DNA of 59,956 nt, the filler included. It is 5 parts of 5 records of this genome, joined end to end, with 100 filler letters (N's around TTAATTAATTAA, not from the genome) between each part and the next. Parts side by side here need not be neighbours in the genome. Positions count along the whole stretch, not along the records: positions 23,036 to 43,951 come from DRR723986_10877; 4 more parts are not named here. The stretch is one strand, 5' to 3'. This document shows positions 1-59,956 of the stretch, piece after piece (positions within the stretch are counted from its first letter, which is position 1; each line of letters starts with the position of its first letter). The notes beneath the pieces are model-generated. The model was not told the DNA's origin. It saw only the letters and a program-made list of their open reading frames with translations, and did not search any database. Position numbers and translations under genes: made by a program.

Positions 1-176
1 CCCGAATGGACAACCTATTGAAAGATCACAACTAGTCGTCAACGCCCTCCCCCCAAAGCCTGAGACCCGCTTGAATGGCGATAGGCGTGCAGAATGCGTG
101 ATAATGTTTTCTGAACTCGAAATTCCAATGAAATAAAAGGTTTGCGACACCTGTGCATATATTGGATGGAGAAGTA

Positions 177-2432
177 ATGCCTGACTTGTCCTCCCCTACG
201 CCCCTCGCCTCAGCTCTGTGCTCCCTCGCCTTTCTGGCCGTCATGGCGCTTGCCTATATGGCCATCTTCCTTTTGCGCGGAAACCGCAGGCACAAGACGA
301 AAAAACCGGGCATGCTTGATGCTGCGATCGCATCATTTCGAAAATCGGATAAAGCGCTCGTGCATGGCTTTTCCTGGGTCACCGGCACGCGCTATCGCAG
401 TCGATACCAGCGGCTTCCGGTCCTGCTTTTCTATTTTCTCATCATAACGGCTGCGGGCGTCTACCTGCCCTGGCCATACAGCATGGCTGCGGTCGGGTTC
501 GGCCTGTTTTCGATCTTCATCGTGTTCCGCCACTGGTCGAGGGACGAGGACGAGGCTGTTGAGAGCGTCCCCTTCGAGCGCAAGAATATCCCTATCAACG
601 GAACGCTCGGCGCCGAAGTCCTCATAGCATCCGGCTTCCTGTTCGTGTTCGCCCCGATCGCTTTCGCCCAGCTCCAGGCCCACGCGCTGGGCTTTACACT
701 GGAGGAGGATGCCGGGCCATTTGCATTCCTCGTCTACACACTGATCGAAACCGTCAAAGCCGGTTCGCTGGTTGACTATTATGACCTCTATGCTGGCGGC
801 ATTGGCTTCGAGAAGATCGGCGCGCCGACCGATCCATCCAGATGGGCGAAGGGTGCCATCATCCTGTATCGCATCTCGCTCAATCTGTTGCTGTTGGCCG
901 CACTGAAGCGCCTGATCGATGTCGCCAGGCGACGGGCAGAAGGGGCAGACCTACGAGCCGTGATAGAAGCGCTACGTGCAACAGACGCGGGCAAGCAGGA
1001 AGCGGCGATCGCGACGCTTCGCGAATTTGCCCTGCGCGGGCGCGGAAATGCCCGAGACCTTCTGGAACAGGTCGCTGAGCCCCGGCAGTCCGAAGGCTGG
1101 CCTGTCCATCCCGATACAAGATACAAGGCTGCGTCAGCCCTGCTAGATTACGGTACCCAGCGCGGCGGCGCGAGCGCCCTCTATGCGGCTGCAGACGGCT
1201 ACCGAGCCCTGATGCGCGAGGGATATGACAACGAAACCGACGCAAAAAAATGGCGCGCGGCCGCGCACAATCTTGGCAATACGCTGGTCCAGCTTGGCCA
1301 GCAAATCGGGGATCCCGAACGCCTGCGGGAAGCAAGAGAGATTTATTCCTCTATTCTAGCCTCCGATGATGAGACCTTCTCATCTGCGTCACGACTTAAC
1401 ACGCGTATCGTGCACGCGAATGTCCAGGCCGATCTTGCCATGATGACGGGCGAGCGCGCTGATCTTGATCGCGCCGTTGAAGCTTATCGCGCCGCCATTT
1501 CTTCGGCCGAACCGGACGCCGACAAGCACGCCCTTGCAATGCTGCAGACCAATCTTGGCGCAACGCTCGCCGACAGTGCAGAAATCGGCGGAGATACAGT
1601 TCTTATCGAGGAAGCAATTGCGTCCTATCGTGCTGCCCTGGCAGACCTCTCCCCCGGGACTGATCCTGAGACTTGGTCCATGACCCAGAACAATCTTGGC
1701 AATGCACTCGCCGATCTTGGCAAATGGACAGGCGAAACAGCGCCGCTTGTTGAGTCGCTCCATGCCCACAGGCTAGCGCTCAGCATTCGGACAAAGACGT
1801 CCATGCCCTTGCTCTGGGCAATGTCTCAAAACAATCTCGCCAATGCCCTGAGCCGCCTTGCCCGGCTGGACAATGAAGTTGCCCGTCTGCACCAGGCCAT
1901 TTCGTGCTACAAGGACGCTCAGTCAGTCTACCAACGGGAGCAGTTTCCCGCGGACTGGGCCTGGACGGAATCCCTGCTCGCCTCGGCACTGATCGACCTG
2001 GCCAGCATGTCATGCGATGTCAAATATTTCGAAGCAGCCCTCATCTGTTGCGATGGCGCGGCGAGCAGCTATCAGGCGGCAGACATGCCCGGCAGGATGG
2101 CCTGGGTCAAAGGACTCAAAGGAAATGCCTTCGTAGGACTGAAACAGTTCGAAGAGGCAGCTCATTGCTATCGGGAGGCGTTATCCTGGCAGACGCTTGA
2201 AAACGCAGGCGACGACTGGGTCCTCTCGATCAATAATCTGGCGGCCTGCCTTTATGAGACAGGCAAAGTGGCGCAGGCGCATTCTATACTCGAGGAAGCC
2301 CTCAGCCGGCTTCCGGACGACCCCCGCCTGCTTGCTACCAAGATCGCCATGGGTCCTGACGCCTACGGACAAGCGACAGACCTCATGGCAAAAGCAGAAA
2401 AGGATGCGGCCTCTCACCTACGCAATGATTAA
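177..2432 (+). CDS. Membrane-anchored tetratricopeptide-repeat (TPR) protein
   Basis: The N-terminal third has several hydrophobic segments. The C-terminal part has repeated TPR-like units (AAHNLGNTL, LQTNLGATL, WSMTQNNLGNAL, WAMSQNNLANAL). ATG at 177 follows GGAGA; the ORF track starts at 153. Confidence 0.75.
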   Translation: MPDLSSPTPLASALCSLAFLAVMALAYMAIFLLRGNRRHKTKKPGMLDAAIASFRKSDKALVHGFSWVTGTRYRSRYQRLPVLLFYFLIITAAGVYLPWPYSMAAVGFGLFSIFIVFRHWSRDEDEAVESVPFERKNIPINGTLGAEVLIASGFLFVFAPIAFAQLQAHALGFTLEEDAGPFAFLVYTLIETVKAGSLVDYYDLYAGGIGFEKIGAPTDPSRWAKGAIILYRISLNLLLLAALKRLIDVARRRAEGADLRAVIEALRATDAGKQEAAIATLREFALRGRGNARDLLEQVAEPRQSEGWPVHPDTRYKAASALLDYGTQRGGASALYAAADGYRALMREGYDNETDAKKWRAAAHNLGNTLVQLGQQIGDPERLREAREIYSSILASDDETFSSASRLNTRIVHANVQADLAMMTGERADLDRAVEAYRAAISSAEPDADKHALAMLQTNLGATLADSAEIGGDTVLIEEAIASYRAALADLSPGTDPETWSMTQNNLGNALADLGKWTGETAPLVESLHAHRLALSIRTKTSMPLLWAMSQNNLANALSRLARLDNEVARLHQAISCYKDAQSVYQREQFPADWAWTESLLASALIDLASMSCDVKYFEAALICCDGAASSYQAADMPGRMAWVKGLKGNAFVGLKQFEEAAHCYREALSWQTLENAGDDWVLSINNLAACLYETGKVAQAHSILEEALSRLPDDPRLLATKIAMGPDAYGQATDLMAKAEKDAASHLRND

Positions 2433-2656
2433 AAAATCGTATCATTGCCCCACACCCATTCGGGCGAATGGCGGCTGCCACGCAGAAGCAGAATAATCTG
2501 ACTCGAAGGGAAAAGGTTCGCAGTCGAGCCTCAAAGCCAAGGGCATCATTCTAGACTAAAGCCCGATGGTCTGGATTTTGACCAGAGGCTCGGGTCCAGC
2601 GGCGCAACTTGATTCCAAAGAAGGCCAGTCCCTGCCTACAAGGAGAAGAGTTCAGC

Positions 2657-2908
2657 ATGAGACATGAGCGTCGCCAAAAGACCCTGAAATCCGGACGTCT
2701 AATCTACAATTTGGGCCGGAGTTCGCTGAACGTGCTGATATCCAACCAGTCTCCTACCGGCGCCCGGCTAAAACTGGGCATAGTGTGGCCAAGCCCTGAC
2801 ATATTCGACCTCGAACTTCACCCGCCTGGTTCCAACAGTTTCATAACCCGCCGTTGTGAGCGAATTTGGCAAAGGGGATTCGAAATCGGGGTCCGATACC
2901 TGAACTGA
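2657..2908 (+). CDS. Single-domain PilZ protein (putative c-di-GMP receptor)
   Basis: RxxxR-type motif (RHERR), NQSPTG matching (D/N)xSxxG, C-terminal WQRGFEIGVRY. AGGAGA lies upstream of ATG 2657. Confidence 0.75.
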   Translation: MRHERRQKTLKSGRLIYNLGRSSLNVLISNQSPTGARLKLGIVWPSPDIFDLELHPPGSNSFITRRCERIWQRGFEIGVRYLN

Positions 2909-3014
2909 TCAAAAACGGCGCCTGAATACCATCCTAGTCTGATCAATTGCCTTGGATCGAAAATAGTTTCTCCCGATTGAATTTCATCAGCCATTAATTC
3001 AAGGGCCAGCGAAA

Positions 3015-3254
3015 TCAAAAGTTCAAAAATGTTCCCATGTAAAGGGCAACATTAATGACCTCATCGACTACCAACCGCGCGAACAACAGGATTGCCGCCC
3101 AACAAATCAAGCTTAACGGAACAATCAGCCTAGGTGAAATAACCGCAGACCGAGTACTGTGTTGCTTATCTAGAAAACCAAATCGCCTCATAAAAAATGC
3201 CCCGACCTCCATGCCATGAGCATTTTTTATCATCGCATTGCAAACTCGTTCCAA
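3015..3254 (-). CDS. Small hypothetical membrane protein
   Basis: 79-aa ORF with one hydrophobic stretch (LIVPLSLICWAAILLFA) filling the gap between the PilZ genes. Start uncertain. Confidence 0.35.
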   Translation of the reverse strand: MERVCNAMIKNAHGMEVGAFFMRRFGFLDKQHSTRSAVISPRLIVPLSLICWAAILLFARLVVDEVINVALYMGTFLNF

Positions 3255-3375
3255 TCACCCAAGCAGGTTACCCGCTCCATGTAGTGAAGCCCCCCCACCA
3301 AATGGGGGAATATAACTCCCTCATTACCCGAACTATCAAAAGCTAATAGAAGATCTAACCCTCGGTGACAATCAC

Positions 3376-3678
3376 ATGCCGCTTACGGCTCCGAAACGAA
3401 AGTCCGTCCCCTCCAATCGCAGAGCGGAGTTGCGAGAAGACACGTTGCTTTCAGGCCGAATTACCTACAATAACGGCGCGACTTCAATGTACACGTCAGT
3501 GGTCAACCTATCACGCAATGGCGCAAAACTAAGACTACGGCTCCCCTGGCCCTGCCCAAAAAAATTCGAGCTCGAAATTCGCCAGCCCGACGTTCTCACA
3601 CCAACATTACACTGCTGCTCCCTGCGGTGGCAAAGCGGACCAAGTGTCGGCGTTCAATTTGATGCGCCCACCTTATAG
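3376..3678 (+). CDS. Single-domain PilZ protein
   Basis: RRAELR (RxxxR), NLSRNGAKL ((D/N)xSxxG), C-terminal WQSGPSVGVQF. Visibly similar to 2657..2908. Confidence 0.75.
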   Translation: MPLTAPKRKSVPSNRRAELREDTLLSGRITYNNGATSMYTSVVNLSRNGAKLRLRLPWPCPKKFELEIRQPDVLTPTLHCCSLRWQSGPSVGVQFDAPTL

Positions 3679-3727
3679 CCTGGATCGAGGCGCACCGCCC
3701 ATCCGACAGGCCGCAGCAAGTTGCCAA

Positions 3728-4372
3728 CTATAACAAGCCCCTGCGCATTGCCTCGACCGCAAATTCAGTTCGATTGCGTACTGAAAATTTTGTCATAATG
3801 GACTTGGTGTACACCTTGACCGTCTCCGGTGAGATTTCAAGACATAACGCGATTTCCTTGTTTGACAGTCCACGCGCCATATGAAGCGCCGTCTCCAGTT
3901 CGCGTCGGCTCAATCTGGCAAGCACTTCGTCTTCTCGAACCTGAGGACCATCTTGCTCGGCCACCCTGTCAAACCGATTGTTGATAATGTCAACCACACC
4001 GCTCAGGAGGTCCGCGCCCGAACGATGCTTAGGGATAAACCCAGCTATGCCGGCACGAAGGGCCGTAGCAATCTCCGGCCCCGTGGCAAGGCCGGACATC
4101 AATATCACCGGGCATCCGTCAGCTGCCTCAACAATTCTTTTTATACTGTCTGGGGCTTCCATTCCCGGCATTCTCAGATCCAGCAACACCGCATCGAACC
4201 GGTTGCCACACGCCAGCTCCTCGACAACGACGCCGGCGTCGCTGACATGCGTCACGGCACACATCGGCCAACTGGATTTCATGAGGCTTGTGAGCGCATC
4301 AGCAAACAAAGCGTGATCGTCTGCTACCAACAGCCGATCTGGGACGAGCTCATGATCGCAGCTCTCGCTCAT
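3728..4372 (-). CDS. NarL/LuxR-family two-component response regulator
   Basis: Receiver motifs LLVADDH, VLLDLRMPG, GFIPK; C-terminal LSRRE...GLSNKEIA...ISPETVKVY HTH. Start probably 4372 or 4387, not 4666. Confidence 0.9.
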   Translation of the reverse strand: MSESCDHELVPDRLLVADDHALFADALTSLMKSSWPMCAVTHVSDAGVVVEELACGNRFDAVLLDLRMPGMEAPDSIKRIVEAADGCPVILMSGLATGPEIATALRAGIAGFIPKHRSGADLLSGVVDIINNRFDRVAEQDGPQVREDEVLARLSRRELETALHMARGLSNKEIALCLEISPETVKVYTKSIMTKFSVRNRTEFAVEAMRRGLL

Positions 4373-4796
4373 GGACCCACAATTCATCTCCACGGTGTAC
4401 CCTTCTCTAACGCACGCTTCTTTGAGGCGTTGGAGCAAACTTGAACAACTCCATTTCCTCGAATTTCTCATTTCTGCCGCAGGAAACCCACCCGATGCAT
4501 CTCGCACCGACGCATGGTCGTCTTCTTGTACTCGAGGAAAGCCCGGGGAGCTGTTTCGATCCTGCGGTACGGGAAAAGGGATGATCACACATTTCGTCAA
4601 GGCACCACCTACAGGCCTACTCGGTTTATTTACTATGGCGACTCTAGCAAAAGAGGCATCGCCCATTCGGGTTATTCCGCAGCGTTAACTGCGCCACCCC
4701 GGGAACATCGTGTGGTTAATTCTGGACAGAAAGTCGGAAAAGGCGTTGTTCGCCCCTGCCCTCAAAATAGACAGACGCAGAAAATTCAAGCTTGCC

Positions 4797-7742
4797 ATGG
4801 ACAAAACTTTAGACGGACTCAAAGCTGCCTTTGACAGGCTCCGGTCCTTGCGCCCGGAAACAAATAATACCGGTCACATCTCTGCGCTTGCGCAATTCAT
4901 TGCGCCGCTGACCAAACTTCTGCTCGCGCCTCCAGGCGCAACTGCTGATGCCCTGCAAGCGGCGGGGGCGGCCCTAGGAGAGGCTGCAGATATCGAATTT
5001 ATCGAAATCCTCCGGTTCTCGGAACGTAACGTTCTGGAGCAGGATCTCGCATGGGCCCCCGAAGATATCAGAATGAGCGCAGCGGCGAGTGCACCCTCGA
5101 TCACTCCGGCGGATCTGGCACTTTGTGAGAAGCTCTCTCGCACGACCCTATATGACGACGTTCAGCAAATGGACGAAAAATGCTGCCTGAAACAACACCT
5201 GACTCAATTGCGCACAAAATCCGTCCTTGTTGTTCCGCTCCCCGGGGTCGAGACCACCTCAGGACTCGTGATTTTTGCGTCTATAGCCCGACAACGTGAC
5301 TTCACCGATGAAGAAATCCTGATCCTCCAGGTCATTTCGAGTTTAATCGGAAGTCTCCTTATCCGTCGTGATACAGAGCGAATGGTAGCGGTCGCTCAGT
5401 CGGAGCTCCATACAGAAAAGACAAGGCTACAGGAGACGTTAGGCGCACTTCCTGACCTGGTTGTCGAATTGGATAACTCTGGCCGCATGACCAGCTTCTA
5501 CTCTCAGACAATGGCGTCGCTCGTCGAAAAGCCGGAACGGTATATAGGCGCTTCCCCGGAAGAGGCACTTCCCAAAAGAGTCGCAAACACCATTCGATCG
5601 GCCCTGCAGGAAGTCGACAATACCGGATCGAGTGAAGGCAAACGTTTTCATCTGCGCCTGACAGACCAGCGGCACTGGTTCTCTGTATCCGGATCACGTC
5701 TACACACCCTGAACGGCGATGGGGAGCCTGGCTATCTATTAGTGATCCGAGACCGGACTGCAGAGCATCATCGAACCAAGGAACTTCGACGCCTCAGCGA
5801 CATCGTCAAGCGCACGTCCAACATGATTGTTGTAACCGACGCAGACAGGCGAATCGATTGGGTTAACAAAGCTTTCGAAACACATACCGGTTACAAGCTC
5901 GAAGAGATCAAAGGACTCAATCCCGGAAAACTGCTACATGGGCCCGAAACTGACAGAAATTCTATAGCGGCCATGAGCACCGCGCTGAATGAAGAGCGCG
6001 GCATTGAACTGGAAGTCCTGAACTACACCAAAGACGGGAAGCCTTTCTGGCTGGAAATGGATATTCAGCCTTATCACGACGAAGCAGGAAACCTTTCCGG
6101 ATTCATGGCTATACAGTCCGATGTCACCGAACGGAGAAAACTGATCTCGGAACTGAAAAAGGCTGAAAAGAAAGCTCGGGCGGATCAAGCAGTGGCGATG
6201 GACGCATCGCGCGACGGAATCGCGATCACGGACAGTGACGGCAATTTCGTCTACATGAACCAGGCACATATGGAAATGTTCGCCATCGCTCAGGAAGAAG
6301 ATATCCTGGGACAGAACTGGAGCCGCCTCTACACGCCCGAAAGAGCAGCCCTGATCAACCAGTTTGCTTTCCCCCAGCTCCTGGACACTGGCGGCTGGAA
6401 AGGCGAGATCGCCGGATGTCGTTTTGATGGCACTACAATCGAACAAGAAGTTTCTCTGACCCTAAAAGATGATGGCGGAATTGTATGCATAACCAGGGAC
6501 ATAGGAGACCGTCTTCGCGCTCAGTATGAACGTAGCCGACTGCGCGACGAATTGCAGATTGCACAGAGGCGGGAAATCATAGGACAGATGGCCGCCGGTC
6601 TTGCCCATGACTTCAATAATCTGATTGCATCCATATCGGGTTCTGCCTCGCTCATACTGGGCTCCTCTGATCAACAAATCATTGGTCATGCCGAGCGCAT
6701 TCAACTTGCAGCCACCAAAGCTACAGAACTTGTACGGCGAATGCAGGATGTTGGCGCAAGAACCCCGTCCCGAAGGCGGATCGAGCTCAATGCTGCGCTG
6801 CACGAGGTCACCGACCTGGTTCAATCCGGCCTTTCCAGCGAGATCACCATCACGATTCCGGATGATTTGCCTGAACTATATCTCGATGCCGATCCTACCG
6901 ACTTTCTCCAGGTCATACTCAATCTGGCGATCAACTCCCGAGACGCTCTGCAACTATGTCGCCGAGAACATCCTGAAGTTATTATTTCCATGGATCATGT
7001 ATCAGGGGCGCACATCAGCAAGGACGCATCTGTTGGCCGGGTATATGACGACTTGGACTACGTCAGGGTTTCAGTCTGCGACAACGGACCTGGTATTCCT
7101 TCCGACATTCGCGACAAAGTTTTTCAGCCGTACTTTACAACAAAAGGTTCACGCGGCAGCGGACTTGGACTAACCGTCGTCGCCAGCATAATTGAGGCAT
7201 ATGACGGAGTCATACAGATTTCAAATGACGAAATCGATGGGAACCGGATCGACGTCTTGTGGCCAACCTCGCCCCCCGTCTCGGCACAACTCCCAACTTC
7301 ACTCAAAGGATGCAAACTTACTGGACGACTTGATGGAAAAGCGATCCTCCTGGTCGATGACAGTGAGGAGTTACTCCGCGTATTAAGCATTTTTCTCGAA
7401 CGCGCTGGCGCTGAAGTTTGTGTTTCCTCAAATCCGATTGACACACTGGAAGCCATCAAAAGCGCTCCCGAGGACTGGGATCTTCTGATCACTGATTTTG
7501 ACATGCCGCTGATGAATGGTTCAGACCTCGCCAGAGAGACCAAACGAATTAACCCTGAGCTTCCAATTGTACTCATTACAGCCCTGCCGGACTGGCGCGG
7601 CAGGGCCGGACGTAGCTCGGGGCGCGACTTTCTTGCGGTCCTGGGAAAACCAGTTCAAGCATCAGAGCTGGTTGAGACTGCAGAAATTGCAATTCAATCA
7701 GGAAGCAATGCCAAACCACAAACAAGTCAGAATGACGCCTAG
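4797..7742 (+). CDS. Hybrid sensor histidine kinase (GAF-like, three PAS, HisKA, HATPase, receiver)
   Basis: H-box GLAHDFNNLI, N-box NLAINSRDA, DNGPGI, FTTK, GSGLGL, receiver ILLVDD...ITDFDMP...GKP. No obvious transmembrane helix. ATG 4797 preferred over GTG 4710. Confidence 0.9.
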   Translation: MDKTLDGLKAAFDRLRSLRPETNNTGHISALAQFIAPLTKLLLAPPGATADALQAAGAALGEAADIEFIEILRFSERNVLEQDLAWAPEDIRMSAAASAPSITPADLALCEKLSRTTLYDDVQQMDEKCCLKQHLTQLRTKSVLVVPLPGVETTSGLVIFASIARQRDFTDEEILILQVISSLIGSLLIRRDTERMVAVAQSELHTEKTRLQETLGALPDLVVELDNSGRMTSFYSQTMASLVEKPERYIGASPEEALPKRVANTIRSALQEVDNTGSSEGKRFHLRLTDQRHWFSVSGSRLHTLNGDGEPGYLLVIRDRTAEHHRTKELRRLSDIVKRTSNMIVVTDADRRIDWVNKAFETHTGYKLEEIKGLNPGKLLHGPETDRNSIAAMSTALNEERGIELEVLNYTKDGKPFWLEMDIQPYHDEAGNLSGFMAIQSDVTERRKLISELKKAEKKARADQAVAMDASRDGIAITDSDGNFVYMNQAHMEMFAIAQEEDILGQNWSRLYTPERAALINQFAFPQLLDTGGWKGEIAGCRFDGTTIEQEVSLTLKDDGGIVCITRDIGDRLRAQYERSRLRDELQIAQRREIIGQMAAGLAHDFNNLIASISGSASLILGSSDQQIIGHAERIQLAATKATELVRRMQDVGARTPSRRRIELNAALHEVTDLVQSGLSSEITITIPDDLPELYLDADPTDFLQVILNLAINSRDALQLCRREHPEVIISMDHVSGAHISKDASVGRVYDDLDYVRVSVCDNGPGIPSDIRDKVFQPYFTTKGSRGSGLGLTVVASIIEAYDGVIQISNDEIDGNRIDVLWPTSPPVSAQLPTSLKGCKLTGRLDGKAILLVDDSEELLRVLSIFLERAGAEVCVSSNPIDTLEAIKSAPEDWDLLITDFDMPLMNGSDLARETKRINPELPIVLITALPDWRGRAGRSSGRDFLAVLGKPVQASELVETAEIAIQSGSNAKPQTSQNDA

Positions 7743-8118
7743 TTGATTTGCCCCTCCCCAAAGGGGTTATTGATGAGCTTTGAGAACAACTGCAGTGTCC
7801 GCTTTGTCGGCACTGCGGAAACTCCCAAAGTATTTTCACTTTGATTTGCGTAAGTGACGGAAACCGCTCCTTTGGAACCTCCATACGGAGCGCTCTGGCA
7901 GTGCTGACACCCCCTCCAGCAGGGGACCATTGCTCAATGGTAAGAAAGCTTTCGCCCGACAGGACAGTCGAATGCAATTTCCAGGAACAATATAACAGAG
8001 ACGCAACATGTTGAGCAGGTCTGAACGAATTGACACCCAAAAAAATGTCGGCCGAATCCTGTCGGCCACGATAAGTGTCCTAAATTCCGTAAGCGGTGCG
8101 TAGGCCTCACAGTTTTTC

Positions 8119-8218
8119 NNNNNNNNNNNNNNNNNNNNNNNNNNNNNNNNNNNNNNNNNNNNTTAATTAATTAANNNNNNNNNNNNNNNNNNNNNNNNNN
8201 NNNNNNNNNNNNNNNNNN
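8119..8218. other. Artificial contig linker
   Basis: 100 nt: N-run, TTAATTAATTAA (stops in all six frames), N-run. Confidence 0.98.
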
Positions 8219-9235
8219 CACGATGATCGTATCAAGGCCCTTGGCAAAGTCTTTGACCGCCGTGTCATCCAGTGGCCAGACCATGCCAACCTTCAATAGG
8301 CGCACCTCGGCATTGCCGATCTTGCCATCCTTGTATCCCATCCCGGCCAATGCCTGCGCCAGATCCTGCCAGGCTTTGCCCGCCGCCACGATGCCAATGG
8401 TCGCGGTTTTGCTGCCGCTGATCTGGTTCAGATCGTTGCTGCGGGCATAGTCCAGCGCGCGTTTGATTTTTTCATCCCAAAGCCTGCGTTCCTGCTCCAT
8501 CAGCGGGGTGAAATGGGTGATGCCGGGGGGCGGTGTATCGGAGGCGGGCAGGGTGATCTGCGGGCTTTCGGGGCCAACATGCACTGATCCGCCGCCCTCA
8601 ACCACGTCGGTGACCAGTTTCAGACCGACCAATGCGCCGGAAAACCGGCTCATCGCGATGCCGTGCAACCCGTAGTCCAGAACCTCTTGGGCATTGGCAG
8701 GGGCCAAAAGCGGCATACCAAGCGAGACAAAGTTATAGTCGGAATAGCAGGCCAGCGTTGACGATTTTGCGCCGTGATCATCACCCACCAACAGGATCGA
8801 CCCGCCTTTGGGGTTGGATCCGGCCAGATTGGCATGGCGCAGCGGGTCAAGCGACCGGTCCATGCCGGGGGCCTTGCCGTACCAGATCGAAAACACCCCT
8901 TCGACCTTGGCGCCGGGGAACAGGCCAACCTGCTGTGCGCCCCATGTGGCGGTGGCGGCCATATCTTCGTTCACGCCCGCCTGAAACACCACGTTATGGG
9001 CGCGCAGCTCTTTCTCGGCGGCCCAAAGTTCCATGTCGTAGCGGCCCATGGGCGATCCGCGATAGCCCGAAATATAGCCGCCTGTGTTCAACCCGGCGGC
9101 GGCATCCCTTTTGCGCTGTTGGAGCGGCAAGCGGACCAGCGCCTGCATGCCGGTCATATAGACCCAGCCTTCATCTTGTGACAGCCGATCTTCAAGCGTC
9201 ATCTCAAGTCTGTTGGTCGGGGTCGGTGCGTTCAT
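8219..9235 (-). CDS. Indolepyruvate:ferredoxin oxidoreductase family protein (N-terminal part, cut by contig end)
   Basis: MTGMQALVRLP, GYISGYRGSP, GVNEDMAATA, WYGKAPG, GDDHGAKSST are typical of the fused proteobacterial IOR family. Confidence 0.9.
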
Positions 9236-9488
9236 GCCAATGGCTCCTCGCTGGATGGGGCGGCATCGTCGCGATCAATTGCGGCGGCGCAGTCCCCGAT
9301 CCTGAAAGTGTAGAAGCGCAACTGTCTTTGCGTCCAGTTTCTTTTGTGACTGTCACGCGGCGTCAGTCAGAACGAGAGAGGGCCATCGAGCCTGCGGAGC
9401 ACCGGGCAACACATTGCCCTATGTCGGCCCGCACAAGGTCGATAAGGTGAAAGGTATAAGCCTAACGTGGGCGCAAGGAAGCCATATC

Positions 9489-10442
9489 ATGATAAACATC
9501 ACCGCCGATGAGATCCGCAAGCATTTGCCAATGGCGCAGGCCATTGAGGTGGTACAGGCCGCGATGGTTGCGGTGGCTGAGGGCAAGGCCAACCTGCCGC
9601 TTCGCAGTGTGATGGACATCGACGGTGTTAACAAACTGGGCATCATGCCGGGCGCGATGCGCGATCCGGTGCTCTACGGCGTCAAGATCCTCAGCTTGTT
9701 TCCCGGCAATCCGGCGCGGGGGTTGTCATCGCATATCGGGGTGGTGATCTTGTTTGATGCAGACACCGGCGCGCCCGTGGTCAGCATGGACGCGGATGCC
9801 CTGACCGCGATCCGAACTGCCGCCGCAACCGCTGCGGCGACCCGCGTTCTGGCCCGCAAGGATGCGCAGACCCTTGCGATTGTCGGAACGGGCGAACAGG
9901 CCGAAAGCCATATTGCGGCGCTCACGCAGGTGCGCGGCATTCGGGACATCCGCATCGCGGGCCGCAGCCCGGAGCGTGCGGAGGATTTCGTCGCGGCGCA
10001 GGCACAACATTATCCCGCAATCACATTTGCCGCATCACCGGATGTGCCTACGGCGGTGCGCGGTGCAGATATTGTTTGTACCGTGACCTCGTCAGCCGAG
10101 GTGATCTTGCAGGCGGAATGGATTGAGCCCGGCACCCATGTCAACGCTGTGGGCGCCTCCATTCCAAGTCTGCAAGAGATCGACAGCGCCCTGGTGGCGC
10201 AGGGCAGATTGTTTGTCGATTACAAACCCTCCGCCCTTGCACAGGCGCGCGATATCATTTCGGCGATTGATGCGGGTATGATGACGGAGGCGGATATCTG
10301 CGCCGAAATTGGCGATGTCTATCGGGGACTGGCCGCGGGGCGCAGAGCCGCGGATGAGATCACGGTTTATCGCTCGTTGGGCATTGCTGCGCAGGATCTG
10401 TTTTGCGCCGATCATGTGTGGCGGGCGGTCCGGGATCCCTGA
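9489..10442 (+). CDS. Ornithine cyclodeaminase / mu-crystallin family protein
   Basis: LTAIRTAAA, Rossmann IVGTGEQA, GTHVNAVGA, YRSLGIAAQDL. AAGGAAG precedes ATG 9489. Confidence 0.9.
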   Translation: MINITADEIRKHLPMAQAIEVVQAAMVAVAEGKANLPLRSVMDIDGVNKLGIMPGAMRDPVLYGVKILSLFPGNPARGLSSHIGVVILFDADTGAPVVSMDADALTAIRTAAATAAATRVLARKDAQTLAIVGTGEQAESHIAALTQVRGIRDIRIAGRSPERAEDFVAAQAQHYPAITFAASPDVPTAVRGADIVCTVTSSAEVILQAEWIEPGTHVNAVGASIPSLQEIDSALVAQGRLFVDYKPSALAQARDIISAIDAGMMTEADICAEIGDVYRGLAAGRRAADEITVYRSLGIAAQDLFCADHVWRAVRDP

Positions 10443-10669
10443 ACTGAGTGTTAGAGAACTGCCGCGGCTACGATTAAGGCGCGGTTAATTTCTCAGTATT
10501 CTGTTTAAGGCTCGATGTAAGGCGCAGAAATGTAAAGATAAAACAAGAGCCATTACCGATTTGCATGAGCGATTTGAAATTGGCATTGGCAACTTCCCGC
10601 CTGCATGTCTTAACAATTTGCCACCGATACAGGAGGCCAATGCTTGGCATCCGACAAGGAGGAAACACC

Positions 10670-12229
10670 ATGAATAAACTTATCCGCATTGCTGCGGCTG
10701 GCGTGATGACCGCCGCCCTCAGCACTGTTGCGCAGGCGGAGGTCACTGTGAAAGTGGCCTATGACGCCGATCCCGTTTCGCTTGACCCGCATGAGCAACT
10801 GTCCGGTGGCACGCTGCAACTGTCGCATATGGTTTTTGACCCGCTGGTGCGCTGGACACAGGACCTGCAATTCGAAGCGCGTCTGGCCCAAAGCTGGGAA
10901 CAGATCGACGCAACCACAACCCGCTTTCACCTGCGGGACGGCGTCAAGTTCCACTCCGGCAACGAACTGACCGCGGCTGACGTTGAGTGGACCTTTGACC
11001 GCCTGAAAGAAAGCCCTGACTTCAAGGGGATCTTCAGCCTGTTCACCGATGTGAAAGTGATTGACGAAGATACGTTTGATCTGATCACATCTGAGCCATA
11101 TCCGCTGGTGCTGCACACAGCGACCTACATCTTCCCGATGGACAGCAAATTCTACACCGGCACAACAGATGACGGAAAAGACAAAGCTGAACTGGTCAAG
11201 CACGGCGACAGCTTTGCCTCGCGCAACGTTTCCGGCACAGGCCCCTTCACGGTGACCGAGCGGGAGCAGGGCGTGAAAGTGGTCTTCGACCGTTTCGGCG
11301 GCTACTGGGACACAGCGACCAAAGGCAACGTGGACAAGATCGTTCTGACGCCGATCAAAGAAGACCCAACACGTGTGGCGGCCCTGCTGTCCGGTGATGT
11401 GGACTTTATCGCGCCGGTTCCACCAACCGATCTCAAGCGTGTTGAAGAGAACGACGGCACCAACCTGATCACCATGCCCGGCACACGTATCATCACCTTC
11501 CAGATGAACCAGAACCGTGTCGAAGCGTTCAAAGACGCCCGTGTGCGCAAGGCGATCGATTATGCCGTGAACAACGCCGGTATCGTTGACCGCATCATGC
11601 GCGGCTTTGGCACCGTGGGCGCACAGGCAAGCCCGGCAGGCTATCTGGGTCACGACCCGGCACTGACACCACGTTTCGATGTGGAAAAAGCCAAGGCGCT
11701 GATGGCCGAAGCTGGCTATGCGGATGGTTTCGAAGTGACGATGATGGCCCCAAACAACCGCTATGTGAACGACGACAAGATCGCACAGGCGGTGGCGTCC
11801 ATGCTGTCCAAGATCAACATCAAAGTTGACCTGCAGACCATGCCAAAGGCCCAATACTGGCCCAAATTCGACGAACGCGCGGCTGACATGATGATGATCG
11901 GCTGGCATTCGGACACCGAAGATTCGGCGAACTTCCACCAGTTCCTGTCTGCCTGCCCTGATGAGGCAACCGGCAATGGCCAATACAACTCCGGCAACTA
12001 CTGTAACGCCGAAGCGGATGCGTTGATGAATGCATCCAACAGCGAAACCGACGCAGGCAAGCGCGGCGCAATGCTGCAAAAGCTGGAAGGTATCCTGTAC
12101 GAAGAAGCGGCGTTTATCCCGCTGCATTGGCAGAACCTCGCATGGGGCGCCCGCAAAGGTGTCCATGCAGAAGCCATCGTGAATGCGCTGAACTTCCCAT
12201 ACTTCGGCGATCTCGTTGTAGATAAATAA
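10670..12229 (+). CDS. ABC transporter substrate-binding protein, family 5 (Dpp/Opp-like)
   Basis: Signal peptide, DPVSLDP, FHLRDGVKFHSG, GTGPF, RVRKAI. AGGAGG precedes ATG 10670. Confidence 0.92.
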   Translation: MNKLIRIAAAGVMTAALSTVAQAEVTVKVAYDADPVSLDPHEQLSGGTLQLSHMVFDPLVRWTQDLQFEARLAQSWEQIDATTTRFHLRDGVKFHSGNELTAADVEWTFDRLKESPDFKGIFSLFTDVKVIDEDTFDLITSEPYPLVLHTATYIFPMDSKFYTGTTDDGKDKAELVKHGDSFASRNVSGTGPFTVTEREQGVKVVFDRFGGYWDTATKGNVDKIVLTPIKEDPTRVAALLSGDVDFIAPVPPTDLKRVEENDGTNLITMPGTRIITFQMNQNRVEAFKDARVRKAIDYAVNNAGIVDRIMRGFGTVGAQASPAGYLGHDPALTPRFDVEKAKALMAEAGYADGFEVTMMAPNNRYVNDDKIAQAVASMLSKINIKVDLQTMPKAQYWPKFDERAADMMMIGWHSDTEDSANFHQFLSACPDEATGNGQYNSGNYCNAEADALMNASNSETDAGKRGAMLQKLEGILYEEAAFIPLHWQNLAWGARKGVHAEAIVNALNFPYFGDLVVDK

Positions 12230-12245
12230 ATCGCGGTCAACGTGA

Positions 12246-12293
12246 CACCTGTCCGGGGCGGGCCTATGCCGCCCCGGATTCTTGATGACAGGT
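12246..12293 (+). terminator. Intercistronic stem-loop after the binding-protein gene (mRNA stabiliser or partial terminator)
   Basis: TCCGGGGCG...CGCCCCGGA inverted repeat inside an outer ACCTGTC...GACAGGT pairing, followed by a T-run. Confidence 0.55.
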
Positions 12294-12357
12294 TGTTTTT
12301 TCGTGGGCGGTGCTATGGTGGCCGCGCATCAACAAACGACATAACAGGTTAGAAAAT

Positions 12358-13338
12358 ATGCTCGCCTATCTCGTGAAACGCGTGTTCCAGGCCATCGCAG
12401 TGATGCTTGTCATCTCGCTGGTTGGTTTTGCCATTCAAGACAATCTGGGGGATCCGCTGCGCGAACTTGTCGGGCAATCGGTGTCAGAGGAAGTGCGTCA
12501 GGAACTGCGCGATGAGCTGGGCCTGAATGACAGCTTTTTCAAGCAATACACCCGGTTCCTGGGCAATGCATTGCAGGGCGATCTTGGCACCAGCTATTTC
12601 TTCAAGGAACCGGCGCTGGATGTGATCTTGAAAAAGCTGCCCGCCACGCTTGAACTGGTGCTGGGCGCGACCTTGATCATCGTCGGCTTTTCCGTTCCGC
12701 TGGGCGTTTATACCGCGATCAAACCCAACACGATCCTGAGCCGCCTTATCATGGGCATCTCGATTGTCGGCATTTCCATTCCGGTGTTCCTGACCGCGAT
12801 TTTGATGATCTTTGTCTTTTCCGTCGAATTTGGCTGGCTGCCCTCATATGGGCGCGGTGATGTCGTGAATGTTTTTGGCTATTGGGACACCAACTTTGCC
12901 ACTTTGGATGGCTGGGCGCATATCCTGCTGCCGTCGCTGGCGCTGGCCTCGATCATGCTGCCGCTGTTTGTGCGCCTGATCCGGGCCGAGATGATGGAAG
13001 TGTTGCAAAGCGAATATGTGAAATACGCCAAGGCCAAGGGCATCCGGCCTTATCGGATCTACTTTGTGCATGCGCTCAAGAACACATTGTTGCCGGTGAT
13101 CACCGTGGGCGGTGTGCAGATCGGCACGATGGTCGCCTATACGATCCTGACCGAAACCGTGTTTCAGTGGCCCGGTATGGGCTTTATGTTCCTGGAGGCC
13201 GTGAACCGTGTCGATACACCGCTGATCGTCGCCTATCTGATTGTTGTTGGGTTCATCTTTGTGCTGACCAACACAGTGGTCGATCTGATTTACGGGCTGG
13301 TCAATCCAACCGTTAACCTTGCGAGGATGGGGGCATGA
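12358..13338 (+). CDS. Peptide ABC transporter permease (DppB/OppB-like)
   Basis: GDLGTS, LPATLEL, EAA-type loop YVKYAKAKG, ETVFQWPGMG. Confidence 0.92.
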   Translation: MLAYLVKRVFQAIAVMLVISLVGFAIQDNLGDPLRELVGQSVSEEVRQELRDELGLNDSFFKQYTRFLGNALQGDLGTSYFFKEPALDVILKKLPATLELVLGATLIIVGFSVPLGVYTAIKPNTILSRLIMGISIVGISIPVFLTAILMIFVFSVEFGWLPSYGRGDVVNVFGYWDTNFATLDGWAHILLPSLALASIMLPLFVRLIRAEMMEVLQSEYVKYAKAKGIRPYRIYFVHALKNTLLPVITVGGVQIGTMVAYTILTETVFQWPGMGFMFLEAVNRVDTPLIVAYLIVVGFIFVLTNTVVDLIYGLVNPTVNLARMGA

Positions 13339-14279
13339 GCATGACCACAACCGCCGCCGAGGCCTCCCGCTGGAGCCGTATGTGGAACTCCAACATGGGC
13401 TACAGCTTTCGCCGCAATCCCGTGGCGGTCGTTTCACTGGCGATCTTTGTCATCATCACCGCGATGTCGCTGCTGGCACCGCTGATTGCACCGTTTGACC
13501 CATATGATCCGGCGCAGATCGACATCATGAACAGTGAATACCCGCCGGTCTGGGTGGATGGGGCAGATGCACAATTCATGTTCGGCACCGATGATCAGGG
13601 GCGCGATCTGTGGTCCACCATCCTTTATGGCACGCGGCTTTCGCTGTTGATCGGGCTTTGTGCTGTGGCGTTGCAGGCGTTTCTGGGCATCTCAATCGGG
13701 CTGATTGCGGGCTATGTCGGTGGGCGTCTGGACAGCTTGCTGATGCGTATGGCCGATATTCAGCTGTCGTTTTCCACGCTGATGGTGGCGATCATTTTCC
13801 TTGCGGTGACGCAGGCGATGTTCGGGTCCGAGACCTTTAACCAATATGCGGTGTACTTCCTGATTGCCGTGATCGGCGTGGCCGAATGGCCGCAATACGC
13901 GCGCACAGTGCGGGCCACCGTGCTGGCCGAGAAAAAGAAAGAATACGTCGACAGCGCCCGTGTGCTGGGCTTTGGCCCCTTGCGGATCATGGTGCGGCAC
14001 ATCCTGCCCAATTCGCTGTCTCCGATCTTTGTGATTTCCACCGTACAGGTCGCCAATGCAATCATTTCCGAGGCCTCGCTCAGCTTTCTGGGGTTGGGTA
14101 TGCCGCCCAGTCAGCCCTCGCTTGGCTCACTGATTTCATCGGGCTTTGACTACATCTTTTCCGGCAGTTGGTGGATCACCGCCATCCCCGGTGTGGTGCT
14201 GGTGGTGCTGGTGCTGGTGATCAACCTTCTGGGCGATTGGATGCGCGATGTCCTGAACCCTAAACTGTATAAGGGTTAA
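13335..14279 (+). CDS. Peptide ABC transporter permease (DppC/OppC-like)
   Basis: FGTDDQGRDL, EYVDSARVLG, RHILPN, EASLSFLGLG. ATGA overlap with the upstream permease. Confidence 0.92.
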   Translation: MSMTTTAAEASRWSRMWNSNMGYSFRRNPVAVVSLAIFVIITAMSLLAPLIAPFDPYDPAQIDIMNSEYPPVWVDGADAQFMFGTDDQGRDLWSTILYGTRLSLLIGLCAVALQAFLGISIGLIAGYVGGRLDSLLMRMADIQLSFSTLMVAIIFLAVTQAMFGSETFNQYAVYFLIAVIGVAEWPQYARTVRATVLAEKKKEYVDSARVLGFGPLRIMVRHILPNSLSPIFVISTVQVANAIISEASLSFLGLGMPPSQPSLGSLISSGFDYIFSGSWWITAIPGVVLVVLVLVINLLGDWMRDVLNPKLYKG

Positions 14280-14284
14280 GCGCC

Positions 14285-14761
14285 ATGTCTTTGCTTTCTG
14301 TACGCGACCTGACCGTCAAATTCGCCATGCGTGAGAACACGGTGACCGCGCTCGACAACATCAGCTTTGATCTGGCCAAGGGCGAGCGTTTGGGCATTGT
14401 CGGGGAATCCGGTGCGGGCAAATCCATCACCGGCTTTTCGTTGATGAACCTGCTCAGCCGTCCGGGATTTATCGACCACGGCAAGATCCTGTTTGAGGGG
14501 GACGACATTGTGAAGATGTCCGAATCCCAGATGCGTGGCATTCGTGGCAACCGTATGGCGATGATCTTTCAGGATCCGATGGTGACGCTCAATCCGGTTC
14601 TGACAATTGGCCAGCAGATGGTCGAGACCCTGATGGCGCATCGCAAGCTGAGCAAGGCGGAGGCGGAACAGATCGCCGTGGTCAAACTGCGTGAGGTCTA
14701 TATCCCGTCGCCTGAAGAACGGCTGGCACAATACCCGCACGAGCTGTCCGGCGGGATGCGC
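14285..14761 (+). CDS. Peptide ABC transporter ATP-binding protein (DppD-like), cut by contig end
   Basis: Walker A GESGAGKS, Q-loop IFQDPM, signature YPHELSGGMR. Confidence 0.92.
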
Positions 14762-14861
14762 NNNNNNNNNNNNNNNNNNNNNNNNNNNNNNNNNNNNNNN
14801 NNNNNTTAATTAATTAANNNNNNNNNNNNNNNNNNNNNNNNNNNNNNNNNNNNNNNNNNNN
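14762..14861. other. Artificial contig linker
   Basis: N-run/TTAATTAATTAA/N-run, 100 nt. Confidence 0.98.
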
Positions 14862-14873
14862 GGAGCGGCTGGC

Positions 14874-14978
14874 TCAAACAAGAAAATTCTTTGTTAGTAA
14901 ACCAAGCAAGGACATTAATCCACCGCTTCGCCCATAAAGACTACCGGAAGCTGCCGCTGTTTTATTGATGGTTGACAT
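14874..14978 (-). CDS. Possible 34-aa small protein (MSTINKTAAASGSLYGRSGGLMSLLGLLTKNFLV)
   Basis: Read by hand: ATG at 14978 to TGA at 14876-14874, followed directly by the first arm of a terminator-like repeat. Below the ORF-track cutoff. Confidence 0.25.
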   Translation of the reverse strand: MSTINKTAAASGSLYGRSGGLMSLLGLLTKNFLV

Positions 14979-15169
14979 GAGTTAAACGGTCAATCGGCTA
15001 TTCAGTAGAAGTTTACACTTGCGGCAAAGAGCAAGTATCGAATATTAAACATCAAAAACTTAACATTCGCTGACCAGAGGCTTCCTTCAATGCTCAGAGT
15101 GTACACTTTCAAATGATCGAACGAAGCAGTTTCGAATTTTGTGGGAGCTGATCTTCATACTATCCAAAG

Positions 15170-15199
15170 ATGCCGGAGTTCAATGAAGAACTCCGGCAT
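15170..15199 (-). terminator. Intrinsic terminator-like hairpin downstream of the RHS gene
   Basis: Perfect 12-bp stem ATGCCGGAGTTC / GAACTCCGGCAT with 6-nt loop, about 30 nt past the RHS stop. Confidence 0.7.
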
Positions 15200-15231
15200 A
15201 AATGTAACCGCTTCGAACCTCAAGAGAGAGT

Positions 15232-18200
15232 CTATTTAAAGAACCATCCTCCGGTTCCAAAATTATTAAGTTCATACCTAAAGGCTCGAACCTCCAATGG
15301 GTCCGTGCGGTATGGCCCAGAGTAATAGTATTCGTCGACAGTTACACCATTATGAAATTCTCTCGCATGAAAATACTCATGGAATACTGTCCCTTTAACG
15401 ACATTCCTGCCTACCCCTCGATACCATCGATTAATGTACCTACGATTTATCGCAACAACTTGATTGTTCGATTTCACGATACCATTTGTTTCTTGAATTC
15501 CTCGCGGCGTTGTAACCCCGAATAGCCTTAAACTTCTCGGTAGTCTAGTACTGCGAAATTTCGTTGTTTCAAACACATCTTGCCCGTGATGCGCTATAAG
15601 TTCATCTTTATACTCTTCTAACATTTGTTCTCTTTTCTCCGCATGGGTGACAGCAGGAGCATATGTAAAGGTCATACTGTAGCCAAAACTAGGGCTAAAT
15701 GTTATGCCTCCACTTCCATACGCGAAACCAAAAGCGTTTGCGCTGGCTCCACCATTTTGAGAATAATTAACTCCGATAGAGCTCAGGTTATTTCCAATAC
15801 CACTGCTGCCTGTAAAAGACAGCACGCCATAATTCAACCCGGCGGTATAGCCTGATTCAGTACCATAACCGACGGAAGCTGTTAGCCCTGATACGGTTCC
15901 ACCAAGACTCGCAAAGACATCACTATTATCAATGCCATATCCGACAGTCACTTGCGAACTTAAAACACCGGGAGTTCCGATTCCAGCTGTGAGACCGACA
16001 TACATTCCTCCACCGGCACTCATGCTAATCCATGGCACCACGAATGCCGGTACATTCCCACTAGGATCAGAGTACTTCAATGGATTATTGAGAACATAAG
16101 CATAGCGATCGTAGCTCTGTGCTGTGCGGAGATCTGGCACATAATTATCAGGACAGAGCATTCGACCTACGATCGGGTCGTACAAGCGTCCATTCATGTG
16201 AATTAAACAAAACTCTGCCAAGTGTTCGTGGCCGGTATAACCACGCCACAGCCAGGACGGCTTCACAGGGGTATACTGATCCGTCGGAGTGCCCTGCCAG
16301 GTCTGCTCATCGCGGTAGCGTCCCCAGGAATCATAACTTATGTCTGCGACTACTCCTCCCCCCATGTCAGTCACGACACAGATTGACCCCAAATAATCTC
16401 TGTAAACACCGTACGCTTGCGGAGACTGACCGGTAGTTGTCACGACCATCGCGCAGAGGCCGTCACCGCCGCTGATGTAGTCGACCATCTGCCAGACATT
16501 CGTAGCGGGGTCAAACTCATATTCCGCATTCACACCATAATAGCGCTTGGTAATGTTGCCCTGACCGTCGTCAAGTGTCATCAGTTTACGCCTGTGCAAA
16601 CCGTCATACGAATAGGTAGCCTGCTTGCCCGATCCATTCGTAATCTCCAGAGGATCCTGATTGAAATTGTATTTTATATTATGTGCCTCCGGAGTCTGTA
16701 CGGGAGGGGCGCTGAAGTTAATCTGGCGAACAGCGTGAAGTTTGACCGGATTGTACGTATAGACCCCTAGCCCCGACTGGAAATCGATTATTCCCTGTGA
16801 ACCATATTTCATGGTGAGGTTAAGCGTTGCATTGAGCCGTACTTCTTCCAGGCGATCGTAATCGTCATAGCTGAAACTTTCCTGAACACCTGTCAGGAGA
16901 TTGCTCCTGCTGACAAGGTTGGCCGTCACTGCATCAAACTGATATTCACGCGCGAATGTACCGGCGGCATTGATCACCGCCGGCCGGCCAAAAGAATCAT
17001 ATGTACGACTGCTGATAATACCATTGCCAAGGGTATATCTCGTCCACTGTCCATAAGCATTCTGTCCGTGGCCATCAAAGTATATTGTAGAATTGCCCGC
17101 ATCAACAAGCTGATCAAGGTAGCCCGTGGCTGTGTAAATATAATTAACTACCGTTCCGCTGTGCCAGGTCTCCTGTGATAAGCGTCCCAGGGAATTGTAG
17201 TCGTAGCCGGCCACAAAGGTCTGACCTGCGATATTTTCCGTGACTTTGCTTATCTGGCCATTGTTTGTGTAATCATATGAGGTCGTCACACCATTTGGCG
17301 AAACCATTTGCGCTATCTGTCCTATACCAGGCCCACTGTTGAAATAGCTGTAGGTGAAGACGCCTTCAGGTGTAGATTTCTGTAGAATACGGCCCAGTTC
17401 ATCATAGAGAAAACCATTGACCTGCTCACCCTTGGCATCTTCCTGATCTATCAGTTCGCCCAGCGCATTGTATTGATAGGTTGTGACGCCTGAATTAACT
17501 TCATCCAAAGCTGTCTGAAGACCACTTTGCAGATCATAGCTCGCAACACTCATCACCTGTCCGTCAACAGTCACACTGAGAATATCACCTGTGCTGGTGT
17601 AATCATACTCGATTATCCTGTTATGGTCAAAAACCTTAAACACCCTGCCTGAGCCATCGCGGTGTTCGGTCTTTTTTACACCATCGGCACGTTCGGTCGT
17701 GACGGCAATAGTACGTGCTGTGGTATAGACAAATGGAGCATTACCCGTCATCGTGTAATTGTTAATTACGGTGTTAACAGGAGGCTGCCCTGCAGCATAG
17801 CGCGACTGGCTAACAACACGACCCAGTTCGTCATATCCAAGACTGACTGTTTCCTGCTCGGTCGCACCTTCGAAAGGCGTGCTGCTTTGCCGCACCTTGC
17901 CGAAATGATCGTAGTGAGTATAGTTGCGATTTTTTTGACCTACGTCATAACCTTGCATTTCTTGCAGACGTTCGCGCCCCAAACGATCATACCACACCAC
18001 ACTACTTTTACCCAGAGAGAGCGTGCTTGTCAGCACCCTATAAAGAACATCCGCAGCACCGACCTGAGCTATCGGCAGCGTTTGACTTAACGACCACTGG
18101 CGATCGATGGTTGTGACATTACCAAAAGCATCGGTATTTGACACTAACCGATGCAGATCATCGTACAAATTTGTCGTTACGTTATTTGCGTTGACCGCCG

Positions 18201-21200
18201 CATGCACGAGTACATTGCCACTTATGGCATCGTACTGCCACTCTTCGGTATACCCTAATGGGCTCACCTGCTTCTCCAGGAATCGCTCTTCCGCATCGTA
18301 AAAGTATTCCGTTAGTCGTACGGGAGCACTATGATTAAACACAGTCTGTGTACTCTGATCAAGAGAACCCATCGCTGTATAGCCATGCTCAATCTTAACC
18401 TGTGGGGATAGCCCCCCGCCAAGAAGTGGATAGTGTTGTTGCTCTTCCTTAACAGCACCGGTTACGATGTCGTAGTCATACGTTACGATGTTATGGAGTG
18501 TTGGCTGCCCCTGCCGCGTTGTTTCTACATCCCTACGTGTTACTGACGAAGGAATATGTGTGCCGAACTGTCCATACTGAAGTGCAGTTACTTCGGTCTC
18601 AAGCCCGCCGGCACGGTCGATGGTAATTTTGGTGGGATTGCCGTACTCCAGAGCATTCGGCGCCGAATAGTCATAGGTGGTCTCCACCGTGTATCCCTCT
18701 ATATTAAAGCCCTCAATAACATAACCTGGTTGGCCCACCGTGCGGCTGTCAGCGCTCAAAGGCAAGTCGAGATAGGTGGTCTCGCGGCTGTAGAGGTTCC
18801 CGTGCATTGTACGTGTTGGAGCGAAGGTAATACCACCTGCCTCACCGACGGGCGGAGAAGTCAGACTGCGATGGAACTTCTGCACTCTAGGAATGTAGAG
18901 CGGTCCCAATTCATACAATGTGTGATTGAGAAACACCTTGTCGCTGCCCGAAACATTCCCCAAGTTCATCGTTGCTCCGTAGCGTTCTTCGAACTCCACA
19001 GCAGTGAAGCCGAGAAACCCTTTCCCCTCCAAATGGAAGCGCGCCTCACGATAGAAATAGTGTTTCTCCAAACGTCCATTCTCATAGATACTCTGTTTAA
19101 CACCACTGCCGTCAGGTTCATCTAGCACATGTGTTACAAACAGAGGCTTGTGCAATTCCATCAGAGGATAAGCCGGTAATGCCTGATGAGTGGCTGCCGG
19201 AGTATACAGATAGCGTGGACTGTCACCGGCAATCGATGCATAGGAGACCTCAACGATCTCTTTTAATCCAGTCGAGGCGATGTGCATCAGGCCGGGTTTA
19301 CGGTCGTCACTGTTGAAGTCGGTTATGTTAAAGTAACTGAATATGTCTCTGGCGCTGAAGAGTTCGGTAGCTCCGTCGCCTTCAATATCGAGCAGGCGGG
19401 TCAGACCGTGCCCACGAATTGCGGTATTGCTCAACACACCACTTTCCGCACTCAGCTGCAGACCATAGCTGTAATGCAACTCCCACTGAGTCGAGTTAGA
19501 GTTAATATCATAATTGGTCCATAGAATATCCGCCTTACCGTCACCATTGCAGTCGGCAACGCGGATTGCGGCTTCCGAAGGATTAACAATATCCAGGTTT
19601 AAGGGATTGACCTGCCAGAGATGTTCAAAGTTCGTACCGTTTGACAGCCAGATATTCCACCAGAGACGATCAGTCGAACGTAAGATATCAGTCTTGCCAT
19701 CGCCGTTATAATCACCAAATCTGAAATGATGAGTATGATTGAGATTAGTAAGAACATCGAACTTTTGTGCCGCTACTTGCTGCGATCCAGGGGTAAAAAT
19801 AAACTCCCACACATCGTTATATGTACCGCCGGCACCGAGTTGAATAATGTCATTGCGGCCGTCGCCATCCATATCCAATGGGTATACTCTATCATTGAAG
19901 CCCCAATCCAAACCCTGCTGATTTGGAATACCCGAGACGCTGAAAGGAGCAGTGTTAATCCGCGGACAATAAATAACTGGTTGGGAATCATTGTGAATAT
20001 GATTACTCTGCTCTTTCAGCCCATCGGTAAAAGCACAATAGAGGTCACGAGCGTTGTCACCGTTAAAATCGCCCGTTGTGAAGAAATTATCCTCGCCCAC
20101 ATAATTGTCGGCGGGGATAATCATACTCTGAGCAGGAGCAAAGCTGGTCTGATAGCCATGGCATTCGGAGTAATAGAAACGGACCTCATCTATTTTGAAG
20201 AACTTTTCTGTTTGTAAACCGAAAGGGCCAACCTTGCGTTTTTCCTCGCGGCCGTGCGCCGTTACAATGTCGTCCTTTCCATCACCGTTGAAGTCACCTA
20301 CCTCACACAGAACCATTCCCTCATTACTATTATTGTTTGCATGAAACTTGGCTTTGGTATCGAGAATCACACCCAAAGTGATGGAAAGAGGGGCCGATGA
20401 ATTGAAAGTACCGTTGCCCGAGCCGCTGCCGAGAAATATATTGGCAGCGCTGTACCCCTTAAAACCATTGTGATTATAATAGATTTCCGCCCGCAACAGA
20501 TCACTGACTCCATCACCATTGAAATCACCGGGAAGGTAGTCGTATGTACCTGCCAGTATCAGGGTCTGCGAGTTTTCAATATTGTGTCCTGCATCCCAGT
20601 AACTAAATCGCGTAGAATTGTACTCGAGTGTACCATTCGACTCTTTGATCTCGTTCAAATAACTGTAATTGTCCTGAAACGCATAGAGGAACTCATAGCG
20701 TTTGTAGCTTTGGCTACCCACTTTAACATCAATGGCACTAAGTAGCTTGTCCATTCTCATGACGTTTTCCTCGCGCGTCATGTATAGCTGGTTCTCATCA
20801 GTGCGGGTGCCCGTGGAGTAAATGAAGTCGATACTGGCAAACGGTGCATTACCAGTCTGACTGTTTCCGGTATACGCAACGTAGTCAAGGTGGGGCTCGC
20901 CGTCGTTCCAGAAATCATAGGCATATGTCATGTAGTTACCAAAGCGGTCGGTGGCTTTGTTAATACTCCATATTAACACCTTTTGCCCCGTTCCATCCAA
21001 TGTACGAGCCAACGTGTGGTTCCCATATTCAAGGACCATACCACTCTTGGTCTCGACTTCAAACCACAGCGGGCCGCTGCCCAGCTGCCCATGTGAGGTG
21101 ATTTTAACATAATTCTCCTGCTCGCCACCGTAGACGGTGGCATTAGCACCATAAACACCCTGGAGAGCGAAGAGCCTATTGCCATCGAGAGCAAACCGCT

Positions 21201-21567
21201 CGTCACTGCCGGCAAATATCCCTTCCACCTTGTCATCGTGAAAAAGTGTTTGATTGCTGAGAGTAATTGCTGAGGTCCCGCTCAGGCTCCAGCCATATCC
21301 ATACGATCCATTACCGGCCTGGCTGTTGTAGACCAGCGACAGTGAAGGTTGGACATTATTTCGGCCGGCGGGAATGTCGAGTGGGAGGTTAAAAGTAAAC
21401 GCCCCGGTTGGACTGACATCATAGCCGGTAGCCGACTTGCCCACCGCCAGACTGACATTAACAACATCCTGATCTTTGAGAAATGTGCTGCTATATGGCG
21501 GTTGATACGCCTGTATTAACGTCGCCGGCAGCAACAGCGCGGCTAAGACACACAATAAATTATTCAT
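15232..21567 (-). CDS. Secreted RHS/YD-repeat protein (SpvB-like N-terminus, FG-GAP repeats, RHS core) with C-terminal HExxH domain
   Basis: Signal peptide MNNLLCVLAALLLPATLIQA; GAFTFNLPLDIPAGR..PSLSLVYNS (SpvB/TcB-type); GDFNGDGxxD repeats; many YD repeats; core RGYTGHEHL..MNGRLYDP..NPLKYSDPSG; tail with HEYFH...PLEVRAF. Confidence 0.9.
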   Translation of the reverse strand: MNNLLCVLAALLLPATLIQAYQPPYSSTFLKDQDVVNVSLAVGKSATGYDVSPTGAFTFNLPLDIPAGRNNVQPSLSLVYNSQAGNGSYGYGWSLSGTSAITLSNQTLFHDDKVEGIFAGSDERFALDGNRLFALQGVYGANATVYGGEQENYVKITSHGQLGSGPLWFEVETKSGMVLEYGNHTLARTLDGTGQKVLIWSINKATDRFGNYMTYAYDFWNDGEPHLDYVAYTGNSQTGNAPFASIDFIYSTGTRTDENQLYMTREENVMRMDKLLSAIDVKVGSQSYKRYEFLYAFQDNYSYLNEIKESNGTLEYNSTRFSYWDAGHNIENSQTLILAGTYDYLPGDFNGDGVSDLLRAEIYYNHNGFKGYSAANIFLGSGSGNGTFNSSAPLSITLGVILDTKAKFHANNNSNEGMVLCEVGDFNGDGKDDIVTAHGREEKRKVGPFGLQTEKFFKIDEVRFYYSECHGYQTSFAPAQSMIIPADNYVGEDNFFTTGDFNGDNARDLYCAFTDGLKEQSNHIHNDSQPVIYCPRINTAPFSVSGIPNQQGLDWGFNDRVYPLDMDGDGRNDIIQLGAGGTYNDVWEFIFTPGSQQVAAQKFDVLTNLNHTHHFRFGDYNGDGKTDILRSTDRLWWNIWLSNGTNFEHLWQVNPLNLDIVNPSEAAIRVADCNGDGKADILWTNYDINSNSTQWELHYSYGLQLSAESGVLSNTAIRGHGLTRLLDIEGDGATELFSARDIFSYFNITDFNSDDRKPGLMHIASTGLKEIVEVSYASIAGDSPRYLYTPAATHQALPAYPLMELHKPLFVTHVLDEPDGSGVKQSIYENGRLEKHYFYREARFHLEGKGFLGFTAVEFEERYGATMNLGNVSGSDKVFLNHTLYELGPLYIPRVQKFHRSLTSPPVGEAGGITFAPTRTMHGNLYSRETTYLDLPLSADSRTVGQPGYVIEGFNIEGYTVETTYDYSAPNALEYGNPTKITIDRAGGLETEVTALQYGQFGTHIPSSVTRRDVETTRQGQPTLHNIVTYDYDIVTGAVKEEQQHYPLLGGGLSPQVKIEHGYTAMGSLDQSTQTVFNHSAPVRLTEYFYDAEERFLEKQVSPLGYTEEWQYDAISGNVLVHAAVNANNVTTNLYDDLHRLVSNTDAFGNVTTIDRQWSLSQTLPIAQVGAADVLYRVLTSTLSLGKSSVVWYDRLGRERLQEMQGYDVGQKNRNYTHYDHFGKVRQSSTPFEGATEQETVSLGYDELGRVVSQSRYAAGQPPVNTVINNYTMTGNAPFVYTTARTIAVTTERADGVKKTEHRDGSGRVFKVFDHNRIIEYDYTSTGDILSVTVDGQVMSVASYDLQSGLQTALDEVNSGVTTYQYNALGELIDQEDAKGEQVNGFLYDELGRILQKSTPEGVFTYSYFNSGPGIGQIAQMVSPNGVTTSYDYTNNGQISKVTENIAGQTFVAGYDYNSLGRLSQETWHSGTVVNYIYTATGYLDQLVDAGNSTIYFDGHGQNAYGQWTRYTLGNGIISSRTYDSFGRPAVINAAGTFAREYQFDAVTANLVSRSNLLTGVQESFSYDDYDRLEEVRLNATLNLTMKYGSQGIIDFQSGLGVYTYNPVKLHAVRQINFSAPPVQTPEAHNIKYNFNQDPLEITNGSGKQATYSYDGLHRRKLMTLDDGQGNITKRYYGVNAEYEFDPATNVWQMVDYISGGDGLCAMVVTTTGQSPQAYGVYRDYLGSICVVTDMGGGVVADISYDSWGRYRDEQTWQGTPTDQYTPVKPSWLWRGYTGHEHLAEFCLIHMNGRLYDPIVGRMLCPDNYVPDLRTAQSYDRYAYVLNNPLKYSDPSGNVPAFVVPWISMSAGGGMYVGLTAGIGTPGVLSSQVTVGYGIDNSDVFASLGGTVSGLTASVGYGTESGYTAGLNYGVLSFTGSSGIGNNLSSIGVNYSQNGGASANAFGFAYGSGGITFSPSFGYSMTFTYAPAVTHAEKREQMLEEYKDELIAHHGQDVFETTKFRSTRLPRSLRLFGVTTPRGIQETNGIVKSNNQVVAINRRYINRWYRGVGRNVVKGTVFHEYFHAREFHNGVTVDEYYYSGPYRTDPLEVRAFRYELNNFGTGGWFFK

Positions 21568-21607
21568 TGGTTTCCTGGTATTAAAATTTGAGGGTATTGC
21601 TATATTG

Positions 21608-22078
21608 TTACTGCTTGATAAACAGCCAGTTGCTAACAACGTCGTTGTGGGTCAATTGCAAATAGTAACTGCCTGCGGTAAAACCCACTACATCGATTTC
21701 CAGCTTTTGATCAGGTGCATCGTTCTGATATAGCACCTTGCCGCTGACATCTGTCACTCTTAATGAGCCCGTAACATTAACCGCTTCCGAGAACTCGAGC
21801 GTAACACGTTCTGTAGCAGGATTAGGATAGATCTTCACCACGACTTCGCCTAACTTGTCGTGATAAATTCGTACGGCATCCGACGCGGCGCTGCCGTGTT
21901 TTTGCAGGGTGAATAACTTGTCCGACCTGTTGCCGGCATCATCGTAGAAATACTTCAAATAGGGTTGAGCTTCAAGGTCGGCGGAGAGAAACAGCAGCCC
22001 GAAAAAAACCGCTACGGATAGGGGGAACTGGGATATTCTCAAGAGAACTCCTAATGCGCCATCAAAGTTTGAAGGCAA
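21608..22078 (-). CDS. Small T9SS type A sorting (CTD) domain protein with one YD-like motif
   Basis: Hydrophobic signal ending AQ, YFYDDAGNR, then VKIYPNP...GSYYLQL...FIKQ. Start codon uncertain. Confidence 0.8.
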   Translation of the reverse strand: MPSNFDGALGVLLRISQFPLSVAVFFGLLFLSADLEAQPYLKYFYDDAGNRSDKLFTLQKHGSAASDAVRIYHDKLGEVVVKIYPNPATERVTLEFSEAVNVTGSLRVTDVSGKVLYQNDAPDQKLEIDVVGFTAGSYYLQLTHNDVVSNWLFIKQ

Positions 22079-22900
22079 GTGTCAAGTTTTGTTAAGGAGA
22101 ATCAGGCTGTAATGTTGATGGTGCGCAACGGCGTTACATCACGTGTTGCTGTAATCCACGGATGTGCACGAACTAAAAACTGTTAACAAAGGAGCCTCCA
22201 TGTCAATGGGGCTATTTTATCGGCAAACGACCAGACACTTACGACTTATTCCAGCAAAATCAGGGCTTTCGGGAGCAATGTAATTAACAGACTCACCAAA
22301 TAAAACACCTGAGGTTAACAACAAAAAAACGACATCTTATTATTCATCAAATCGGTGTGTATATGGGGATTGACAAGGCATTTGTGGGTTTCAGAATACT
22401 CGTCATATTGACGAACATTCATAGTATAGGGACGATGGTTGTAGCGGTAGCCCCAGTTAGCCTGCCTGGCATCCACATCAATGACACACAACGTCTAAGA
22501 GTGTCGCAGGCTTTCTGTCCAAATTCCAAAACAATCCATCTTTCATTGGTATCGGTTTCACAGCGCTACGAAACTTCAGTCAGCTGTGCCAGTACTGTTT
22601 GGTTTTATCAGAGTGAGCCATCTCTCAATAAATACTGTTTACAGAAATTCCTGCCAGCCAAAATGGTACATCATCGTGCGAATTATTACAACCGTCGATT
22701 CAGATATCGCAGGCTGTCAAGACAGTAAAAATCAGAAACTATTTTCTTCGAGCCTCATCGAGCAGGCAACAACCCACCTCCTTGTTTAATCAAAAATAAT
22801 AGAAGGCCATCTCTGCAAGCTCTGTCGTCGAACTAGTGGGTTTGACTCCGAGTTACGGAGTGAATCTTGCTTTGGTATAAGAACCGATTGACACTTAAAA

Positions 22901-22935
22901 CAAAAAAGCCGCTCCGGAGTATCCGGAGCGGCTGG
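22901..22935 (-). terminator. Intrinsic terminator whose last 11 nt match the other end of the contig
   Basis: AGCCGCTCCGGA-GTA-TCCGGAGCGGCT perfect 12-bp stem with an A-run on the left (U-tract on the minus strand). Confidence 0.75.
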
Positions 22936-23035
22936 NNNNNNNNNNNNNNNNNNNNNNNNNNNNNNNNNNNNNNNNNNNNTTAATTAATTAANNNNNNNNN
23001 NNNNNNNNNNNNNNNNNNNNNNNNNNNNNNNNNNN
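22936..23035. other. Artificial contig linker
   Basis: N-run/TTAATTAATTAA/N-run, 100 nt. Confidence 0.98.
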
Positions 23036-23292
23036 CGGGGCGAGCCCTAAGGGCTCGACCCGGTTGATTTGAAGCTCGATTTCGCCGATTTCCAGATAAC
23101 ATTCCCGCCGAAAACCCCAAGTCTCAACGACATCTAACTCAATCCTCTCTCCGCTCCTCGCGACTACCGGCTTTAGGGCTTGTTCCGTGCACTTTTTTGC
23201 AACAGTTTAGGCCCCGGACCTGTATGCCCCACATACTTCTGCCCTGGTCAGCAGCTGCCAACGAATCTCTACTCACACAATCTGAAGACATA

Positions 23293-23751
23293 ATGATTGC
23301 ACTTCTTATACTCGCAGGGCTCTGTTTCATAGGTACAGCCGTTTTTGGCTTCTTCCTGCTGCGTGGCTATCGCTCGCGCAATTGGCCGGCGGTTAGGGCT
23401 ACAATCAAAGAGTCCAATATCGAAGATGTCTGGGTGATGACCAACAATGTCCCCATTCGCACTTTTGAACTGAAAGTGCAGTATGAGTATGAGTTTCAAG
23501 GCAATTCTTACACAGGCAAACGCCTGGGCAAAATCCTTAGCAGCGCATCATCCCCAAAACAAGCAAAAGAATTGGAAGAGAAGTATCCGGTAGGTCTCGA
23601 GCTACAAGTACACGTGGATCCGCAGAACCCGGAAATGGCAGTCGTTGGTCCTGGTGTCCACCCCGCTCTGCTCATCACAACTATCCTGTTTGCAGGTGGT
23701 ACTTTGATGCTACTGCTTTTAGCATTAAACGAAGCCGCAGGAATCGAGTAA
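23293..23751 (+). CDS. DUF3592-family membrane protein
   Basis: N-terminal TM, SRNWPAVRATI, VQYEYEFQGNSYTG, YPVG..VHVDPQNP, C-terminal TM. Confidence 0.75.
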   Translation: MIALLILAGLCFIGTAVFGFFLLRGYRSRNWPAVRATIKESNIEDVWVMTNNVPIRTFELKVQYEYEFQGNSYTGKRLGKILSSASSPKQAKELEEKYPVGLELQVHVDPQNPEMAVVGPGVHPALLITTILFAGGTLMLLLLALNEAAGIE

Positions 23752-23852
23752 CTCAAAACTTACTGAAGACCGCCGCCAGAGTTGGCATACCATCACATCA
23801 GCCATTTGTGATCTCTTCTTCAAACACGGAAAGCTAAAAACAAGGATATCAT

Positions 23853-24392
23853 ATGCAGTTCGAAAATCTACTCTCTGAAGAGTTCCTGGCAATTGTAGTT
23901 GTTGCGGCAATTCTGGCAGGCCTGGGATATTTTTTGCTCGACCGCATTTTTCACAGCCGTGCGGCCAAAACGTGGCCACTGGTCGACGCCACAATTGTCA
24001 GTTCACGCCTCGAAACAATTTATCACAACGAACCTAATACCCACTTTCTCGTGATTGCAGGCGACGCTGAACGTCACAGTAGCGGCGTTTACCCCTATTA
24101 TGGAGCAGCAGTTAGCTTTGAATATCAGGTAGACGGCCAAACATACACCAGCAACAAAATCGCCACTTTTGATTCAGTCTACCACCGCAAGGAAGACAAG
24201 GCGCAGGCCGTGCTCGATCTTTTTCCATTCGGTGGCAGCTTCAAAGCACATGTCAACCCGGAAGACCCTGCGGACGCCATGCTTCAGTCCCTGAAACCAG
24301 CCGTACGTAGATCGTTTAACTTGATGGCAACAATAATCAGCGGCATTACGCGCATATTGCCTTCGTCTAAAAAAAGCACGAGTGCCAATTAA
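23853..24392 (+). CDS. DUF3592-family membrane protein (paralogue)
   Basis: N-terminal TM, AKTWPLVDATI, FEYQVDGQTYTS, FPFG..HVNPEDP. Confidence 0.7.
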   Translation: MQFENLLSEEFLAIVVVAAILAGLGYFLLDRIFHSRAAKTWPLVDATIVSSRLETIYHNEPNTHFLVIAGDAERHSSGVYPYYGAAVSFEYQVDGQTYTSNKIATFDSVYHRKEDKAQAVLDLFPFGGSFKAHVNPEDPADAMLQSLKPAVRRSFNLMATIISGITRILPSSKKSTSAN

Positions 24393-24419
24393 ACCGCAGA
24401 GTGCTTAACAATTTCCAGA

Positions 24420-24995
24420 TTAGTTGGACACTTCGCGAGGCTTATCCAGTTCAGCCTCCAGCTTTTGAAGTAGCCCACGAACTTCGGCGTCAACCTCGGG
24501 ATTGTTAATTCCCATTGCCGCCCCATCCGCACTTTCAAAGTGCTGCTGAAACTGCGGCACTCCAACTGAACCGACTTCAGCCCCAGACAGAAAGCCCGAC
24601 AGCAGTTTAGTCATACTCTCGCGAACATATTTACCGCCACCGCGCCCTGGCGTGGCCGAGAGCACAGCAACCGGCTTATGCCCAAAAATGCGTTTGCCGA
24701 CGCGTGACATCCAATCGACAGTATTCTTAAACACTGCGGGGAAAGAGCTGTTGTGCTCGGGAATCGAAATAAGAAATGCGTCGTGGGCTTCGAACAAATC
24801 CACAAGTTTTTGAACGTTGGCCGGCGGGCCGTCCCCAAGTTCAATGTCAAGACTGTAAACCGGAAGTGGGTAGTCCGACAAATCAATAATTGTCACGTCA
24901 TGTGCCGTCACCAGGCCGGCAGCATACGCCACCAGTTGTTTGTTAATTGACTTCGAACTATTGCTGCCGGCAAATGCCAAAATTTTACGTCGCAT
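24420..24995 (-). CDS. NAD(P)H-dependent FMN reductase (flavodoxin-like)
   Basis: AFAGSNSSKSIN, PEHNSSFPAVFKNTVDWMSR, SATPGRGGG. Confidence 0.9.
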   Translation of the reverse strand: MRRKILAFAGSNSSKSINKQLVAYAAGLVTAHDVTIIDLSDYPLPVYSLDIELGDGPPANVQKLVDLFEAHDAFLISIPEHNSSFPAVFKNTVDWMSRVGKRIFGHKPVAVLSATPGRGGGKYVRESMTKLLSGFLSGAEVGSVGVPQFQQHFESADGAAMGINNPEVDAEVRGLLQKLEAELDKPREVSN

Positions 24996-25427
24996 GTTTC
25001 AGACTGTTTAAGTTGGAGAACTTGTCCATATTTTTGCGACGCTTGCAACTCGCAGAAGCCCGGCCAATCGCTCGGACGCATGTGGTACAGGCACAAGACT
25101 CGCAGCCACAAGACAGCATCGCAGCTCCGAAGATAGACAATTTGCAGCGAACGGCAACGCAGGCAGCTGGCCGCGTGAACTCAGGGCTCGTGTGCCTCGA
25201 CGCAGACTCAAATGTTTGCGGCTTTTGGCCCGGTGACGAACATAATTAAAAAGCTAGCCGACAAGTCTTTGGTGGCGCGGCGTTCATGCCGGCTGCGGCA
25301 GACCATTGACACACTGCAACAGAGGCCCCGGCAAATACTTACAATTCTACAGTAAATCAGCCCGAGACACAATTCGCGGCGGGTGCAGGCGTCGCCTAAC
25401 ATCTTAGCTGCTGATTTTAGACTTACG

Positions 25428-25979
25428 ATGGATACGAAAGTTATGCGTACGCACCCCTGGCACGATGTTAACTATGGCGCGGAGTCTCCCGCAGTTGTTC
25501 GCGGAATCATTGAAATCCCCAAGAATTCGCGTGCTAAATACGAGCTGGACAAAGAGTCGGGCATGTTGATTCTGGACCGTGTGCTGTATTCGTCGATTAA
25601 CTATCCGGCTAATTACGGGTTTATTCCGCGCACATATTGTGACGATAATGACCCGCTTGACATTCTTGTGTTTTCGCAGGTAGAAATTGTGCCGATGTGT
25701 ATTGTTGATGCCAAAGTTGTCGGCGTAATGCAAATGCTTGACGGCGGCGAAAAAGATGACAAAATCATTGCGGTTGCAGCAAACGACATGAGTGTTAACC
25801 ATGTTAACGATATCAGCGAGATGCCGCGCCATTTGATCCGCGAAATGCGCAGCTTCTTTGAAGACTACAAAAAGCTCGAGAATAAAACTGTTGTAGTTGA
25901 AGACTTCCAGAATCGTGAAGTTGCCATGCAGGTTGTTAACAAATCGATTGAAGACTACAAGTTAAAGTTTACAGATTAA
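25428..25979 (+). CDS. ppa: Inorganic pyrophosphatase (family I)
   Basis: [40 protein letters not shown]. Confidence 0.95.
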
Positions 25980-26511
25980 CATGGGCAGTGAGCGGCTCCA
26001 GAATACTCTCCAACTCGAACTCCGGAATAGCTGAACCTATAAGTTGCGTACCCAACGAACGTTTCGACCAAAGTCATCAGGCTTCAACAAAACGCGCACC
26101 GATAGAAGTTGCGGCTGTAAATAGCACCGACGACAAAAGCACGGGCATGGAGTCGGGCGATAGTCTTCTGTGTATTGCCGGATTCGCGGGATTCCCCTGG
26201 CAGACGGAACGTTGCCAATATCCCGTGTATCATGCAGTATCACTGCCTGTGGCGGGTGCAGTATGTGCGGCGAATCAACACTGCACGCGTTATCCCGCTG
26301 CGCATCAATTCCGGCGGCGCTATTCTACTCCAGATCGTAATCCGGCCCCACCGCGCAAAAGAGGCCACAAACGTCGGTTTCTGCCACATTTTTTGTATAC
26401 TGCCGCTCTCCGCGTACAAAAGCTAAGCCCATTAAACCACACCCACGGGGCAAGCGCGGAAATATGTCATTATCCCGTCATAAATCATTCTCACATTTCT
26501 GGAGTAGCTTC

Positions 26512-27207
26512 ATGCAAAAATTTATCGCCGAATTCATTGGCACAATGTGGCTTGTCTTGGGTGGCTGCGGTAGCGCCGTCCTCGCAGCGGCCTACCCCGA
26601 GCTTGGCATTGGATTCGTTGGTGTCTCTTTTGCCTTCGGTTTAACCGTACTGACGATGGCATATGCAATTGGCCATATTTCAGGTTGCCACCTTAACCCC
26701 GCCGTTACTATCGGTTTGTGGATGGGCGGTAGATTTGACTCTAAAGACTTGGCACCCTACATTATCTCACAAGTCTTAGGTGGTATCGCCGGTGCCGGAA
26801 TTCTCTTCCTGATAGCCAGTGGCAAACCCGGATTCGAAGTTGGTGGTTTTGCGTCGAATGGTTTTGGTGAATTCTCGCCGGGCGGCTACAGTATGATGGC
26901 GGTTCTGATTTGTGAAGTTGTCATGACCTTCATCTTTTTGTTCGTCATTCTGGGCACAACACATTCCAAAGCACCTGGTGGATTCGCCGGAATCGCGATT
27001 GGTTTGTGTTTAACATTGATCCACCTGATTAGCATTCCAGTCAGCAACACATCTGTTAATCCAGCGCGCAGCACCAGCCAGGCATTGTTTGCCGATGGTG
27101 GTGCCGCAATGAGCCAACTCTGGCTTTTCTGGGTCGCTCCAATTGTGGGTGCGGTATTGGCCGGCCTTGTGTATAAAATGATATCTCCGAATAAAGGCAC
27201 GGCTTAA
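26512..27207 (+). CDS. aqpZ: Aquaporin Z
   Basis: [18 protein letters not shown] and both NPA boxes ([19 protein letters not shown]), WLFWVAP. Confidence 0.95.
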
Positions 27208-27243
27208 CATTTAGCCCCGACTTTTTCAAAATATTCAACAATC

Positions 27244-27298
27244 GTACAGGCGCCCTTCCGCTTTGGGAACAGGAATGTTTCACTGAAGGGCGCCGTAC
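27244..27298. terminator. Stem-loop downstream of aqpZ
   Basis: GGCGCCCTTC...GAAGGGCGCC inverted repeat with flanking GTAC pairing. Confidence 0.5.
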
Positions 27299-27734
27299 GT
27301 TTAAAGCAGACTTCCAGCCGATTTACCAGGTAACTCACCACAGACGAAGTTTCTGTTCCCGCGTACTTTTGTTCGCCACCTTAGGGCATCGATTTCACAG
27401 ATCGATTTCTAGATGTGATTTCCTGGACAAACCGCTTGAGCGCTTGCGCCCCTTTGCTACGCACGTGGCTGGCTGTTTCTTTTTGTTAGTTGTTAATGCA
27501 AACACTTCAAATACATCAGTTAACCGGTGAGGCTCTGATAAAAACAGGCTAAATGCTTGTGACAGGCTAATTAACATTTCTTGGGTGGCCGAAAAACTAC
27601 ACCCAATGCACTGAGGCAATCGTGGTGATAAAATTGGCCGCATCAGCACGATACGATGAGAGTACAAACCCGTCTGCCGAAAAATAGTCCGCAGACGGGA
27701 ACTTACCTGCGAGAGTTGCATAAAAATTTTGAGC

Positions 27735-28214
27735 TTACATCTTCGGGTCGTTCAAATCGATTTCACCAACTGGAATCCATTCGGTGCTGCCAATGTGCTG
27801 AACAGACAAAGACACTCTGTTGGGTTGAGCGGCTGGATCGCTACGCTCAACACATAGTCCCGCAATATTGTGAACACTTGTCCAATCTCCTGGAAGCAAC
27901 ATACTCTCTGGTATCCAGATCGGCGCACTCATGGTTAACATACTCGAATAACCAGTACTAGTCTCACTGTTTACCATGACAACACAGGCCTGGTCGGACT
28001 CACTCAGATACAAGCCACTGACGGATATGTGGAAGGCTGAAAGATTTGGCAGGTGCATATGAAACACATGGATTGGGTCTGCTGCTTCGACCAACTCAAG
28101 ATCCGGAGTCGGCTCTGGATTTGGACGAACTCCCTTTTTGTGCTTCAAGTCTGTGCCGGATGCTTGTTTGTTAGCTGTTACTGTCATGATCTCTGTTCCC
28201 AAACGTTGATACAT
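27735..28214 (-). CDS. Hypothetical protein
   Basis: 159-aa ATG ORF, not shadowed by a known gene, divergent from 28501. No recognisable motif. Confidence 0.5.
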   Translation of the reverse strand: MYQRLGTEIMTVTANKQASGTDLKHKKGVRPNPEPTPDLELVEAADPIHVFHMHLPNLSAFHISVSGLYLSESDQACVVMVNSETSTGYSSMLTMSAPIWIPESMLLPGDWTSVHNIAGLCVERSDPAAQPNRVSLSVQHIGSTEWIPVGEIDLNDPKM

Positions 28215-28500
28215 AATTTGAATTCGAAATCAAAGTAACTCAGCAGCAAGACTCAATACCAGACAGCTTTTGGACAAGAATTGCAATTCCAAGCCCGTTT
28301 TATGCCGCTGTAAATTCTCTCGTTCTGCCATTAATTGTTATTTTTCAAACACTTGGGGCAATTGTAAAAACGCTGTGGGCTCATACTTCTGCCTCAAGCC
28401 AGGCGGGCCACAGCCGGGGTCCCCCGCTGCAAATCTTCCTTGCAGGTGTTTTGACAATCCAGCCATTCATCCGATTTCAACACAAAGATCAGGCAGAGCT

Positions 28501-30126
28501 TTGAAACCCAGCAACTACCTTCATCAGCTTGTCAAGTCGATGTCATCCGCTGAAAAGCGCTACTTCTCCCTGCGAATGAAGCAGTTTACTGATAAGACTG
28601 CGGGCAACTATCTGATTCTATTCCGCGCTATGGACAAACTGCAGGACTACGATGAATTGCTCCTGCGCAAGAAGCTGGGCGACTCCAAGCTGCTCAAACA
28701 TTTACCGGCGGCAAAACACCAGCTGTACAAAGTCTTGCTCAGAAATATGAGCGAATTTAGAGCCGCCAAATCGCGCCGCATACAGTTGAGTGAAATGATC
28801 CAGGATGTACGCACTCTGCATTTACGTGGCCTGAATGAGCAGGCGCTGCAATTGCTACAGACCGCCAAGCGCTTTGCTGAAGAACATGAAGAATACGTCC
28901 AGATTCTTGAGCTATTGGACCTGGAGCGTACCCTGGTATTTAACTCACCCTCAAAAACGGCAGCACATGATCCCGCCGAACTGGTAGAACAGGAACAGCG
29001 TGTTTATGCCAGTATTGGCGACCTGACGGCCTACAACATTTTGTATAAACGCCTGGTGGCTCTGCGCAAACGCGGCAGCGTCGCAGCTAAGCCGGAAGAC
29101 AAGGCCCAGCTGCAGGAGATTCTGCAGAGCCCGCTGCTGCAATCACCCAAACAATCGCTACCGCTCAGAGCGCAGATGAATTTCCATCGCACAAAAGCGG
29201 GTGCGGCATTGATGACAATGAATACCGACGCCACGATTTTCCATTACCGCATGTTAATGTCACTTTGGGAGAACCTGCCACACATCGACGAATATGACAG
29301 TGCAGACTACCACAATGACATCATCAATTACTTAAACATTGGTGTGCATTATGGCAATCCATTCGAAATTGAAGGATTTATCAGAAAGGCCAAAGAGATT
29401 AAAGTCTCGGCTTCCGCAGACAAGCTGCGATCCTTCCAGAATTTAACAAATATCGAACTGCTCTACTGCCTCAAGACTGCAGACTTTCAGCGCGGCAAAC
29501 AGCTGGGGAATGACGTACTGGAAGGTTTAGAAAAGTTTGACGAGCAGTTATCGATTGCACGTAAGATGACACTATGCCTTAACATGGCGTTTATTCATTT
29601 TTTCAGCGGCGACAGCAGCGGCGCACTGACCTGGACAGAGCGCATTTTAACGATGCGGCCGGTTGATATCCGCAGCGATATTCATGCCAAGGCGCGCATG
29701 TTTCTGCCTGTTATTCAATATGAGCTTGGCAATCTGGATATCCTGGATGGAGTCTTAACATCTACGCGGCGTTATTTCAACAAACACGATCTCGACTGGC
29801 AACACGCAAAGGCCGTAATGCGGACATTGGCGACAGTCATCAACCTGCCTGGCAGCGAACAAAACGCGCACTTTCGGAAACTACAACTGTTGCTGCAAGA
29901 CCTGAGGGCAAACTCAGGGGCAGCTCTCCTGCCGGGAATTTTTGAACTGCAAATTTGGGCTGAAGCACGCGCCGATGGCCAGACTCTGCCGGCACTTTAT
30001 GCATCGATAGTCAAGACGGCAATGCGGGCTGCAAACCTGAATGCTGCAGACGGACTGCGAGACTCTGAGACTGAAGACTCTGAGCCGCGCAGCGGCGGGG
30101 CAAACAAAATCCCTCAAAAGAGCTAG
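28501..30126 (+). CDS. Uncharacterised Bacteroidota helical/TPR-like protein
   Basis: The N-terminus LHQLVKSMSSAEKRYF resembles a family I recall from Bacteroidota genomes. All-helical composition. TTG at 28501 preferred over 28270. Confidence 0.7.
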   Translation: MKPSNYLHQLVKSMSSAEKRYFSLRMKQFTDKTAGNYLILFRAMDKLQDYDELLLRKKLGDSKLLKHLPAAKHQLYKVLLRNMSEFRAAKSRRIQLSEMIQDVRTLHLRGLNEQALQLLQTAKRFAEEHEEYVQILELLDLERTLVFNSPSKTAAHDPAELVEQEQRVYASIGDLTAYNILYKRLVALRKRGSVAAKPEDKAQLQEILQSPLLQSPKQSLPLRAQMNFHRTKAGAALMTMNTDATIFHYRMLMSLWENLPHIDEYDSADYHNDIINYLNIGVHYGNPFEIEGFIRKAKEIKVSASADKLRSFQNLTNIELLYCLKTADFQRGKQLGNDVLEGLEKFDEQLSIARKMTLCLNMAFIHFFSGDSSGALTWTERILTMRPVDIRSDIHAKARMFLPVIQYELGNLDILDGVLTSTRRYFNKHDLDWQHAKAVMRTLATVINLPGSEQNAHFRKLQLLLQDLRANSGAALLPGIFELQIWAEARADGQTLPALYASIVKTAMRAANLNAADGLRDSETEDSEPRSGGANKIPQKS

Positions 30127-30163
30127 CCAAAATGTAGTGTAACGCAATGCATGGCGCAGGCGA
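30051..30163 (+). repeat. Dispersed ~110-bp repeat, copy 1
   Basis: Aligns by eye with 40878..40985; identical 23-mer CCTCAAAAGAGCTAGCCAAAATG at 30112-30134. Confidence 0.85.
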
Positions 30164-30200
30164 CCCGGTCAGCTACATACAATCAGAAACACTAATAAAC

Positions 30201-30242
30201 AACAATGCCGGAAGATGGGCTTATCACCGTTCCGGCATTGTT
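30201..30242. terminator. Hairpin between convergent genes
   Basis: AACAATGCCGGAA...TTCCGGCATTGTT 13-bp inverted repeat. Confidence 0.7.
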
Positions 30243-30276
30243 AATGTTAACTGCTGCGACGTTTGCACAAGCTATA

Positions 30277-31767
30277 TTACTTAGTCAAACTTCCGACAAT
30301 CTCCGGCTTCTTGCGCTTGTCTTCAAACATTTGTGAACTGTATCCGCGACGAATTGCGGCAATCCAGTTTTTGGCACGCGGTGTTAAACGGAAGTCCTTG
30401 GTCATCATACGACCACGCGCCACCAAAATCCCAAGATCGGCACCTTCGTACAGATAGGAACCTTCGGTAGCGATGCGCAGGAAAAATGCTTCGTTATCCT
30501 TGTCAACTGCACGACGGTGAGTATCCATACGGTTAAAGGCGATATGTCCATTATCATACATATGCCAGATACCGGAACGCGGCGCTTCAACTACCTGCTC
30601 AATTGTATCTTCCGTATGTTTAATGACCAATTGACTCCAGCTATCAACATTATCCTGGCTGGACCAGCGCTTGTTAATATCCTTAATATTCAGGTCGTAA
30701 TCAACGTTCATCCACTCAAGCATATGGAAGAGATACAGTGGAGCGTCGGCAAGTGCAAAAACGGCGTGATTCGTAATAGAACTGGCACCGGTTACACGCG
30801 GGTTAAGCTCACCCAGATAGATATTGCCATTATCCTGATCAATCAGGAAGTCGAGTTCAAAGTAGCCTTTATAACCTTCCTTGCGCAGTTGATCGCCAAA
30901 CTTCTGCGTGTATTTGTTGGCGGCTTTGCGGATTTCCGGGTTAAACGCATCCGGGAAAATTTCGTTGCCACACCAACCACCTTTGTAAGGTGTTAATTCT
31001 TTAAATCCGACGAGTTCGGTCATGAGCGGAGCCACAATCGTGCCGTGACGCGTAACGCAGGCTTCAATTGCCGAGCCGCGGCAGTTGATGCGTTGCATGA
31101 CTTTAACTTCGTCTTCACTTTCAATCTCTTCGGCGTATTTATCATACTCGGCTTCGTTGCTAATGAAGAAAGTGGTGTGCCCAGAGTCCCCAAATGGAGT
31201 TTGAATAACCAGGTCATCGCCGAGTTTAGCAGCAACCTGATTGAGGTGTTCGTAACTTTTCACGGGTGTTAACACGTTCGGCACACAGGGCACGCCGGCC
31301 TTTTCGGCAATGCGGTTTGTGTTAACTTTATTATCCATGCTGTTGCGCATAGAAGCACTGGGGAACATAACTTCGAGGCCCAGTTTACGCGCCAGTTTTT
31401 CGGTCTTTTCATCAAACATCAGGAACATGACTTTGCCGGCATTGCGGCCCTTTTTACGGCTCCTGATAAATTCCTGCACTTCGGGGTGTTGCAACAGGTA
31501 GTTGTTGATGTCTTCGATGCTCTCGAAGTCATCGTGTGGTATGTCATTTTTTGGAGAAAAGACGTTGGGATGCAAGCCGTCAAAACACTCGATATGGCAA
31601 ATAAACTGGAATCCGCGAATCCACTCATCCGCACCCAGCAGATTAAAGTTTGTGGCGCTAATGAAGTAGAGCGGCACTTCATTTTTGTAGAAAAAGCGTC
31701 GAATGTCGGCGACGCCCGACAGTTTATCAGCCAGTTTTTTCAATGTTTTCTTTTGGGCGTCAGCCAT
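30277..31767 (-). CDS. Uncharacterised ATP-grasp ligase
   Basis: DNKVNTNRIAEKAGVP, VIQTPFGDSGHTTFF loop, FELDFLID...GELNPR (ExN metal motif). No biotin-carrier or carboxyltransferase gene nearby. Confidence 0.8.
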   Translation of the reverse strand: MADAQKKTLKKLADKLSGVADIRRFFYKNEVPLYFISATNFNLLGADEWIRGFQFICHIECFDGLHPNVFSPKNDIPHDDFESIEDINNYLLQHPEVQEFIRSRKKGRNAGKVMFLMFDEKTEKLARKLGLEVMFPSASMRNSMDNKVNTNRIAEKAGVPCVPNVLTPVKSYEHLNQVAAKLGDDLVIQTPFGDSGHTTFFISNEAEYDKYAEEIESEDEVKVMQRINCRGSAIEACVTRHGTIVAPLMTELVGFKELTPYKGGWCGNEIFPDAFNPEIRKAANKYTQKFGDQLRKEGYKGYFELDFLIDQDNGNIYLGELNPRVTGASSITNHAVFALADAPLYLFHMLEWMNVDYDLNIKDINKRWSSQDNVDSWSQLVIKHTEDTIEQVVEAPRSGIWHMYDNGHIAFNRMDTHRRAVDKDNEAFFLRIATEGSYLYEGADLGILVARGRMMTKDFRLTPRAKNWIAAIRRGYSSQMFEDKRKKPEIVGSLTK

Positions 31768-31857
31768 GCTGTTTAACTCCTGTTGATATTTGCATTACAG
31801 TGAATGTGTTGATTGTAAAAATGTCAATCGTAGAATCAGAAATCCAGAGTCAGTCAA

Positions 31858-34590
31858 TCAGGGCGTTTTGGACGCAGCTTGTTTAAGCATCGCCCCCATT
31901 GCCGTCGCCGTTTTCTGCCTATTAAGGACAGGCTCACGGAACACGCGCAGCCCCAGATCAGCTCGGAATCCGTGTATTTCAGTTACATCCAGTACCATCA
32001 TAAAAACCAGAATTTCGTTGCTTACAACCTGACCAGGCACAAGCACGGGGAAACCGGGCGGATAGGGAATCACAAAGGAGGAAGCAACCAGTTCGCGGCC
32101 GTCCTGCATTAATCCTGCACAGTCTTCGAGCCGCACATATTCGCAATTGTCCTCATTGTACGCCATAAAAAATGCATGGCGCAAGTTGCCGCCGGGAACG
32201 CCTGGAACAGCGCGGAAGGAAGCATGGAAGTGACTGAAGTCCGGCAGCGGCGGCACGTCTTGTGTTAAGGAGCGAATACGCTCTTCAGCTATTTCGCGCT
32301 CGCGGTAATTGAGAGAGTTAAACTCTTCATCCAGCTGGTCGGCGATCTGCAGCAAGGCATTTGTTAAGTAAGCGACGCTGCCGCGTGTAGTGCCTATATT
32401 CGTCATAAACAGCACTGTATTGCGCGAAGTTTTGTTAATCTGAATACCAAACTTGTCCATCAGGTATTTATTCTTGAAGGTATCACCGTCAACCCCTGTG
32501 CGCCCGATAAACAATGTAATCTTGGTTGGATCCAGCACAAATTCGTCTTTAATCCAGGACTCTTCCATGCGTGTCCAGCCATTCTCAGAGTCGTAATATT
32601 CCTTCAGCCCGCTTTCGCGATATTGTTCAGGAATAAAGTCCTGCACCGTTAACACGTCAAAGTACTTGCTGAGGCGCGGGTTATCGCTGATGCGCGCGCG
32701 CAGAATCATGGCGGCTTCAATACTTTTCTCAACCATCTCATATCCTTCAAACTGCACCTGACGGCGACCGACGTCAAGCGAGGCCAACATCTGGTAGTTT
32801 GGTGAGGTTGAGGTGTGTGTCATATACGCTTCCAGGAAGGTGTTTTCCGACTTTTGGCGGAAGTCCTGATCCCAGATGTGAATCATGGAACCCTGGCGGA
32901 AGCTGCTGAGCGTTTTATGTGTGCTCTGCGTCGCGTAGACCCGAATGCGCACTTTGTCCGGATCAGGTAGCTGCGGAGTTTCGTTCTCACCCAGCTGTTT
33001 AACATGTGCCTGATACTCTTCGCGGTATTCTGGGCTGTTGTAACGCGCATGCAGCTTACGTGCGCAGAACATGCCCGTACGCTGCTTGTAGGTGTAGGTG
33101 AATCCGGCAAAGGCAAACCAGGCTTCATCCCAGAGGAAGATGATGTCCGGCTTTATTGCCAGCACACGTTCCATAAAACGCTCGACGTTGTAGACAAATC
33201 CGTCAAATGTACAGTTGGTTAACAACAGCATTTTGACTCTGTCCAGGCGGCCGGCAGATTTGAGTTCTTCGAGTTTTTCAATGATGGTATCGAGAGGTAC
33301 CGCACCGTACATTGAATATTTTTCGATGGGATATGAATCAAGGTAAACGGGAAAAGCACCGGAAAGCACCAGACCGTAGTGATGCGACTTATGACAGTCG
33401 CGGTCGATCAGTACGACGTCACCGGGCTGTACAACTGCCTGTACAACTATCTTGTTGGCCGTAGAAGTACCGTTGGTCACAAAGAATGTCTGGCGTGCGC
33501 CGTACGCATTGGCGGCCATCTGCTGCGCTTTCTTAAGCGGACCGGTCGGCTGCAAAAGGGAATCAAGCCCCCCCGTTGTTGAAGAAGTCTCGGCCAGAAA
33601 GGTATTACGTCCGTAGAAGTCGCCGAAGTCACGGATCCAGCGCGACTTAAACACGGAGTTTCCACGCGAAATTGGCATGGCGTGGAAAATTCCAGTCGGC
33701 TTTTGGCTGTATTCAACAAGCGCACTGAAGAAAGGCGTGTTAAAACGTTCGCGCACGCCGCGAATGATGCTGAGGTGCAACTCTTGCAGGTCTTCGCGCC
33801 TGTAGTAGACGCGGCGGAATAGTTTAAGCGTACTGTCCTTTAAGTCGCTCAGCGCCGTGTCGGTGACGTAAAAGACGTCCAGCTGCGGGCGGAAGCGGGC
33901 TACCAGGCGTCCCAGGAGAGGGCCGAGTTCGGCCTGCGGCAGCGACTCGGCTTCGATATTGAGCAGATTGCGCAGGTAGGGTTGAATAAAATCTGGAATC
34001 GACTGAATGCGGTAGCGCGGCGCGTAGCGCACAACGACTGCCTGAATGTTGTGGTTAAACAACAAAGCAATCAGCGCATCGGTAAAAGAGTGCTGCACGG
34101 TAACTTCGTAGAGAAACTGCTCACCGGGGTCGCGCAAATCATGGAGTTTTTGACGTAACGCGGCTTCGTCCGCAGCACTCAGGTCTTCAACAAACATGAC
34201 TTCAAAACAGTTGTAGCGGCGGCCTTCATGCGTTTCGGTCAGCTCTTCGTTTGCACTCTGCTCATCGTTCTCACTATTGAGCACCTGGGGCGTAGCGCGA
34301 TAACTTTCACTTACCAACTGGCGCAGTGTTGCCGATATCTGACTGGCAAGAATGGCAAATTCTTTGCGCCGCAGCAGGCGTCCAAAGTTTTCAATGCGAT
34401 TGGGGCCGGGGTAGGCAAAGTATTTTTCGACGGCCGCCAGATGCTTGAGATGTGCCGCCAACTCTTTGCGTTTTTGTTTATCGGCAGCGGAGGTGGTTTT
34501 GGACTGAGCCAGCTCCTCACAGCGGACCTTACATTCGGTCCAAAAGTCAAGGCGTAACTGGCTGATACTGTAATAGGGAGCGCTTGTCAT
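31858..34590 (-). CDS. Large PLP-dependent Orn/Lys/Arg-type decarboxylase (fold type I) with N-terminal extension
   Basis: FFVTNGTSTANK, DRDCHKSHHY, WDEAW, PLP lysine TQSTHKTL, HTSTSPNY, C-terminal PYPPGFPVLVPG. Confidence 0.9.
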   Translation of the reverse strand: MTSAPYYSISQLRLDFWTECKVRCEELAQSKTTSAADKQKRKELAAHLKHLAAVEKYFAYPGPNRIENFGRLLRRKEFAILASQISATLRQLVSESYRATPQVLNSENDEQSANEELTETHEGRRYNCFEVMFVEDLSAADEAALRQKLHDLRDPGEQFLYEVTVQHSFTDALIALLFNHNIQAVVVRYAPRYRIQSIPDFIQPYLRNLLNIEAESLPQAELGPLLGRLVARFRPQLDVFYVTDTALSDLKDSTLKLFRRVYYRREDLQELHLSIIRGVRERFNTPFFSALVEYSQKPTGIFHAMPISRGNSVFKSRWIRDFGDFYGRNTFLAETSSTTGGLDSLLQPTGPLKKAQQMAANAYGARQTFFVTNGTSTANKIVVQAVVQPGDVVLIDRDCHKSHHYGLVLSGAFPVYLDSYPIEKYSMYGAVPLDTIIEKLEELKSAGRLDRVKMLLLTNCTFDGFVYNVERFMERVLAIKPDIIFLWDEAWFAFAGFTYTYKQRTGMFCARKLHARYNSPEYREEYQAHVKQLGENETPQLPDPDKVRIRVYATQSTHKTLSSFRQGSMIHIWDQDFRQKSENTFLEAYMTHTSTSPNYQMLASLDVGRRQVQFEGYEMVEKSIEAAMILRARISDNPRLSKYFDVLTVQDFIPEQYRESGLKEYYDSENGWTRMEESWIKDEFVLDPTKITLFIGRTGVDGDTFKNKYLMDKFGIQINKTSRNTVLFMTNIGTTRGSVAYLTNALLQIADQLDEEFNSLNYREREIAEERIRSLTQDVPPLPDFSHFHASFRAVPGVPGGNLRHAFFMAYNEDNCEYVRLEDCAGLMQDGRELVASSFVIPYPPGFPVLVPGQVVSNEILVFMMVLDVTEIHGFRADLGLRVFREPVLNRQKTATAMGAMLKQAASKTP

Positions 34591-34630
34591 TGTTGGGCAT
34601 CCTTCCTGCTAAGTGGTGAAAAAGGGTAGT

Positions 34631-35068
34631 TCACTGATTCGCATGCAGAGCCAGCCGATTTCCTTCAGTATCAATGAAAATTGCAAAGTGGCCACCTTCG
34701 CCATCAATAAGCGTGGGTGCCAGCACTACGCGTCCCCCACCGGCGGCAACCCTTGCGAGCACGGCATTCAGGTCATTGCCTGCATTGAGGTAAAGAAGTG
34801 GGCCGGTTTCACTGGGCTCACAGCCCGGACCGGTGACGACAGCTCCTGAGCGACCACTGCGCGGCGGGAAGAGTGCCATGGCATATTCCTGGTGATCCAC
34901 CGCTTGTAGTTTTATTTCAAAAATGCTCTCGTAAAAAGCAACGGCACGTGGCAGGTTGAGGGCCGGTATTTCAAACCAGGCGACGTATTCAGATTGCTCG
35001 TTTTTGGTGGACCTGCCACCGCTGGATTTTACTGAGCTGCCCATAGAACCTCTTGAGAATGATTGCAC
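34631..35068 (-). CDS. VOC/glyoxalase family protein
   Basis: VAWFEIPA..RAVAFY, GGRVV, FIDTEGNRLALH. Confidence 0.88.
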   Translation of the reverse strand: MQSFSRGSMGSSVKSSGGRSTKNEQSEYVAWFEIPALNLPRAVAFYESIFEIKLQAVDHQEYAMALFPPRSGRSGAVVTGPGCEPSETGPLLYLNAGNDLNAVLARVAAGGGRVVLAPTLIDGEGGHFAIFIDTEGNRLALHANQ

Positions 35069-35156
35069 AAATACGATGAGCGCGCCTGCAAACTCGATGG
35101 CAGCACACAGGCACGCTTAGAATGGCGAGCGGGACTGCTACTGCAGCCCGCAGCGA

Positions 35157-36080
35157 TTACTTGATCATGTTTGGCGGAAACTTGATGTCGGACTCACGTT
35201 TGTGCAGTTCCGCCAACGCCTCGGTACGCGTGGGTTTGATCAAAGGACCGAGCGACTCAAGATAGGAATGATCTGCGTCATTGGCGTAGATTTTGAAGTC
35301 ACCGATATGATCTCGAAAACTTTTAAGCGGCTGCCCCAGGCGCAGGACGCCCAATTCGCGGCTGCGCCTTACACGCGCCACGTCAACTTCGATCGGGAAT
35401 ATCTCTTCGGTCTCTCCAGCGTTGTGCAAAACACGGCCGTCGGGGCCACAGACAATCGAACGGCCGCTACCACCGGAATCCAGCCCGTTGACATCAAAGA
35501 AGAAACACTGGTTTACCGTAGCCATTGCCCGCGCGATTGAGAGCTCAATTTCGCGATCGATTGTGCCGGTCATGGTTGGGTGCAGAATTACTTCGGCTCC
35601 CATGACGGCCAGTGTTCGAATCGTTTCCGGGAACCACATGTCGTAACAGATGCTGACGCCAAACCTACCGACATTCGGCACGTCGAAGACGCAGAATTCA
35701 CTGCCTGGCTCAACACCGACTTCGTAGGGATAGAACGGAAACATTTTACGGTAGCGCGTAACAACTTCACCGTCCGGATTGATCACCGTCGCGGTATTAT
35801 AGATTTTATCTCCGACTTTTTCAAAGATGGAGCCGGGCAAAAGCCAGATTCGGTGCTGTTTAGCCATCGCACACATGGCTTGTTCAAAATCACCCGGAAT
35901 TTCCTGAGCGTAGTATGTAAGGGGGCCATAGGCACACAGCTCGCTAAAGACCACCATGTCCACCCAAGGGTAGAGGTTCATGGTAATCTGCAGTTTCAGG
36001 CGCATCATTTCCACGTTGGAATACGTGGCGGCAGTCTTCATTTGGACTCCGGCAATTGCAAAGGGTTTGCTAGAATTCAT
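35157..36080 (-). CDS. Carbon-nitrogen hydrolase (nitrilase superfamily amidase)
   Basis: Catalytic triad E (VVFSEL), K (YRKMFP), C (ICYDMWFPE). ATGA overlap with the upstream aminotransferase. Confidence 0.9.
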   Translation of the reverse strand: MNSSKPFAIAGVQMKTAATYSNVEMMRLKLQITMNLYPWVDMVVFSELCAYGPLTYYAQEIPGDFEQAMCAMAKQHRIWLLPGSIFEKVGDKIYNTATVINPDGEVVTRYRKMFPFYPYEVGVEPGSEFCVFDVPNVGRFGVSICYDMWFPETIRTLAVMGAEVILHPTMTGTIDREIELSIARAMATVNQCFFFDVNGLDSGGSGRSIVCGPDGRVLHNAGETEEIFPIEVDVARVRRSRELGVLRLGQPLKSFRDHIGDFKIYANDADHSYLESLGPLIKPTRTEALAELHKRESDIKFPPNMIK

Positions 36081-37372
36081 GATGCTTTGGAAACCTCCTC
36101 TTCCAGGATGTCAAGCCCCTGATGCAGCAGTCTATCGTCAATTACCAGGGGTGTCAGTATGCGAATAACGTTTTTGAACGTCCCGGCACTGAGCAGAATT
36201 AATCCGCCTTCCGCGCAGGCACGCACAATCGCAGCGCACATTTCAGTCGCAGGGCGGCGGGGATCGCCGTCCTCCACAAATTCCATACCGATCATGGAGC
36301 CTAAGCCACGCACGTCACCAATCTTGGGGTTGCCGGCCTGCATTTTCTGCAGGCGCTGCATTATTGTGTCTCCAAGCTCACGGCTGCGTTGATTCAGATT
36401 CTGCTTGCGCATCAGCTCTATTGTTGCCAGCGCGGCGGCACAGCAGACGGGGCTGCCGATATAGGTTCCACCGATGGTTCCGGGGGCAGCGGCGTCCATG
36501 ACTTCCGCACGTCCGAGCACAGCTGCAATCGGCAGACCCGAGCCCAAGGATTTTGCATAGGTGCTGATATCCGGCGTTACGCCATATTCCTGCCAGGCGG
36601 CCCAGTTTCCGGTACGGCCAAAACCACTCTGGACTTCGTCCATGATCAGCATAATACCATGCTCGTCACAGAATTTCCGCAGGCCTTCAAGATATGCTTG
36701 AGGTATGGGATAAAAACCACCTTCGCCCTGTACCGGCTCCAAAATCACGGCCGCCAGGTTCTCCGGATCTACGATGTTGTAAGCGCTTTCACGCAGGCGC
36801 TTCAACTCAAAGTCAATATACTCAGCTTCACTACGCTCGCCGCCGTAGCGGTAGTAATTCGGGAACGGCAAGCGGTACACTTCGGGAGCAAAAGGACCGC
36901 AATTGAGCTTGTAGCCCACCTTACTGGTCAGAGTCATGGCCATCATCGTACGGCCGTGATACGCGCCTGTGTAACACAGAACAGCCTGGCGTTTAGTAGC
37001 CTGGCGGGCTATCTTAATTGCATTTTCAACGGCTTCGGCTCCCGTACTGACCAGCATTGCCTTGGTGTGTTCGCCATGCGGCAATATTTCTGCCAGCTGC
37101 TCACATAACTCGACGTAAGGTTCATAGGTGACAACATTAAAACTTGTGTGCAGGTATTTTCCAGCCTGCTCACGAACAGCTTCCACAACTTCCGGCGGGC
37201 AATGCCCGGCATTAACAACACCGATCCCACCAGCAAAATCGATCCACTCGCGACCGTCTTCATCGATGATCGTTGCCCCATGTGCTTCTTTAACCGTAGC
37301 GGTGTTAAACACACCTACGCCATTAGCAACGGCATTGCGCCTGCGATTAAACAACTCTTCTGATCTTGACAT
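36077..37372 (-). CDS. Class III aminotransferase, 4-aminobutyrate/5-aminovalerate type (GabT/PuuE/DavT-like)
   Basis: DFAGGIGVVNAGH, TGAEAVENAIK, YHGRT, EPVQGEGG, DEVQSGFGRTG, AKSLGSG, GGTY. Confidence 0.9.
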   Translation of the reverse strand: MSRSEELFNRRRNAVANGVGVFNTATVKEAHGATIIDEDGREWIDFAGGIGVVNAGHCPPEVVEAVREQAGKYLHTSFNVVTYEPYVELCEQLAEILPHGEHTKAMLVSTGAEAVENAIKIARQATKRQAVLCYTGAYHGRTMMAMTLTSKVGYKLNCGPFAPEVYRLPFPNYYRYGGERSEAEYIDFELKRLRESAYNIVDPENLAAVILEPVQGEGGFYPIPQAYLEGLRKFCDEHGIMLIMDEVQSGFGRTGNWAAWQEYGVTPDISTYAKSLGSGLPIAAVLGRAEVMDAAAPGTIGGTYIGSPVCCAAALATIELMRKQNLNQRSRELGDTIMQRLQKMQAGNPKIGDVRGLGSMIGMEFVEDGDPRRPATEMCAAIVRACAEGGLILLSAGTFKNVIRILTPLVIDDRLLHQGLDILEEEVSKAS

Positions 37373-37874
37373 CCGTTGTTCACTTTCTGATTTCCTCCCG
37401 CAGACAAAATCCGCAAAGAGTCGATTAATTGAAATGTAGAGGCGGGCAGTGCGGGTTAACGGCACCGGATTTGAGACAGTTTTGTGGGCTATTGACGGGC
37501 ATTATACATAACCATGTGTGCAAATTTCCGGGCCGGCCACAAAAGTTAGGTCACGAAACACCCGCTTCTTTATTGCCGCACAGTTTTATCTGAGCAGCTA
37601 ACAACCTGTGTCTTCAGCGCGTTCAGCACAATGCCATTCACCGTCCCCACCAAACGAATAGAAACGAACGCTACAACTGCCAGTCGGATGACTTCACATC
37701 ATCCAACTACACTTTTCAGCGTCAGCCGGTTTTTAACATTTAGTGATATTACAATGGGTCGCGCTCTCAATGTGCAGTGCCTTTTTGTAGCGCAGCCGGC
37801 CGGCCTAACAACAAGCGGAACAAACTAAGAGACGGACCATTCCAAGACTGCAAACACCGTGCAACAATCACCCA

Positions 37875-37930
37875 CAATATCCACCGCATAATATGCATCA
37901 CATAATAAGCACCGCACAATAAGCACCGCA
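37875..37930. repeat. Four imperfect tandem 14-bp repeats in a divergent intergenic region
   Basis: caatatccaccgca / taatatgcatcaca / taataagcaccgca / caataagcaccgca. Confidence 0.7.
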
Positions 37931-38057
37931 TACTCGCCGGCAGCTCCAGTGCATAACATTTGCCAAAGCCGACCAGCGCCAACCTACAAAATGTGTGAGT
38001 GCTTTCCAGGCATACAAATTGTGATCAAATATCTGGCAGGACTTATCAATTATTGTG

Positions 38058-38065
38058 TAATTTTG
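38058..38065 (+). promoter_or_regulatory. Candidate Bacteroidota -7 promoter element upstream of rimK
   Basis: TAATTTTG matches TAnnTTTG about 90 nt before the rimK start. Confidence 0.4.
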
Positions 38066-38154
38066 GCCCGTCGGTGAAAAGAAGCATGTCCGATGCTACG
38101 AACGCCACACAAACTGGATAGAACAAGCTCCCATGTAATTACACGGAACGTACT

Positions 38155-39063
38155 GTGAAAATAGCCATCCTCTCACGCAATGAAAAACTATATTCGACGC
38201 GACGTCTCATTGAGGCGGGCACAGAACGCGGACATGACATTAACCTATATAATCACCTTGATTGCAATCTGGTGATCCAACAAAAAACACCGACAGTTTT
38301 GTATAGAGGCCAGGACGTCACAAATGTGGATGCAATTATTCCACGAATCGGTGCTTCGGTAACATTTTATGGTGCGGCGGTCGTGCGCCAGTTTGAAATG
38401 GCACGTGTATTTAGTGCGGTGGAATCTCAGGCGCTACTGCGCTCGCGCGATAAACTACGCAGTTTACAAATCCTTTCGCGCGCGGGGCTGGGCCTGCCAA
38501 AAACCGTGTTTACAAATTATACGAAAAATGTCGACGACCTTCTGGATGAGGTCGGTGGCGGAGCCGTAGTTATTAAACTCCTGGAAGGCACGCAGGGCCT
38601 GGGTGTAGTTTTGGCAGAAAACCGCAAGGCTGCCAAATCCGTCATCGAAGCGTTTCACGGCTTAAAAGCACGAATAATTGTGCAGGAGTTTATCAAGGAA
38701 GCCGGTGGAGCCGATGTCCGTGCTTTTGTCGTCGGCGGAAAAGTCGTCGGCGCAATGAAACGCCAGGCGGCCGAAGGTGAATTTCGTTCCAATCTGCACC
38801 GCGGTGGCACTTCACAAGTGATTAAACTGAGCCGAACCGAAAACTCAACAGCACTCAAAGCCGCCAAGGCAATGGGCCTGGGCGTGGCCGGTGTTGACAT
38901 GTTGCGTTCATCGCGTGGCCCTCTGATTCTTGAAGTCAACTCATCCCCAGGCCTGGAAGGCATTGAAAAAGCTACGGGCACCGATATTGCCGGAACCATT
39001 ATTGAGTACCTGGAAAATAATGCCGGTAAAAAACGCGTGCAGAAGGACAAAGTTAACGCTTAA
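38155..39063 (+). CDS. rimK: RimK alpha-L-glutamate ligase
   Basis: [58 protein letters not shown]. Confidence 0.95.
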
Positions 39064-39138
39064 ACTCACTTTGAAGAATTCGTGGCAATTCGGCTAGCTT
39101 TCCTGGGGCTACTACGGACGTAACAATGAGCGATACGC

Positions 39139-40086
39139 ATGCAACACTTTGAACTGAACGGCATGAGAGTGCACAAGGGCGATAAAGTACAACTCAACCT
39201 TGGAATTGCACGCCTGCCTTCGCGGACACCAATTGAAATGCCGATCTTCGTACATTGCGGCATGCAAGATGGGCCGACTCTTCTGTTGCTGGCCGGCATG
39301 CATGGTGACGAGATCAACGGCATAGAAACTCTACGCCGCATGATTAAACACGATCTGTGCTCACCGCAATGCGGCACTATCGTTTGCATTCCAATTGTTA
39401 ACGTGTACGGCTTCATTGCGTTTTCGCGCGAAGTGCCCGATGGCAAAGATGTTAACAGGTCGTTTCCAGGCTCCGAAAAGGGCTCACTGGCCAGTCGGAT
39501 TGCACACACGCTGGTAGATAAAATCCTACCGAGCATCGACCTGGGCATTGACTTCCACACCGGTGGTGCCAGCCGCACAAACTACCCGCAAATTCGCTGT
39601 GTGATGGATGACGCGAGCAACTCAAAATTGGCCCATGCCTTTCAACCGCCATTTATTATTAACTCGCCTCTGCGGCCCAAGTCCCTGAGGCAAACAGCGG
39701 CAAAAATGGGCAAACCGATCATCGTTTTTGAAGGTGGTGAATCACTGCGCCTGGACGAAACTGCAATTGCCGAAGGAATTGCCGGAGCGCGGCGCGTAAT
39801 GGCACATCTGGGAATGATAGACCACGCAGATGAATCGGCACACACCACCACCGTCATCAGCCAATCCAAATGGCTGCGCGCCCGCAACGCAGGACTGTTT
39901 CACTCAAAGGTTGCATCGGGCGAAGAGGTTAAACAGCGGCAGGTTGTCGGTGAGATTACAGACCCATTTGGCGATTTCACCATTAAACTTCGCAGCCCCA
40001 TAAATGGCTATGTTATTGGCCTGACAAACAACCCGGTCGTGCACCAGGGTGATGCTTTGATCCATATCGGATCACGCATGGATTAG
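39139..40086 (+). CDS. Succinylglutamate desuccinylase/aspartoacylase (M14-like) family deacylase
   Basis: HGDEING, DVNRSFPG, DFHTG, FEGGE and a C-terminal barrel-sandwich tail. Confidence 0.9.
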   Translation: MQHFELNGMRVHKGDKVQLNLGIARLPSRTPIEMPIFVHCGMQDGPTLLLLAGMHGDEINGIETLRRMIKHDLCSPQCGTIVCIPIVNVYGFIAFSREVPDGKDVNRSFPGSEKGSLASRIAHTLVDKILPSIDLGIDFHTGGASRTNYPQIRCVMDDASNSKLAHAFQPPFIINSPLRPKSLRQTAAKMGKPIIVFEGGESLRLDETAIAEGIAGARRVMAHLGMIDHADESAHTTTVISQSKWLRARNAGLFHSKVASGEEVKQRQVVGEITDPFGDFTIKLRSPINGYVIGLTNNPVVHQGDALIHIGSRMD

Positions 40087-40106
40087 CACGCCACTAACAA
40101 CATTAC

Positions 40107-40604
40107 TTAGGTTTTGCGCGCACGCACGGTAGAACTGTCAGCAGCTTCTGCAGTTTGGGCAGCGCCGTGTGACAGGTTAACTTTAGCAACATCAACTACA
40201 AAGCGGCGGCGCAGCAGGCGTTTGCCGAGCAGCACCGGATAGGTCATTTTTTCGCGATCCGACAGAGTAAATTCCGTTTTCCATTCTTTGCCAAACAACT
40301 TAACATACGTTGTAATCACATAACGATATTCGGTCGAACCAAAGGAGCTTTTAATCTTGCGCTCCTTAAAATTCTTAGTCGAATACTCACGCCCATTATA
40401 CTCGTCATGTGAAGGGTCGAGCAAGGTAAAAACTATCCAGGACTCACCGTTAACTTCACGCACACGCACACGCCGGCAGTGAATGGCAGAGGTGTCGGCG
40501 CCGGTATCGATTTTACAGGGCAAGCCAAACAGTTCGAGTTCGGGCAGATCCACCACATCGCGATGCCCGATAACGAGCTTTTCTTTTGGTTTCTTCTTAC
40601 TCAA
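40107..40604 (-). CDS. RimK-associated retropepsin-like putative protease
   Basis: KIDTGADTSAIH, IKSSFG, FTLSDREKMTYPVLLGKR. Confidence 0.88.
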   Translation of the reverse strand: MSKKKPKEKLVIGHRDVVDLPELELFGLPCKIDTGADTSAIHCRRVRVREVNGESWIVFTLLDPSHDEYNGREYSTKNFKERKIKSSFGSTEYRYVITTYVKLFGKEWKTEFTLSDREKMTYPVLLGKRLLRRRFVVDVAKVNLSHGAAQTAEAADSSTVRARKT

Positions 40605-40877
40605 AGTGGCTACGCCTCAATATTAACAGTTTTGATGAACAGAATTGGCGGCTCAATTTTTTGGCACGCCACACGGCAATCTAGCACCAAAGAAGCATGC
40701 ACACAAGTGGTCACCACGGAAATTGTTAATCAGGTCCGTTTTTTCGGCTTCCTGCCGGTCGCCGCAGTAACGATAGGGGTTTTATTACAGCCCTTTTTGT
40801 TAGTAATTATGTCCTTGGATTAAAGCTGTTGAGATATCGCACAGAGTTGAGACCTGCAGCACAACAGACTTAGCCAT

Positions 40878-40985
40878 CGGCTGCGCGACGTGAGACTTCA
40901 GTCTCAAAGCCGCGAGGCGGGACTAACAAGAGACCTCAAAAGAGCTAGCCAAAATGGAGTAAAACGGAATGCAGGGCGCGGGCGA
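40878..40985 (+). repeat. Dispersed ~110-bp repeat, copy 2
   Basis: Aligns with 30051..30163; identical 23-mer at 40934-40956; internal hairpin TGAGAC-TTCA-GTCTCA. Confidence 0.85.
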
Positions 40986-41160
40986 TGCTGCAAACGCGTA
41001 CGAAGTCAGTTGGCAGAAAGTAACATTTGTATATATTGGGGTGTCGCTCGATTACATCCCCCCAGATAGTACATTTCGCATCTAATTTCGTGATATTGGC
41101 ATGCTGCTAAACAGCCTGTGAGTCACGTGACTATTTGTCCATTTTTCTTACGGCCTTACC

Positions 41161-43951
41161 ATGAGATTCACATTCTACACAACAGCTACTATAATGAGAT
41201 GTACAAGACCTAAACACACCTGGCGCGGCGCTGTCCGAGCCCTTTTTGTCCTACTATTTTGCACCTTGACGCACCTGCCGCTGTTAATGCAGGCACAGTC
41301 CTTTCCCGGACGCACGGTTTATGATTTGACTCCCAAGCAGCACACAGTACTAACCGCCAGTGCCAGCAATGGAGGTTTTCTCTACCTTGCCGGCCGCGGA
41401 TCTGATTTTTGCGGTCCAAACAATTTTGTGGCGCGCATGGATAAAACCGGCCAAGAGGCCGGCAACACTTTTTCTGCGGGCTTAACAATTGGGATACCGA
41501 GTCACATACGAATTTACGGCGAAGACCTATATGTAGCCACAATTCGCGATTTCCCGATGCTTGATGGCAGCCCCAAATTCACCGAGATTATTAAATTGGG
41601 ACCAGCAGCCGAAGAACTACAATGGCGGACCCCAATTGAAGAATACCGAATCGACCAGGCACCACTTGAATTAATAGAGCTTAATACAGACTTCCTGCTC
41701 GTGTACGTGCGTGCAGCCGAAGGTGGAATAACCGTCCTTAATTTGATTAACAAAAACGATGGCAGTATCCGCGCGACACGTGAATTTATCACGGGAGTCG
41801 ATGGCGGCCTGCACCCAATCGTAGTTAATGAAACCGTAAACATTGCAGTCAACCTTGGTGACCGGATAGTGGTTTTGGACGGGACGGATTTAACTTTGAA
41901 AACCCTGCTCTGGACGGCCGACGCACAGGATATAGAGGGTGTTGACAGCTTTCTTTCCCTCATCCCATTAGAGAATGAGAATGTATTTTTTGTTTCACGT
42001 GGTGGAGTGACGCATGAACTAGACGGTGTCAGCGGCGAACTAACGAGAAGCGTTCCAATGCAGAAGCCCTACGCCAGCGCAGAGCCGGCAGCAATACTGG
42101 GCGATTGGCCTTCCGTCTATTATGCCTGGGCTCCTATAAAAGAGTCAGACCATACTTTTCGTGTATCCAAAGTATCTTTGGGCGGCGGTCACTTTTGGAC
42201 ATCTACACGTCCAACAGGTGGCCCAACAAGTGGCTCTCCAGAAAAATACCGCACCCTGATTCGAGATCTGAATGGTGATATTGCCGTAGCAACCGTTGTA
42301 AACGGTTCTGAGGTTCGCGCCATGAGATTCACAGATTTCAACGGCCTCGACATCACGTATGGCAAACTTAGCGGGCAAGGAAATTCAATGGGCTTGCCAC
42401 ACATTAACCTCGTCGATGATGAGCTTGTCTTCTCTGCTACTGACGGCGGTGAACTCGGCAATGGAACATTTAACTTGATCACTTCTGCGCGGCGGAAGAT
42501 GAATGGAATTATTATTGGCACTCCGTTTACATTCGGCGGCAATTATAAAGTTAGTGCCTATATTAAAAAGATGCTACCTTTTGGCCAAACCTATGTAGAG
42601 TTAATTCAGGCGGGTGCTAATGTAGAAGTCATTATGCATGGAGTGGATAAAACAGGCGACATCTGGCGTACAGTGATGCCGAAGTTCGGCAATATAGACG
42701 AAGCCGTCGCAATCGCAGTCAGTGAAGACAATAATATATGTGTGCTTACACGCTCGGCAGCCCTAAACCTGATTGAGGAAGAAGGGAAGCAGGCGCGTTT
42801 CCAAACAACGTACGACATTGGCAAGCTGCACTTTTTCTATTTAAACAGTAGTGGACAGATACTGAAGGCGCATACCGAGGAATTTCAAACACAAGGGGCG
42901 GCACGCGTTGAGTTAACAAGTGCCGGCTCTGACTTTTTCGCAACAATCAGAGGAAGGTTTGAACAGGAAGGGTATTACAATCTGATAAAGTTCAACAGTG
43001 AGTCTGTTAGTCGCATGCCGATGTCTCTGGGCGATCCGGAGATTCACTTTGGTCCGCGCATGCTTCCGGTCGGTCAAAACCTGTATGCCGCCGGTGCAGC
43101 GAACGTAGACGGCACCTGCCACATCAACGCTATAAACACAGATGTCCTCACCCAGGGGACAATTCTGAAGTTGATGGATTGTGATGACATTTATTACTCG
43201 GTAAACAACGGGAACAGGGCGGCATTTTCTGGATGGTGGAAAGAGCCGGGGACATCATACGCCACTGGTCAGGTGTTCACTGTTAATCTTGAACGTGGTG
43301 AGCTGCTGTGGCGGCAAGAGCTGGAACAGTTCGGTTATGTGCGAATGTTAAAATTCGACGAAACAAACAACAAAGTCTATGCGCTGGGAATCCACGACTA
43401 CCAAACGGACGGTGGTTTCAATTATGTGTTAACATGTCTGAGTGCTGATGACGGAACAATCGAATGGACGGCAACGCGCGACACCTCGCAGTCGGAACGG
43501 TTTGCACCAATGGATTTTGAGATATTTCCAGACCGCATTATCGTGGCGGGTTGGTATTACGATCTACCAACCGATGAGCGCAAACGCTCCTATGTAATGG
43601 CGATTGACAAACAAGGTCAAGAAATTGAATTTAAGATTCTGCCTGACGAGCAAACTGTAGAGCTGTTCGTGACACGCAGAGGGGATTTACTGCACTCGAC
43701 GCGCTGGCGGGCCAATCAGTCAGATTGTTTTATTAGCGGACGCGCACGTGTTACTGATATCGCGGTCAGCGTTGCCGAGCCTGAATTGCAGGTGGCGGGA
43801 GCATTAAACATTTTCCCCAATCCTGCCGATGGTGCCTGTTCTCTTGTTTTCCCCGGAGTGTCGGGCGCGAAGTATTCGATCGTCGTGCGTGACCTGCTCG
43901 GCCGCCGAGTCTTTGAGACTGCAGCCAGACTGCAAGACGCCGAGGCTGGAT
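41161..43951 (+). CDS. Large secreted T9SS cargo protein (probable beta-propeller), cut by contig end
   Basis: Signal peptide ending MQAQ, beta-rich body with PQQ-like GELLWRQ / DGTIEW motifs, CTD starting LNIFPNPA...DLLGR. Confidence 0.75.
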
Positions 43952-44051
43952 NNNNNNNNNNNNNNNNNNNNNNNNNNNNNNNNNNNNNNNNNNNNTTAAT
44001 TAATTAANNNNNNNNNNNNNNNNNNNNNNNNNNNNNNNNNNNNNNNNNNNN
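43952..44051. other. Artificial contig linker
   Basis: N-run/TTAATTAATTAA/N-run, 100 nt. Confidence 0.98.
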
Positions 44052-44252
44052 CCGGCCATCCATCATTTCAGGAAACCCGGTGATCTCGGCCACGTCTTTT
44101 ACCTCAAGACCAGCCTCACGCAGGGTTTTGGCAGATCCGCCAGTGGACAAAAGTTCAACGCCACGCGCAGCGAGAGCCTTGCCCAGGTCGATCAATCCGG
44201 TCTTGTCGGAAACGGAAAGTAGCGCGCGGCGCACGGGATGAAGGTCGGTCAT
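44052..44252 (-). CDS. purH: Bifunctional AICAR transformylase/IMP cyclohydrolase, N-terminal fragment
   Basis: [29 protein letters not shown]. Confidence 0.95.
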
Positions 44253-44273
44253 GGCTCTGGGTCCTCTTGCGGA

Positions 44274-46013
44274 TCAGTCGAATTCGGGTTCGTCCCGGTT
44301 CAGATCGCGAATAGCAACCGCAGTGTCCTGCGCCTTACTCAGCGACCACCGGATGCGCGTCGCATACTCCATTGCTCGCCCAGATAGAACAATCTGTTTA
44401 GTCGCACGTGGCTTTAATCGTGTTTTTTCTAAGTAAACGCTTGGCTCAAGGGACAATTTAAATTGTCCATCATGGCGAAATACCCAGATTTCCCCGGATT
44501 TAAGCGCCATCGACACCGCTGCACCGCCAAGATCAACGGCTGCATCCACCTCGGGGTGTAGGTGCAACCGCACATCGAATCCCACGCCGGTCAGGACCGT
44601 GGCATCCATCACCTTGCTAAACCGACGCTTGGCCGCATCGTCCATCGCCAGCAACATATCCTCACCCGCAAGGCCCCGCCCATCCAATGTAAGTTCCAGC
44701 GTTCGGGCGTGGGTCAGGCCAAACACCTTGGAATAGCCATCATGACCACCCTGAAACCGATGCCCGTCGCTCACATCCGACATTTCGACGGGAACATGGG
44801 TTGGCCCCTCTACAAGCGCCTCCAACCCCGACAGGCGTGTCGGCTCGGATAGACGCGCACTGGAATAGCCATCCAAACAGAGAGTCGAATGCGATGGGGT
44901 GGCTCGCCCCGCGCGTCGCCATTCTGCGCCAAAGCTTTCGCCGGACCCGCAGCTTACGATCAAGGGACGACGCCCAGACGTGAGTTCAAAGGCCAAAGTC
45001 GACGCGTGCGCATTGTACGACGCATCCCCTACGGGAGGCAGGCTGGCATCGATAATGACGCTTGTGCGTCCGCCAAACAAACGCGCATAGCCCATCGCCA
45101 ACCCGTCAGATCGCGTGGCTTTGACATGGCTTAGCGCCAGCGCATGATCCAATCGCCCCTCTAACCCGCGCCCACCGCCATGAAAGCGCGCAAGCCCACC
45201 TTCGGCATGGCGCAGGACCCGCAAAGTGGGCGCGATACGGTTGATCGCGGCAGAATGCGCCGGGCTGATGCCCCGCCCCGCTTCGTTCAAAGCGGACGCC
45301 GCCCACGTCAAAAGCGTGAACACCTCCAGCAGCTCTTCGGGGTTGCGGGTCGAAATCCCCCCCTGCGCGTCTATCTCACGTTCACATTCCAAAGCCAAAG
45401 CGCGCACAGCGGGGTCGGCCAAACCCTCCAGCCCTTCGAGCGCGAGGCCCGCGTAAATCAGCCCGGTCAGCGCCTCGAACCGGGGCAAACCCGGTTGCGT
45501 GCTCTGCCATCGTTTCGAGAGGAACCATGTCTGCTGCGCCAATGAGCGGAAAAACGCCTCGCTCTGGGCGCTGTCGGCCCCGCGCAGCAAAAACAGCGCG
45601 TGATTGATCCATCGAATGATTCGACGACCTGTCAGTTCCGGGGTCCAGCCCGGACCGCGCCCATTGCCGTGTTTCTCAAGCCAGCTCCAAAGCCAGGCCT
45701 GTGCCTTTGTGCGGGCGCGGATGTCGCCCACAGCGGCCAAATCATCCAGCCACACAAACCCCTGCTGTTCGACCTCAAAGGCCATGTTCGGCGCTTCGAC
45801 ATCCCACAAAACGCTATCCCAGGATTCAACAAGGTACCCAGCAAACATCAGATTGCCCGCCACCAACTGCCGCCCACGCGCAAACGACCCCACGGTGCGA
45901 GGTTCGGGTTGGGACACAAAGGCTGTGACTGTTTTCTGGCGCTGGCTCAGGCGCGCATAGAGACGGTTCTGAAACCGCGACCACGTATTGGAAACTCTGT
46001 CAAAGCGGGACAT
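44274..46013 (-). CDS. Heparinase II/III family protein
   Basis: Conserved alphaproteobacterial gene upstream of purH; HASTLAFELTSG, RATPSHSTL, HDGY. Confidence 0.85.
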   Translation of the reverse strand: MSRFDRVSNTWSRFQNRLYARLSQRQKTVTAFVSQPEPRTVGSFARGRQLVAGNLMFAGYLVESWDSVLWDVEAPNMAFEVEQQGFVWLDDLAAVGDIRARTKAQAWLWSWLEKHGNGRGPGWTPELTGRRIIRWINHALFLLRGADSAQSEAFFRSLAQQTWFLSKRWQSTQPGLPRFEALTGLIYAGLALEGLEGLADPAVRALALECEREIDAQGGISTRNPEELLEVFTLLTWAASALNEAGRGISPAHSAAINRIAPTLRVLRHAEGGLARFHGGGRGLEGRLDHALALSHVKATRSDGLAMGYARLFGGRTSVIIDASLPPVGDASYNAHASTLAFELTSGRRPLIVSCGSGESFGAEWRRAGRATPSHSTLCLDGYSSARLSEPTRLSGLEALVEGPTHVPVEMSDVSDGHRFQGGHDGYSKVFGLTHARTLELTLDGRGLAGEDMLLAMDDAAKRRFSKVMDATVLTGVGFDVRLHLHPEVDAAVDLGGAAVSMALKSGEIWVFRHDGQFKLSLEPSVYLEKTRLKPRATKQIVLSGRAMEYATRIRWSLSKAQDTAVAIRDLNRDEPEFD

Positions 46014-46093
46014 GCTATCTGCCTCATACGCTCTTTGGCGTTTGAGACAGACGATAGCCCGAGTTGGTCACTGAGTCACCGATGAATAATTGG

Positions 46094-47359
46094 CTAGGTC
46101 TCTTTATGCAGTCGGGCCATGTAAAAGCCGTCCATTCCGCCCTTGTCAGCCCAATAATCCGGCCGCAGGCGCAGCCCGCCTTCTTCGGTGATCCAAGTGG
46201 GGTCAATGCCGGGCAATTCAACAGCGGTGCGGTCTATGCGCATGTCCGGGAACATATCCAAGGCTTCTTCAACCTGCACTTCGCCCTCATCCGGCAGCAG
46301 CGAACAGGTGCAGAAAACCAAACGCCCGCCCGGCTTTAGCAAATCCCAAGCATGGGCCAGCATCCGGGTCTGCAATTCGATCAGTTCGCCAAATTCAGAC
46401 CCATCCTTGGCCTGTGGCAAATCGGGGTGACGGCGGATGGTTCCGGTGGCGGAACAGGGCGCATCCAGCAAGATCGCATCATATTGGCCCTGATGTTCCA
46501 GCGCATCGCCCACAACAAGGGTGGCAGTCAGACCGGTGCGATCCAGGTTTTCCTGAACCCGTTTCATCCGGTTTTTAGACACATCCAGCGCGGTGACCTT
46601 GGCCCCTGCGGCCGCCATTTGCATGGTTTTGCCACCCGGCGCAGCGCAGAGATCCAGAATTTCTTCACCCGCTTGGGGGGCCAGAACCTGCACAGGCAAG
46701 GCGGCAGCCGCATCCTGCACCCACCAATCACCCGACGCATACCCCGGCAATGCGGACACCTGCCCAGCGTCGCGCACGCGCACAGACCCTGTTGGCAGCA
46801 CCTCGCCACCTAGAACGGTCGCATCCGCACCCGGCTTGAATGACACATCCAACGGCGCACCAGCAAACTGGACCTGTTCAATCGCCAGCATCGCCTCGTT
46901 CCCCCAAGCCTGAGCCAGCGGTTGACGCAGCCATTTGGGCAATCGGGGCGCGCGCAAAGCCGCCCAGGCAGCAGGCCCATCGGCCGCGATCTTGCGCAGA
47001 ACCGCATTCACCAGCCCTTTGAGCTTGCCGTAGCGTTTGTTCTTGGATGTGATCTCGACCATGGAATTCACCACCCCATGCGCAGCCGCCCCTTGGCAGA
47101 GTTCAACCGTACCAACCCGCAAGGTGTTGTGAACCGTCAGAGGTGTTCCCTTTTTCAGGTGCTTTTGCAGCAGGCGGTCCGCCCGCTCCAAACCCCGCAG
47201 AGTCTCCACAGCCAATCGCTGAGCGCGCGCCCGATCTTCGGGTTCCAGACGGTCCAGCGCCCCTGCGGCCAGACATTCGGACAACAACCGCCCTTCGCCC
47301 AGAACCTGATCCAGCAGGTAGATCGCACTGCGGCGCGCGTTGGTTGCACTGTCTGACAT
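46094..47359 (-). CDS. rsmB: RsmB/NOP-family RNA m5C methyltransferase with NusB-like N-terminus
   Basis: WWVQDAAA, DLCAAPGGKT, LLDAPCSATG, CTCS. Confidence 0.85.
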   Translation of the reverse strand: MSDSATNARRSAIYLLDQVLGEGRLLSECLAAGALDRLEPEDRARAQRLAVETLRGLERADRLLQKHLKKGTPLTVHNTLRVGTVELCQGAAAHGVVNSMVEITSKNKRYGKLKGLVNAVLRKIAADGPAAWAALRAPRLPKWLRQPLAQAWGNEAMLAIEQVQFAGAPLDVSFKPGADATVLGGEVLPTGSVRVRDAGQVSALPGYASGDWWVQDAAAALPVQVLAPQAGEEILDLCAAPGGKTMQMAAAGAKVTALDVSKNRMKRVQENLDRTGLTATLVVGDALEHQGQYDAILLDAPCSATGTIRRHPDLPQAKDGSEFGELIELQTRMLAHAWDLLKPGGRLVFCTCSLLPDEGEVQVEEALDMFPDMRIDRTAVELPGIDPTWITEEGGLRLRPDYWADKGGMDGFYMARLHKET

Positions 47360-47449
47360 TGGGTCGGCTCCTGACCTGTGGCTATTGCCCACCTTGTCTA
47401 AGGGGGACGCGGGCGTATATCACGGTTCAGCGATAAAGGAACCCAAACC

Positions 47450-47632
47450 ATGACCGACTCGGCCAAAGATCTGCCCCCCGCCGCCCAGCGCGCCCTAGAC
47501 GAAGCCGCCGCCCGCCGCGCCGAAGCCGAAGCCCGCGTTGCCGCCATGCCAAAAGAGCTGGGTGGCCGCGAGGGACCAGAGCCGGTCCGCTATGGCGATT
47601 GGGAGAAAAAGGGCCTCGCTATCGACTTTTAA
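47450..47632 (+). CDS. DUF1674 (SDHAF4/Sdh8-like) small protein
   Basis: ELGGREGPEPVRYGDWEKKG..IDF. Confidence 0.9.
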   Translation: MTDSAKDLPPAAQRALDEAAARRAEAEARVAAMPKELGGREGPEPVRYGDWEKKGLAIDF

Positions 47633-47736
47633 GTTGATAGTTGCGCGGGGTTGCCTCTTGCGCGGCTGGTCGCCAAAGTCCCTAGATTATTCAGGGGCAG
47701 CCAATCCCGTTTGATTGGGCGACAAAGGAATTTCCC

Positions 47737-48891
47737 ATGCGCAGCAGTGGACCAGATGTTCAAACGATATCCACCGGGCTTGTGGTTGCAATCGTTGGGT
47801 TTTTCAGCTCATTTCCTATCGTTTTGCAAGGGCTCGTTGGCGTAGGTGCAACTGACCTACAAGCCGCATCCGGCCTTATGGCGGCGTCAATTGCGATGGG
47901 GGTATCAGGCATCGTTCTGTCCCTGTGGAAGAAGCAGCCAGTCAGCGTCGCATGGTCGACACCCGGCGTTGCCCTGCTTGCCGTATCGCAAACGCCTGAG
48001 GGTGGGTTTGCTGTGGCCGTGGCCGGTTTTATTCTCGCTGGCGTCTTTACCGTTCTCGCCGGGTATTGGCGCCCTCTGGCCCGGTTGATTGCGGCGATCC
48101 CAGCCCCCTTGGCCCAAGCCATGTTGGCTGGCGTTTTGCTCTCGCTGTGCATTCAGCCGTTTCAGGCGTTGGCCGATTCTCCGGCACTGGCATTGCCGAT
48201 AATCCTGACTTGGTTTGTCGTGTCACAATTCCACAAACTTTTCGCGGTGCCTGCTGCGGTTGTTGTCGCTGCATTGGTCATCATTGTGCATTCGGATTTT
48301 GTGATCCCGCTGAATGATCCACTGATCGCTGCCCCTGTCTGGATCATGCCCGTCTTTACTTGGGAGGCCGTGACCAACATCGCACTGCCTCTGTTTGTCG
48401 TGACCATGGCCACACAAAACATTCCGGGCCTCGCAGTGTTGCGCAGTTTTGGATACCAGCCCGCCCCCGGTCAATTGGTCGCCTCGGTCGGCGGGGCAAG
48501 CATCCTGTCTGCACCATTTGGGTCTGCGGCCACCTGCCTTGCCGCAATCACCGCAGCGATGTGCGCCAACGAGGCCTCGCACCCAGATCCGGCGCAGCGG
48601 TATTGGTCTGCTGTCATGGGGGGCGTATTTTATTGTGTCTTGGGTGTGTTTGCAGGCGTGATCACCAGCTTTGCAGCCCTTGCTCCGCAGGCCGTTTTGG
48701 GCACTGTCGCCGGAATCGCCTTGATCGGAGTATTTGCGAACGCGACCTTTGCCACGCTCGAAGACCCCACCTATCGCCAATCTGCCGCAATCACATTTCT
48801 TGTGACCGCCTCGGGCATTTCGATGTTCGGGCTCAGCGCTGCGGTGTGGGGCTTGGCAATCGGTGGCGTGGTTCAGATTGTGACAAACCGG

Positions 48892-48909
<18 letters not shown>
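47737..48909 (+). CDS. BenE-family (benzoate/H+ symporter-like) transporter
   Basis: AWSTPG, LAQAMLAG, TMATQNIPG, LAAITAAMC, FLVTASG; highly hydrophobic. Confidence 0.88.
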
Positions 48910-51574
<2,665 letters not shown>

Positions 51575-51578
<4 letters not shown>

Positions 51579-52243
51579 GCGCGCCCGAGTATATCTTCGA
51601 GGCCAGCTCCAAACCCTCGCTGCCGTGGCACGAGGTGCCCCTGATCCGAGCCACTGATGCCTCGGTCAAAGGCTATGGCTGTCTGGTCGATGACCCTGAC
51701 ACGTTTGAAATCGAAATCGCGCGTTGGCCTCAGCAAGGCTGGCGCCCCATCGACGAAGGCACCGGTGACGAGGCCGGTTGGGTCGAGGGCACGTTCAAAT
51801 GTGATTGGCGCGGCGATGTGCTCTATGGGGAAAACGAAGCGGTAAATGGCAACTATGTGCTGGGTTGGTCCGCAGATCCGCAACAGGCGCGGATCGCCGA
51901 CCAAACCGCGCCGCGTGATCAGGTGCTATTGTGGCATATGAACTATCACCCCGATGGCGGACAGATGTTCTGGCCGCTGGACAACAAGCCGTTCATCGTT
52001 CCGGCTGCGCTGCCCGGTGACAACCTGACGCCCGACAAGGTGGTCGCGTTTTGGTGCGACGGCACGAGGGGTCTCTATATACACCCCGGCATCTGGCACG
52101 AGGGGATTTTCCCGGTGCAAGATCAGCAGCGGTTTCTGGACCGGCAGGGCAAAGTGCACGCCCGCGTCAGCGCCGATATTGGCAAAGAATTTGGTGTCTA
52201 CCTGTCCTGCCCCTTGCGCGCAGACAAGGTCAAAGACCTGTAA
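51575..52243 (+). CDS. Ureidoglycolate lyase-like cupin protein
   Basis: NYHPDGGQMFWP and YIHPGIWH resemble AllA-type cupins. ATGA overlap with tmpB. Confidence 0.6.
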
Positions 52244-52247
52244 AATC

Positions 52248-52281
52248 AAAACGCCCGGACATTTGCCCGGGCGATTCGTTT
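52248..52281. terminator. Hairpin between convergent genes
   Basis: CGCCCGG...CCGGGCG inverted repeat with a flanking A-run. Confidence 0.55.
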
Positions 52282-52299
52282 CTCAGCTATCGACAGGCT

Positions 52300-53118
52300 T
52301 TAACCTTCGGACAGGCCCAAAACATCCAGCATGTCATAGGCACCGGGGGCTTTGCCCTGCCCCCACAACGCCGCCTTGAGCGCACCGCGTGCAAAAATGG
52401 CCCGATCTGTCGCCATGTGGCGCAGCACGATCCGTTCGCCAGCAGCGGCAAACAGCACATCGTGTTCGCCCACAATGTCACCACCCCGAATAGCGGTGAA
52501 CCCAATGTCGCCCCGCTTGCGCGCGCCGGTGATGCCATCACGGCCACGATCAGACACATCGTTTAAGTCAACACCGCGCCCTTCGGCGGCGGCCTCGCCC
52601 AACATCAGCGCCGTGCCGGATGGGGCATCGACCTTGTGGTGATGGTGCGCTTCGATCACTTCGATATCGAAATCCTCATCCAGCGCGGCGGCGACTTTCT
52701 TGGTCAACTGCACCAGCAGATTCACGCCCAAGCTCATGTTACCCGCCCGCACGATGGCCGCATGGCGCGACGCCGGTTCCAACGCTGCGATTTCGTCATC
52801 GCTCATGCCGGTCGTGCCGATCACGTGGACACACCGTGCTTGCGCCGCGAGGGCCGCAAACTCCAGCGTTGCTTTGGGGGCCGTGAAATCAATCACCGCC
52901 TGTGCCTTGGCGAAGGCCTCAAGCGGGTCATCGCTCACCAACACACCAATCGGCGCGCCGCCCATGGCAACACCAACATCCTGACCGACCCAATCGTGGC
53001 CAGTTCGTTCAATCGCGCCCACCAACTGGGCCTTATCGCTGTCTAAGACTGTCTTGATCAACATCTGCCCCATACGGCCCGATGCTCCGGTAATAACGAT
53101 CCCTGGGGTGTGGGTCAT
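52300..53118 (-). CDS. dapB: 4-hydroxy-tetrahydrodipicolinate reductase
   Basis: [42 protein letters not shown]. Confidence 0.97.
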
Positions 53119-53208
53119 GGTGATCTTCCTATTCGTTTTCGGCGTCTTTGCCGTCTACCGCGTTCAGAGCCGCTTGGCAAAGCCCGCCTTTGGGCTTAGA
53201 TCGGGAAT

Positions 53209-53604
53209 ATGGCAAAGAATAAATTCCATGATGGACCCGGCCCCTCGCAACGCCAGTTGCGTGTTGGGGAATTGATCCGACGCTCTCTGTCCGAGGTGTT
53301 GGCACGCGGTGACGTGCACGACCCAGACTTGAACCGTATGTCGATCACCGTGGGTGAGGTACGTACCTCGCCTGATTTGAAAATCGCGACTGCCTATGTG
53401 CTGCCATTGGGCGGCAAGGGGCAGGACGAAGTGCTCAAGGTACTGGCGCGCAACAAGGGCGAACTGCGCCGCTTGATGGGCAAAAAGCTGGGCCTGAAAT
53501 ACGCCCCGGATTTGCGGTTCCAGCTGGATCAGACATTTGACCAGATGGACGACACCCGCCGCATGCTGAATCAGGACGCGGTGCGCCGCGATACCGAAGA
53601 ATGA
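53209..53604 (+). CDS. rbfA: Ribosome-binding factor A
   Basis: [32 protein letters not shown]. Confidence 0.96.
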
Positions 53605-54338
53605 TCCGGGCGCTGCTGGCGTTGATGGCGACCTGTGTCGCTACCCCGCTGGCGGCGTTAGACTGCCGTGACCTCAAACATGACGGCAATGCCTACACCG
53701 TGTGCGAGGTCGATACTGCAACCGAAGAGCTGCGCCTGTTTCTGAACAATGCAGACGGTGATCTGTTGGGGCAGTTTTCTGCGGTCAACGCAGAACTGGA
53801 ACAAGACGGCATGCGCCTTGGCTTCGCGATGAACGCAGGCATGTATCATTCAAACCGGGCACCGGTCGGGCATTACCTTGAAAACGGGGTCGAGCAGATG
53901 CGCGTGATCCCAAACGCGGGCCCCGGCAATTTTGGTCTCTTGCCCAACGGCGTGTTTTGCATCGCTGACAAATCCGCCCAAGTGTACGAGACGCTCGCCT
54001 ATATCGATTCCAGCCCCACCTGCACATTCGCCACCCAATCCGGCCCGATGCTGGTGATAGAAGGCGCGCTGCATCCCCGGTTTTTGCCTGACAGCACGTC
54101 GCGCTATATCCGAAATGGCGTGGGCACCAGCGCCGATGGCAAGCGCGCTGTGTTTGCAATCTCGAAAAATTCGGTGACCTTTCACGAATTTGGGCGCCTG
54201 TTTCGGGATGTGCTGAAAACACCCAACGCGCTGTATTTCGACGGCAATATCTCTCGGATCTATGCCCCCCAGATCAATCGTAACGACATTGGCTTTGCCC
54301 TTGGCCCGATTGTTGGCGTTGTTATCCCGAACAATTGA
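53601..54338 (+). CDS. Phosphodiester glycosidase (NAGPA/YigE-like) family exported protein
   Basis: Signal peptide, [36 protein letters not shown]. Confidence 0.85.
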
Positions 54339-54432
54339 CGCCCGCCTATCGTTGATTGTTTTGCGATCACCAAATTGACAGGGTCGGTTTGATCCGTTAG
54401 GCCGCGCGCCTCAGTAGAATTTAGGGTGTGAC

Positions 54433-55341
54433 ATGGGACGCAAGCGCAAAGGACGGGACATTTCCGGATGGTTGGTGGTGGACAAGCCTGCGGGCATCAC
54501 ATCCACATCAGTAGTGAACAAGGTCCGCTGGGCGCTTGACGCCAAAAAGGCCGGGCATGCAGGAACACTGGACCCCGAAGCAACCGGCGTTCTGGCCGTC
54601 GCCCTCGGCGAGGCCACCAAAACGGTGCCCTACATCACCGACGCGCTCAAGGCGTATACTTTTACCGTGCGTTTGGGACAGGCAACCAACACCGATGACA
54701 CCGAAGGCGAAGTGATCGCAGAAAGCGACCTCCGGCCCACGGATGCTGAGATTAAGGAAGCCCTGCTGCCCTTCATTGGCGACATCCAACAGGTTCCGCC
54801 CAAGTTTTCTGCCGTCAAGATTGACGGGCAACGCGCCTACAAACTGGCCCGCGACGGGGAAGACGTCGAAATTGCCCCCCGCGCACTGTGGGTCGAAGAA
54901 CTGCTGTTGGTCGATCGCCCCGACGCCGATCACGTCACGCTGGAAATGACCTGTGGCAAGGGCGGTTATGTCCGTTCTATCGCCCGCGATCTGGGGGCCG
55001 CACTTGGCTGCCATGGCCATGTGCGCGAACTGCGCCGCATCTGGTCAGGCCCGTTCGAGGTGCAAGACGGGCTGACGGTGGAACAAATCGACGCCATGGC
55101 CAAAACGCCCGATCTGGACAGCCATATTCGCCCGCTTGAACAGGGCTTGTCGGAATTGCCGGAACTGAAATGCACGCCCGAGGGTGCGGTGCGCCTGCGC
55201 AATGGCAATCCCGGAATGGTTCTGGCCAGTGACGTGGAATATGGCGACGACGCATGGGCATCGCTGAACGGCGAAGCTGTTGCCGTTGGCGTCTACAAAT
55301 CGGGCGAATTGCACCCCAGCCGCGTTTTCGTCAAAGCCTAA
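54433..55341 (+). CDS. truB: tRNA pseudouridine(55) synthase
   Basis: [36 protein letters not shown]. Confidence 0.97.
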
Positions 55342-55422
55342 GCGACCAAAGCGCCAAGCTCACGCTCTCTGAGTTTGGCGCATCTGCTTGAGGTCTGCGC
55401 AGAAATTCATCACAACTGACAC

Positions 55423-55938
55423 ATGATCACACGCACCCACACCAAAGGCGATGCGCCCTCGACCGCGGTTTATTCAGATTGCGAGCAATACCGCTATAGC
55501 CTGACCCGCATCTGGGATCCGGACGGGCGCAAAGCCCTGTTTGTCATGCTCAACCCATCGACCGCGACCGAGGTCCAGAACGACCCCACGGTTGAACGCT
55601 GTGAACGTCGGGCACGGGCGCTCGGCTTTGGTGCCTTTCAGGTGACCAACATTTTTGCCTGGCGGGACACCGATCCCAAGAAAATGCGCGCATCCGCCGC
55701 CCCGGTTGGCCCGGAGAACGATACAGTTATTCAAAACGGCGTTGCCTGGGCCGATCAGATCATCGCGGCATGGGGCGCACATGGCGACCACCTGCAGCGT
55801 GGCGCGGCCGTTGAAAAGCTGCTGCGTGAAACGGGACTGCCGCTGTTTCACTTGGGATTGACAAAAGCTGGTCACCCTAAGCATCCTTTGTATATTGCCT
55901 ATACACAGCAGCCTCTTCCCTGGCCCGACACACGTTAA
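55423..55938 (+). CDS. DUF1643 family protein
   Basis: YRYSLTRIW, FVMLNPSTA, DPTVERC, NIFAWR, AAWG, PKHPLY. Confidence 0.88.
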   Translation: MITRTHTKGDAPSTAVYSDCEQYRYSLTRIWDPDGRKALFVMLNPSTATEVQNDPTVERCERRARALGFGAFQVTNIFAWRDTDPKKMRASAAPVGPENDTVIQNGVAWADQIIAAWGAHGDHLQRGAAVEKLLRETGLPLFHLGLTKAGHPKHPLYIAYTQQPLPWPDTR

Positions 55939-56023
55939 CCATTTCGTCAATCTTGCTTTGACGATCCTGGCTAAACCGTGAAAAAATGGAGCCGTGGGGA
56001 TACGTATGTTCGGAGTTGGGTAA

Positions 56024-57067
56024 ATGTTTCTTATTGCTGGTTTGCTGAGTTTAGCCGCCGTTGGCAGTGTGGTGATGATGGGGGATGAAGACACCTCTTC
56101 CATTGATGACGAGTCGCAACCCGTTGAAGGCACCGAAGAAGACCTTGGCCCAATTGAACCGATCACCGCGATCCTACCATCCACGGACCCAGACGAACCA
56201 GAAGAGACCCCAGCAACCGGTGAAACGGATGGCAATCCGACAAACCCGCAAACCGGGGGAACAATTCTGGTTGGGGATGCCGCGAACAACGACATGACCG
56301 GGACAGACGATAATGATCAAATCAACGGCTACGGCGGGCAAGACACCCTAAGCGGTGGCCTTGGTGATGATGCGATGCATGGCGCGGACGGCGATGACCT
56401 GTTGAACGGGGGCGCTGGCGATGACCTCCTTCATGGCGAAGCCGGCAATGACAATCTGCAGGGGGACGGCGGCAACGACAGCCTGTTCGGGCATTATGGC
56501 GCGGACCAGATGAACGGCGGCGACGGTCAGGATTCCATGCATGGCGGTCAGGACAATGACACGTTGGATGGCGGCGCTGGCAACGATGCGGTGCACGGCA
56601 ACCATGGGGATGATCTCTTGCGGGGCGGGGCCGGTCAGGACACGCTGTTTGGCGGCCAGGGCAATGACCTGATTACCGGCGCTGACGACGACACAACCGG
56701 GTCACAGGCGACAGATTTCCTGAATGGAGGCGAAGGTCTGGATACGATCATTGCTGGCGCAGGAGACATCGTCACTACGGGTGCCGGGGCCGATACCATC
56801 GTTCTTGGGGACTGGGTCATTCAAGGCGAAGCCGCTGATGTGATGGATTTCGAATCTGGCGAAGACAAGCTTTTGATCGGATGGGATACGGACAGCGATC
56901 CGAACCCCGAAATCGACATCGAGCAGGATCCACAGAACCCCAACGTGACTCGCGTCTCGATCAATGGCGAAGAAATCGCAACGCTGCTTGGCAGCGGTGC
57001 TGTTCTGCCATCCGACATTGTGCTGATGAATGAATCCGACATTCCGGCCCTTGCCATGGCCGGTTAA
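56024..57067 (+). CDS. Acidic RTX/hemolysin-type calcium-binding repeat protein with N-terminal anchor
   Basis: Many GGxGxDxL nonapeptides and a hydrophobic N-terminus. Confidence 0.9.
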   Translation: MFLIAGLLSLAAVGSVVMMGDEDTSSIDDESQPVEGTEEDLGPIEPITAILPSTDPDEPEETPATGETDGNPTNPQTGGTILVGDAANNDMTGTDDNDQINGYGGQDTLSGGLGDDAMHGADGDDLLNGGAGDDLLHGEAGNDNLQGDGGNDSLFGHYGADQMNGGDGQDSMHGGQDNDTLDGGAGNDAVHGNHGDDLLRGGAGQDTLFGGQGNDLITGADDDTTGSQATDFLNGGEGLDTIIAGAGDIVTTGAGADTIVLGDWVIQGEAADVMDFESGEDKLLIGWDTDSDPNPEIDIEQDPQNPNVTRVSINGEEIATLLGSGAVLPSDIVLMNESDIPALAMAG

Positions 57068-57202
57068 GGCCAATTGACGCAAAGATCAGGATCTAACCCT
57101 GACCCGATCTTACAAACCCTTTGCCATTTCGTACAAAATTTCCTATACGCGCCCATCCCGAATGATTCAGTCAGTCTTGGCCGAATCGCGAGGGGTATTC
57201 TC

Positions 57203-57270
57203 CACGGGCCTGTGCTGGACGACATCCCGGCCTGTGCCATCACTCTAACCTTTTTGCAAAGGAGACCCCG
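57203..57270 (+). promoter_or_regulatory. Putative alphaproteobacterial S15 autoregulatory leader
   Basis: GCTGGACGACATCCCGGC stem-loop just upstream of the rpsO RBS (GGAGA), resembling the alphaproteobacterial rpsO leader as I recall it. Confidence 0.6.
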
Positions 57271-57540
57271 ATGTCGATTACTGCTGAAGAAAAAGCACGC
57301 GTCATGAAAGAATACGGCACCAAAGAAGGCGACACTGGTTCGCCCGAAGTACAGGTTGCCATTCTGAGCTCGCGCATCGCGACCTTGACCGAGCACTTCA
57401 AGACTCACAAAAAAGACAACCACGGTCGCCGTGGTCTGCTGAAAATGGTTGCTCAGCGTCGTAAGCTGCTCGACTACACCAAGGCAAAAGATGTGGCCCG
57501 TTACCAGGACCTGATCAAACGCCTCGGCCTGCGCCGCTAA
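57271..57540 (+). CDS. rpsO: 30S ribosomal protein S15
   Basis: [32 protein letters not shown]. Confidence 0.98.
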
Positions 57541-57560
57541 TCAGCGATCGCCCGAAATAG

Positions 57561-57592
57561 AAACGCCCGCCATTTCGGCGGGCGTTTTTTTT
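57561..57592 (+). terminator. Intrinsic terminator after rpsO (probably bidirectional)
   Basis: AAACGCCCGCC-ATTTC-GGCGGGCGTTT followed by a T-run. Confidence 0.9.
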
Positions 57593-57608
57593 GCGCACGT
57601 TGCTTAGG

Positions 57609-59546
57609 TTATTTGGCGGGAACATACCAAATTGGAGAGGTATACGCGCGTTCCTGCTGCGCAGTGGGTGCGCCCTCTGGCAGCGCGCTTCCGACTCGGA
57701 CGTTGTCATAAAGGTACCAAGGCGGAGTCGGGATTTCCAAAACACGCGCATAATAGAACGCGCGCTCATTTGGATCGAACTCGGGGTCCGTCCAAACGGA
57801 AATCAACTCGGGCGACCCAATGGTATTGGTCCAAGTGGCAGACGCAACATCGACTGTGTTTCCAACGGCCGGAATGCTGCCTGATGCATCCGCGACACGA
57901 TCCCCAGACCACGCAACATCGTATACCTTTTCATGCGTCTTACCGCCTTCACCAACCCAACCTTTGACAATCTGAACGCGATCCAGATTGGCCCCGATTG
58001 GGTCACGCAATGCCGCAACCAGAAAGTTTGGGGATTTTCCGTCTGGGGCGGGGGTCAGATCTGCGCCCATCGGGACCCCTTTTAGATACCCGATTGCGGA
58101 AACCTCCCGACTGGACAGATCAGCTTCGGCGAAATCATACCCACCAAAAAACCGTACCGTCATCCTAGGGCCTGTGGTTCCGTATACTTCTTTGCGGTCC
58201 ATCGCATCGAACAGCGACTCTCTTGTGTTGTCCTTGGCCCAAACAGCTGCCAAGCCCGATGCGACCTGCTGCCACGAAAACAACTCTCCATGTTCGGTCT
58301 TCATGAATGGATGGCTTAACCGCTCTGCACTCGGTTCATATCCCGCGTGCTTGCCGAAAAAGTTATCCTCGCCTGCTGTCGCAAGCGATGTATGGCTGTC
58401 CGTCGCGCCAATCATCCCGAATTTGTACGGGTTCGTTCCGAACTTTTCTTCCAGAAGCAATCCGTTTTTCAGTGCTTCCCGCGCATACTCACCCGCAAGC
58501 ATGTCATCGGATTTCGGTTCAGACAGATCAAGGTTTCCAGCATCCCAAGTTCCATAGTCCGCAAATTCATCGTCTGGCGACAAGAACGGATGTGTTTCGC
58601 CATCTCCCTTGATTTGCGTAACTTCGTACATTCGTTCCCATTTGGCACGTTGCTCAACGTACAGCTTGTCTATCGCACGACCTGTGTATTGCGCATCCAT
58701 TGGGAACATGATGCCGTTGGACAAATTGCCGTTATGGGCAAACGTCATTGTGGCGCCGTTGGTCTTGGTTTCGTAGTTTTCCAGATATTTGTACAGATCC
58801 ATCGGATCCGCGCTGCCGACTGGTTTCTGCGTGGTATAAGGCACGACTTGGCGCGCCCGATCTGGCCCATCTCGGAATATAACGTTTCTATGCAAATTCG
58901 CCCCTGCATAGAGGGAGGTCCATTCAAACCCGATGAAAGCTGTAAAATCGCCGGGCTCGTTGTACCGTTCCGCCGCCTGAATAACCTCTTCCCAGATCGT
59001 GGCATAGCGTCGGGACCCAGGCGAATAATTAGCAAACATTTCAGGATCCATCTCACCTTGAGAGAATGTCCCAATCAAATCCAATGCGCCATCAACGGCC
59101 TCTTGCCCACCAGCATTAAACGCCTTGGACCATCGCGCACCCTGTTCGTATTGCGTGACCAATGGGGACGCCGCCAATACATCTTGGATCATCCCCATTC
59201 CGTCAGAGTGATCCGTGATCGCCAGCCAATCCAAAGGACGAGAAAGGCGAACCTTTTGTCCTGATGAAGAGGTAACCTGCTCACCACGTGCAAACTTGTA
59301 TGCTTCGTCCAAACCAAGCCGGTTCCCAAAACCGCCTGCATCCATCGACAAAGCCGTGTGTAAGTGACTGTCTCCCCAAAGCGGGCGCTCTGGGAACTCA
59401 CGTTCTGCATAAGGGGAATACGGCTTATCTTCGGGAAAGAGCGATTCGAGTTGCCCTTCACCTGCTTGGTATTCCTGCGCAAAGGATAAACTTGTACCCA
59501 GCAACACTGCGGCAGTCGTACAATTCAAGAGCGTAAGCTTTGACAT
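57609..59546 (-). CDS. DUF3604 family exported protein (PHP-like metallohydrolase)
   Basis: Signal peptide, [53 protein letters not shown] before ATG 59546. Confidence 0.88.
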
Positions 59547-59902
59547 GTTCGGTTCCTCAAAAAAACTAAAAGTATTTAATATTCTTAAGTGTACACGCAA
59601 TTTTGATACGAACCAAATTTGCTTCCCAATCCAGCGTCGCTCAGGATTTGCGCTTTTGTCGAAAAATGCATTTTACATGCTCTACTCTTTTAATTTCCAG
59701 TTGCGACGACGCCTTGAACCCCAACTGATTGCCCAAACCCTTTCATTCTCCACCATTCTAGTGTAAGGCCGCAGAATCTGAAACGGTGTGCCCGGACCCC
59801 AGCACACCAACCGAAGATGATAGGGGTCGGCGGCAATGGGGCCGCTATGTAAACGGGAAACCCGGGAAGGGCCTGGGAGTGTTCCCTTTTAGGATACGCT
59901 AA

Positions 59903-59956
59903 ATGTTTAACGTAACTACGAAATCGATGCAGTGGGGCGAAGAGACGCTGACACTG
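59903..59956 (+). CDS. pnp: Polynucleotide phosphorylase, first 18 codons
   Basis: Hand translation MFNVTTKSMQWGEETLTL matches the Rhodobacteraceae PNPase N-terminus; position downstream of rpsO is the expected synteny. Confidence 0.8.
   Translation, partial: MFNVTTKSMQWGEETLTL

Follow-up and report, generated by a model that had tools for sequence, protein, structure and literature searches.

A five-gene operon that may join a glutamate-to-GABA route to a conserved ATP-grasp ligase and amide hydrolase module

The locus and its five genes

The window, that is, the whole stretch of 59,956 nt that was analysed, consists of five contigs joined by N-spacers, and the operon lies entirely within the contig at 23036-43951. 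The ORF listing contained five co-oriented minus-strand ORFs where the first-pass annotation had placed them. As read directly, the amidase start overlaps the aminotransferase stop in an ATGA at 36077-36080, and the remaining gaps in the operon are 88, 40 and 90 nt, so the overlap and the gaps under 100 nt described earlier were both recovered and the five-gene operon was confirmed. The longest ORF of the aminotransferase spans 36077-37465 with a GTG start, and the ATG at 37372, which agrees with the end coordinate annotated before, is preceded by a GGGAGGAAA-type ribosome-binding site.

Directly 3' of the ATP-grasp stop, a hairpin with a T-rich tail after its stem appears to form a terminator-like end of the operon; it is absent from the list of the hairpin pattern scan because that scan took loops of <=8 nt only and its loop is longer. 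At the other end, the promoter and regulatory sites presumably lie in the stretch between the operon and the divergent rimK gene. Sigma-70-like matches in the pattern scan were not commoner than in shuffled sequence, and an Rfam search of 23036-43951 returned no family at E<=0.1.

Table 1. Features of the operon and its borders (positions in the window).
Feature	Position	Strand	Basis
Class-III aminotransferase, GabT-like	36077..37372	-	Pfam Aminotran_3, TIGR00700, PDB relatives
Carbon-nitrogen hydrolase, Nit-type amidase, 307 aa	35157..36080	-	Pfam CN_hydrolase; Glu47-Lys112-Cys145
Small VOC protein (glyoxalase / bleomycin-resistance fold), 145 aa	34631..35068	-	Pfam Glyoxalase
Long-form (four-domain) Orn/Lys/Arg-family PLP decarboxylase, 910 aa, PLP lysine K559	31858..34590	-	PDB 9N0N/9N0O
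ATP-grasp ligase, 496 aa, NF005096/PRK06524	30277..31767	-	NF005096 score, AlphaFold model
Terminator-like hairpin, 13-bp stem, 16-nt loop, T-rich tail	about 30194..30242	-	Direct reading
782-nt intergenic region, operon to divergent rimK gene	37373..38154		Direct reading

The earlier assignments of the three upstream genes were borne out by Pfam and NCBIfam matches. The aminotransferase scored 410.7 bits with Pfam Aminotran_3 and 499.2 bits with TIGR00700 (GABAtrnsam), just below the cut-off of 506.65; the closest solved structure was E. coli GabT (1SF2, E 8.6e-123), and each of the 12 best PDB chains was a 4-aminobutyrate aminotransferase, with PuuE-type chains among the best, suggesting a GabT-like enzyme of the 4-aminobutyrate:2-oxoglutarate type. 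The amidase matched Pfam CN_hydrolase (112.6 bits), and its E-K-C triad was found in the translation as E47 in FSELCAY, K112 in YRKMFPF and C145 in SICYDMW. No NCBIfam equivalog reached its cut-off for this protein (best AguB, 83.6 vs 410), and the nearest solved chains were PH0642, a P. abyssi nitrilase, mouse Nit2 and yeast Nit3. The VOC protein passed Pfam Glyoxalase at 26.6 bits (cut-off 20.6), with weak PDB matches to Rv0577 and one uncharacterised protein.

The family of the decarboxylase also stood (Pfam OKR_DC_1, 266.8 bits), but the substrate that its Orn/Lys/Arg label had implied did not. The NCBIfam lysine, arginine and ornithine decarboxylase models gave 160-220 bits against cut-offs of 794-1310, whereas the match to M. 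tuberculosis Rv2531c (PDB 9N0N/9N0O) was full-length, with E 3e-239 and 799.6 bits, residues 10-896 aligning to 23-908 of 947. Rv2531c, a long-form enzyme with a cryoEM structure (PMC12329521), converts L-glutamate to GABA and is inactive on Lys, Orn and Arg according to the main text of PMC13506015 (2026), so that a diamine or polyamine product, as proposed earlier, is probably not formed here. The same text names residues for glutamate recognition, including an Arg proposed to bind the gamma-carboxylate (PMC13506015). H400, K401, K559, R565, T595 and N719 of the window enzyme correspond to Rv2531c H405, K406, K570, R576, T606 and N731, and these six positions were identical in all 69 aligned decarboxylases. 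The sole change among the named residues was R718 to K706, a position occupied by Lys in 67 of the 69 and by Arg in 2. Taken at the level of sequence, the decarboxylase is a probable L-glutamate decarboxylase of the Rv2531c type.

The ATP-grasp ligase and its conserved neighbourhood

The HMM and structure searches proposed for the ATP-grasp protein were performed, and it proved not to be an orphan: it belongs to NF005096 (789.5 bits, cut-off 684), a large family with 2387 cluster representatives at E<=1e-3. NCBI names this family "biotin carboxylase". The protein scored 29.9 bits with the NCBIfam accC family, whose cut-off is 626.5, and its sequence identity to carboxylases was 12-15%. The family carries TGA(S/T) in place of the QVEH found in carboxylases (ELNPRVTGAS in the window protein), so that the catalytic base Glu is replaced, and an invariant Gln stands where the aligned carboxylase chains have the Lys of the (M/I)LKA(S/V) strand. 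The Mg/ATP residues K147, D306, E320, N322 and R324 were conserved, and the Arg of the NPR motif was invariant. No biotin-carrier or carboxyltransferase family was detected among the 20 called and scanned ORFs of the window contig, nor was such a gene among the recurrent neighbours of related loci, in keeping with the first-pass view that the protein is no true biotin carboxylase. The protein thus appears to be mislabelled and is a putative ATP-dependent ligase that is widely conserved.

In the AlphaFold model (pLDDT 90.8), the fold neighbours were PurK, PylC, PurT, BesA, BacD, biotin carboxylase and urea carboxylase at Z 20-24, with PurK highest at 24.1 and BesA, a gamma-glutamyl ligase, at 22.1. 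The best Foldseek matches were biotin carboxylases (E 1e-19, TM 0.57-0.61). Structure leaves the chemistry unsettled, since carboxylating enzymes (PurK, biotin carboxylase, urea carboxylase) tie with amide ligases (PylC, BesA, BacD) within this Z range.

The neighbourhood was analysed in 80 related loci, the denominators below being the loci informative for each gene. All five genes occurred together in 24 of the 53 loci with sufficient upstream DNA (the VOC gene in 37), while the genes flanking the operon in the window recurred in 0/80; the five-gene arrangement is therefore not due to chance. The decarboxylase gene lay <=2 kb upstream of the ligase on the same strand in 54/63 loci. Of 301 Bacteroidota genomes sampled, 5 had the ligase gene and the very same 5 the decarboxylase gene, and among 401 sampled Pseudomonadota the 11 with the ligase all carried the decarboxylase and a C45 gene in the same cluster, some of these ligase/decarboxylase pairs being just 39-44% identical to those of the window. 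Identity to the window copy co-varied between the two proteins across 64 loci (r = 0.89), and the ligase was the more conserved of the two in 63. In a quick, unfinished tree without Rv2531c, ligase linkage spanned the deepest split of the decarboxylases, and the four ligase-free proteobacterial enzymes formed a long-branched clade inside the ligase-linked set, a position that leaves room for a functional shift. The two genes were unlinked in two actinobacterial genomes checked. The predicted linkage of the ligase to long decarboxylases and amidases is thus strong and extends over several phyla.

In nearly all cases the ligase had an amide hydrolase as its partner, either encoded close by or fused to it. 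A C45 gene was found <=1.5 kb away in 44/68 loci, a beta-lactamase-family gene stood directly downstream in 2/2 actinobacterial genomes, and of three ligase fusion proteins two carried a beta-lactamase-family domain and one an amidase-signature domain; the related clusters held two or more amide hydrolases each. Of 64 informative loci, 36 had a gene for an SSADH-like dehydrogenase (NF006915, 515 bits, cut-off 730) on the downstream side of the ligase, at a distance of <=3 kb. The window copy is a shortened version of this cluster, as neither C45 nor dehydrogenase gene gave a tblastn match in the window. An APC amino-acid permease gene stood between decarboxylase and ligase in 8/80 loci. A urea-transporter-family gene adjoined the cluster in 11/80 loci and in 2 proteobacterial loci. 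Directly upstream in one proteobacterial lineage were genes for cyanophycin synthetase, an amidohydrolase and an M24 peptidase.

A proposed GABA route and its competitors

With a decarboxylase of the Rv2531c type, a GabT-like aminotransferase and, in related loci, an SSADH-like gene, the backbone would be a GABA shunt and not a polyamine route. The decarboxylase would convert L-glutamate to GABA, the NF005096 enzyme may act as a carboxylate-amine ligase, not a carboxylase, using ATP to form an amide with GABA or a glutamyl unit, and the Nit-type amidase, like the C45 Ntn-hydrolase in most relatives, may reopen such bonds. Free GABA would then be transaminated to succinic semialdehyde, a step for which the homology is strong, and in relatives the clustered dehydrogenase would oxidise this to succinate. 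We give a probability of about 0.5 to this reading, a route from glutamate through GABA to succinic semialdehyde with a conserved, uncharacterised module that makes and cleaves amides. The earlier idea of making an amine, ligating it, hydrolysing the product and transaminating is still the best reading and gains the aldehyde dehydrogenase and C45 genes of related loci, while its diamine or polyamine probably falls away. Against this explanation, it is hard to see what would be gained from a cycle that ligates and hydrolyses one and the same amide. The glutamate assignment derives from a single characterised homologue, Rv2531c, which belongs to a lineage in which the ligase is unlinked where checked and has a K0.5 for glutamate of 509 mM (PMC13506015), and the ligase-linked decarboxylases may therefore prefer another substrate. 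The nested ligase-free clade of the quick tree, the missing C45 and dehydrogenase genes of the window copy and the aminotransferase score below the TIGR00700 cut-off weigh on the same side. As the first-pass annotation had supposed, the literature searches turned up no description of this gene combination or module.

One competing order, which we consider unlikely, puts the ligase first: the gamma-carboxylate of glutamate would be joined to an amine, or another glutamyl derivative made, the conjugate would be the true substrate of the decarboxylase, and the hydrolases would release the products, so that partner-less Rv2531c-like enzymes would decarboxylate free glutamate as a derived activity or a side reaction. 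The fold similarity to BesA, the stronger conservation of the ligase and the tree are consistent with this order, the last being limited by its lack of Rv2531c. The kinetics of Rv2531c with glutamate, a K0.5 of 509 mM and a kcat/K0.5 of 136 M-1 s-1 (main text of PMC13506015), also fit. However, the ligase-linked enzymes keep the glutamate-recognition residues, bar R718, and the retained Arg speaks against a gamma-amide substrate, which would need no such Arg; the clustered GabT and SSADH genes also suit free GABA.

The cluster could instead serve the catabolism of amide nitrogen or glutamine, or a response to acid stress: the hydrolases would release glutamate and ammonia from glutamine or from other glutamyl amides and peptides, the decarboxylase and GabT would consume the glutamate, and the ATP-grasp protein would have a side role such as ATP-dependent activation or re-amidation. 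The omega-amidases Nit2 and Nit3, which are among the solved structures closest to the amidase, the multiple hydrolases per cluster, the APC permease and the cyanophycin-associated lineage all fit. But none of the hydrolases reached a glutaminase family cut-off, the hydrolase-ligase fusions argue for a substrate common to both, and the ligase, the gene with the highest conservation and the tightest linkage, would be left without a role, which makes this reading distinctly improbable.

A Puu-like acyl-polyamine pathway with other folds would decarboxylate Orn, Lys or Arg to a diamine or agmatine, acylate it with the ATP-grasp enzyme, deacylate it with the amidase and remove the amine with the aminotransferase. 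It draws on the family names of the decarboxylase and on the sub-threshold best match of the CN-hydrolase, an N-carbamoylputrescine amidase, and the urea-transporter-family neighbour could hint at a guanidino substrate. It appears very improbable given the low scores with the Lys, Arg and Orn models, the reported inactivity of Rv2531c on these amino acids (main text of PMC13506015), an aminotransferase closest to GABA and not putrescine aminotransferases, and recurrent neighbours that include no agmatinase or agmatine deiminase.

It is scarcely credible that the ATP-grasp protein activates bicarbonate as a true carboxylase, biotin-dependent or PurK-like, in line with its NCBI name: the Foldseek and PurK matches, the invariant NPR Arg and the one fusion to an amidase-signature domain, a fold that allophanate hydrolase also has, favour this, but the missing catalytic Glu, the Gln in place of Lys, accC-type scores of about 30 bits against cut-offs >600, the low identity and the want of BCCP or carboxyltransferase genes in the contig or among recurrent neighbours stand against it.

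Comparison with known systems

The E. coli Puu pathway (PuuA, PuuB, PuuC, PuuD, PuuE) comprises ATP-dependent ligation of an amine to an acid, oxidation, amide hydrolysis, GABA transamination and succinic semialdehyde oxidation. The operon would share this overall logic, and its aminotransferase matches PuuE-type chains, but it is without a glutamine-synthetase-fold ligase, a PuuB oxidase or a class-I amidotransferase-type PuuD, and its amine is most likely GABA from glutamate, not putrescine. In methanofuran biosynthesis, the PLP decarboxylase MfnA makes an amine that the ATP-grasp enzyme MfnD acylates with an amino acid. As generally described, this is a similar PLP decarboxylase and ATP-grasp pair; unlike here, the decarboxylase is a group-II tyrosine decarboxylase, the ATP-grasp enzyme is smaller, and no hydrolases or GABA-shunt enzymes take part.

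ATP-dependent amide ligases are paired or fused with a hydrolase of the same bond in glutathionylspermidine synthetase/amidase, in carnosine synthase with carnosinase, and in insect Ebony with Tan, which belongs to the C45 family and releases beta-alanine from beta-alanyl amines. By this description, Ebony/Tan resembles the related clusters in its C45 hydrolase, and beta-alanine release is close to the proposed release of GABA. In contrast to such couples, the hydrolase partner here changes fold by lineage (C45, beta-lactamase-family, amidase-signature). With AccC and PurK the ligase shares the three-domain ATP-grasp fold, the E-x-N-x-R Mg/phosphate motif and the ATP-binding Lys; it differs from them in the catalytic Glu, in sequence and in the biotin carrier and carboxyltransferase it goes without, and its genomic partners are quite different.

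The mycobacterial GABA shunt (main texts of PMC13506015 and PMC12329521) comes close, with a four-domain decarboxylase to which the operon's enzyme aligns over its full length, the named active-site residues being conserved, and with a GabT-like partner, to which relatives of the operon add an SSADH-like enzyme. Those two main texts mention no ATP-grasp protein, biotin carboxylase, neighbour or neighbor, and "operon" occurs in one reference title only. The decarboxylase described here differs from Rv2531c in its company: its operon also encodes the ATP-grasp ligase, the Nit-type amidase and the VOC protein, to which related clusters add a C45 hydrolase.

Layout of the operon and make-up of the window

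Five co-oriented ORFs on the minus strand were read from the sequence as the first-pass annotation had described, and Pfam and NCBIfam scans confirmed the family of every one. The reported ATGA overlap was also seen by direct reading of the sequence, and the other intergenic gaps were 88, 40 and 90 nt. A hairpin with a 13-bp stem and a T-rich tail lay 3' of the ATP-grasp gene, the last in the operon. Rfam gave no match to the operon contig at E<=0.1, a sigma-70 promoter scan gave hits not enriched relative to shuffles, a tRNA scan of the whole window found none, and none of eight window proteins had an exact match in a collection of 15 billion proteins. As a gene cluster, the operon is of an ordinary metabolic type and no new kind of system.

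Positions of the operon genes and of the spacers in the window
Feature	Position	Strand	Basis or content
Aminotransferase	36077-37372	minus	ATG after ribosome-binding site; longer GTG ORF to 37465
CN-hydrolase	35157-36080	minus	ORF and family scan
VOC protein	34631-35068	minus	ORF and family scan
Decarboxylase, 910 aa	31858-34590	minus	ORF and family scan
ATP-grasp protein, 496 aa	30277-31767	minus	ORF and family scan
Spacer	8119-8218		44 N, TTAATTAATTAA, 44 N
Spacer	14762-14861		44 N, TTAATTAATTAA, 44 N
Spacer	22936-23035		44 N, TTAATTAATTAA, 44 N
Spacer	43952-44051		44 N, TTAATTAATTAA, 44 N

The four spacers link five contigs, so the window is not one molecule, and the operon lay wholly within the contig at 23036-43951. 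This contig was Cytophagales-like: its RimK shared 70-72% identity with the RimK proteins of Roseivirgaceae, Cyclobacteriaceae and Ekhidna genomes, and the operon proteins were at most 82% identical to their counterparts in such genomes. Together with contig 14862-22935 it had a GC content of 0.44-0.53 and Bacteroidota markers (a T9SS sorting domain, the Cytophagales-like RimK and the operon genes); the remaining three contigs had a GC content of 0.52-0.60 and a proteobacterial look (FixJ/CckA-like two-component genes, with RbfA, TruB and DapB among the gene set). It is possible that the assembly is a mixed bin. Where ORFs ran into a spacer they were cut short, for example an OppD-like ORF at 14285-14809 and a 948-aa ORF at 41161-44007.

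Several other genes of the window were recorded. Adjoining the operon and divergent from it, positions 38155-40604 encode RimK, a glutamate ligase scoring 380 bits against a cut-off of 331, together with a deacylase of the AstE/aspartoacylase family and a retropepsin protease resembling RimB, all of which handle glutamate tails or acyl-glutamates; as conserved context of the operon they were rejected, being found in 0/80 related loci. On a separate contig, a 2135-aa RHS/YD-repeat protein adjoins a 156-aa ORF with a T9SS type-A sorting domain (15232-22078, minus strand). A 517-aa protein at 49438-50991, on a different contig of higher GC, scored 584.9 bits against TmpA (2-trimethylaminoethylphosphonate dioxygenase; cut-off 400) and is extended by about 150 residues at its N terminus.

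The long-form decarboxylase and the probable fate of GABA

The decarboxylase had been described as an Orn/Lys/Arg-type enzyme, a reading of its substrate that was not supported. Against the curated families for Lys, Arg and Orn decarboxylases it scored 160-220 bits overall versus cut-offs of 794-1310, with LdcC the best (219.8 versus 968), followed by AdiA (176.5 versus 1167) and SpeF (159.9 versus 1310). An unbroken alignment paired its residues 10-896 with positions 23-908 in PDB 9N0N/9N0O, a chain of 947 aa (E 3e-239) that the structure paper (PMC12329521) identifies as M. tuberculosis Rv2531c. On these two grounds, a Lys, Orn or Arg decarboxylase (CadA, AdiA, SpeC/SpeF) was rejected. The protein has the long-form layout (about 910-950 aa), in which an additional N-terminal domain precedes the response-regulator-like, catalytic and C-terminal domains.

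According to PMC13506015, Rv2531c converts L-glutamate to GABA without activity on Lys, Orn or Arg, requires Mg2+, shows a K0.5 of 509 mM and a Hill number of 4, and accounts for the larger part of the flux that enters the GABA shunt; the active-site residues named there are H405, K406, R576, T606, R718 and N731. When the PLP lysine K570 was included, six of the seven residues (H405, K406, K570, R576, T606 and N731) were identical in the window decarboxylase, and the same six were identical in all 69 aligned decarboxylases. The equivalent of R718 is Lys in the window protein; this position was Lys in 67/69 aligned relatives, ligase-free ones included, and Arg in 2/69. We infer from this characterised homologue that the window decarboxylase would turn glutamate into GABA. 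One in-frame TGA was noted within a decarboxylase match in another genome (G572:C1:195294-198026).

The best twelve solved relatives of the aminotransferase were all 4-aminobutyrate aminotransferases, and its family scores were 499.2 bits for TIGR00700 (cut-off 506.65) and 516.5 for PRK06918 (cut-off 676). In related loci a C45-family Ntn hydrolase/acyltransferase and an aldehyde dehydrogenase lie 3' of the ATP-grasp gene; neither was found in the window. The best family of the dehydrogenase was NADP-dependent succinic-semialdehyde dehydrogenase, at 515 bits versus a cut-off of 730. From such strong homology we infer that the GabT-like enzyme would transaminate GABA and that, in the relatives, oxidation would continue to succinate. 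The backbone is that of the known GABA shunt, with a newly described long-form decarboxylase.

The ATP-grasp protein and its hydrolase partners

Over residues 6-486, the ATP-grasp protein passed the NF005096 (PRK06524) model with 789.5 bits against a cut-off of 684. NCBI labels this family "biotin carboxylase", curated at equivalog level. A literature search found no experimentally tested member in print, and membership is therefore silent on function. Its members are many and conserved to an unusual degree: at E<=1e-3, matches were found to 2387 representatives of clusters built at 50% identity, and the best 120 matches in a collection clustered at 90% identity were 76-82% identical to the window protein.

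The predicted structure (pLDDT 90.8) has a three-domain ATP-grasp fold. In Foldseek, biotin carboxylases ranked first at 12-15% identity, E. coli biotin carboxylase with E 1e-19 and TM 0.57-0.61, and against carboxylase domains the VIA Z was about 20-22. In an all-against-all aligner, PurK, PylC, PurT, BesA, PurD, BacD, a Streptomyces peptide ligase, a PGM1-type ligase and the carboxylases tied at Z 20-24; the fold therefore cannot decide between carboxylation and amide ligation, and the fold search was uninformative for the substrate class of the ligase. An ESM Atlas search returned only its own family, under automatic names.

The residues for ATP and Mg were retained (K147, D306, E320, N322, R324). 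When chains of pyruvate and methylcrotonyl-CoA carboxylases were aligned to the family by profile, it had R-i-t-G-a-t versus their R-I-Q-V-E-H; the window motif is ELNPRVTGAS, and the carboxylase Glu is absent. We take the missing Glu to be the catalytic base E296 of E. coli biotin carboxylase, within the motif N-x-R-I-Q-V-E-H. Scores for the accC families were 29.9 bits versus 626.5 (TIGR00514) and 34.6 versus 597 (PRK08591). Pfam and NCBIfam scans found no biotin carrier or carboxyltransferase among 20 ORFs of the operon contig, nor in the scanned neighbour clusters within +-10 kb, including the eight most recurrent in 80 loci fetched through the ATP-grasp protein, which bears out the earlier remark that the protein has no biotin-carrier partner. 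A true biotin carboxylase, the outcome against which the first-pass annotation had set its own reading, agreed with the three-domain fold alone; it failed on motif, family scores and partners, was rejected, and is very improbable. Because the Glu is missing and no carrier or carboxyltransferase is nearby, the evidence does not back the NCBI name for the ligase, and NF005096 is probably mis-named.

The CN-hydrolase matched PF00795 at 112.6 bits, which placed it in the carbon-nitrogen hydrolase superfamily, and its E-K-C triad, noted earlier, was confirmed in translation as Glu47-Lys112-Cys145. An identity as N-carbamoylputrescine amidase (AguB, TIGR03381) failed at 83.6 bits versus 410.25, with residues 67-181 alone aligned. 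The C45 protein sequence had no match among solved structures at E<=0.01. In both actinobacterial genomes bearing the ligase, a beta-lactamase-family gene lay directly 3' of it, and three ligase fusions of 921-980 aa were found (P0271, P0272 and P0273): two carry a beta-lactamase-family domain, at the N terminus in one and at the C terminus in the other, and the third carries an amidase-signature domain. That hydrolases of three unrelated folds share this position, and that fusions occur, argues that ligase and hydrolase likely act on one and the same amide-containing compound.

In four close relatives (for example L003, at 11555-12256, and L009 at the same position) the place of C45 after the ligase was taken by a 232-233-aa ORF without a Pfam family. 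Its only part in common with C45 was a five-residue DGMNE stretch, so this ORF might represent an Ntn hydrolase that has diverged or decayed.

Linkage of the ligase and readings of the pathway

Gene linkage was counted in the 80 loci fetched through the ATP-grasp protein, with loci of sufficient flank as denominators.

Genes found with the ATP-grasp gene in related loci
Gene or gene set	Count	Loci counted
Decarboxylase <=2 kb upstream, same strand	54/63	>=3 kb upstream
C45 <=1.5 kb downstream	44/68	
Dehydrogenase <=3 kb	36/64	
CN-hydrolase	32/53	>=6.5 kb upstream
Aminotransferase	29/53	>=6.5 kb upstream
VOC	37/53	>=6.5 kb upstream
All five window genes	24/53	>=6.5 kb upstream
All seven genes	11/45	both flanks
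Any flanking gene of the window	0/80	

Ligase homologues were thus linked to the decarboxylase and to amide hydrolases elsewhere, as the first-pass annotation had expected. Five genomes had a ligase locus without the decarboxylase; it was encoded elsewhere in four of them, and the fifth gave no match. Of 301 evenly sampled Bacteroidota genomes, five had the ligase and five the decarboxylase, and these were the same five. Among 401 Pseudomonadota genomes the ligase was found in 11 and the decarboxylase in 15; ligase, decarboxylase and C45 formed one cluster in 11/11 ligase-bearing genomes, joined by the CN-hydrolase in eight, and four genomes had the decarboxylase alone, two of which were searched again for the ligase family with none found. 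Linkage persisted in pairs just 39-44% identical to the window proteins (L100, L101). Identities of ligase and decarboxylase to the window copies were correlated (r = 0.89, 64 loci), the ligase being the more conserved in 63/64. At least five phyla (Bacteroidota, Pseudomonadota, Gemmatimonadota, Deinococcota and Rhodothermota) have the decarboxylase next to the ATP-grasp ligase and to amide hydrolases. Actinomycetota genomes can carry both ligase and decarboxylase, but unlinked: the decarboxylase was present in three of 281 genomes, and two of these had the ligase far off, 838 kb away in one closed contig.

Two further neighbourhoods were observed. A membrane fusion protein with urea-transporter-family and M23 peptidase domains recurred beside the decarboxylase-ligase pair in 11/80 loci, Chitinophagales/Sphingobacteriales-like and upstream of VOC-decarboxylase-ligase (including L047, L052, L053, L056-L058, L061, L063, L065 and L067), and also in two distant proteobacterial clusters without CN-hydrolase (L100 3579-5021, L101 14989-16509); its presence might point to a substrate or product that is a small neutral amide. 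In one proteobacterial lineage (L093 1707-8000, genome G572) the module lies directly 3' of genes for cyanophycin synthetase, an amidohydrolase, an M24 (creatinase/prolidase-type) peptidase and an AstE-like protein, with GabT-like and dehydrogenase genes downstream; for this genome only, the arrangement suggests that the module is connected with the turnover of nitrogen stores.

We put at about 0.5 the probability that the whole package leads from glutamate through GABA into the shunt and also makes and reopens an amide of GABA or a glutamyl unit. Following decarboxylation, the ligase would form this amide, as its genomic context suggests; from the same context, the amidase and C45 would reopen it, and the GabT-like enzyme would drain GABA.

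The main rival is that the ligase acts first and the decarboxylase works on the conjugate. This is consistent with the K0.5 of Rv2531c for free glutamate, 509 mM, and with a quick, unfinished, midpoint-rooted tree leaving out Rv2531c, in which four ligase-free proteobacterial decarboxylases formed a single long-branched clade (support 100) that sat within the ligase-linked enzymes (support 98); however, the Arg proposed to bind the gamma-carboxylate is conserved, and we consider this order of events unlikely. The other rivals are all less likely than a ligase acting first: that the amide hydrolases serve glutamine or amide catabolism is improbable, and the true carboxylase comes last. Between them stands a polyamine route through a Lys, Orn or Arg decarboxylase, the substance of the acyl-polyamine pathway proposed earlier, which the sub-cut-off family scores and the Rv2531c match disfavour and which has a slim chance.

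In its logic the operon may be compared with the Puu pathway, with decarboxylase/ATP-grasp pairs like MfnA/MfnD, and with synthetase/amidase couples like glutathionylspermidine synthetase/amidase or Ebony/Tan. It resembles the E. coli Puu pathway in logic alone, and the families that define Puu are missing: PuuA (glutamine-synthetase fold), PuuB oxidase and PuuD (a class-I amidotransferase-type hydrolase) were found neither in the operon nor in the scanned recurrent neighbour clusters. Full-text searches of papers open without subscription found none that ties NF005096 or any ATP-grasp enzyme to a long-form decarboxylase, in agreement with the earlier statement that no characterised pathway was known with this combination. 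Term searches in the main text of both Rv2531c papers (PMC13506015, PMC12329521) gave no such link, and in the searched text of a bioRxiv paper on Castellaniella acid tolerance ATP-grasp, biotin carboxylase, nitrilase and C45 went unmentioned. The first function for the long-form subfamily dates from 2026 and concerns only the stand-alone mycobacterial enzyme.

Extending the reading of a GABA or glutamyl amide made and reopened, the ligase, its changing hydrolase and the long-form decarboxylase might form an undescribed bacterial cycle on a 4-aminobutanoyl (GABA) or gamma-glutamyl amide, with stand-alone Rv2531c-type enzymes as partner-less descendants; this proposal is speculative. If true, the cycle would be a bacterial counterpart of carnosine or Ebony/Tan amine buffering, perhaps an osmolyte or nitrogen store, and the K0.5 for glutamate would be so high because the ancestral substrate was a conjugate. 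Solving the ligase reaction would put right the annotation of a whole family and would probably bring to light a new metabolite derived from GABA or glutamate; it would also test whether free glutamate is the native substrate of long-form decarboxylases.
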